Assembly (NCBI GenBank): GCA_951406725.2
Contig: OX597827.1
Coordinates: 30,194,001 to 30,258,000, forward strand
Direction of reading: 5' to 3'
Source of the DNA: Octopus vulgaris
Lineage: Eukaryota
DNA: 64,000 nucleotides
In this document: piece by piece, positions 1 through 64,000 of the stretch
How the letters are laid out: every line of letters begins with the position of its first letter
How positions within the stretch are numbered: the first letter of the stretch is position 1
Translations under genes and position numbers: made by a program
The notes under the pieces: model-generated
Told to the model about the DNA's origin: nothing
Databases searched by the model: none
Seen by the model: the letters and a program-made list of their open reading frames with translations, nothing else

Positions 1-59
<59 letters not shown>
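1..59 (+). repeat. (TAA)n microsatellite
   Basis: Perfect TAA triplets at the window start. Confidence 0.95.
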
Positions 60-60
<1 letters not shown>

Positions 61-2772
61 AGGACTTCTATAACTCCTTCAGATGTGCAACAAAAATAAT
101 AATAATAAAATTTTTAAAAAAAGCTAAACTCCAACCCCAAAAAGTTCTACCAAGAACTTGGCAAAAATAAAATAAAGATCACTGCAGCACCAACGGCAGA
201 AGAAGTGGAAGAATTCTGGAGAGAAATATGGTCGTCGAACGAACAACCAGAAATAAGGAGTATTAAAACAACAAACTCAGCATCTGAGCAACTTTGGACC
301 CCCATAACAACTGAAGAGGTCACCCAGGCACTGCAAAGACTAAGCAACTGGAAGGCACCTGGGCATGACAAGATCCCCAACTTCTGGTTGAAATATCTAA
401 CAGGAATGCACAAAAAGCTGGCTGAAAACTTTAACCACATACTAGCAGAGCCAGAGACAATGCCTTAATGGTTCACGAAGGGGAAAACCATCTTAATTCC
501 CAAATCAAATGAGACAGCAAAACCAGAAAACTACAGACCAATAACCTGTCTCCCTACAATATACAAGGCATTTACTGCAGTGATATCGCAAAGGTTGAAC
601 AAGCACCTGGACGAAAACAACCTGTTTCCAGAAGAGCAGAAAGGATGCCGCAAAGGCTCATATGGCTGTAAAGATCAACTAATGATTAATAAACCCATAA
701 CTGAAGACAGCCACAGAAAGAAGAAAGGCCTCAGTATGGCCTGGATTGACTACAAAAAGGCGTTTGATAGCATCCCCCACACATGGATCCTCGAAACACT
801 AGCCATTAACAAAGTAGCACCAACAATTATAAAATTCATAGGGCACTCTATGAATAAATGGCAAACAGTGCTACAGCTCCAAACAAAAGAGGGACTCATG
901 AAAACCAAAGCTATCCCCATTAGAAGGGGAATATTCCAGGGAGACACGCTCTCTCCACTCCTTTTCTGCTTGGCACTGTCACCTCTATCTGATATGCTAA
1001 ATAGAACTGGATGCGGATATAAATGTTACGGCAAAACGATCAGCCACCTTTTATATATGGATGACCTAAAACTATACGCTGCAAATGACAAACAGCCGGA
1101 AACACTATTAAAGACAGTTCATGGATTTACCAAAGAAATAGATATGAAAACTGGATTAGAAAAATGCGCCAAAGTAACCATGAAAAGAGGAAAACTAGTT
1201 AAGAGTAGCAACATCACACTAGATAAAACCAATGAAATAAAAGAATTAGACCAAAGCCAATCTTACAAATACTTAGGAATCCATGAACTAGATAAGACAC
1301 AACACACACAAATGAAAGAGAAAAATAAAAAAAGAATATTATAGACGAGTTAGATCAATACTAAAAACAGAGCTCAATGCTAAAAACAAGATAATAGGTA
1401 TTAACACTTTAGCTGTCCCAGTTATAAGTTACAGCTACAATATCCTTAACTGGACACTAAATGAACTGACCAAAATAGATAGGAAAACAAGAAAAATAAT
1501 GACAGGATCTAGGATGCATCACCCAAAATCTGACATAGAAAGACTATATATACAACGTATAGAAGGTGGTAGAGACCTTATACAGCTGGAAAACTACTAT
1601 AAAATAACCACCATAGGACTGCAAAAATATCTACTTCAAAAGGAAGGAAAACTGATACAAATAGCAAAAAAACACGAGCAAAACAAAAATCTGTTCTCAG
1701 TATTTAAGGAAGCTGACAAATACAAACAAGAAATCATACCACCTAACAAATATGAAGAAGAAGAAGAAGAAGAAGAAGAAGAAGAAGAAGAAGAAGAAGA
1801 AGAAGAAGAAGAAGAAGAAGAAGAAGAAGAAGAAGAAGAAGAAGAAGAAGAAGAAGAAGAAGAAGAAGAAGAAACAACAAAAGCTATAAAACAAATGAAA
1901 TCCAAACTAATAGAACAGCAACGATGGCAAGAAAAGCCCCTTCATGGTAAATACTGGACTAAACTAAACGCAAAAGAAATAGACAAAGAAAAATCCCAGC
2001 AATGGTTGAGAAGCTCAGGACTCAAAGCAGAGACAGAGGGATTTTTAATTGCAGCACAAGACCAAAGCCTCCCTACCAGAAATTACCAAAAACATGTAAT
2101 GAAAAGAAATATAACAAGTAACTGCAGAATATGTGGAGATGGACAAGAAACAATAAAGTATATTATCTCTGGTTGCCCAGTCCTGGCTAAGAAGGAATAT
2201 ATTCGTAGACATGACAGAGTTGGAACCTACATACACTGGAAGCTATGCCAACATTATGGAATAACAACAGAAAAAAGATGGTATAGGCACACACCAGAAA
2301 ACGTCACAGAAAACGAGAAAGCAACCATACTCTGGGATATGCCAATATACACACATAGAGAAATTAAGGCCAACAGACCAGATATAATTCTGAGAGATAA
2401 CGAAGAAAAAAAATGCTTTCTAATTGATGTATCAATACCGGCAGATGACAACGTGTCTCTAAAAGAAATGGAGAAACTTTCAAAATACAAAGACCTGGAA
2501 ATAGAGGTAACCAGAATGTGGAATCTAAAAACAGAAACAATTCCTATCATAGTAGGTGCATTAGGCATGATAAAAAATATTCAGACAAATACATAACAAA
2601 AACACCAGGACTTACAAACACATATAACATACAGAAAATTGCACTACTAGGCACTGCACACATCCTACGCAGAACACTTTCCATACAATAACCATCAGAG
2701 CATCACAACAAATCACAGCACATACCTAAAGCACACAGAGCTGCGCACGCTATAAAAATAAAACTACTGAAC
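60..2772 (+). mobile_element. R4/Dong-clade non-LTR retrotransposon (RT + CCHC + restriction-like endonuclease), 5'-truncated and disrupted
   Basis: ORF pieces 205-468 (KAPGHD), 580-1344 (AWIDYKKAFDS, GIFQGDTLSPLLF, YMDDLK) and 1499-2596 (CRICG...ETIKYIISGC, RHD, RPDI...IDV...K..KY). Stop at 466-468 and frameshifts near 1330 and 2580. Flanked by TAA repeats on both sides, the known Dong target. Confidence 0.9.
1754..1873 (+). repeat. (GAA)40 expansion, in frame (poly-Glu) inside the Dong ORF
   Basis: 120 bp of perfect GAA; the ORF reads through it. Confidence 0.95.
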
Positions 2773-2983
<211 letters not shown>

Positions 2984-5763
2984 CAGATTTTATTATTGTC
3001 AGATTTTATTATACCCACACACAACACACCACCAGCACACATGCTTACATTTAAAATCACACAAGACAATTATAATAAAATCAAGGAGAAATTCCCAAAC
3101 GATGTTGGGTCGCTAGGGAGGAATTTCCCAAAAAAAACTCTACAAAAACCTGGTGGAAACACCCGTGCAAAAGCACTAGGGAGCCATCCCACCAAACAAC
3201 AACAGGAAATAGAGCCTTTTTCTCTTTAACCTTGCAAAACATGGCAAAACTCTGAATCGGTAGCATAAATGTGAGAGGCCTCGGATCACCTTGGAAACAG
3301 GGTCACCTGAGGTCTCATAGGGTGGATATAGCAGCCATTAGTGAAACCAGGCTCTCCGACCCGCAGGAACTCGCGGCCCTTTTCGGCGGATACGAGATTT
3401 TTCTATCTCCGTGTCGGCCGGGAGCGGACGGTGGTGGTACTGCGGTTTTGTCTCGGAAGGGCCTGGATTTGAAAATAAGGACAGTCTTCCTGGTTGCGGA
3501 AGGTAAGTTGATGGTCCTCGACGTAGACTTTCAGACTGCTGGCTGCCTACGCTCCGAAAGGAGCAGGGCAGTCCGATTATTTCAAGCGTCTGGAAGTTTT
3601 CTTGGGAACGTCACGCACTCTAGTGCTAGTTGGGGATTGGAACGCTGTCTTAGACGAACGTTTCGATCGGGTGGGCACGGGGGCATCTAATAGGAGTGGG
3701 TGCAGGAGCCTCGCCAACCTTCTCAGGTGCTTTCAGCTGTCTGACAGGTTTCGACTAGACAACCCGAATGTGCCAATGTGGACTTGGACTAATCGCATCG
3801 GGTCGTCTAGATCGTACTTAGATAGAGTCTTCTGTAAGCCAGCGGATAAGGACAGCATAGGATGTTCGCAATTCCACCTAGTCGACTACACGGACCACAA
3901 ATTCGTGATCTGTACGGTCGACTTAGATAGCCTACATAGACAGGGTCCCGGCTACTGGAAGCTGAACGCGTCGTTAACGACGTGCAAAGCCTACAGAGAC
4001 CGGATTAGTTTATTAGTTAAACGGGCGCTCACGGGGGCAATCATCAACAACAACTGGTGGTTTGCTCTCAAGAGAGCAATTAGAGCAGAGTCGATTAGGT
4101 TTAGTAAGGCTCTAGCTGTAGAACGTAGGAAAATAGAGCGGGATTTAGTTAGAAAACTAGACGAGGCTCTTGAGACAGGCATCGCAACCGACGTGTTGGC
4201 GGCTAGGTTGGCCCTCGACCAACACTTTAACGCCAAACACGAAGGCTGTGTGGTCAGATCTAAGGCGCGCTCGCTAAGTGGGGAGGGGACTAAGGCCGCT
4301 CGATGGGCCCATTTGACATCTCGCGTTCGGTTCGCCAAAGATTCCCTCTCTCCTCCCTCTTGTACGTATTGTCTCTCGAGCCATTACTGCACAAGCTGGA
4401 GGCTTTGAGGGGTATCCCGCGCGATCTAGGAGGTGGAAACAGCGTGTCTGCCTATGCCGATGACGTCACTGTGATGGTGTCGAGCCACAGGCACATTGAC
4501 TTGATTGGCGAGACACTAAACGAGTACGAAACAGTGACAGGTGCAAAGATTAACGCGAAAAAGTCCGTGGGCTTGCAACTGGGCACCTGGAGAGGCAAAT
4601 CCATGCCGTCCAACAGTGTCGTAGGGCGCTGGACAGACGGACCCGTTAAACTGCTCGGTGTCTGGTTCGGTCCAGACCTCCAGGTGGATAAAAACTGGGA
4701 AGAGGTGACGAACAGGTGTGGTCATCTTTTGTCAGACGCGACTTTCCGCAGCTCGTCTCTTTGACAGAGTTGCAGTCTTGGATCAAACGCAGACCGAGAA
4801 AGGGCGCTTGGCACCTCGAGTGCCGTCAAGCTCTCTCCGCCCTCCACCAAGCGGGCAATGCGATCGGTAGTGGTTCCACTATAGCGTTCTATAGAGGTTT
4901 AGTGGAAGAAAAATGCGACGACATTCTTGGGGAAACTCTAGGCGTTGACGATAACGAGCTAAACAGTCTGTTCGAGGGAACTTTCGGGCCGGGGCCAATG
5001 GATAATTTCCTAAGGTCCCTCGCCTGGCAGTGCTACCGAGGGGCTCTGCCTGTTCGGGATAAACTCTACCGGCACGGAAGTGCTGTCAGCCGGGCCTGCC
5101 CGAGGTGTGCCCAGGACGACGAAACCGTTCTGCACGCACTCGTCCAGTGCCCGAGTATTGCTGAAATATGGGTTTATGTCGAACAGCTACTGTCGCGTAT
5201 AGGACGGATCCGGCTATCAGCTGAATCCATAGTGAGGATTGCCCCGCCGACCTCCTTTAACCGGGAGGGCAAGGCAGTTTTCCTTTGCCTAGTGGCTGTA
5301 GCGAAAGAGGTGATATGGTGGACCCGTTTGAAAGGGCTAAGCTCAGACACTTTCCTCTTTGGTCAAGGCCTCATCCACTTGAAAAGGAAGATGAGAGTAG
5401 AGAGTGAAGTGCTGTCTGGTAGCAAGTTTATTGAAAGGTGAGTGAATGTTGCAAGAATGGCCAGTATGAACGGACCAATTCTGAGGATACACCTGTGAAA
5501 AATTAAAAGGAAATATAAAAGGAGAAAGGGGCTCTCTACCCCCTTTTTGACCAGGCTCCCGTGGCTTTTATGGGTTTTTCCACGAGTAACCTTTCGAAGC
5601 GCCTCCCCCTATTGGGAGTTTTAATTGTTACTTATATTTCGTTGTTATCCTGCTTTTGTACACGGACTTTTTTCAAACGGACAAAACCCTTTGTAACTTT
5701 CGTCCTGTGCTTTGTCCTTTATGTTTTAATTGATTTTTGTTAGCCCTTGTGGCCAATAAACAA

Positions 5764-5765
<2 letters not shown>
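2984..5765 (+). mobile_element. Tx1/L1-clade LINE (APE endonuclease + RT + C-terminal zinc knuckle), internally deleted
   Basis: APE motifs (AISET, GDWN, YLDR, TDH, GYWKLN) at 3271-3970. RT motifs (SVRQ..PLSSLLY, YADD) at 4303-4720. CPRCAQDDETVLHALVQC in 4716-5441. AATAAA then a (TTA)n tail. Early RT subdomains are missing. Confidence 0.85.

Positions 5766-5838
<73 letters not shown>
5766..5838 (+). repeat. (TTA)n microsatellite / LINE tail
   Basis: Direct reading. Confidence 0.95.
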
Positions 5839-5839
<1 letters not shown>

Positions 5840-6488
5840 TGAAAGAGACCGAAAGAGGTGGAAATCCGTTGGTGCCAAATCAGGAGAGTACGGCGAGTGT
5901 GGCAGCACTTCCCAGCCATGCGTTTGAATGGTTTCCTTGGTCATATTGGCGTTATGAGGGCGGGCGTTGTCGCCGATTAGGTCTTTTCTCTTGGATAGCC
6001 ATTTTGAATCGTTCCATGTCGAACATAGAGTTCCATGATGACCGTTTAGTTCCATTCAAGCAGTTCGTAATGGATAATCCTTTCCCAGTTCCACCATATG
6101 CACAACATCGTTTTGCGGTGTCGCTTGTTTACCGGGGCTAAGCCATTCCTTACGCTGCTTCATATTGATTTACATGCACCATTTTTCGTCGCCAGTAACG
6201 ATTCGGTAAAGAAATCGTTGCTTGTATCCACGAGTTGAGCCGTGACGAGCAAGCAAGCCAGCGGAGATTGTGGATTGTTGATTTTTGTTGTTACTATTTA
6301 AAGCATGCGGAACCCATGCTCCATACTTCTAACCTTTCCCATCGAGTGAAGATGCTTCTCTATAGCAGTGTGGGAGCATTCCATTTTCTCTGCCAGTTCC
6401 TTTGTCGTTTGACGAGAATTTTCGTGCAAAAATTGGTTTAATCGCTCCTCTGCAAACTCAACTGGACGGCCAGAACGAGGTGCCTCTT
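5839..6488 (-). pseudogene. mariner (DD34D) transposase fragment
   Basis: EAPRSGRP...HTH segment, DNARPH, and WEVLPHSPYSPDLAPTDFHLFRSL. Truncated at both ends by simple repeats. Confidence 0.9.
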
Positions 6489-8106
6489 TGGTGCTTGTAG
6501 TGGTGATGGTGGTCGTGGTCGTGGTGGTCGTCGTGTTTGTGGTGGTGGTGGTCGTCGTCGTCGTGTTGTTGTTGTTGTTGGTGGTGGTGGTCGTGGTGGT
6601 GGAGGTGGTGATGATGGTGATGGTGGTGGTGGTGATGATGGTGGTCGTGGTGGTGGTCGTGGTGGTCTTCGTGATGGTGGTGGCGATGGTGGTCATCGAT
6701 GGTGGTGGTAGTGTTGTTGTTGTTGGTGGTGGTGGTGGTCGTCGTCGTGGTGGTCGTGGTGGTGGGGGTGGTGATGATGGTGGTGGTCGTCGTCGTCGTC
6801 GTGGTCTTCGTGATGGTGGTGGTGATGGTCATGGGCGTAGTGGTGGTGGTGGTCATGGTGGTAGTGGTGGTGGTGGTGGTGGTGGTGGTGGTGGTGGTGG
6901 TGGTGGTGGTGGTGGTGGTGGTGGTGGTGGTGGTGGTGGTGGTGGTGGTGGTGGTGGCTGAAGCTGTCGTCTGGGTTTTCCAGTTTTTCGTGTGTCGGTG
7001 GCGGCGTTGGCGTTCATGCTCGCACCTGCACCTGTGTAGCTCCTCCTCTTCTTCCCTCCCTCGTGAAGCTGTGGGGAAGGCAGGGTAAGGGAAATCAACG
7101 TCGTAAAGCGTTGTCAAATTCGCTAAAAAAGCTGAAACAGATCCACAAAAACGGAAACACGCCACACAGGGAAGGTTTCCCGTGCAAACAATTTGCACAA
7201 CCGAATGTTTTAGTTGTTGCACAACTTTTACTTAAAAAATATAATCCAAACACAAACTTTTGAAGGCAATATTGTATGGCGATGGTACTTGTGAAATATG
7301 GTAATGGATTTAGTAGCCAAAAGGAGAGAGCAGAGGCATATTATGGTGGTGGTGGAGGCGGTGGTAATGGCAGCGGTGGTGGCCGTGGTGCTTGTAGTGG
7401 TGATGGTGGTCGTGGTCGTGGTGGTCGTCGTGTTTGTGGTGGTGGTGGTCGTCGTCGTCGTGTTGTTGTTGTTGTTGGTGGTGGTGGTCGTGGTGGTGGA
7501 GGTGGTGATGATGGTGATGGTGGTGGTGGTGATGATGGTGGTCGTGGTGGTGGTCGTGGTGGTCTTCGTGATGGTGGTGGCGATGGTGGTCATCGATGGT
7601 GGTGGTAGTGTTGTTGTTGTTGGTGGTGGTGGTGGTCGTCGTCGTGGTGGTCGTGGTGGTGGGGGTGGTGATGATGGTGGTGGTCGTCGTCGTCGTCGTG
7701 GTCTTCGTGATGGTGGTGGTGATGGTCATGGGCGTAGTGGTGGTGGTGGTCATGGTGGTAGTGGTGGTGGTGGTGGTGGTGGTGGTGGTGGTGGTGGTGG
7801 TGGTGGTGGTGGTGGTGGTGGCTGAAGCTGTCGTCTGGGTTTTTCCAGTTTTTCGTGTGTCGGTGGCGGCGTTGGCGTTCATGCTCGCACCTGCACCTGT
7901 GTAGCTCCTCCTCTTCTTCCCTCCCTCGTGAAGCTGTGGGGAAGGCAGGGTAGGGAAATCAACGTCGTAAAGCGTTGTCAAGGAGCGCCAAAACAGAAAT
8001 CGCTAAAAAAGCTGAAACAGATCCACAAAAACGGCAAAAACCGCCACACAGGGCTGGTTTCCTGTGCAAACAATTTGCACAACCGAATGTTTTAGTTGTT
8101 GCACAA
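6489..8106. repeat. Tandem duplication (6489-7224 / 7386-8106) of a (GGT/GTC/GAT)n low-complexity block plus ~270 bp of unique sequence
   Basis: The two copies share the same irregular triplet pattern and the same unique tail; they differ in the length of the pure GGT run and by small indels. Confidence 0.9.
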
Positions 8107-8107
8107 A

Positions 8108-8375
8108 TCTTTATATATAAAAGTGAAGTTGTGTGTCTGTCTCCTACGATTTAGATTCCTAACTACTCCCACATTTTGCGGTGCAGTTTAACCAAAACCG
8201 GGTATCTTATAGTCGTGATACATATCGAGCCCTTCTGGGTAATGGCGCGCGTCTACGATGAGTCTACGATTTTAAAAAAAATTTACCATCATTTTTTCCA
8301 CTTTAATGCATTTTTCGCTATTATATAAGGGAAGTAACTCTCTAAAACTGTCTACGATGAGTCAACGATTTAAAA
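8108..8375 (+). mobile_element. Probable 5' end of a non-autonomous Helitron
   Basis: A^TCTTTATATATAAAAGTGAAGTTGTGTGTCTGTC resembles invertebrate Helitron 5' termini (TC start after A). No CTRR 3' end was found. Confidence 0.45.
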
Positions 8376-8722
8376 AAAAGTTGGCGGTATATTCTCCACA
8401 TCGTACAAATGATGTACCGCTCACGGCGACGCTGGAGAGAGTAGAGTTTCAAGGCTTTAAGGCGATCCCAATAATCGAGAGCAGCCATGCCTTCAATTCG
8501 TTTAGTGAGTGCTCTCTGAGGTGATTCAATCCTCGAGATGTTTTACATATATATATATGTATATATATATGTATGTATATATATATTTACATGTATATAT
8601 ATATATATATATACATATATATACATATAAATACATATATATACATATATATATACAAATGCATATATATATATACATATATATATACATATATATACAT
8701 ATACATATATATATACATATAC

Positions 8723-8847
<125 letters not shown>

Positions 8848-8946
8848 GAGAAATGAATTATAATTTCAACAATTGAGGGTAAAATTAATTAGTTATTAAT
8901 CAATTTCACCAAGTATTCAGTATGTAAAAGGACCATTTAAGGCGAA

Positions 8947-9395
8947 TTCAAAATATTACATTATATAAAAGGGCTTAGTAAAAATAAATTACTTTGCCAC
9001 ATACTGAACTCATTAGAAATAGCAGCCAAAAAAGTTTTTTTAGCTATTTCTAATACTTAAAGAAAATTTCTCTCAGATAGTGTTTACTCAGAATAACCCA
9101 CGAAGGTATGGGGGGTAAAAAACATTAAAAAATCACAAGTGCAAAGATTATTTGAGAACGTTACGTTTCTAGATCAGCCAAATAAAATTCGACATTTCTT
9201 TCGTCAGCCCAAAATTTCTTAATTTGGATTTGGAAACACTGAAAGTAGGAACATACCCTTTGGCGACTAAAGAAATTTTCTTTAAGTATTAGAAATAGCT
9301 AAAAAAACTTTTTTGGCTGCTATTTCTAATGAGTTCAGTATGTGGCAAAGTAATTTATTTTTACTAAGCCCTTTTATATAATGTAATATTTTGAA
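8947..9395. repeat. ~125-bp inverted repeat enclosing a hammerhead motif (Penelope pLTR-like remnant)
   Basis: 8947-9071 is the reverse complement of 9270-9395. Confidence 0.8.
9151..9213 (-). ncRNA. Type I hammerhead ribozyme motif
   Basis: Minus strand reads TTTGGG-CTGACGA-(stem II)-GAAAC-GTAAC-GTT-CTCAAA. Stem I pairs; the base of stem II is imperfect. Confidence 0.6.
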
Positions 9396-9415
9396 AAAAA
9401 AATATATATATATAT

Positions 9416-9862
9416 AGCATAATTAAATCTCAGAATGAGATTGAAACAGTAATCGCTCGATAATGTAATAGCCCCAAGTGATCGTCGTCTCTAGCTGACT
9501 TTAGACACAATATCAGTGCCGTTGGAGTATTTGCACTGATGTCGAAAAACGGACAGTAAGCATATACTTTACATTATCGAGCGATTACTGTTTCAATCTC
9601 ATTCTGAGATTTAATTATGCTTACTGTCCGTTTTTCGACATCAGTGGCGGATGCCACTAGAAAAACTTATATATTTCCAAAGCAGCCTTCACTTTCATCG
9701 CGACCTGGTGGTTACCGCCCGTTGACGAGGGACAAAAATCCCGAAACTAGTTCGAGCGTATCACTCAGGCTTGTGAGGAAGGGATGGCCTCCCTTTGCAA
9801 ATACTCCAAGGCACTGATATTGTGTCTAAAGCCAGCTAGAGACGACGATCTCTTGGGGCTAT
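9416..9862. repeat. Nested inverted-repeat element (Penelope pLTR-like rearrangement)
   Basis: Three inverted pairs: ~9416-9468/9569-9622, ~9469-9536/9795-9862 and ~9535-9565/9616-9646. Confidence 0.8.
9716..9758 (+). ncRNA. Minimal hammerhead ribozyme motif, degenerate
   Basis: CGCCCG-TTGACGA-GGGA-caaaaa-TCCC-GAAAC-TA-GTT-CGAGCG, with palindromic stem III ACTAGT and a C3>U change in the core. Confidence 0.55.
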
Positions 9863-9926
9863 AAAGCTACAGTAACACCCCCTCCCCAATGTGGTTAGCC
9901 ATGATAAGATGGCTTCTATGCTTTAC

Positions 9927-10002
<76 letters not shown>

Positions 10003-10048
10003 CATACATACATATATATATAGATAGATACATATATATATATATGTG

Positions 10049-10120
<72 letters not shown>

Positions 10121-10138
10121 TCCTTAAATGCTTAAAAA

Positions 10139-13118
10139 TGTTTCAGCCCGAACGCTGCGGCCATGCTGGGGCACCACCGTGAATGAGCTACGCTAATATG
10201 TGAATCCACCTCTGATACGCGGCACTTGGTCAACAAGGGAGTTTGATGCCGCTGCCCGCTTCTGTGTCTCCTGCGGTGAGGTAGGTTTATCTGGGACCCC
10301 CGACAAGAACAGATTCAGTTTAGTTTTAAAGAAACCCACATCCACACCATGCAAGTCTCTCAGGCATTTAGGGAGGATGTTAAAGAGCTGTGGTCCTCTG
10401 AAACCCAAGCTATTGCAGTATCTGGTCCTTTATTTTGATGGTGATGTTGGAATCTTTGACACTATGCAGTGGCGCCCCGTTCTGCGGTTGGGGTAACTTT
10501 GAATGCCAAAGTTTGGGACAAGACCCTCCAGGATTTTCCAGATGTATATCACCACATATCTCTCCCGCCTGCGCTCTAGGGAGAAGAGTTTTAATACTTT
10601 CAGTCTTTCCCAGTAGCTGATATGTTGCATTGAGACGATCTTTTTAGTGTAGCTTCTTTGAATTGCTTCGAGTTCTGGTGTTAGCTTTATATTGTATGGT
10701 GACCATAGTTGGGAGCAGTAGTCCAAGCGGCTGAGGACGAAAGTTTTCCACAGGACCATCAGTGTCTCCTTCTCTCTTGTTCTGAAGTTCGGAGAAACCA
10801 TCCAGCTAGACGTCTGCATTTTATCACCAGATTAGTAATATGCACTTGGAAAGATGCATCATTGCTCATGTCAATGCCCAGGTCACGCACTGATTTTGAC
10901 TCAGGGAATGCAATTCTTCCCAGGCCAGTGTATCCAATCTGCATGTCGTTTACCTTTGTGTGCTGGTAGCGCAGGGCCTGAAACTTACCTGCATTAAACT
11001 GCATGTTGTTGTCCTCAGCCCACCTGTATATTGTATCCAACTCCTGTTGCAGATGTGCAATATTTCCAGGGTTTTGTATTGTGTGGGAGACTTTTGTGTC
11101 ATCTGCATAGCTAGCAAGGGTGGCCATCTCAGTAACTGAGGGCATGTCTGAAAGGGCCACTATGAACATCAGCGGCCCCAAGACAGTGCCCTGTGGAACA
11201 CCGCTTGTTATTTGTGTTTCCTTGGAGGTGGCTCCATTGCCTTCTATCTTTTAGGAAGTTGTGCAGCCACTCTCAAAGTTTTCCGCCTATGCCGAGACCA
11301 CGCAGTTTGTGACAGATCATACCATGGTCGACTTTATCAAAGGCTTTTGCAAAGTCGAGATATATAAATCCACATTTGAGCCATTTAGTAGCTGTCTTAA
11401 CACCCATTCATAGTGTTGCAGGAGCTGTGTTAGGCAGCTTCTACCTGGTCGAAATCCATGCTGGGTGTCAGACAGAAAGTCATTTTCTTCAAGGAACATG
11501 ATTAGTTTCTTGCGGACTATTCGTTCCATGACCCAAACTTCTTTATCTGCTCTCTCCTTTTCATGGGATTGATGCAAACTTTTCTCAATTTCCATTATCA
11601 TTCTCTCGAGCCGAGACTTCTCATCACTTTTGGTGTGCTTGCTCAGGCGGTTCGCAATCCTTATCCGTCGTCTTATGAGAATCATCCTTTCTCTAGGGAT
11701 CCTGTTTTTGTTTTTGCGTGTGCTGGGACATATTTGTCACATATGGCTTGTATTATGGACATAAAGCGTTTGTGTTTCATGTCAATGTCCGGTGTGGAGA
11801 GACATTGTTGTGATCCGAGATAATCGTGGGCATCACTTTAACATTATGGATAATATCCATATTGTTTGTGAAGCAGAGATCCAGTATATTATCTGCCCTT
11901 GGTTGCAGAACTATTTGCTCCATGAAAGAGGCATTTGTGAGATGGAGCAGGGACTCTGCCTGTGCCTGCTGATGGTGTGTCATCCCTGAGAGCATCTGCC
12001 CCCCCCCCCCCCCCGGCCATTCCACATTGGGGAAGTTAAAGTCACCTATGAAGAATACACTGTTGTGTTGTTCAAGGTTGGTGAGGACTTCTATTTTTGT
12101 TAGGCAGTCTTCAAACATGCCTGGTTGATTTGGGGCATCTGGTGGGCGATATGTAGTGCATATGACGATATTCAGTTGTCTTATGCGTACAATTTGAGTG
12201 TCACACACTGAGTTTGAATATGACAACAGGACCTAGGGCGTGAGATCATCTCGGACGTACATTGCAACTCCACCATGGCTCCTCCCTTTTCTATCTGAGC
12301 GTATGACTGCATATTGCGGTATTGCATGTCACAAGGTCTCTCAGGAATGAGATTTTCCTTTTACAGTTGCCGCGCAGCAGCCCTCCTACGTTCAGTAGAA
12401 ATATTTTTGTGGTGTGTGTGTTGGTGTCAGTGGTGGCCATCCTGCATCTGTTGGTGGTGGCCTTATGTGGTGGTAGTTCCAGCTTTGTGTTTGTAGCCAT
12501 GTCAGCTGCTGAACAATTTTTTGTGCCATGCACAAAAAAATTGCTGTTCAGCTGCTGCCCTTCTCACATCTGGGTGAAGCTGGCCATTTGTTGGGCTATG
12601 CAGTATCTTTTTTGGACCGCGTACTACATCCGCATATCGTCTTTCAGGAGTGGTCAGTGCGCCGTTTTTCCTTCTTTTATATTTTTCTTTTTCTTTTTGT
12701 TCTCCCCGAGGGAGGGATTTCTGTCTTGTGTCCGAGCGGTTTTGGTAGGGCCTCTGATGTGTAAAGCGAAAGTTCGCACCTTCGACGCCGAACCAGCAGT
12801 CCCCATTCAGGTAGAATTTGCAGATGTTTCTGCCTTTTTCTTATAGTTCTTGCTAAGGTTCTTTTGATTTTTCTGGACTGATTTTGTTTTAGCTTTAATT
12901 TTCTTGTCGTTTACCTCCTGTTTCCCATCAGTTTTAGGGTGTTTTTCTTTTTTTGCAGCCATCTTTCGTCTTCAGTTGTGTCATTGCTTCCCTTTGTTCT
13001 AGGTTCCTCGGTTTTGTATTTTGTTGGGTCCTGGATGTTTTCTTCATCCTTTTCGCCTTCACTGGTGCAGTCACCTCGTAGGATGATGTCCAGAGTGTCT
13101 ACGTGTTGCCTGATTAGA
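10139..13118 (-). mobile_element. CR1-group LINE, degenerate with internal deletions
   Basis: APE motifs (GDFNFP, ILDLCFTN, SDHN) at 11777-12400. RT motifs (QHGFRPGRSC, GVPQGTVLGP, YADDTK, LERRRER) at 10193-11520. ORF1 remnant with a CCCH-like finger at ~12757-12822. 3' hairpin at 10144-10157. Confidence 0.9.
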
Positions 13119-13173
<55 letters not shown>

Positions 13174-13523
13174 GAGATAGGGGTTGAAAATTCAACCCAC
13201 TATGGGATAACATATATCCAATATACTGCTAGAGAGGTACCCAACAAGACTAATACATAGATGTTAAAAATTGCCAAGCAATTAGTTCATCTACTGTATT
13301 ATATGGGCAAAGGTAAAAATATTACCGTAAATTAATACTACAAAATTAGAAAATGGAGAAACATACTTAAATCAATAAAACATCAACCATCAGATGATAC
13401 CCAATCAATACTTTATTACACCATTACATAACAGTAAAGGCATTATACAAAATATATTGTAAATATAAATAGACAAGGAAATAGAAATATAAAATATAAA
13501 ATATAATATGTAATTATATCATA

Positions 13524-13633
13524 TCTGACAGCTGTTTCGGCAGTAAGGGCAATCATGCCTCATTTAACCTATAAGCCATAAAGGCAGGTATAAATGAGAC
13601 ATTAACAAGGATGCCTCACGGCCTCTTCAGAGA
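13524..13633 (-). ncRNA. Hammerhead ribozyme (inverted pLTR copy)
   Basis: Reverse complement of 16481-16590. Confidence 0.75.
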
Positions 13634-13986
13634 ATTTAATTTATTATAATTGTGAAAAAAATTTTTTATCCATATACATATAAATATAAAAATGTAAAAT
13701 ATAAAAACTTGTGCATAAACTCCATATTGCTACACATATATATATATACTCATTGATACAATAATGCAAGATAAACAAAACAAAATAAAACAAAATACAT
13801 ATCAGTATATATATTAATATTAATAAGCACAAAAACCTTTTTGGAGCTAACGGGAACAACCCTCTTACAAATTATGAGGGTACCGTACCTGCTAGGGAAA
13901 ATATAAATGTAATAGATGATACTACTACTACCAATACTAGTACTATTGATAGGAATATCGCCAATAATGTTAAATTAACTCATTCG

Positions 13987-14508
13987 TTGAATTTGGGTTT
14001 GGATGATGATAACAATTGTAACACTTCTAATGTGAATGGTGGTACAGGATTGGGGACCAATCTTAGATTACCCCAATCTGTTAATAACTGTAATTGCATA
14101 AGCAGAAATAAATGTGTGTTTGGTAATCAATGCCTCAGGAAGGAGGTAGTTTACCAATGCACTGTGGATACACAATTTAGTAGTAGGGTGTATATCGGAG
14201 CAACTATGAATAGCATGAAACAGAGACTTAATTATCACAGATATACTTTTAGAAATAAAAATAGGATGTACTCTACAGGGTTAAGTGCATACATTTGGGA
14301 ACTCAAAAGTAAGAACTTAGATTTTAGATTAAATTGGAAAATACTAACTTCGGCACCTGTGTATAATGGAAAAAATAAAAAATGCTCTCTATGTATTAAT
14401 GAAATTTTTTTCATTATCAAAGCGGGTAGGCATATTATTAATAACATAAATGAAAAAAACTTTTTTTGCATTCATAAACTACCGTACACTTTTTCTAGAT
14501 TCAAATAG
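13987..14508 (+). CDS. Penelope-type GIY-YIG endonuclease domain (fragment)
   Basis: CNC...C...C, VVYQC...YIGAT, KQRLNYH, LSAYIWELK, CSLCINE. Confidence 0.85.
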   Translation: MNLGLDDDNNCNTSNVNGGTGLGTNLRLPQSVNNCNCISRNKCVFGNQCLRKEVVYQCTVDTQFSSRVYIGATMNSMKQRLNYHRYTFRNKNRMYSTGLSAYIWELKSKNLDFRLNWKILTSAPVYNGKNKKCSLCINEIFFIIKAGRHIINNINEKNFFCIHKLPYTFSRFK

Positions 14509-16344
14509 AACTTAGCATTTCTACTATTAATATTCTAACTCCCTTCTGTAACTAACTATACTAGTGGCCTTCTATAATTCTAAAACATGCAACTTATATA
14601 TTTATAATTTTATATAATTTTGTAGCTACACATGTATAATAATAGATATGTCCAGTATTAATTGTTTTTTTTTGTTTTTTGTATGTGGGTTTTTTGTCTT
14701 GTTTTTAAGGGAAATACATTATGACAAGAAATAATATATTCATTTTGGTATTTGCCTTGTAATATGTGATTCTTGAAGTTTTCTAATATTGCATAGTGTA
14801 TATGAATATCATAGTTAGATACCTCGCTCTAGATACTGTAATGCCATTGTGTAATATATGAGAGCCTTTTTGGGAGTTTGTTTTGTTTAGGTTGAGAATC
14901 TAGGTTTTTGTATGTGTTTATTTGGCAGGCTTATTATATTGTATATTTGGTGTATCTTTGTACTCACCTTAATTTGTATCTTATGCTATTTACTAATAAA
15001 CCTTTTCATTTACTAACATTTGGCTTTATAAATATTAGCAGCCTTATATATTTAGTCCTATATTTATAGTCTTCTGGATCTGTACATTAAGTTATTCATC
15101 TATTCATTTTTTACTCACTATCTACAGGTATAAATTTACATAATATTAGCCTGTATATTAAGTTTATATTGGTAATTTCTTCAATATATATCTTCACTTT
15201 ATTTTATTTTATGTTATTTATTTTACTTTTATACTCTTTTATGTATATGTGGATATATGCATATTAGCATTACTATATATTAGGTGTACCTGTACCTATG
15301 CATTTATCTGAATTGGTTCTCTATGGTATCTATCTATGCATTTAGTCATCTACTTATTTATTTATTTATTTATTTACTTATTTAAGTGTAGATTTATACA
15401 TACATATCAATCATTTATTTTTAATAATATATAAATACATATATACTGGCTTGTACTTATGTATGTAATTTTAATTATTTCTTCTTATTTATTTTATCAC
15501 ATTTTTAACTTAAGTATTTACAATTTATTAACTTATAATTATTTAACTTCTGTTATTTACTTATATACGATTGCATTAGTGAGTCCCCCATTTGATATTA
15601 TTTAATGCCTAATCTTGTTTATAATGGCACAGGATTTATTAAGTAAAAAAGATATATATTTATAATATAAAAATTAATCTATACTTTATAACTTAGCGTA
15701 CATGCGATTATAGCAAATTACGGTGTAATCAGTAACCGTTATGTTGACTATAGAAAAAACCGGTGTTAAATACTGAGGGTACCTAGTGAAATAACATCCG
15801 ATATCGTGATATATAAATATATGTATCTTTAAAACAAATATTTTATGGAAATATGTATATTATTATGTATGTATGTGCGATTGATCTGTGGATGTACGTG
15901 TGCGTATGTGCGTTTCTTGACTAACTAACCGTAAAATTTCTTTTGTGATTCAAATTTCAAACTATAAGCCAATCGAATTAATCTAGAATAATCAATATCA
16001 AGCGGACAGAATAACCAAACTCATAGATATGTCGATTTTGGAAGGATGTACTTGGTGCAGACATAACTGTATCTATTATTATTATTATTATTAATATTAA
16101 TAGTAATTTTTATTGACTTTTAAAGGTTTATAATTTTATGAACTGAACTATGGTTTTTTATTACTTTTCAGGTATAGGTCTGATTTTAATTTAAATAGTA
16201 GTGCGCATATATTTTCCTATGTGTTAGTTTTTAGAACTATTAGCCAAATATGTAAAATAACTGTGCTTATTAATATTAATATATATACTGATATATATTT
16301 TGTTTTATTTTGTTTTGTTTATCTTGCATTATTGTATCAATGAG

Positions 16345-16381
<37 letters not shown>

Positions 16382-16480
16382 AGCAATATGGAGTTTATGC
16401 ACAAGTTTTTATATTTTACATTTTTATATTTATATGTATATGGATAAAAAAATTTTTTTCACAATTATAATAAATTAAAT

Positions 16481-16590
16481 TCTCTGAAGAGGCCGTGAGG
16501 CATCCTTGTTAATGTCTCATTTATACCTGCCTTTATGGCTTATAGGTTAAATGAGGCATGATTGCCCTTACTGCCGAAACAGCTGTCAGA
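16481..16590 (+). ncRNA. Hammerhead ribozyme with extended stem II
   Basis: TCT-CTGAAGA-GGC...(long insert)...GCC-GAAAC-AGCT-GTC-AGA. The core is intact and stem III is palindromic (ACAGCTGT). Confidence 0.75.
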
Positions 16591-16775
16591 TATGATATAA
16601 TTACATATTATATTTTATATTTTATATTTCTATTTCCTTGTCTATTTATATTTACAATATATTTTGTATAATGCCTTTACTATTATGTAATGGTGTAATA
16701 AAGTATTGATTGGGTATCATCTGATGGTTGATGTTTTATTGATTTAAGTATGTTTCTCTATTTTCTAATTTTGTA

Positions 16776-16827
<52 letters not shown>

Positions 16828-16830
<3 letters not shown>

Positions 16831-18440
16831 GTTTTCTGTGTGTTTTCTGTGTGTTTTTTTTTGTGATTTGTGTGGGTTTCGTGTATATTCTTTTTAAGTT
16901 CCGTGTTTAATTTGTGTGTGTTGTATATGGTTTTTGTGCATGTTTTGTGTAATCTCTGTGGTTCGCGTGTTTTTGGTGTGTAATTTGCGTTTTTTGTGTG
17001 TAGATGTGTGTGTTTTGTTGATGATTTGTCTGTGATTTGTGTGTGTTTTGGGTGTCATTTATGTGTTGTGTTTTGTGTGATGTTTGTATGTGGTTTGTGT
17101 GTATTTTGCGTGTGATTTGAGCGTGTTTTGTGTGTTCTTTGTGTATTTGTTGTGGGGTTTGTATGGTTCGTGTGTTTTTAATTTTTTTGTGTCCTCTTTG
17201 GGATTTGTAGAGGGTTTTTTGTGTTTGTTTTAAGTTTCGTGTGTAGTTTGTGTGTTTTTTGTGTCATTTATGTGTTTCGTGAGTGTTTTTCCACTTGCTG
17301 TTTTGTGTGGTGTGTGGGTTTTTGTGTTTTGTGCCTACTTTGTGCCTATTTTATATGTGCTTTGCGTGTTTTTTGTGTGTGTTTTGTGAGTGGCTTGTGT
17401 TTGTTTTGTGTGTGTTTTCTGTGCGATTTGTGCATGTTTAGTGTGCATTGTGTATTTTTTAATGTTTGCAGTGTTTTGTGAGTGCTACTTGTGATTTTTG
17501 TGGTTCATGTATGGTTTAGGTGTTTTGTAATTTGTATTTCGTTTGCTCATTTTTGAGTGTATTTTGTGTCTTTTGTCTGCTTTGCGTGTGGTTGATGTAT
17601 TTTTGGGTTTTGCGTCTGTTTTCTGTTGTCTGTGTATAGTTTGTGGGTTTTTTGGGTGTCATTTGTGTGTTTTGTTTGTGTTTCGTATGTTTTGTAACTC
17701 TTTCCTGTGTGTTTTGTGTTTTACTATTAAGGTTTGGGTTAGTGTTTGTGTCTGTGTTTAGTGTGTTGTGAGTGTTTTTTGTGTGTTTTGTATTTTATTT
17801 GTTCTTTGTGTTTATTTTATGTGTTTGATTTTTTGTGTGCATTTTGTGTTTTTCGTTCTTTTGTGTGCTTGGTGAGTGGTTTGTGTGTTTTATGAATGTT
17901 TTGTATGTGATTTGCGTGCTTTGTGTGTTATTTTTGGGTTTTGGGTGTGTTTTCTGTTTTTCGTTTTTTGTGCTTTAAGCGGGTTTTGTATATATTTTTT
18001 GTGTGTTTTCTGTGTTTTTGTGTCTGTTTTGTGTGTGATTTTTGTGTTTTGTGTATATTTTTCTCGTCTTTTGCGTGTTTTCTGTTTGGTTGAAGTGTGC
18101 TTTGTGTGTTTTGTGTATAATTTGTGTGTTCTGTGAGGTTTGTGAGTGTTTTGTGTTTTTTGCGTGGGTTTTGTTTGTGCTTTGTGTATTTTGTATGTAT
18201 TGTGAGTGTTTTGTGTATAATTTGTATTTTTTTGTTGATTTTGTGAGAGTTTCGGCGTCTTGTGTGTGTTTTGTTTGTTCTTTGTGTCAATTTGTGTATT
18301 TTTGGGTTTTAGGTTGGTTTTGAGTATGTTTTCTGTGTGATTTCTGCGTTTTGTGCGTGTTTTATGTGTCTATTATGTGTGTTGCTGTTTTTATTTTTCT
18401 GTATTTTTTATTTTGTATTTTTTGTGTTTTGTGTGTCACA
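16828..18440. repeat. Degenerate T/G-rich cryptic repeat (rDNA IGS)
   Basis: Strongly T/G-biased on the plus strand with no exact period; same character as 32859-33225. Confidence 0.8.
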
Positions 18441-18815
18441 ATACGGGTCTGATTCCTTTGACTTATGGGTCGGACCACGTCGCCGTATTCACCAGTTGCA
18501 TATCGCCACACACTCCAGGCGATTGGCGGCATCGGTCGCGCCTACGTCCACGTTCACGTGGGCGAGAACGCGAGGTTCGCTTCAGCCTCACTAGATCGGG
18601 CACGGTAGCGCGGCGGAGCTCCGCGCGACTGGCGCAGGCCCGCCAATACCTGCACTGGCCGCAGTTTGTCATCTTTCGGGAATTTACGGGACGGACCACG
18701 TCGCCCTATCGACCGCGTGTATCTCGTGACATCCTTGCGGCATAGGTCGCGGCTACGTCCACGTGCACGTGGGCGACACCGTGAGCTTAGGTGCGTTCCT
18801 TCGATATCGGGCATA
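18441..18815. repeat. IGS sub-repeat module, homologous to 32236-32858
   Basis: Shared motifs CTGGCCGCAGTTTGTCATCTTTCGGGA, GGACCACGTCGC and CTACGTCCACG..ACGTGGGCGA. Confidence 0.85.
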
Positions 18816-18817
18816 TA

Positions 18818-19584
18818 AAATCGCCGCTTCGTGCCTCGTCGATAACACACGGACACACACACTCGTGGTCTTCGTCGTACTCAGACTTACTCCCCGGCAA
18901 TCAACCGGCCGCATAACTCGGCGCACTCGTGCACTCGACCGAGAACTCTCTCAAGTGAAATCGCCGCTTCGTGCCTCGTCGATAACACACGGACACACAC
19001 ACTCGTGGTCTTCGTCGTACTCAGACTTACTCCCCGGCAATCAACCGGCCGCATAACTCGGCGCACTCGTGCACTCGACCGAGAACTCTCTCAAGTGAAA
19101 TCGCCGCTTCGTGCCTCGTCGATAACACACAGACACACACACTCGTGGTCTTCGTCGTACTCAGACTTACTCCCCGGCAATCAACCGGCCGCATAACTCG
19201 GCGCACTCGTGCACTCGACCGAGAACTCTCTCAAGTGAAATCGCCGCTTCGTGCCTCGTCGATAACACACGGACACACACACTCGTGGTCTTCGTCGTAC
19301 TCAGACTTACTCCCCGGCAATCAACCGGCCGCATAACTCGGCGCACTCGTGCACTCGACCGAGAACTCTCTCAAGTGAAATCGCCGCTTCGTGCCTCGTC
19401 GATAACACACAGACACACACACTCGTGGTCTTCGTCGTACTCAGACTTACTCCCCGGCAATCAACCGGCCGCATAACTCGGCGCACTCGTGCACTCGACC
19501 GAGAACTCTCTCAAGTGAAAAGGCCGCTTCGTGCCTCGTCGATAACACACGGACACACACACTCGTGGTCTTCGCCGTACTCAG
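18818..19584. repeat. 140-bp tandem repeat, ~5.5 nearly identical copies
   Basis: Unit starts at 18821, 18961, 19101, 19241, 19381 and 19521. Confidence 0.95.
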
Positions 19585-19653
19585 CTCTGCTTTCGCTAGA
19601 CAGTAGATAGGGACAGTGGGAATCTCCTTCTCGCCTTCGATCCGTTCACCTTA
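19585..19653 (-). other. Ectopic copy of the 28S R1/R2 target region (downstream half)
   Basis: TTTCGCTAGACAGTAGATAGGGACAGT is identical to 23455-23481, followed by GGAATCTC, GATCCGTTCA and CCTTA. Confidence 0.9.
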
Positions 19654-21456
19654 GTGAGACTCAATAGAGTCGATTCCCTTTATTTTATTGTGGGCGGTCC
19701 CACACTGTCTCAGCCAATTCCCTAAACTTGCGTTAAAAAACGAATTTCTAAAAGAGTAAAAAAAATTCTACCTTAGTAGAGGGGATCTAAAATTAACAGC
19801 AAGGCGGGCGCTTCTTCGATGGGCAGAAGAAGCAAAATGTCAAATCCGGGTTTAAATTTATTTTATTTTCAGTTCCTATCGAGGCACGGCCCCCAAACCT
19901 TGCCACCTCCTCAAAAACAAAATAAAATAAAAGTTTTGAGGGGCATCCTGCACACCAACCTCTCGGTCCTCGAAAAAAAAAAGAAAAAAAATTTTGAGGA
20001 CTTCATCGAGGGGGTTTTATGTGCAGGATGCGATAGGAACTCTCAGGGTCAAATTCAGTATATGGGCCATTGGAATTACCTGCAGTGTAAATGGCTCTAT
20101 ACAACTGCAGGGAACGTTGATAACGGCCCAACGTGGTTGGGCAACACGCTCTTAACCCACAAGCCACCATCTTATACGGCTCCTGGCAACCGTATAGTTT
20201 AAGGATTTGGACTTCGCGGCATTTTCCAAGAGTACGTGGAAGAAAATCAAGAGTACAAGAGTAAGGAATCAAGCCCTGCAGACCGTAAGCCAACATCCTT
20301 CATAGCCAACCGAAATCCGCACACTAAGCCAAGTACCCTGCAACAGTCCGCGAAGGGCTCAATACTGACGGTTTACCCGTCAGTTGATTGGCTCCCGAAG
20401 TGAGGCCAAAAGTGAGTCCACTCATGCAATAAATTTTGTGAGCCACAACAATCTGGCGTCAGGAGACAGCAATCGAGAGCCACCCAGGGACAGCAGCCTT
20501 CACGAGGCGCTAACTTGTGGGCGAGATAAGAGGCAGGATGGAAGCACCCCATCCCCACCTCGCCCTGTCAGCAGCCCAAACCGGACAGCGAACCCAGCCG
20601 TTCTGACCTTAACCGTCCGTGGGCGCCACCCCGTAAAATTCTATATAGAAATGGGGGGCCTTCACACAACACCGAAGCCAGGTAGTGGCCGATCCGGATG
20701 AGCAGGAGGCCGACAAGCGCAGCCACGACCAACCAACAGGGTATCATCCCACTCTGTAAACGAAAATCTTCCACACTGCTTGGTCCCCACCAAATAATTG
20801 GAACCGCTATGGGGAAAAGACACATTTAGTTTGTCCGCGGACGGGTTGGCGCCCGCAAAAGCCAATAATGGCTTGCGTCCCGCCCCCCGCAGACGTAAGC
20901 TCTTAAACCACGACAAGGTAGTGTCCCCGTGGGTGAAGCCTGGCAGTGCATCCATCTCCCGGGTGAAACCCGGCAGATCATAACATACCAGACAAACTTG
21001 ATGGTGCATCCACCCTCTCGCCTCGCTGCCAATGTTCCAATCGGACACCGCAGGTGTGTATCCCCCTATACACCAACCACACCGGTGTTCCTATAGGACA
21101 CCGCAGGTGCCCCCAACCGACTGAACCTTTCTGCCCCCAACGAAACTCGGTGGGGTGGGGACAAATCGTATCAAATCGGCTATTCAATAAAGTTCACCCC
21201 AAGTGGATGAGCAGTAGGAACAACCACCCATTGCAAGGTTCGTGGGTCATAACCATCAAGCCCCACTTAAGAGAACCTTTCTGCCCCCAACGAAACTCGG
21301 TGGGGTGGGGACAAATCGTATCAAATCGGCTATTCAATAAAGTTCACCCCAAGTGGATGAGCAGTAGGAACAACCACCCATTGCAAGGTTCGTGGGTCAT
21401 AACCATCAAGCCCCACTTAAGAGAACCTTTCTGCCCCCAACGAAACTCGGCCCCAC
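19654..21456 (-). mobile_element. Putative non-autonomous R2-related element inserted in a 28S-mimic site
   Basis: Splits CTCTTAAGGT (minus strand). 19670-19705 matches the R2 3' end (23567-23601) at 30 of 36 columns. No RT or endonuclease ORF; many hairpins. Confidence 0.7.
21123..21450. repeat. 150-bp tandem duplication (2.2 copies) at the 5' end of the insert
   Basis: Units start at 21123, 21273 and 21423, and the two complete units include CCCCACTTAAGA. Confidence 0.95.
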
Positions 21457-21590
21457 TTAAGAGTAGTCGAAGTTACTCCCGCCGTTTACCCGCGCTCGAT
21501 ACCGAGAAGTTCAAGCCCGTACCCTCGGCTCTGCTTTCGCTAGACAGTAGATAGGGACACTCCTCGCCTTTGATCCGTTCATGCGGCGCC
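21457..21590 (-). other. Ectopic copies of the 28S target region (upstream half, linker, then a second downstream half)
   Basis: AGTTACTCCCGCCGTTTACCCGCGCT (21471-21496) equals 28115-28140. 21535-21559 equals 23455-23479. Confidence 0.9.
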
Positions 21591-22049
21591 TCACCGCTTC
21601 GACAACACACACTCGTGGTGTTCGTCGATAACGCCGCGTACTACTCAGACTTTGTCCGCCTCGCCACGAGACCGGGGCTCGCGCCCGATGCCGACGAGCG
21701 ACGACTCGTCGGCGGTTCAGGAGATTACATACAATCGGACTGCCACATGCTGACGCAGCCACCCTGTGTACGCGCGCACTAAGCAGGAGGTGCCGTTTCT
21801 TCCACTTCTCACTTAAACGAACCTGCAACGGAGCGCGCGCTGCTAAGCCCATGCGCGCTCGATCCGGCGGCCAAGACGAAGGCGGTTACGGCGACGACTA
21901 CCGCGCGCTAAGTCGTTCGCCGCAGACACACTTCGACGATCGGCGCGATCGTAACGACTCCCAGCCGCCCTTCGATCGCGCCGTAACACTTTTGCCATCT
22001 TTCGCACCTCCACCTCCGCCTTCCGCCTCGAAGGGGCGGATCGTGTCGT

Positions 22050-22628
22050 TTGCGAGAAGAGACTCAATAGATCGCAGTGTGGTAGCTGCTCTACTAAGCA
22101 CGTCACTCCGAACGGCAAGTCGGGTCGTATGCAAGCGATCCCTTTCGTCTCGATCTCTTCGAACTAGTCGGGGCGGGACGACGAGCAGACGACGACGGCG
22201 CGAACGCCGCAGCCGCCGCCGCGTCCCCGAATGGCAATTCCGCCGGCGACGCTGCCGCTCGCCGCGCGAACGCGACGGGCGGACGAGCTAAGGCATGCGC
22301 CTTGAGGTTGAGACGCTTTTGGAAAACAACTCGAGTCCGGCTACGGTTCCGGCTTAGAGGCGTTCAGCCGTTATCGCTCAGAGGCAGCCTGGCACCACCG
22401 CTCTATCGAGCGAGCGCGCAAACCGTTGCTCTGATCCCGCGGTTCCTCTCGTACTGGACGGGATAGCCGTAGCCGAGTTGACGTTGCCGACGCCCGCCTA
22501 AGGTCGGCCGGAGAAACGCCGGCGGCACGGCCAGGACGGACGACGCGCGAGCGCGCCGCCGCCTCGACCGCACGCCGAGTACCCCGACGCGACTCGGGGC
22601 GCCGCGTACGCGCGATGCATCGGTAGGA

Positions 22629-22675
<47 letters not shown>

Positions 22676-22778
22676 GTTAGTGGGTGAACAATCCAACGCT
22701 TTGCGAATTCTGCTTCGCAATGATAGGAAGAGCCGACATCGAAGAATCAAAAAGCGACGTCGCTGCGAACGCTTGGCC

Positions 22779-22821
<43 letters not shown>

Positions 22822-23429
22822 CGGCGGACGCATAGCTCGCCGCTGTAATTCGGAAAGGATCGATGGGCCACGCTTTCGCGGTCCGTATTCGTACTGAAAA
22901 TCGAAATCGAGCGAGCTTTTGCCCTTTTGCTCGACGTGTGGTTTCCGTCCACGCTGAGCTCGCCTTGGGACACCTGCGTTACCATTTGACAGACGTACCG
23001 CCCCAGTCAAACTTCCCGACCGACACTGTTCTCGACTAAGGGTCGCGCATCGGCTGCGCCGACGTCCGCAAAGGCGCTCGACATGCAACGCGCGCTTCGC
23101 ACCAGATAATGAACCACCGCTCGGCGACGGCCCGATCCCTTCTCCATCGAGTGAGCGAGGAAACTACGGAAGTGGCGGTTTTTCATCGTCGCAAACGCGC
23201 GCGACACCCCGACGTCGAACGCGCTTAGCCGACGGCGCCCACGGCGCACCGACGAGACCGATGCCGCGCGAGGCGACGACGGAACCAACAGCACGCCAGC
23301 GCGCCGCCGGTGACGGCAGCGCCCGGCGCGGGGCAACGCGAATGCTACCGCCTATGTTACGCCTACCGTGTGCCCTCACAAAACCGGACTAGAGTAAGCT
23401 CAACAGGGTCTTCTTTCCCCGCCGATCCG

Positions 23430-23464
<35 letters not shown>

Positions 23465-23499
23465 CAGTAGATAGGGACAGTAGGAATCTCGTTGATCCG

Positions 23500-23541
<42 letters not shown>
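22050..23541 (-). rRNA. 28S: 28S rRNA, 3' part (downstream of R2)
   Basis: Conserved blocks such as GTCTAAACCCAGCTCACGTTCCC, GCAATGATAGGAAGAGCCGACATCGAA and CACTAATTAGATGACGAGGCATTTGGCTACC. The 3' end position is approximate. Confidence 0.95.
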
Positions 23542-26500
23542 GGTTCTTGCAGAAATTAATCCGCAATCGTTCCCTGTTGTTTACTGTGGGTGGTCCCACA
23601 CGCACTCTGTCATAGCGACGCGCGCGCTGTCCCTCCGGGATTGTCCCGCTCTGCCATGGCTAGTGATCTTAATCACGGCCTTAGACATCATTTCGGCGGA
23701 TGTCTTTTTCGGTCATGTCCGTTCCCCCGTCCGGAATTGGCACCCCTCGGGCGGCATTGGAGGTGTGGGCCTAGATTCCCGTTTTTGCCGCACCTGGCGC
23801 TGTGTGGTATCAGCGTCAGAGAGTGGCATCAGGGTCCGGTTTTCCACACATAACGCTCTTCGGACAGGCTCGGACCTATATTTCTTGTCAGGTAAACTCC
23901 TGGATCACCTTGGGAGTAGCGTTTATTCTGGTGGGGTCCCCGCAGGAGTATGAGCGCTTCGACTGCGGGGAAGTTACGTTTTTAGACTGGCTCACGTACT
24001 AGAGGGCGGGTCCAGTCGTCCCGCGCCCTCAGCCCTGCGGTGAACGGCGCAGGGACCCAGAAGCTCGATACGCGCCTTGCTTCGGGGGACCCGCGGGGGG
24101 AACTGACGGGGTGACCGACAGAATCGCGTGGTTTAGTTTGTGATAGGCCTCGGGAAATCGAATTCGAGAGAGGCTGATGAAGAGATCAACCTAGTCTGTT
24201 CTTACTGACAATAACCTCTAGTAACGGCGCCCAGGCGTGGGCCGCACCGTCCGATCCCCGCCACTGGATCAACTCCTCAGCATGTTAAGCGTGCAGAGCA
24301 TGGCAGTTCTGCTTAGTAATCGCATGAAACGCTTATCCATGATACGCAGCGCAGCCAGCGCCTCCTCGGCCTCGGCGCACCAAGCGCCGCAGGCTCCTAT
24401 CGGACAACCGAACACGCGTACCGGTAGATCCAGCTCCCTTTGGGGGAGTGGTATCAGCGGCCGGTACTTCCTTTCTTTCTCGCGCGCGGCGTCCCTCAGC
24501 GCCGTATCTTGCTCGTACCTGACGGTCACGTCTATAACGACAACTTCACTAGAATTGCGGAATACTAAATCGGGGATTAACCTAAATCGGGGATACTCGA
24601 TAGACCGACTCCCAGCCGGTCATCCAGCCATACCGTCCGGCCTCCCTAGCCACCAGCCGGCATATTCGATTGTGCCTGGCCAGCCTCTGCGTTTTGAGGC
24701 GTGAGCACTGGCCACTGATGTGGGAGATCGTCTCCGACGCGCTTTTGCACTTCCTACAGGTGCTATCGCCACGGCCTCCCCGAGTGAGGCATTCGCGGGT
24801 GGGAAACGTGTTGGTCCGCATCTTGAGTATCCCCAAGTAGCATTCCTCAGATATCCCGCCCGGTCGCGTCATCCAGCTATTTCCGATCTGGTCCGATTTA
24901 AAGGCGGCGGCGCAGACACCCTGGACCGGTTGCGATTCCCACCTCTTGGCGCCTAATCTCGATCCGGGACGTACAGGTTGCCATCATTTTGGACAGACGG
25001 AAGATCGTATAGGGCGGCCAGCTCCTCGTTCTTAATGGCGAGCCGGGCCGCCTGAGCTTTGTTCGAACGGCATCGTAATCTGAGTTCAGTAAATGCTGAT
25101 TCCTGCGAATCACGTTTTTTGGAATAGCGCGTGCTAACTGACAGAGGCTGAGGCCCCCGACCCTTCTTGCGCTATACAGGAAGCTTTTAGAAGCCGAATC
25201 GGGGAGATGGAGCATCCTTCGCGCCCCAACTCTTATTGCCATATCCAGTTCATCCAGTGCTACTTTCGGTGGTATCGCCTGTGTTAGTCCGTAAAACAGG
25301 CTCGGCAGGTAGTATTGCTGTAGTATCATGAGCTTTTGACGGGGCTTTAAGGGAGCCCGGCATATATCGTCTATGCATCGTGATACGGTCTCTACCGATG
25401 TGTCTCTGTTCTGTGTCGACCAGGGGAGAGATTTTACCCCTAGGTACGGCACGCTTTCGTCCGGTTCGACTCGTGGCAATGGGCACCCATCGAGTTCTGG
25501 CGGCGACGTCACGTTAACTAGGAACGACTTTCCCCAGTTCCGAATGGAGAACCACGCGCATTTGGAGACGTTAATGGAGAGCCCTACCGCGTGGTAGAAC
25601 TCCGAGCAATGATCGAGGAGGCTCTGTAGTCCCCGGCTAGAGCCGGAGACTAGCACTAAGTCGTCCGCATACGCGAGGCCCGCCATGACCGCACCACCGC
25701 CCGCCATGACCGCCCATATTGGCGGGCAGGGCTCCTAGCAGCGGGTCGGTCGCGATGTTGAATAGGAGCGGTGATAGGGCGTCGCCCTGTCGGACACCGC
25801 GCCTAATCTCGATCGGCGTGCTGCTCTCGGTCCCAATCGTGAATGTGGTGGTGGAGCCCTCGTAGAGCTGTCCCACTAGTCTGATCAGGTGGTTATCGTA
25901 GCCGAGCCTTCTCATGCCCGCAAAGATAAGGGATTGCGAGACCGTGTCGAAGGCTTTGGCTAGATCCAGGAAGGCTATTTCTAGCCCCGGGAGTTTAGGT
26001 CGGACGTGCGTTGCCCCCTGGCGTGGTCCAGTAGCCGGCGGAGGAGAAAGTTATTCTCGCCGCATCCGTCAGCCTTAATGAAGCCGCGCTGGGAGGGGTT
26101 GAGGGGCGTTGCCTGGAGCATCCTGGCGGCAAGCACCTTCGTGTATAGGCGGTATACCGCGGGACAGATGGTGAGCGGGCGCCAGTTGGACATGTCATTT
26201 GGGCTTCCTGCCTTCTTTCGAAGGAGGATCGACCTGCCACGCAACAGGATCCTCGGAACACGTCCCGTTAGTAGTAGGCAGTTGAATATGTTGGCGAGGA
26301 CTGCAGGGTCGACTGCCCTGACTTCGCGAGGTGTCAGGCCATCGGGGTCGGCGGCAGAGGCCGGATCAATGCGTCGGCGGGCGATCTTTAGCTCCTCTAC
26401 GGTGAACGGACACAAAATGGAGGTGTTGTCCACCGCGGAGGAGGCCGGATAGGCGCTTAGGTCGACCTCTGGCCCCGGTCGGGAAAGCCTGTCCCGGTAG

Positions 26501-28103
26501 AGCGCTTCGATGTCGCTCATCGGGACGGGGCACTCGCCCCCTAGGTCCTCACCAAGTATCACTGCCATAAGCTTTTTCCTGTTGAGAGCGAATAATCGCT
26601 GGAATCGCGCGTAGCGTTCTACCTTCGCGCGTCGATTTGGTGGTCTTGGTCCAGTGCCAATTCGCTGTTTCGATGGTCCTGGTCCAGTTCCAGGGGTGGT
26701 CCGCCTTTTCCTTTCACGAGCGCTCACCCGGCCTGATGCCATGTGGCCCACCCATTCCTCTACACGATTCTCGAACTCGATCCAGTTCAACTCCGAGCAG
26801 TCCTCGCTGAGTGCCAAGAGGGAATCTGCGAAGGACGAAGCCCAAGTGGAGTGACCTGGTGATGCAGCTTGACTGAACGGCTCCCGCCAGTCCGGGACTG
26901 CGGGCTGTGCCGTGCTCCTCATGGTCGACGTCCGCCCGGAGGTACGTGCGAGCTGAGCACGCTTTTCCCTCTTGCGTGCTATTTCGTTCATCCGACTATC
27001 TATCCTGCGCCTGTTCGCCTGCACAGGGTGCATATGCCTAATGTGCTGTGACAGCCCCGAAGCCGTACGGAAGGCTTGGCTGCACCATTCACATTTGTGG
27101 GGGAGCTGCTGAGATACTAGTGCCGTTGGAACCGCGTTCCCCTTGCACTTTCCTGCGTGGCACCTGACCGAGTGGAGGTGGCCGCTTTCATGGCCGCAGC
27201 GGCTGCATCTGTAAGACAGGCTTCCGGGTATGCCTGTTGAGTACGTGGAGCCCCCATTCGAGAGGGCTCGAGAAGTGTCGAGGGCAAAGTGGACACACTA
27301 TGGAAATCGACGCGCATGGAATCTCCAGGGTGAACGCATCGGCCGACGGTTGGCAGGCCACGCCGCTATCAATAGCCTCCCCCATGGGCGGTCCGTCCTC
27401 ATAATAGCGAGGGAGAACGGACAGGGGAAGGCCGGCGAGAGCGTCGTGGCCGCCGCGAGCTCCGGCGGGAGTTGCTCACCACGGAGAACCAACGTGTGGG
27501 ACGCGCATTCGAGAACAAAGCGGCCCGGTTTGTCCCTAGAGACCGTAAGCGACTTGAAGCCACTTTTACTAGACATGATCGGGGGGTCTACCTGATTACG
27601 CCGAGGAAGGCTAGACCTTGTACCCACCTCAGGGGGAAGTAGCTTTTCGCCACGGCGTGGGCACGTCCCATGCCGCAACTGATATCGAGGCCCTTCCCGG
27701 GACCTCGACACCGCCAGTTTCGCGGGGCCTGACACCCGTATGGCATTAAAGTTTACGTTTTGCATCATGTTTTTCGAGCGTTTCTCCGTGAGCTCGAGCC
27801 GGATTTCCAGGCAGACTGCCAGTGCACCCCAACCCCAAACGCGCGTAGGGGCCGCCCCAAGGAGTGATCACCAGATGCACGCACGGGTTCGCCATACACA
27901 CATAGGAGGGGGGACCGGAGCCCCGCCCTTAATAACCGCCCCAGAGTCAGCGGAGTCTCCAACCGTTTCGGTTCAGTCAGGGAGATCGGGCCGCCTTCGT
28001 TAGTCCAATGCGATGCAACCAATTCGGTATGGTTGAACCTACCGGTGTATCCGACACCGTCCGACGTAGCTCACATCACGGATGTAAGCTCTCTTGCCGC
28101 GAC
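23542..28103 (-). mobile_element. R2: R2 retrotransposon (three N-terminal zinc fingers, R2-A type), end to end but frameshifted
   Basis: Lies between GACTCTCTT and GGTAGCCAAATGCC of 28S. Fingers CPLC..H..H, CSRC..H...C and CEWC..H..H at ~27030-27300. RT motifs WRPL, QRGF, DLAKAFD, GVRQGDALSPLLFN, YADD. CRKC..ETISHISGQC and RHN. Endonuclease PDL..DV.VRYE..KERKY. Stop at 24269. Confidence 0.95.
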
Positions 28104-28142
<39 letters not shown>

Positions 28143-28300
28143 GTTGAATTTCTTCACTTTGACATTTAGAGCACTGGGCAGAAATCACATCGCGTCTGTG
28201 CGGCTCGGCCAGCTACACGATGCTCTGTTTTAATTAGACAGTCGGATTCCCCCGGTCCGTACCAGTTCCGAGTCGACCGTTCGCCGCCGGCCGAACGTCT
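28104..28300 (-). rRNA. 28S: 28S rRNA remnant upstream of the R2 site
   Basis: AAGAGAGTCATAGTTACTCCCGCCG...GAGCACTGGGCAGAAATCAC...TTAATTAGACAGTCGGATTCCCC; recognisable homology fades at about 28300. Confidence 0.9.
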
Positions 28301-28680
28301 GCCGCGCGTCGCGGTGCGCGACGACGACCGACCCCTTGCGGAGCCGAGCCGCGCGCGCACCGACGCGACGGCGGTCATCGGAAGGCCAAATCGCGCGGTC
28401 GGCGAGGCAGGAAGGAAGAGAGAAATGGTCATGGAGCTCGCAAAGCGTGCAAGCCCCGTCGTCCGAGCGCCATGAGGGCGGGCCGATGCCGGCAGGGTGG
28501 TTGAGCGGTCGGCAGCAGAGAGTGCGGCGTGTCGGCGGGCTGCCGCGACTACTACTGCTGCGCTGTTAGAGGGCCGAAACAAGAGCATTCGGTGGTACTC
28601 GGGCGAGGGGGCCCGGCCGCGACTTGAAGAAATGGGCGGATCGCAAGTTTGCGTTTTCGAAAGAAAAAACAACACGACGC

Positions 28681-28738
<58 letters not shown>

Positions 28739-28835
28739 AGCGATCGGGTTCGGTCGTCTTCTCCGGGCCATCAGAGAACGCGCGACGACGGCGCAGAACG
28801 CCGCCGCACGTAAGCGGACTCGTCGGCCAGATCCG

Positions 28836-28872
<37 letters not shown>

Positions 28873-29552
28873 GATCGACGCGGGCTGATGACTGCGCCTA
28901 CCGGGAATTCCTCGTTCACGTGGTTGGTTCCAGGCCCCGATCCCTATCACGGGAGGTGGTTCAGAGGTTTCCCGACCCTCTCGGGCCGGGGAAGACGCGC
29001 CCGCTGATACCTCCAGTGTAGCGCGCGTGCGGCCCCGGACATCTAAGGGCATCTCAGACCTGTTATCGCTCCGCCTCGTGCGGCTTTCTGCCGCCCGTCC
29101 CTCTAAGAAGCGCTGCGTTCGCCAACCGACTGGCCCGGACGCGACGGCGTGCCGCCGCCGGGCTCGCGCGGGCCGAGCCGACCGGGTCACCGCCGCCGCT
29201 CCGCAACCGACACCGCACCCACGCCGCGACCGCCCCCGCGAGGGGGACGGCAGCCGGACGCGGCCGCAGCGCCGGACGCGGCCGCAGCGCCGGACGCGGC
29301 CGCAGCGCCGGACGCGAAGGAGAGCGGCGGCAACGGCAAGCCCGGGCCGCGCGCGGAGCTACCGACGACGGCTTCGGCGCCGCCGCGCTACCGGAAAAGC
29401 ACTAATCGACGCGCTAGTTAGCAGGCCGGAGTCTCGTTCGTTATCGGAATCAACCAGACGGATCGCTCCACCAACTAAGAACGGCCATGCACCACCACCC
29501 ACCGAATCGAGAAAGAGCTATCGATCTGTCAATCCTACCGGTGTCCGGACCG

Positions 29553-29585
<33 letters not shown>

Positions 29586-30833
29586 TGTTTTGCAACCATA
29601 CTCCCCCCGGAACCGACTATGGTTTCCCGCGCAGGCTCCCCGCCAGGTCATCGAAGCGAACGCCGGCGGAGCGCCAGTCGGCATCGTTTACGGTCGGAAC
29701 TACGACGGTATCTGATCGTCTTCGAACCTCCGACTTTCGCTCTTGATCGAGGAAAACGTGCTTGCCACACGCCGTCGCTGCAGTGCGTCTTGCGACGATC
29801 CAAGAATTTCACCTCTAACGTCGCAATACGAGTGGCCCCGATCGCTCCCTTCGATCATTGCCTCGTCGTGAATGGAGACCGACGGATGACGCGCGGACGA
29901 GGCCATTTTCCATCATTCCATGCTTTTCGTATGCAAGCCGGCGGGGCTCGCTCTAAGCACTCTAATTTTTTCACAGTGAACGTACCGGCCGCCTCGGACA
30001 CTCGGCGAAGAGCACCCTCGGAGGAACCGTGCGGGCCGAAACGACCGGGAGGTGGACGCGCTACTACCGCTAGAACGCGAACGGCGACGACGCCCAATAG
30101 CGCACCCGCCTCGTGGCTCCCGTGCGCGCCGGACCGACCCGCGCCGTTGAGGGCGCAGGCGTGAAACCGGACACGACGCGGCGCGGACGAAGACGAGCGC
30201 TGGACGGGGTGCCGAGTCGCGGCGGCGACGCGAGCAGAGCTCTGCGGCCCGACCGCGCACGCACCGGCGAATAGGGCCGGGAGTGCGAACGGACGACCGA
30301 AGCGGACGCGCCAGAAGCGCGCCTGCGACGGCACTGTCGGCCACCACGGTCGGCACTGACCGGGCCGTCGACAGTTGATAGGGCGGACTCGCGGGGGACC
30401 CGTCGCGCGAAGGCTAGTGCGATACTAGCCCATGCGATCGTACTGACAGTTATCCAGAGTCACCGCGACCAATGCGGAAGGCCGACCGTATCGTCGCGAC
30501 CGAGAGGGACGGGCGCGGATGCGCCGCCCCCGAACCGGCCGAGCGGACGCCGGCGGCGAACTACGGCGACGCCGCGAAGACGCGACGGCTGCCGAACGCC
30601 GTTTTCGAGCCCGACGCCCGGGTGCGACCTGCGATCGCGGCTTCGGTTGCATGTATTAGCTCTAGAATTGCCACAGTTATCCACTCTCCTCGCGGTGGAA
30701 GAATACGGTCCCGAGGATTAGGTCCGGTTCCTGAGCCATTCGCGGTTTCACCATTCGTTTACGGCATGAACTTACACTTGCATGGCTTAAGCTTTGAGAC
30801 AAGCATATGACTACTGGCAGGATCAACCAGCTA
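28681..30833 (-). pseudogene. 18S: 18S rRNA pseudogene with GC-rich expansions and core deletions
   Basis: 5' CTGGTTGATCCTGCCAGTAGTCATATGCTTGTCTCAAAG and 3' GTAGGTGAACCTGCGGAAGGATCATTA are present. Universal blocks such as GTGCCAGCAGCCGCGGTAA are absent. Confidence 0.9.
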
Positions 30834-32235
30834 TCACCGACGTTTCGAGAGAACGAAGCGCGGCGGGAGCGGCGCGGAAGCTCGGGAAGCAGCCGCCGCC
30901 GATCGGAAAAAAACGAGAAGAAAAGGAATCGGAGGGGCCGAAAACGGGCGCGGGCGCTCACGAGTTCAGCCGCCGTTCGTATACGCGCGCGCCTCCTCCA
31001 ACGCTGGGGCGGAAGAGGCGAAAACAAACGAGTCAACGCGCGAAGAAGCGTTCGCGGAACAAAAACGGTTTACGATCCGACTGCCGCACACCGGTGCCGC
31101 TGCGGACGGGCTCCGGTGCGGGTCGATTGGAAGTGGGGCCGGTTCCGGGCGGAAGAGGAGGAGGCGAAAAAGGCCAGCGACTAAGTCGGCAGACGAGAGG
31201 GGCAGCGGCGATTGGCGGGCCCGCTGCAGCTTTTAGACCCGCCCGGCGCCCTATGCGTCGGTGGTCGCTTCTTCCTCCTAATCCTTTCGAAACGGCTGCG
31301 ATGAACTGCGTCCGGACTGCAGTCAACGAGCGAGTGCCATGACGGTGGTCGCCACGAAAACGACGCGCGCCAAGGGGTGATGCCGGGAGGGGGAAGCTGC
31401 AGAAACGCTACGACGCAGCGAAACCCGGAGTTGAAGCCACGGTTCTGTCCAGGGAAGAAGGGACAGACACGGCACCGCTCTCTTTCGGAGACGCCGTGTC
31501 GCCTGTGGCGGAACGGGAAGCGAGGGCTAGCCCGTCAGCCGCGCCGGCGGCGACACGACACAAGGTCAGCGGCGTAACCTGACCGGGTCCTCGGCTGCGA
31601 AGACGAGGCCGGGGGTCAGAGGAGGAGGCGAGAGAAAATGCGGTAACGGAAGCTCGGGAAGCAGCTGCCGCCGATCGGAAAAAAACGAGAAGAAAAGGAA
31701 TCGGAGGGGCCGAAAACGGGCGCGGGCGCTCACGAGTTCGGCCGCCGTTCGTATACGCGCGCGCCTCCTCCAACGCTGGGGCGGAAGAGGCGAAAACAAA
31801 CGAGACAACGCGCGAAGAAGCGTTCGCGGAGCAAAAACGGTTTGCGATCCGACTGTCGCACACCGGTGCCGCTGCGGACGGGCTCCGGTGCGGGTCGATT
31901 GGAAGTGGGGCCGGTTCCGGGCGGAAGAGGAGGAGGCGAAAAAGGCCAGCGACTAAGACGGCAGACGAGAGGGGCAGCGGCGATTGGCGGGCCCGCTGCG
32001 AGAGGACAAACCTGCGGGCGTTGAAAGGTGGGCGTGAAGAGGCGGGCAGACGCGGGCGTCGAGGGAACGCGTCTGAAAGGCGGGTGGTGTGGCGGCGGCG
32101 GCAGAAACTCGAGGACGCGCCAGCCGTGTATAGTCGACCTTGCACCGGCAATAGGGGAGCTAACCGTTGGCAGAAAGGAGCGTCGACAACACCTAGAGCG
32201 TGACTATCCAGCCGGGGCCGACCCATAAGCCTACA
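30834..32235 (-). other. 5' ETS / promoter region with a ~350-bp direct repeat (30876-31228 / 31647-31999)
   Basis: Lies directly upstream of 18S; the two GC-rich blocks are near-identical. Confidence 0.8.
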
Positions 32236-32858
32236 GGTCTGATTCTTTCGACCTCCGGGTCGGACCACGTCGCTCCATTTACCCGGTGCGTATCGCAACA
32301 CACCCACCGAGACTGACGGCATCGATCGCGCCTACGTCCACGTGTACGTGGGCGACACCGCGAGGTTCTCTTCAGCCTAACTTCAGCCTGGAGCTGAGGG
32401 CGAAGGCGGGCTCGGGCCCGCCGCTATCGCCCGATACCTGCACTGGCCGCAGTTTGTCATCTTTCGGGAACTTACGGGACGGACCAAGTCGCCGTATCGA
32501 ACGCCTGTACCTCCCAACATCGGTCGCGGCTACGTCCACGCGTACGTGGGCGATACCGCGCGCTTAGTTTCGAGCTTTCGATTTCACGCACGGTAGGGCG
32601 GCGGAGACGCGGGCGACCTCGTGCTAGCTGCAGTTTGTCATCTTTCGGGATTTTACGGGACGGACCACGTCGCCGTATCGAGCGCGGGTATCTCGTGAAC
32701 GCCTTCCGGCATCGGTGGCGGCTACGTCCACGCGTACGTGGGCCATACCGCGGGCTTAGGTTCGTTCTATCTATTTCGGGCACTGTCGCGTGGCGGAGCT
32801 GCTGGCGAAGGCAGCCCCTACTTATACTGGCCGCAGTTTGTCATCTTTCGGGAATTTT
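32236..32858. repeat. IGS sub-repeats (~190-bp period, ~3 diverged copies)
   Basis: GCAGTTTGTCATCTTTCGGGA at ~32449, 32630 and 32833. Confidence 0.85.
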
Positions 32859-33225
32859 CATCGAGCTTGTGTGCTTTGTGTTTTGTTTGTTCTTTGTGTC
32901 TATTTTATGTGTTTTGTTGATTTTTGTTGTGTACTGTGTGTTTTGTTTCTTGTTTGTGTTTCGCGTGTATTTTGTGTCTGTTTCTGTTGTGTTTGTACTT
33001 TGGTTTTTTTTAATTAGTGTTTTTTCTTTTTAATTTGTGTGTTTTGTGTGTAATTTGTGTGGTTTTTGTGAGTGGAGTGTGTGTGATTTTTGTATTTTGT
33101 GTGTTTAGTGGATATTTTTCTCATCTTTTTTGTAGACTTTTGTGTTTCGTGTGTTTCCTGTGTGGATGTGTTTTATGTGTAATTTGTGTTTTCTCTTTGA
33201 GTCGTGTGCGTTTTGTGTGTGTTAG
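32859..33225. repeat. Degenerate T/G-rich repeat (IGS)
   Basis: Same composition and strand bias as 16828-18440. Confidence 0.8.
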
Positions 33226-42876
<9,651 letters not shown>

Positions 42877-45835
42877 ACAACTTAAAAGTTGTATTTAGTA
42901 CTTATTTGCGATATTTTGACACATTTTGATTCCTGATAATCTTATTATCACAAAAGTTCTCAGAAATAAAAAATGCCAAAATATTGGAAATAAGCATAAG
43001 AGAGTGAACAAAATTTGTAACTTAAATTGTTCTTTAGTACTTGCAATGTTTTGCATTTAAGTATAACAAAGTTAATTTTGACGTATCCTGAAAATTTTTG
43101 ACATTTTTGTCAATCAATCAGTTAACATAAATATGTTAACTGATTAATAGTTACAATAGACACGATATTTTGATCTCTTTGATAAATATAATCTTATAAT
43201 GAATCAATTAACTTATATTTACCCAAGAGATCATGCGTCACAAAATTTTTCAGAAAAATTGCAAACTTTCCACATTTTTGTGAATCAGATAAAATATTTA
43301 TCCAATAGTCACAAAAGTTTTCAAACAAGAAAAAATGTGTCAGTATATTAAAAGGAAACAAAATTGCAACTTAAATGTTGTATTTTGTACTTATTTGCAA
43401 ATTTTGACACATTTTGATACCTGAAGAAAACAAAATGTCAAAATATTAGAATTGAACAAGAGAGTAAACAAAACTTGTAACTCAATTTTTTTAGTACTTC
43501 TTTGCAATATTTTGACAGTTTTCAAAAGTTTTCAAAAAACAAAATGATCACACGTCAGAAAATTTTTCAGAAAACAAATTTTTTCAAACTTTTGTAATTA
43601 ATTATAACCAAGTGAACAAAATTGCAAACTCAGATTTAGTGTTTCATATTAAATGAGGCATTTTTTATCCTGAAAACGTTAGACACTTTGGAAATAAGCA
43701 TAAGAAAGTAAAAAAAAACCTGTAACTCCAGTTGTTCTTTAGTTCTTATTTGCAATATTTTGACAAATTTTATCAAAATATTATTAAGCATAACAAAAGT
43801 GAACAAAATTGCTCTCAAATATATTGCTTATTTATCCTGAAAACATTTGACATTTTTACCTAATAACAAAATTTTTAAGAAAACAAATTTTGTTAAAATA
43901 TTATACTTAAGCTTAACAAAAGAGAACAAAATTGCTAACTCAAATGTAGTGTAAGTATACTATCCTAAAAACTTTACACATTTTCGTGATCTCTTCTATC
44001 TTTTTGTGAATATAATCGTATCAATCAAAAGGTGTTTTTTAGTACTTATTTGCAATAATTTGAAACTTTTTTTTATCCCTTTGTTAAATATAATATTATC
44101 AATCAATTAACTTATATTTACCCAAGGATTACGCGTCACAAAAGTTTTCAGAAAACGAATTCTTTAAAATATAAGCATAACCAATTGAATAAAATTGCAA
44201 ACTTCAATTTATTGTTTATTTTGACAGACTTTGTATACTAAAAACTTTTGACATTTTTGTCAATGAATCAGTTAAAATATTTACCCAATAGTCACAAAAG
44301 TTTTCAAAAAATAAAATGTGTTAAAATATTACAGATAAGCATATAAAAGGAAACAAAATTGCAAATTTGATTTGGTTTTTGTTCTTTTTTTGACACATTT
44401 TATAACCTGAAAACTCTTGACACTTTTTTTTATCTCTTTTAAAAATATTATTCTATTATCAATTAATTAACTTTTATGACAAATTTAACAGTTAACAATA
44501 TATTGAAGTATTTTGCTTTTTGAAAACTTTTGCTTTCACTTTTGTGTTGATATTTCACATTTGTTTTTATTCACAAAAATGTGAAAAGTTTTCAGGATAC
44601 AAAGTGTGTCAAAAGAAACATTAAATTTAAGTTTGCAATTTTCTTCACTTTGTTGCAATATTTCAGAAAACAAAATGTCAAAATATTGCAATTAAGCATA
44701 AGAAAGTGAACAAAATTGCAAACTTAAATTTATTATTTCCTTTGATACACTTTGTATCCTGAAAACTTCATATTTTTGCAAATAAAAACAAAAGTGAAAA
44801 ATCAACACAAAAGTTTTCAAAAAACAAAATGTTTCAATATATTATACAAGGAAACAAAATTGCAACCCAGTTGTATTCACTCCATATTTGCAATATTTTG
44901 ACACATTATCAAACGGTGAACTGATAATTAACCGAGATCAAAAGTTTACAGAAAACAAAATCAAGCATAACAAAAGTGAACAAAATTGCTAACTCAAATG
45001 TAGTGTTTAAAAGTACATCTCACACCTTTTGCATCCTACAAAATTCAGACTTTTTGTGATTTCTTGTTCAGTTAACAAAAGTCAAAATATTGCATTTAGG
45101 AAAGTGAACAAAATGCCAACTAAAATTTATTGCTCATTTTGTCACGCTTAGTATCCTGAAAACTTTTCACATTGTTGTGAATCAGAACAAAAGTGAAAAC
45201 AAAAGTTTAAAAAAACAAAATGTTTTAATATATTGCAAAGAAGCATATAAAAGGAAACAATAATGCAACTCAAAAGTTATATTTAGTACTTTGTTGCAAT
45301 ATTTTGACACATTTTGATTCTTGATAAACTAATCAACTGATATTGAAAACTTAAATTTATTGTTTCTTATTTGCAATGTTTTGATACATTTTGATTCCTG
45401 CCAAAAAAATGTGAAAATATTGGAAAGAAGCATCAGAAAGTGAACAAGATTTCTAACTCAAGTTGTTTTTTTGGCACTTATTTGCAATATTTTGAAAATT
45501 TTTTTTTGAAATCAGAAAGAAATTTTTTCAAAATACTGAAATTAAGTATAAAATATTGTAATTACGCAAAATGAACAAAATTGCAAACTGAAATTTATTG
45601 TATCCTGAAAACTTTCCACATTTTTGTGAATCAGTCAGATAAAATATTTACACAATAGTCACAAAAGTTTTCAAACAATGAAAAAATGTGTCAATATATT
45701 GCAAATATATTGCAAATAAGCATATAAGAGGAAACAAATTGCAACTTAAATGTTGTTTTTAGTACTTATTTGCAAATTTTGACACATTTTGACACAAATT
45801 GTCAAAATATTAGAAATAAATAAGCATAAGAAAGT
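42877..45835. repeat. Inverted copy of 38232-41180
   Basis: Reverse-complement match checked at both ends and at several internal points. Confidence 0.9.
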
Positions 45836-45844
45836 ATATATGTA

Positions 45845-45944
45845 NNNNNNNNNNNNNNNNNNNNNNNNNNNNNNNNNNNNNNNNNNNNNNNNNNNNNNNN
45901 NNNNNNNNNNNNNNNNNNNNNNNNNNNNNNNNNNNNNNNNNNNN
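45845..45944. other. Assembly gap (100 N)
   Basis: Run of N. Confidence 1.
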
Positions 45945-47160
<1,216 letters not shown>

Positions 47161-47163
47161 ATA

Positions 47164-48840
47164 CACTACCGTCAGAAATTAATTAGCACCCTCGATTTGC
47201 TTTTCACTCAAGGTATTTGCTCTCACCTAGTGGCCATATCTCGAACTATTGCTTTGTTGTGAGTTCACTGTTGTGCAGAACGATGACGTAACTTAGTTTG
47301 CAGAGCAGTTTGAGAGTCTACAGCCTAATGATGTGGACATAGCAGTGCAACAACAACTTGGAGTGCGGATGCAGACAAATCTTCCTTTGTTTAATAGATA
47401 TAGGTAGCGCCTCGCAAGGACCGAAATCACACCGTACTAAGTTTTCTCATCACATAAGACGTTTTGAACAGCTCGTAGGTTAATTGATTTGTGTATTTGC
47501 AAGATTTTTTTACCTCACAAATTCTCCTACACTCTGCTTGATGACGTCACTTCCAGTTCACAAAACTTTCTGTTATACATCAAATAAGGTGAGAAATTCT
47601 GCTTTCTTTCTTTTTGTTTAATGAATAATAACTCATAGCAGTTTTGTTATAGCATAACATTATTCAAATGAATAGTTTTAATGAAAATAACTGGTTTTTA
47701 TCGTTCATTCCTAGATGGGCCCAGGACCTCGTATGACCTTGGAGAGACGGTACGAGGCTCTCTCGTGGCGTGGGATGCTGTCGGAGGCTGCAATAGCCAG
47801 AAAACTTGGTGTAGCCAGGCGCACAATTCAGTGCTTATTTAAGAAATACGAGGAAACCAGATCAGCAGCTGACAAAAAGGGTAGGGGACGGAAGAGGCTG
47901 ACGACCCAGTAGGAGGACCGGATGCTGATCCGAAAGTCACTGTACAACCGAAGGGCAACGAGCCGGCAACTGGCGGAGGAGATGCAAAAGATGACAGGGA
48001 AGCAGTTGTCTACAACCACCGTCAAGACCAGATTACTGGAAGCCGCTCCTTACAGCCCAAAACCGGAAGAGGCGGCTGCTCTGGGCCCGTGCCCACAAGA
48101 CATGGACCGTGCAGCAGTGGCAGACAGTGATGTTCACTGACGAGTCGCGATTCAGTCTCGTCAGTGACAAGCCTGTCCATGTGCGACGCTGCAGGGGTGA
48201 GCGCTTCAACAAAGACTGCATTGCTCCCACCATGAAGCATGGTGGGGGTGGTCTGATGGTGTGAGGGGCGTTCAGCTACAGTGGTGTTGGGCGGCTCTAT
48301 GCCGTCGAAGGCAACATCAACGCAGCAAAGTACGTTGAGATAGTACGGGATACCTCTTTGGTGGCGAGGAGTACGTGCTCCAGCAGGACAACGCGCCTTC
48401 CCACACAGCCAAGCTCACAACCGGTTTCTTCAAGGACCATGGGGTGACGGTCATGAACTGGCCTGGCCAGTCACCTGACCTGAACCCTATTGAGAACCTC
48501 TGGAGTCGATTGGGTAGGGATTTGAAAGTGCAGCAATACAGGAACCGACACGAGCTGTTTGGGGCACTTCTTGCTGCATGGAGGGCCATCCCTGCACTGT
48601 AGCTGCAGGCACTCATAGACAGCATGCCGACCTGCGTAGCAGCTGTCATTGCTGCCAAAGGATATTGACAAGATATTGACTAAATTTCACGATTAATAAC
48701 AATTATGTGGTGTGCTGGGATATGTTTTAATAAATTTTTGATTAAAAACGAGTTCGTTTCTGATAATAAGTTAATTAAATTAAGAAAATGTAAGAAAATG
48801 TAGAAATTTGAGAAGTGCTAATTAATTTCCGACGCAAGTG
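47164..48840 (+). mobile_element. Tc1-family (DD34E) transposon with imperfect ~27-bp TIRs, TA-flanked, carrying a transposase pseudogene at 47715-48680
   Basis: Left TIR CACTACCGTCAGAAATTAATTAGCAC versus right TIR (rc) CACTTGCGTCGGAAATTAATTAGCAC. Motifs FTDESRF, QQDNAPSH and SPDLNPIENLW; several stops and frameshifts. Confidence 0.92.
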
Positions 48841-48877
<37 letters not shown>

Positions 48878-48900
48878 ATATATATATATGTATATATATG

Positions 48901-48965
<65 letters not shown>

Positions 48966-49005
48966 ATATATATATGTATATATATATATGTATATATATA
49001 TGTAT

Positions 49006-50387
49006 GTATCTCCAATATCCCCCACAACCTAGGACTAGAGGCAATCCAATTCTGGCTAGAGAATCACGCCAACGAACTACCACACCGCATCAAAAAAGAA
49101 TTTGTGATAGAAGGGGTTAAATTCATCCTGGAAAATAACTTCTTCGCCTTCAATGACAACTTCTACCGACAAAAATCGGGGACTGCGATGGGTACACGAA
49201 TGGCCCCCTCCTTTGCCAACCTAGTCATAGGATACCTAGAGATCAGTTTGTATCGTAAGGTTCTAGAAAGATATGGCAGCCCTTTCTCCATCTACATAGA
49301 AAACAACTGGAAGAGATATCTAGATGATTGTTTCATCCTTTGGCATAAAAATATAGAAAAACTCATAGAATTCCAGAAAATTTTAAACGGACTGGACGTA
49401 AACATCCAATTCACGATGGAATATAGCCAACAACAACTCCCCTTCCTCGATATCCTCATTAAGAAAGCTAATAATATAATAGAAACAGACATATACTATA
49501 AGCCTACAGACTCTAAGCAATATCTTCCATTCAATTCATGCCACCCCAGACACACCAGGATGAATATCCCCTTCAATCTAGCAAAAAGGATATGCACTAT
49601 AGTCTCTAACGCAAACACCAGAGACACACAACTACAAGAACTAAAAGATACCCTAATCACCAGGAACTATCCACCTTCACTTATTGACAAGTGCATTCAA
49701 CGTGCTCTTCAACTTAACATCAAGGAACTGAGACATCCCAAATCAAAGAAAAACTTACAACCAAAAGCCTTACCATACATCTCCACACACAACCCTCTCA
49801 ATAACGAAGCCTTCGACACCATCCTCCACAACATACCCCTCCTAAAAAAAGACCACAGAATGAACACAATCCTCCAAACACACACGATCATAAAAAGCAA
49901 AAGACAGCCTAGATCCATGAAAAGTCTCCTTACACAAGCCCGAATTCACTCTTCAACACAGCAGCCGACAGTAAAAAAATGTGGAAGACCCAATTGCGGG
50001 ATATGCGACTATCTAATTGAGGGATCAGAGTTCTCCTTCAAACAGGGACAACGGTTTACAGTGAAAAGCAACTTCACATGTGCTTCGGAGAACCTAATAT
50101 ACTCACTAACCTGCTCCGGGTGTCAAGAGCAGTACATAGGCCAAACAAAAAATGGTTTGCGTAAACGAATGGCCCTGCGCAGATCCCAGATAAAAATTCC
50201 CCAAAACAGAAAAATAGCTTTTAGCCAACACATAGATACTTGCGCCAACAAAAAAACACCAAACTTCAGAATTTTCCCCCTCTACCAATTTAGGGACGAT
50301 ACAACCTCGAGACAACGAATAAGTAAAGAAAATCTCTTTATTACAAAATACAAGCCACTTCTTAACGGGTCTACGACAAACAATTAA
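49006..50387 (+). CDS. Penelope RT C-terminal half + GIY-YIG endonuclease (no real start codon)
   Basis: [45 protein letters not shown]...C..C..QYIGQT. Confidence 0.92.
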
Positions 50388-51122
50388 TATACCTCAACTT
50401 TAGAATAAAAGAAAAATATATATACACACACAAATATTACACTCCATACAATCCATTACTAATCAGCCCCATCATAGCTATACTTACACCCATTCATATT
50501 CTCCCTTCTCTGTTTTTTTCTTCTTCTTCTCCTTCCTCTTCTTCTTCATCATCATCATTATCATCATCATCGTCGTCATCATCATCACCACCATCATCAC
50601 CACCATCTTCTCCTTCTCCTCCTTCTTCTTCTTCTTCTTCTTCTTCTTCTTCTTCTTCATCATCATCATTATCATCATCATCGTCGTCATAATCATCACC
50701 ACCATCACCATCATCGTCATCTTCTCCTTCTCCTTCTTCTTCTTCTTCTTCTTCTTCTACTACTTCTCCACCCCCTACCCCTTAACTTTGTCACTAATGT
50801 TTTTTAGTATAACACCTACGCTAATTCTATAAACAAGCCTGTCAATATAAATATTCTCCTGAATTGAACTGAGACTGCCAGCCGCCACTGACCATTCAAA
50901 ATACGACCATCAGGGCACTCCCAGATTCTCCCACCCCCCTTTCCTCACCAGCCTTCTTCCTCTACTACCCTACCAAGAACTCACAACGACCTCCAACACA
51001 CAAGTGCAAACAAGGGAGTCAGAGAAAGGCAGAATGCCACTTAAATCTGAACACTACTATAGAAATATTCTTTTAAAAAAACTTTTCTTCTAATTTTTCT
51101 AAATTTAATTATTGAATCGTTA

Positions 51123-51160
51123 CAGTTGAAAAGGTCTCAAAATGACCGAAACCGGTACTG
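51123..51160 (+). ncRNA. Degenerate minimal hammerhead motif
   Basis: CAG-TTGAAAA-GGTC-tcaaaat-GACC-GAAAC-CG-GTA-CTG. All three stems pair, but the core has two changes from CTGANGA. Confidence 0.55.
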
Positions 51161-51222
51161 AAATGTTCACTATAAAATTATTTTAGCATTTTCTATTTTT
51201 GACTTGTTTTTTCATATATGTA

Positions 51223-51260
<38 letters not shown>

Positions 51261-51326
51261 GGTCCCGGGTTGATTCGGGGTTAACCACAGCAAATAAGGT
51301 ACTCAATACATAGCAGAGTAAAATTA

Positions 51327-51965
51327 ATTTATTATATAGAAGGAGCTTCTACAGGACTAGAACTGTTTCATTCAAGAGAAATCTTCAGGAAGCTAGTTAA
51401 CAAGAATTGTATTGGCATTTATACATTTAGGCAGGTTTAAAGGGGTGTTGGTGGGGGACTTTTTGGGGGTAGGCATAGCGCAAAATATCATACTTGGGGG
51501 AGTGGTCAAGGAGTCAGTGTTAAATTAGATAGAAGAATAAATAAAAAAATAAAAAATAAAAAAATATATATATAAAAAAAGGGAATAGAGTTTTAGGTAA
51601 ATAAGGAGATTCTCACTTATACCTATGCACATATGTATACATATATACACACACATACAAACATATATACATATACATACACACATACATACACACACAC
51701 ATATATACATATATATACACCTACACATACTTATACATATCTACACATACACATATATGTATACATACACACACTCACATGCATACACGTATACACACAT
51801 GACCACAACTACATATACACACAGAAAAATATATATACACATACACACACATACTCACATACACGCATACACACACATATCCACACACACACATGCACAC
51901 ACAGCACACTAGTCCCTATATACACATATATACACATACACACATATATATACACACACATACAT

Positions 51966-51996
<31 letters not shown>

Positions 51997-52407
51997 CACA
52001 TGTGTACCTATGCATACCTACACATACACACATATATATACACATACAAATACAAACCCATTCCCTAATTTTAATTTTATTACCTTCATTTATTACTTTT
52101 GTTATCTTTGACCGCTGGTCACAAACATCTTCGCTATGACAGCCAGTCCATTTATCTGTCTACTGGAAAACAAGCACTCATTCACTCACGCACACTCTTT
52201 AGCACGTACACTCACTCATTCGTACACTCATACACATACACGCACGCACGCGTTATATTCATACATACATACATCTACATACATTCACGTATATACACAT
52301 ACGTACGCGTACCTACAGATTCATGTCTACACTCTTAGAAGGCTAGTCTATACATATACACCAATAAATATAAATACACACACATACATATACACCTACA
52401 TACAAAT

Positions 52408-52458
<51 letters not shown>

Positions 52459-52727
52459 CATATATATACACATATATATATATATATATATACATATACA
52501 TACACACATACACATATATACACATATATACACACATACACATACATACATATACACACATACACATACATACGTATACATACATACATACATCCATACA
52601 TCCATACATACATACATTTATACACATACACACACCCACACATATACATATACATACATATATATATGCGCATGCATACACATACAAATACATACACATA
52701 CGTATATACATATACATACATACACAT

Positions 52728-52772
<45 letters not shown>

Positions 52773-53289
52773 CATACACACACATACACATACATACATA
52801 CATATACAAATATACGCACACACATACATACATACTCATATACACATACACGCACATACACATGTACATGCGTACCCATACACACACGCGCATCCATATA
52901 TACACATGAGTACACACATGCGTAAAAGTATACATATATCTATGCTTACACATACACATACACACACGCGCCTCCTTATATTCATACTTACATGCATACT
53001 CAAAAAATAAGTAAATAGTAAAATATATATACGCGTAGATATTCATACATGCATACTCAAAAAATAAATAATAAATATTAAGTATATGTACGTGCAGTTA
53101 CCTATTATATAGACCACTCCCCCAAGTATGATATTTTGCGCTATGCCTACCCCCAAAAAGTCCCCCACCAACACCCCTTTAAACCTGCCTAAATGTATAA
53201 ATGCCAATACAATTCTTGTTAACTAGCTTCCTGAAGATTTCTCTTGAATGAAACAGTTCTAGTCCTGTAGAAGCTCCTTCTATATAATA

Positions 53290-53293
<4 letters not shown>
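51327..53293. repeat. ~180-bp inverted repeat (51327-51508 / 53112-53293) around a CA/TA-rich spacer; Penelope pLTR-like
   Basis: Reverse-complement arms; each contains CTGAAGA...GAAAC (53231-53254 in the right arm). Confidence 0.8.
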
Positions 53294-53351
<58 letters not shown>

Positions 53352-53352
53352 A

Positions 53353-53443
<91 letters not shown>

Positions 53444-53460
53444 GTATGTATATATATATG

Positions 53461-53811
<351 letters not shown>

Positions 53812-53820
53812 GTATATATA

Positions 53821-53872
<52 letters not shown>

Positions 53873-53958
53873 ACTTAGAATAACTTAGAAAGGTTTTGGC
53901 CAGTATTGGCCCAGGCCATGTCTAACTTAATAGCACCACCTGGCTATATATATGTATG

Positions 53959-57516
<3,558 letters not shown>

Positions 57517-57586
57517 ATCGCATATATGTATATATATATATATATGTATATATGTATATATATATATGTATATATATATATATGTA

Positions 57587-58034
<448 letters not shown>

Positions 58035-58047
58035 ATATATATATATG

Positions 58048-58166
<119 letters not shown>

Positions 58167-58177
58167 GTATATATATG

Positions 58178-58498
<321 letters not shown>

Positions 58499-58505
58499 GT
58501 ATATA

Positions 58506-61500
58506 CTAGCAGCATAGCCCGGCGTTGCCCGGGTATGTAAGAGCCCCTAGTAGGCAACGACTAATCCCAATGTAGTCCTTTCCCTCCAGGGAACGAAGGT
58601 GCATGTGGACGTTGCAATGTCTTGTCTTCACTGGAATACTTCTGTATATACGATGTTCCTAGCTGTCCGTTTGGGCGAAAACATGAAAACATCATTGCGC
58701 CTCCCAACGCGTGAACAGCCCACGTAGAGTTGACCGTGGGCGAAGCACTGTTCGCCCAAATGTAACCCAGCGACTTGTAGCGTTTGGCCTTGGGATTTAT
58801 TGATGGACATTGCGAAGCAGAGTTTAACAGGAAACTGAGAACGCCTGAAGTGGATTGGTAGGTCAGCGCCCGACGGTTGAAGGTGCATCCGTGGAATGAA
58901 GACGTCCTCTCCCTTCCCACAACCGGTAAGTATTGTGGCCGTTATTAAATGTGGTGCCAAATGTTTCACAACCAAACGTGTGCCGTTGCACTGTTTAGGT
59001 GGAACCAAATTCCTGATGAGCATAATGGGCGCACCGACTTTTAACTTCAGGATGTGTGGTGGCAGGCCTGGCGGTTCAAGTGAATTCAGGAATTCAACAG
59101 GATAATCGGCAAGCTGGGCGGGGTCTGCTGTCCTATCTATAGATTTGTAGACGTGGACATCACAGGAATAGCTTCAAGTAGCTGGATATTGATGGAGTTG
59201 ACGGTTGTATTTTTGGGTGCGAGAATAGCTCTGCCTGCCAGCCATTTTAGGTCGCGTAAATTGGTTTGTAGATCGTGGAAGACAGCGTCCCGGAGGCTAG
59301 CAGGGGTGTCGACAATGGTGCAAAGTGAGTCCAATTGAACGTAGCCATCCACATCAGACAGCATCCTATTTTCACCGAGCGATAAGAGGTCCCTGGAGAA
59401 TGCAGCGGATCCGCTGTCACCAATTAACTGCGCGCGCATGTTAGTTTGGAGGTGCAAGGGCCGCACATGTGCCCAAAGAGCTGACGACTTAAGGCACGCG
59501 CGCACGGCATCGGCATGGGTTCCTTTTGGAATAACAGGTAGAGTCTGCCTGAAGTCTCCTGAAAGAAGTAAAGTTAATCCTCCCATGGGGGCCGTAGAGT
59601 CTCTGATGTCTTGCAGGGACCTGTCCAGTGCCTCAAGGGCGCCTTTGTGTGCCATAGTGCACGCGTCCCATACGATGAGTTTGCATCTGCGCAGAATGTC
59701 GGCCTGTTCTGAGTTCTTGGCGATGTTGCAGATAGGTGACTCGGACTTTGCCAGATCGAGCGGGAGTCTGAAGGCAGAGTGGGCGGTTCTGCCACCCGGA
59801 AGCAACGTGGCCGCGATATCAGAGGAAGCTACAGCCAGGGCAATGTCCGTGTTGCGTCTGACCTCTGCCAGAATTAGTTTAGTGACGAAGGTTTTGCCAG
59901 TGCCGCCGGGTGCATCAAGGAAGAAAATCCCCCCACGTTGCTGTCTGACAGAGTCTACGATGGTGTTGTAGGCTATGCGCTGGTCTGGAAGCAGCCGTAG
60001 TTCATTATCTTGGACGTACTGGTGCAGTTCCTCAATGCAGTAGGAAGTTTCGCGTAACAATTCAGCAGACATAACATTGGCGTGTTCACGTGTGGGTGGT
60101 GGAAGGCCGTACTCTGTTAAAGCAGATCCACCCATATCGATGACAGCGTCTTCGAGTTGAATGAGCGCAAAATTGTAAATGAAGTTGGTGAACGTGATCT
60201 CGGCGGAAGGGCAGTGTTGCTGAGCCGTACGTAAGAAGTCGTGCGACATGTCATCCCTGTATTTCATCCAGAGACTTAGTGGATCACTAAGCTGACATTT
60301 TTGAATAAGGATTGCGAAAAGATGTCGTAGGGCCGAATGCGTTTGCAGTAAAGCACCCTCTGCCATCGTGGCGTCCCACTGGGAGTCATCCTCTAGAAGG
60401 CCAAGTCTCATACATGCTTCCCTGAAGGTGTCGCACAGAACCCCATTGACGGTACGTATATTGCCGAAACCTGTTGGACCAGTGACCTCATGTAGGAGAC
60501 GGAGGTAGAAGCATTCTTGCTGGTTTGGCGGGATGTTGTAAGCTCGACCCAGGCAGGAGTCAAACTTGACGCCTGGGAAGCTTTCGACGTTTTCGCCGGA
60601 TTTCCGTCGAACCCAGGTGTTTTTAGACCACACGAAGTACGATGGGACCTGTGGGTACAAAAGCGTTCGAGCGAAGTCATCACGTTGGCATAATTTGAAG
60701 AAACCAGTCAACGTTGTGTCTTTAGGGCTGGTGGCTATCTGCACAGCACTTTGCTCTGTGAAGTAAATCCGCTGTCCATTTTCCAAGTGTACAGCAAGCT
60801 GCACCACAGCCGGGTGTCTCTGATGGAGCGGGAAGCCGTAAATGCGCCAAAACGCTTCGTTGCTGCTGAGGTACCGGCCAGCCAAGTAGTTGGACACTTC
60901 GTCGCGACTGGTGGTCCTCTGGATGCTGAACATGGCAGCATCGCTGCCTTTGTTGATATATTTGCAGACATATTGTATTGACCTGATGGAGCTGCAGAAC
61001 TCAACGTTGACGTGGGCTTTGAATATCTTCGACAGGAGAGGACAGTAGGGGACAATGTAGCTGTTGTCCACTTGATGTCGCCCAACCGTAATCGTGCGGC
61101 CTCCATTGGCTGGACTCCTTCGTTTGTACAGCGGATACCCATCGCCGCCTGTTTGAGTCTCCAAAGTGAACCGTTTAGGGAATCCCTTTGAGCAGGCTAA
61201 TCCGTTTTTGTAGCATGGTGTGTTGGCGTAATTTGGTCCACAGGGCCCGTGTACCATGGTAGTGCGGACAATTTCGTAGAGTCCGGGGTCCTCATCGGGG
61301 TCAGGAATCTCGGCGGAAATGAATTTGTCAATGTCATTAGTCTCGATTTTATGAGTGAGCCAAATTAAGATGTGAGCATGTGGCAAGCCCCTCTTTTGCC
61401 ACTCGACCGAAAACATGTGGCACCTGACATGCCCGAAAATCTGACCCTTAACTATCAAATCCTTCATTTTGCCCAAATTCAGACGGAAAACAATAGCAAC

Positions 61501-64000
61501 GATGTCGTGTCGATGGGTGTGAGATTGACCCGGGAGGAGTTCGCGAGTGATTTCGTCGCAGCTGGGATTGCACGTGTAGGTGATAAAGAGGTCCGGCCGG
61601 CCGTAAATGCGCACGTAGGTCAAGGCGTCTTGGGTCCTTTCACGCATATATCGCGGTCCTCCCGTGAAGGTGGAGGGTAGAATGCATGGCTTGCCGATGT
61701 TGCGAGGGTCATTTTCTTGTTGCAAACCGTCACGGAGATGAATGTAGGAGTCGGAGCGAAGTTTGGTCTGATTAAGTTTAATGTATAGCAGCCTTTCCGA
61801 TTCCATTTTTGCGGCCATGTCGACGGCGAACTGGTTGAATAGCTGACGACAACGGGGCAATAAGTTGAACTCACCCTCTCTGACCATGAACCGGTATGAG
61901 TAGAACGCCCTGCAGGAAACCGTCTTTGATGCCGCAGTAGTTTGATTGGAGGGCTGCCGTAAAGGAATTCCGAAGTGGTAGCCGTCTTCCCCATAAGGGA
62001 AAAGCAATGGATACTGAAGCGCGTCATAAGATCTGTGAGTCTCGCTGATCCTGTGTAGGTTGTTACCACGGGAGGAGATGATTATGTCACGGCTGTTGTG
62101 TTGCTCTCCGTGTATAACTGCGGCAATTTCGTTGCACGCAGGTGCGTTGAAACGGCGTTCGTGCTCCCCGTAGGGTCGTTTATCAGCATCAATGACAACG
62201 GTGAAGTTTGGAGATGGAGCACTGTCCAAGGCATATCTGAAGCTGCAGACGTAGCTGTTGATATCATGAAGCATGGTTTGGAGACGGAGAAGAATGTCTT
62301 TGCGAGGAACATAGCTTGTACCCGGTATTATTCCAAGGCGTGCATCAACCTGGTGGTTGTAGTCGGCAATGAAGTATATTTGGAGGAAAGAAGACTGCTG
62401 AATCTCGTCTGGCAGAAGTGACCCAATAAGATGGTAGACCTGTCCCTGCACTTTGAAAGTAGGCATCCAGCCTTCTCTGGGAGGAATTTTGGCCCCGAAA
62501 GAGGTCATTTGGAATGAGCAGTTGTACTTTCGAATTATTTCAAGGAATTGTGACGAATCGGGGGTTAAACCCGCCGCGAGATCCTTCAGTGGTTGAGGTG
62601 GTTCCCGTAGGGGTGGCAGGTCCACTTTGCCACCAGAGCAGCACAAACCAGGTGGCTCTCCGGGCCATTTCTTGGCTTTGCAAAACTGGCATACAATTGT
62701 CATTGACCCTATCTTGATGTCGTCACGCAAGGAGAAGTTAATTGTGGCGTCGTAGTTGAATGCTAGTGACAACCAGAAAGCGGGGGCAGGGGTACGTACA
62801 CCACGAATGATATCCCGACGTTTGTTGATACTCTCAAGTCGAGTGCACCGTGCCTCAGCAGATTCAGATGCACGTGCGACAGCGGTAGCAGTGGCATCCC
62901 TTGAAAGCCTTTCAGCTCTCGCCTCAGCACCCTCTGAAGCCCTAGCAGAAGCAGTGTTAATGGCATGTCTGGATGTCCGAATAGTCCGTTGGTGTGGAGT
63001 TTCGGCAGATCGAGCCCTGGCTGTGTTTGCGGCGTTAGCAGCTTGGCGAGCTCTCCTCTGTTGAGGTGTTTCGGCAGCTTTGGCCATGGCTTTGTTTGCG
63101 GCGTCAGCATCTTGGCGAGTTCTCCTCTGCTGTGAGGTTTCGACAGATCGTGTCCTGGCAGTGCTAGTGGCGTTAGCCGCATTCCGAATGGCCCTTTAGT
63201 TCGGGGTTCTCGCGAGCTCTGCGGATGGAAGCACAGTAAGAAGCCCGCATGTTTTGGCTGGACTGTTGCTCTTTCGTCAACCTCGAGCGGAGGGAAGATC
63301 TGTACGCTGCGACCTTTGCAAGTCGGGTAGAACGGTCGCTAGTAGTTTCAGATGCCTGAGCAGCGGCATAACGGGAAGCTGTTTGCGAGAGGCGCAAGGC
63401 GGTTTCCTCGTGGGTCTCGCGTGCCCTTCTAGCCCTAGCAGCCGATGCCTTGGCCGTCCGAGGGCTGAGGAGGGTCCTTCTCTTCTTGGGTGGCATTTTG
63501 GTGGATAGCAATGTGTTTGGCAAAGGTGTAATAAAAAGGAACACGTGGGGTAAGTATTTTGGTGGATAGCAATGTGTTTGGTAAAGGTGTAATAAAAAGG
63601 AGCTCGTGGAGTAAGTATCCGAAAATGTATAAAAATGTACAAAAACGGCCAAAAACCTGGCAGCAATGTGAGTGACAACAACGAAAAAGTCAAAAGTGAT
63701 CAAACTGAACAAACGAAAGGAAAAGTTTTTTGATGCACACGACAAAAGTGGTTTATAATAAACCAAGAGTTTGCAAGTAGCGTCCGAGGACCGTTAGGGT
63801 ACGTCAAAAATTGAAGGTAAAATGTTTGGGGTGGTAGTTATAAAGAAAGTTTAAACCAAAAAAGTATTCGAATAACTTGCGGCTGCAGCAGCTATTAGCA
63901 GAAGTGGCGGTGTTGGGGGTAAAGTCTCGAATGTAATTTCTTCCTGGTAGGAATTGGTTGGATCGAATTATCGATAGCTAAAAAGGTCAAGTTGCGTCCC
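58506..64000 (-). mobile_element. Helitron (autonomous type); 3' end intact, 5' end outside the window
   Basis: 3' hairpin CCCGG-gcaacg-CCGGG, then CTAG followed by T; RepHel ORF upstream. Confidence 0.95.
58628..63496 (-). pseudogene. Helitron Rep/PIF1-helicase (1316-aa open core 59137-63087, frameshifted at both ends)
   Basis: [55 protein letters not shown]. Walker B reads WDA instead of WDE. Confidence 0.93.

Follow-up and report, generated by a model that had tools for sequence, protein, structure and literature searches.

A second R2 target captured in the ribosomal DNA spacer of octopus, probably once used by R2 elements and now decaying

The R2 retrotransposon is considered to be almost exclusively tied to a single site in the 28S rRNA gene and is under development as a tool for gene insertion. 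Targets of R elements have been described outside this gene before. The available text of Stage and Eickbush 2009 (PMC2718515) reports a 22-bp R1 target in the rDNA spacer of Drosophila ananassae that had received one R1A and seven R1B insertions, and the accessible part of a review (PMC10946416) links an R2 element of a butterfly to the spacer. Beyond insertion itself, R2 cuts trigger the recovery of rDNA copy number in Drosophila according to the available sections of PMC10266012.

The octopus locus described here is comparable to the D. ananassae case in that a piece of 28S with an R-element target lies in the spacer and has been used. However, judged by the available text (PMC2718515), it differs in that the target is that of R2 and not R1, spans about 200 bp with both flanks, and is present in all assembled units of the tandem array. 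Moreover, the D. ananassae site appears in that text as a brief mention without a history, whereas octopus fossils record the origin of the site, its use, scars centred on the cut, and a later empty allele. The history that we propose also resembles R2-triggered rDNA recovery, i.e., breaks made by R2 would be repaired from sister units, although this process is known, in the available sections of PMC10266012, for the Drosophila 28S site, while the role proposed here for a spacer site is hypothetical. A literature search at the level of titles and abstracts returned no copy of the R2 target in a spacer, no decoy proposal, and no cephalopod R2, and the word "octopus" is absent from PMC13188248 and PMC5035012. 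Given the R1 precedent, an R-element target in the spacer is thus a known kind of feature, while an R2 spacer site with an unusually complete and testable history appears to be new.

We propose, with a probability of roughly two in three (0.68), that a piece of about 200 bases of 28S around the R2 site came to lie in the spacer of each unit, roughly 0.6-0.7 kb downstream of the 28S end, that R2 once used it as a second target, and that a mutated empty allele has now spread as an uncut form. In our view it is likely that the site was once an active additional landing place and is now in decay, as opposed to a maintained decoy array.

The spacer site in a decayed, dispersed rDNA unit

On its minus strand, the window, i.e., the whole stretch of 64 kb analysed here out of an assembly of 2.8 Gb, contains a single rDNA unit in decayed form, and all window features given below lie on this strand. 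The 18S gene of this dispersed unit (28681..30833) reaches an Rfam score of 663 bits compared to 1341 bits in array copies, and its 28S gene is split over 22038-28373 according to Rfam. At the true R2 site, the 28S upstream half (28104..28373; Rfam LSU and comparison with the array) is separated from the 3' part of 28S, which includes the true downstream half (22038..23539; Rfam LSU, 97.7% identical to the array), by a frameshifted R2 retrotransposon (23540..28103) that was recognized by an RVT_1 match and a weak zf-C2H2 match. The remaining 5' part of 28S, ITS2, and the 5.8S gene are deleted. A stretch of 3' spacer that is 71-82% identical to the array spacer leads from the 28S end to the captured site (21595..22037).

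Positions in the site (- and +) are counted from the R2 nick in 28S, and in the canonical R2 target the two recognition motifs are RUM at -34 to -22 and RASIN at -6 to +1 (available text of PMC10499050). Read in rRNA sense, the window first shows a downstream half that aligns to 28S at about +27 to +108 (21512..21594), then a linker that the alignment of dispersed copies identifies as a remnant of a spacer subrepeat (21497..21511), the upstream half of the R2 target from -41 to -2 (21456..21496), a 1.8-kb insert at the nick position (19650..21455), a second downstream half that covers +37 to +92 after the nick bases (19584..19649), and 140-bp repeats. The first-pass annotation, which had been made from the sequence alone, gave the order as downstream half, upstream half, linker, and downstream half; in rRNA sense, the linker, which derives from the spacer, stands between the first downstream half and the upstream half, and the insert separates the latter from the second downstream half. 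The three exact blocks of the annotation were confirmed, i.e., 26 bp in the upstream half (21471-21496, equal to 28115-28140), 27 bp in the second downstream half (19591-19617, equal to 23455-23481), and 25 bp in the first downstream half (21535-21559, equal to 23455-23479). Longer degenerate pieces around these blocks align to 28S within the window with E values of 4e-16 to 6e-8. The upstream half contains RUM and most of RASIN, positions +2 to +36 are deleted in the second downstream half, and derived changes at +86 and +89 are common to both downstream halves of the window. Older copies (C14, C16, C18, and C20:23.64 Mb) carry a longer subrepeat piece together with 28S -90 to -42 at the position of the linker.

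The 140-bp repeats (18818..19584; TRF period 140, 5.5 copies) are ordinary spacer subrepeats, about 91% identical to the array subrepeat, and not derived from 28S. As candidates for older 28S mimics they performed no better than shuffled sequences: 102/500, 147/500, and 429/500 shuffles scored as high for three subrepeat types, the first of these numbers being that of the window subrepeat against the 28S target. The idea of a spacer built from an array of mimics had to be given up accordingly, with a single upstream half-site per unit and 140-bp repeats that are not 28S-like. By contrast, the claim that one mimic is occupied was correct, given that the 1.8-kb insert fills the spacer site of the window. 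The empty site that had been reconstructed from this copy needs correction because it includes a 1-base insertion near -9 that is private to the window, and the actual empty sites read TTCAGG|T.

R2 lineages, target rules, and the insert

The tandem array contains an R2 copy that is 90% identical to the R2 of the window and has an open frame of 1276 codons, in which we could read three N-terminal zinc fingers as well as Myb, RT, CCHC, and RLE motifs by eye. The best PDB matches of the 1276-aa product are the R2 proteins 9nl2 (E 4e-157) and 9dou (E 6e-153), compared to E 4e-91 for Bombyx 8gh6, and motifs and matches together place it in the A-clade, whose structures are the closest to it. According to the available text of PMC11204384, the N-terminal domains of A-clade R2 proteins bind only upstream of the nick, and ZF3-2 requires -40 to -21; upstream-only binding is also described in the accessible part of PMC12222951. 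This mode of binding fits the use of a spacer site that lacks +2 to +36.

Old spacer alleles are similar to the canonical R2 target in that RUM, and apparently also the spacing and the upstream part of RASIN, are kept and that insertions lie at the canonical nick. They differ from it in their location outside the gene and the deletion of +2 to +36, and the current allele is mutated. Positions -41 to -16 are unchanged in the window and C18 copies, as are -41 to -17 at C14, with a RUM that matches 28S. By the canonical definition, RASIN reads TTNANNT at a distance of 15 (or 16) bases from RUM, and TTAAG is present in the window, C16, and C20:23.64 Mb. The spacing between the two motifs is one base longer in the window, which Bombyx R2 tolerates as far as the available text of PMC10499050 goes. 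An intact full site was found in 0/13 old spacer copies. By rules that come from other R2 proteins, the current allele keeps the RASIN consensus and the spacing, while RUM carries an A to G change at -30 and position -39 is changed as well.

The insert is a non-coding R2-type element of about 1.65 kb plus 5' duplications. Members of its family occupy the true 28S R2 site at C1 (two copies), C9, C27, and C29 with 3' junctions at +1, and its 3' end is R2-like, with a 3' motif that it has in common with R2 in the alignment. No R2 coding similarity was detected in it by tblastn (E >= 1.4). A predicted HDV-like ribozyme core (20818..20926) is marked by a motif that is present in 6/6 element 5' ends examined. 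Its P2, P3, and P1 pairings can be read in the window copy, where the predicted partner of P1 consists of target bases -9 to -3, and a search for Rfam ribozyme families in the insert gave no match. R2 ribozymes that use 28S bases have been described (available text of PMC3774820). The 5' end of the insert is duplicated in 150-bp steps (21123..21450; TRF 100% match, 2.2 copies), and the junction text shows that each duplicate opens with about 9 target-derived bases. The closest described element is R2 SIDE of Drosophila (accessible part of PMC3414825), which the insert resembles in its lack of coding capacity, its R2-like 3' end, the presence of its family at the 28S R2 site, and possibly its ribozyme predicted at the 5' end. 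The insert differs from R2 SIDE in its length of about 1.65 kb, its non-insect genome, a ribozyme that is predicted to use target bases, and its additional presence at a spacer site. Copies of the non-coding family at the spacer site are 86-92% alike and have different 3' junctions, and we regard them as separate insertion events because of this divergence of 8-14% and their unlike junctions. These copies sit among older subtypes of the family, while younger subtypes are found at true sites only.

The array allele, the census of hits, and the fossil ladder

The question of whether the mimics are a fixed feature of the spacer has a clear answer: all 7/7 tandem units at G000:C20:23.95-24.07 Mb carry the site at 655-688 bases past the 28S end, in an array that is collapsed to these seven units in the assembly. 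The possibility raised at the outset that they exist only in one decayed unit can thus be dismissed. The spacer site is empty throughout (0/7 insertions), and R2 occupies the true 28S site in 1/7 array units. Both array units that were scanned (2/2) gave full 18S, 5.8S, and 28S matches, with an 18S of 2643 bases. Contigs from 4/4 public runs with three organism labels span the spacer site, and -4, -30, and -39 show no alternative letter among the rows listed for these runs. Searches of metagenome contigs and plasmids gave no match. The blocks that had been described as exactly conserved are so within the window but not in the array, which is changed at -39, -30, -4, +71, and +85 and has a 3-base duplication at +70. 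In the upstream half, the current allele differs from 28S at -39, -30, -15, -14, and -4. Intact TAAGG|TAGCC occurs at only 6 sites in the loci examined, all of them in array 28S genes.

The upstream motif has 53 exact matches in the assembly, 25 of them spacer-type. R2-family elements lie at the canonical nick of the old allele in the window and, judged by their junctions, at C18, C9, and C7 (possibly also in the spacer site at C20:11.44 Mb), which bears out the earlier proposal of an R2 landing site. A second R2 lineage occupies the spacer site of C9 and that of C18, the latter with a stack of four elements, and an inverted 202-base piece of the R2 lineage of the window lies at the nick of C20:23.64 Mb. 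Insertions or indels over -6 to +1 affect 13/13 copies without TTCAGG (11/11 after merging two duplicates) vs. 0/12 copies with it, though this typing by base -4 is partly circular since the base is deleted in some copies. Splitting dispersed copies by the +85 marker instead, which omits C1:94.39 Mb and C9 where it is absent, gives hits in 8/8 old vs. 2/7 new copies (Fisher p 0.007), or 8/8 vs. 3/7 (p 0.026) if a capture 11 bases downstream is counted. Among new-marker copies, deletions remove the site at C27 and C5:8.70 Mb, and in the current-type copy at C1:148.63 Mb a fragment of 1.4 kb lies in inverted orientation 11 bases beyond the nick. Five TTCAGG units have an element at the true site, and the spacer site is empty in 5/5 of them. 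At C18:79.825 Mb, a pair of elements is headed by spacer-type upstream sequence and ends in true 28S; the junctions there, at C20:11.44 Mb, and of the second element at C7 may come from recombination between true and spacer sites.

With the most decayed copy as its root, the tree that we built from 19 spacer stretches (7 units without the anchor were omitted) has the shape of a ladder that ascends from copies without the site via long-upstream copies, the window type, and the TTCAGG type to the array. Subrepeats without a captured site are found at C2:57.26 Mb and C1:115.29 Mb. The earliest fossil with the site, C7:30.40 Mb, consists of an element, 28S +2 to +118 (95.7% identity), a subrepeat, 28S -90 to -6 (94.1%), and another element; its junctions are identical to those of later copies, and its two elements are only about 80% alike. 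Copies at C25:36.47 Mb and C26:3.76 Mb each preserve one junction alone at 95-98% 28S identity. A long upstream half with derived changes follows at C14, C16, C18, and C20:23.64 Mb, and it is trimmed to -41 in the window, C3, C29, and C33. The A to C change at -4 is first added in C11 and C2:103.4 Mb, and the changes at -39 and -30 are added in C1:41.39 Mb, C5:100.9 Mb, and the array. Because both downstream halves of old copies end near +108 and have derived bases in common, we interpret them as duplicates of each other. The number of R2 sites per unit fell from two in the oldest fossil to one now, and a captured site that is both empty and full-length, with subrepeats at its flanks, was not found among the loci examined, so that two deletions may have removed resident elements. 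As a separate observation, the block from -41 to -16 hardly changes over most steps of the ladder, and the loss of upstream sequence ended at -41, in agreement with the binding zone of A-clade proteins.

The R2 cut region is presumably the same as the Pokey and I-PpoI site, and the 14-bp R1 duplication motif was located by what we take to be its position in 28S. A role of R1, as suggested in the first-pass annotation, found no counterpart in the genome: an element follows the R1 motif in 0/38 exact matches, 34 of which continue as 28S and 4 with small changes. For the sparing of this 14-mer, the window stage gives p 0.05 and the array p 0.09. For R2, with RUM and RASIN defined as in the available text of PMC10499050, the two motifs are changed at 0/15 positions vs. 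12/71 elsewhere at the old stage (p 0.08) and at 2/19 vs. 13/71 on the lineage to the array (p 0.34), and tests of the longest unchanged run give p 0.07-0.31 in old copies and 0.62-0.81 in the array. Taken together, some of the old-stage tests lie at p 0.05-0.12 and those on the array lineage at 0.09-0.81. The claim that divergence spares the recognition motifs is therefore not backed by a significant result. Between window and array, the 28S-like pieces differ at 13/176 positions, the subrepeat at 11/139, the adjacent spacer at 40/228, and 28S at 11/1177. The 28S-like pieces thus change more slowly than neighbouring spacer and at a rate like that of the subrepeat; mild constraint is possible, while selection on the motifs is not demonstrated. 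We also considered that gene conversion from the 5' leaders of elements keeps the motifs intact and rejected it, given that the -15 and -14 differences persist beside insertions in the window and C18. Replacement by true 28S at the spacer site is seen at C9 only.

Explanations of the spacer site and their meaning

The history that we favour begins with the joining of 28S -90 to +110 to subrepeats, a piece that the fossils show to have been present twice. R2 was probably involved in this capture, either via an element with 28S flanks or through the repair of an R2 break, and two later deletions, perhaps those of resident elements, would have produced the downstream-upstream-downstream order. 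Concerted evolution could then have spread the site to all of the assembled array units, where it is present today. At least two R2-type families inserted at it, the nick also captured part of a third, and R2 endonuclease cutting may well have caused the indels. The changes at -4, -30, and -39 came later and may have made the site resistant to cutting, with the new allele rising either because hit units disappeared or because uncut sister units served as templates for repair; hit units would have been lost or left behind as dispersed fossils. Some points speak against this history. The current allele may still be cut, because the rules for Bombyx R2 in the available text of PMC10499050 tolerate the -4 change and the spacing is kept. 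The TTCAGG copies, being younger, have been exposed to hits for a shorter period, and insertions in dispersed copies could postdate their exit from the array. The lesions in new-marker copies, the possible constraint on the 28S-like pieces, the near constancy of -41 to -16, the assembly of just seven array units, and the possibly recombinant junctions count on the same side.

A host function as decoy is unnecessary to explain the site. We consider it quite unlikely that the host maintains the site so that it absorbs R2 protein or insertions and spares 28S, even though fixation in 7/7 units and under three organism labels, many hits in the past, the absence of changes in RUM and RASIN at the old stage, and the slower change relative to adjacent spacer would all be expected of a decoy. 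The current allele, which fits the Bombyx RASIN consensus and spacing, could in addition bind R2 without being cut and may in this way act as a sponge. However, the number of sites fell and was never amplified, the motif tests weaken further toward the array, and current copies are unused in 12/12 cases. Furthermore, the comparison of mimic and true sites that had been suggested revealed insertions at both and, in the dispersed units, no sparing of 28S: the true site is also occupied in 7/7 dispersed units with a hit spacer site (window, C9, C16, C18, C27, C29, and C33). We find no support for a decoy array upheld by selection.

To the notion that the spacer is a safe niche we give just as little credence. 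Elements in the 3' spacer would be co-transcribed by read-through, released by their ribozyme, and spread without breaking 28S, and full-length elements at the site indeed retain the target bases for the predicted P1 helix. The four stacked elements at C18 would suit such a niche, and the element pair at C18:79.825 Mb, with its spacer-type head and true 28S end, is as expected of a copy made from a spacer element. Yet unequal crossover also explains the C18 case, none of the array units has a spacer insertion today, the younger non-coding subtypes use true sites only, and the transcription through the spacer site that this scenario presupposes is an assumption. It is very unlikely, in turn, that the site is a neutral 28S fragment in which instability of a general kind, or exchange with the true site by recombination, caused the lesions and R2 cutting did not. 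Deletions by direct repeats that join the true site to the spacer copy at C28:10.21 Mb (and possibly C20:11.44 Mb) and the heavy rearrangement of dispersed units are in line with such instability, but private indels in the 13-row alignment are concentrated on the 7-base site with nearly indel-free flanking halves, and full-length elements with spacer-type sequence on both sides lie at the nick in the window and C18. Finally, the site might be a functional part of the rDNA that diverted insertions or breaks from 28S, gave elements a transcribed home, or served as a start of recombination that spread the site-bearing unit, which we regard as unlikely overall.

The dispersed rDNA copies turn out to form a series of fossils in which successive stages of the spacer can be followed. 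The genome offers a natural mutation series of the R2 site free of rRNA constraint, in which each allele comes with a record of its use, together with an R2 that has an open frame. Two questions thereby become open to direct tests: what bases of the target are required by an A-clade R2 in vivo, and whether an additional site in the spacer is of benefit to the host, is of benefit to the element, or merely disappears because it is prone to being cut.

Borders of the rDNA unit and other elements in the window

Degenerate TG-rich simple repeats lie on either side of the dispersed rDNA unit (window 16828-18436 and 32867-33200), both ends of which fall within one spacer repeat class, with a 76% match between 18442-18808 and 32232-32585. 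The window also carries, on the minus strand, an open frame of 1352 codons that encodes a Helitron-like N-terminal domain and a PIF1 helicase domain (59137-63195), and a reverse transcriptase frame in which a weak match to a PHD finger adjoins the RT domain (55021-56802). The arms of a large inverted duplication (38232-45836) are 99% identical (38232-41179 versus 45836-42878) and its centre is an AT-rich simple repeat.

28S fragments away from rDNA units

In the assembly (G000), about 12 tandem blocks at C29:25.635-25.702 Mb (excerpts L050-L053 and L064-L067) each comprise ca. 200 bases of 28S upstream sequence and then a segment from the second R2 lineage, the one filling the spacer site at C18 and C9; LINE-like sequence precedes the 28S part, and no rDNA unit surrounds these blocks. 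One R2-type element beyond rDNA has 28S bases -41 to -5 at its head (C24:14.309 Mb, L102), and several degenerate copies of this R2 upstream motif (-41 to -5) occur in an AT-rich, non-rDNA setting at C4:35.690 Mb (L100:900-1900). Downstream 28S sequence (+35 to +135) is found in ordinary DNA within three tandem repeats of 120 bp (C23:22.0715 Mb, L119).

Spacer-site copies and recombination with the true site

The earliest spacer-site fossil begins directly after a C2H2 zinc-finger-like coding stretch (C7:30.4015-30.4023 Mb, L130 and L131). Some 600 bases of 28S upstream sequence and an R2-type element amid spacer subrepeats (C1:115.287-115.289 Mb, L057) are a separate case, in a unit without the spacer R2 site. 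At C28:10.214 Mb (L127), the spacer downstream half is fused to the true 28S upstream half and the 28S 3' third is gone; the same arrangement, likewise without this third, is possibly present at C20:11.44 Mb (L030). In such joining of true upstream to spacer downstream half, the two sites behave as a direct repeat for deletion at C28 and possibly at C20.

Follow-up and report, generated by a model that had tools for sequence, protein, structure and literature searches.

A degenerate rDNA unit with two insertions

The window, a stretch of 64,000 nucleotides from Octopus vulgaris (contig OX597827.1, positions 30,194,001 to 30,258,000), contains, on its minus strand, a single degenerate rDNA unit, with the 18S gene at 30833-28681 and a 28S gene interrupted at 28105-23542 by an R2 element, here referred to as lineage alpha (Table 1). 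The 18S gene in the segment 28245-30833 contains deletions, and no match to 5.8S or to the 5' part of 28S was found between it and the R2 site. The unit is bordered on both sides by a TG-rich simple repeat (16828-18436 and 32867-33093), and the segment 18442-18813 repeats 32232-32857. Two further frames were noted elsewhere on the minus strand: a stop-free Helitron frame of 1352 aa with Helitron_like_N and PIF1 domains (59137-63195), and a frame of 593 aa with RVT_1 and a weak PHD finger match (55021-56802).

A second insertion is located in the spacer beyond the 28S gene. It had been reported in a preliminary description as a 1.8-kb insert in the orientation of R2; it is indeed discrete and has the orientation of the rDNA and R2 (minus strand). 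The size holds for the full span of 19654-21463, but the core is only 1.62 kb and the remainder is a 5' tandem duplication of 150 bp plus 28 bp, which is private to the window copy and absent from the other copies of the family. No RT or endonuclease ORF is present, as reported: none of the six frames runs for more than 164 aa without a stop, a tblastn search of nine copies with an intact R2 ORF gave a single weak match (E 0.72), and 13 beta-type ORF segments gave no match to the nine copies at E<=0.01. The insert is without protein-coding capacity, but part of its interior is of coding origin, as about 60 decayed N-terminal codons of R2 remain. A plus-strand frame of 195 aa matched Methyltranf_PUA (Pfam) at 19.9 bits, which is under the cut-off, and was dismissed as a chance match. 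The stems noticed in the interior exceed chance expectation, with z scores of -5.07, -2.68 and -3.38 for three consecutive parts of the insert, each below all shuffles.

Table 1. Features of the rDNA unit and of the spacer insert, in window coordinates
Feature	Position	Strand	Remarks
R2 lineage alpha copy in the 28S gene	23542..28105	-	Broken ORF; ribozyme 5'-truncated
3' part of 28S rDNA	22038..23541	-	Ends ~575 bp upstream of the spacer target
Spacer target, upstream half	21464..21495	-	Copy of 28S about -40..-10
Whole insert, very likely an R2 SIDE copy	19654..21463	-	Based on genome copies and junctions; 3' end possibly 19650-19654 (target microhomology)
5' tandem duplication (150 bp + 28 bp + outer head)	21274..21463	-	Each head begins with the P1 heptamer
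Predicted P1 5' strand, inner copy	21267..21273	-	Repeated at 21417-21423 and 21457-21463
Long J1/2 region of the 5' UTR (340 nt)	20927..21266	-	Contains hairpin 21081-21103
Predicted HDV-like ribozyme core	20818..20926	-	P2 20921-20926/20818-20823; P3-L3 20907-20919; P1 3' strand 20900-20906; P4 20833-20894; predicted catalytic C 20829
Rest of the 5' UTR-derived interior	20250..20817	-	Patchy alignment to beta-type R2 5' UTRs
Decayed R2 ORF start (~60 codons) with conserved hairpins	20060..20250	-	Private 23-bp deletion in the window copy
3' UTR homologous to beta-type R2 3' UTR	19704..20045	-	Stems 19871-19881/20031-20041 and 19943-19954/20020-20031
3' terminal signal (predicted pseudoknot-hinge-stem)	19654..19703	-	Invariant hairpin 19690-19703; A-rich linker; GGGAA 19674-19678; terminal hairpin 19658-19671
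Spacer target, downstream half	19585..19653	-	TAAGG, then 28S copy from about +37; +1..+36 absent
140-bp spacer subrepeats, 5.5 copies	18818..19584	.	Directly after the target in every unit examined

The letters TAA flank the insert, but the duplication described from them is ambiguous and is not callable as a target-site duplication since either side may be the element's own sequence. On the 5' side, CTCTTAAG is part of the ribozyme strand of the element and recurs within the tandem duplication, and other family copies terminate in letters similar to the TAAG end; the 3' TAAG may for these reasons represent element, target or microhomology. Signs of a MITE or DNA transposon were not found: none of 25 inverted pairs in the insert links the two ends, and the junctions vary with no fixed-length TSD.

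A predicted ribozyme at the 5' end

The preliminary description had compared a hairpin at 21081-21103 with one in the 5' UTR of the window's R2 at 28041-28059. The hairpin exists, but the two are not equivalent in position: the former precedes the ribozyme core while the latter sits within P4. The real 5' homology is between 20818-20919 and about 27990-28105, and the HDV-like ribozyme fold at 20818-20926 had gone unreported. The core pattern occurs 34 times in the genome, compared to 0 for the control. In an alignment of 39 cores, in which P2 of the alpha rows is shifted by one base, 89.9% of the cells in P2, P3, P1.1 and the base of P4 are paired versus 26-42% with slid partners, and double changes were observed at 9 of the 16 pairs. 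Two more cores of the same ribozyme type (L087:8518-8669 and L089:7896-8047) were neither alpha nor beta, the second R2 group in the genome, according to blastn.

The heptamer that follows P3 complements the one with which the element opens, at a distance of 140-500 nt (a loop of 340 nt in the window copy), and the P1 5' strand thereby formed is identical to 28S -9..-3. The main family has CUCUUAA/UUAAGAG as its P1 pairs, two copies have CUCUUAC/GUAAGAG, and the beta-type groups have CUCUCUU/AAGAGAG and CUCUUUC/GAAAGAG, giving four distinct matched heptamer pairs and one change within the SIDE family. Heads were available for 22 of 40 cores, the other 18 being without one. The heptamer was fully paired in 12 of these 22, compared with a mean of 3.7 in shuffles, none of 10,000 of which reached 12, a significance that is overstated because the copies are related. 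The remaining 10 heads were imperfect, and two copies of one variant retain a mismatch. Heads located in duplications or outside 28S begin at the first C of the heptamer, from which we predict that the ribozyme cleaves 5' of the C at 28S -9. The predicted first pair of P1 is C-G rather than the usual G-U, and P1.1 consists of one G-C pair only.

The 3' terminal signal

A 36-mer near the 3' end of the insert matches the window's R2 in 30 of 36 columns, exactly as reported, and had been proposed as a possible minimal R2 recognition signal. The motif was found 34 times genome-wide, versus 0 for a reversed control. Thirty-seven ends, drawn from every lineage, were compared. Their GUGGG/CCCAC hairpin hardly varies, with covariation at its closing pair; pairing of two loop C residues with a downstream GG is possible in 94.6% of the cells with zero double changes, and a hairpin of variable sequence comes next in 35 ends against 20.2 expected. 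A-clade R2 proteins bind a terminal pseudoknot-hinge-stem of ~65 nt, according to the accessible parts of two reports (PMC12180492, PMC12222951), and by analogy the shared 36-mer fits the pseudoknot-hinge portion of that signal. The 36-mer spans the predicted pseudoknot and hinge while the stem falls outside, and since this hairpin after the 36-mer is also conserved, the 36-mer alone is probably less than the whole minimal signal.

The likeness to the A-clade signal, as far as the accessible text describes it, comprises a contiguous terminal hairpin with possible loop pairing, a short purine hinge and, within the final 50-60 nt, a stem whose sequence varies. The A-clade signal was shown by cryo-EM and mutation in birds and a turtle, whereas the predicted 2-bp pseudoknot in octopus is supported by conservation, and the likeness is one of arrangement.

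The 3' UTRs of alpha and several beta-type elements contain an antisense copy of 28S ~+6..+40 directly before the terminal hairpin (window 23600-23645, L051-L068, L095 and L097). It was detected in 19 of 26 non-SIDE ends at p<=0.01 and could pair with co-transcribed 28S. The corresponding pairing of the SIDE 3' UTR with downstream 28S was rejected, with 0 of 11 SIDE ends significant.

Copies of the insert in the genome

A search of the genome (2.8 Gb) gave 58 matches in the 40 of 48 candidates that were scored. In addition to fragments, 12 near-full copies were identified on 9 contigs, with identities of 78-98%. Their 3' junctions are located exactly at 28S +1 in five copies and at a 28S-like site in the spacer in three; the other four consist of one in a head-to-tail array in the spacer site, one present there in truncated and inverted form, one ~175 bp downstream within 28S and one outside rDNA. 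The window copy itself is in the spacer site and not in the 28S R2 site. Among the 5' junctions of the 12 copies some are precise, while others show a deletion, a duplication or fusion to another element; at least 10 differ and two are identical. At C18, two full-length beta R2 elements and two SIDE copies are arranged head to tail inside one spacer site. A further copy, of 310 bp, is 5'-truncated with an intact 3' end. Four copies that are 97-98% alike share a common 3' junction and could have spread passively with the rDNA.

With family copies at the exact 28S R2 site, the previous suggestion of a structured, non-autonomous R2-related element (SIDE) is borne out. Copies at unrelated sites with TIR/TSD features and descent from a decayed element of another class were both looked for, and neither was found. 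We consider it very likely that the insert is an R2 SIDE, based on its R2-colinear ends, HDV-like ribozyme fold and R2-type 3' signal.

The insert is not an assembly artefact. Parts of it were found in 15 of 24 listed runs (7 studies, four organism labels), and in four runs it was covered in 30, 30, 27 and 29 of 30 bins. The 3' junction of the window copy is bridged by contigs in runs X1 and X4, with 0 and 1 differences, respectively (X1 is possibly the source sample).

A truncated SIDE lacking both ends (L107:4019-5396; G000:C1:148628019-148629396) is inverted at a spacer site a few bases beyond the nick position and is flanked on either side by a short repeat. The sole near-full copy outside rDNA (L005; G000:C15:60713569-60715312) has flanks that may resemble a mariner-type transposase.

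A probable 28S-like target in the spacer

The spacer site matches 28S -40..-1 at 37 of 40 positions (35 of 40 in an array at C20), after which the similarity resumes at ~+37. Empty spacer sites gave 11 exact matches to one variant, 7 of which are in the tandem array at C20, and 0 to a control; empty joints were present in 3 of 4 runs. In the homogeneous C20 array, C replaces A at -4. An upstream target motif at -22..-34 is given in the accessible text of PMC12222951, and the spacer site retains it. The joints of SIDE subfamilies, beta R2 and a single deleted beta element with the spacer site all lie at most a few bases from the nick-equivalent position. Small deletions, which may be scars of repair, mark the R2 nick position in five empty spacer sites (L072, L073, L076, L078 and L082). 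R2 would cut the spacer site, and the site may be transcribed. An origin of the 140-bp spacer repeat from the R2 target was also considered and rejected, the similarity being no better than that of shuffles (103 of 500 as high).

An array at L039-L045 (G000:C29:25640001-25710000) is composed of beta R2 fragments that are truncated; ~200 bp of upstream 28S stands before each of them, and downstream 28S is missing.

Probable origin from a second R2 group

Relative to lineage alpha, the SIDE matches only in the ribozyme core and the 3' motif; it stems not from the window's R2 but, via internal deletion, from a different R2 group. The beta elements are 5.3 kb in size, and a profile of nine SIDE copies matched them in the 5' UTR (E 4e-32), the ORF start (1e-17) and the 3' UTR (4e-25). 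The order is colinear, from the 5' UTR with the ribozyme through the ORF start to the 3' UTR, with ~3.5 kb of the ORF missing; ~570 nt of the SIDE interior align patchily to any R2. In 6 of 9 copies the decayed N-terminal peptide outscored all 200 shuffles, in a test that is slightly liberal because the best of four peptides was used; the window copy does not pass because of its 23-bp deletion. Double changes were observed at 9 of 27 predicted pairs in the ORF-start hairpins.

A tree of the region bearing the ORF start was rooted at its midpoint; homology is weak in the region on which its alpha branch is based. All 10 SIDE rows group together in it, separate from the 13 beta-type rows, and their nearest neighbour is a truncated element at C16. 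On these alignments, the SIDE would have arisen long ago by internal deletion in a lineage related to beta, and its direct parent is missing from the assembly. Three zinc fingers are present in both alpha and beta, and the related proteins match solved R2 proteins with a best E of 4e-92. Stop-free frames longer than 1200 aa were found in two alpha copies (1276 and 1311 aa) and in no beta copy among at least 73 scored matches to a piece of the beta ORF. The rDNA arrays are probably under-assembled.

An internally deleted beta R2 lies within a spacer site at C9 (L092:8132-10000 and L103:1-500; G000:C9:113360132-113362000), and its breakpoint nearly coincides with that of the SIDE. It was considered as a second SIDE family, but the deletion junction is present once in the assembly and the element is a single deleted copy. 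The two cases of deletion hint, but only hint, that the ORF start bears a needed RNA element. A 5' protein-binding RNA is known in R2Bm (accessible text of PMC6895275), and by analogy the ORF-start structure of the SIDE may be its equivalent.

Proposed mobilisation in trans and alternative explanations

We regard it as likely that the insert represents an ORF-less, internally deleted R2 family, colinear with beta, that is moved by R2 protein in trans. The SIDE would be co-transcribed with the rDNA unit by Pol I, and the ribozyme would cut 5' of the C at 28S -9, so that the RNA would begin with a short 28S-like head able to anneal to the upstream target. An A-clade R2 protein would bind the 3' pseudoknot-hinge-stem and prime reverse transcription at the nick, and the same protein would also nick the spacer site, where 28S -40..-1 is almost fully preserved. 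Template jumps would give rise to the 5' duplications and to the head-to-tail arrays with beta R2. The chances are slightly better than even that the helper is an intact beta-type copy in unassembled rDNA, and slightly short of even that it is the alpha lineage.

The family could instead be a dead, internally deleted R2 that made one or a few insertions and later spread solely by rDNA recombination and orphon formation. The four copies with one 3' junction, the window unit, itself a degenerate orphon, and the absence of an intact parent-type ORF among the at least 73 scored matches in the assembly are in line with this, and there is a precedent in R2Br-deg of Bacillus rossius (accessible text of PMC4370867), which like the octopus family is a non-coding R2 family alongside a functional lineage. 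R2Br-deg is, however, full length, has lost its ribozyme activity and is thought to spread via unequal recombination. The diversity of 5' junctions among the 12 copies, the three kinds of target, the array with beta R2, the 310-bp copy with an intact 3' end and the compensatory P1 change within the family all speak against a dead element, which we consider quite improbable. It is less improbable, yet still unlikely, that the family is a SIDE for which the spacer is no real target, the window copy having arrived by recombination or conversion between 28S-like stretches. A copy at C20 that is joined to 28S on its 5' side and to the spacer on its 3' side does resemble the product of recombination or of a large deletion, the spacer 3' junctions are offset by a few bases and differ from each other, and the spacer site is without 28S +1..+36, whereas TPRT by R2Tg requires 3' homology (accessible text of PMC12222951). 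Recombination would have to account for the arrival of different elements within a few bases of the nick equivalent, and for the nick-position deletions in the five empty sites.

It is scarcely credible that the insert is a structured non-coding RNA or SINE of foreign origin which acquired nothing from R2 but the 36-mer. When compared to the window's R2, just the 36-mer and the ribozyme core match, and some of the interior is without a clear R2 match; the homology to beta-type R2 is nevertheless colinear over three separate regions, including the decayed ORF start. A tRNA-type Pol III head, as in tRNA-derived SINEs, was not detected (0 genes in ARAGORN, no Rfam match), and an Rfam scan of the insert gave six matches, all far under the gathering scores and none above chance, with the ribozyme models silent.

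A more tentative thought, which we hold to be rather doubtful, is that the rDNA unit has a standing second R2 target just beyond the 28S end that offers R2 and its parasite a low-cost niche (or serves the host as a decoy): elements in the spacer would spare the 28S gene, yet their ribozyme would release them from read-through transcripts. In this view the SIDE would have survived the loss of its parent lineage and would today depend on a distant R2 lineage (~60% protein identity) for its movement, via the shared 50-nt pseudoknot-hinge-stem, and it would be a long-cargo template of natural origin for A-clade R2 protein.

R2 proteins are under development for RNA-templated gene insertion, and their template requirements are a practical open question. 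An old natural family without an ORF reveals what selection has kept, namely the ribozyme, the structured ORF start and the 3' signal, and a probable natural second target without downstream 28S bears on how much of the target A-clade proteins need.

Comparison with known systems

No R2 SIDE outside Drosophila and no standing spacer target was found in our literature search, beyond the scope of which lay most subscription papers, Repbase and Dfam. Within the literature searched, the size of the SIDE, its host group and clade, the retained ORF-start structure and the spacer target are new, and SIDEs are extended past Drosophila. The accessible text of PMC13188248, PMC5035012, PMC13580325, PMC10946416, PMC10257491 and PMC4370867 contained no closer case, and that of PMC10257491 describes R2 insertions beyond 28S as well in one butterfly.

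One R2 SIDE of 529 bp was identified in 39 Drosophila species (accessible text of PMC3414825). Like the octopus SIDE, it is a non-coding R2 derivative with a 5' HDV-like ribozyme, an R2-like 3' UTR, a place in the 28S R2 site, 5' junctions that vary and an old divergence from the autonomous element. The octopus SIDE differs in its size of 1.62 kb, in being without a poly(A) tail, in its origin from a three-zinc-finger (A-clade-type) R2, and in the retention of a decayed ORF start. It also differs in the predicted cleavage within 28S-like sequence, in the use of a spacer site and in its tandem arrangement with full-length R2. Self-cleavage was shown for the Drosophila SIDE, whereas the octopus ribozyme is known from its predicted fold.

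As for autonomous elements, the length and the N-terminal 330 residues of R2-1_OVu (Hassan et al. 2026, PMC13188248, Table S2) agree with the intact alpha ORF of 1276 aa, as far as the table shows. R2-1_OVu and R2-1_OSi are autonomous, unlike the SIDE, whose ribozyme core and 3' motif also occur in alpha. As far as their entries are shown, the six cephalopod rows in the 12 of 16 supplementary files of that paper that were searched contained neither a beta-type start nor a non-autonomous element.

R2 ribozymes are reported to cleave 9-36 nt upstream of the site of insertion and to have long J1/2 loops and 5' duplications (accessible text of PMC3774820), and the octopus ribozymes resemble the 28S-cleaving ones among them in their 28S-derived P1 bases, long J1/2, predicted upstream cleavage and 5' duplications. 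The P1.1 of the CPEB3 ribozyme has one G-C and one U-U pair (accessible text of PMC4836649), which is similar to octopus except that the octopus G-C pair is reversed, with the G in L3. In contrast to the ribozymes described in the accessible parts of both papers, the first pair of P1 is predicted to be C-G, offering a ribozyme with an unusual first pair, and the P1 register is -9 or -11 in different lineages of one genome.
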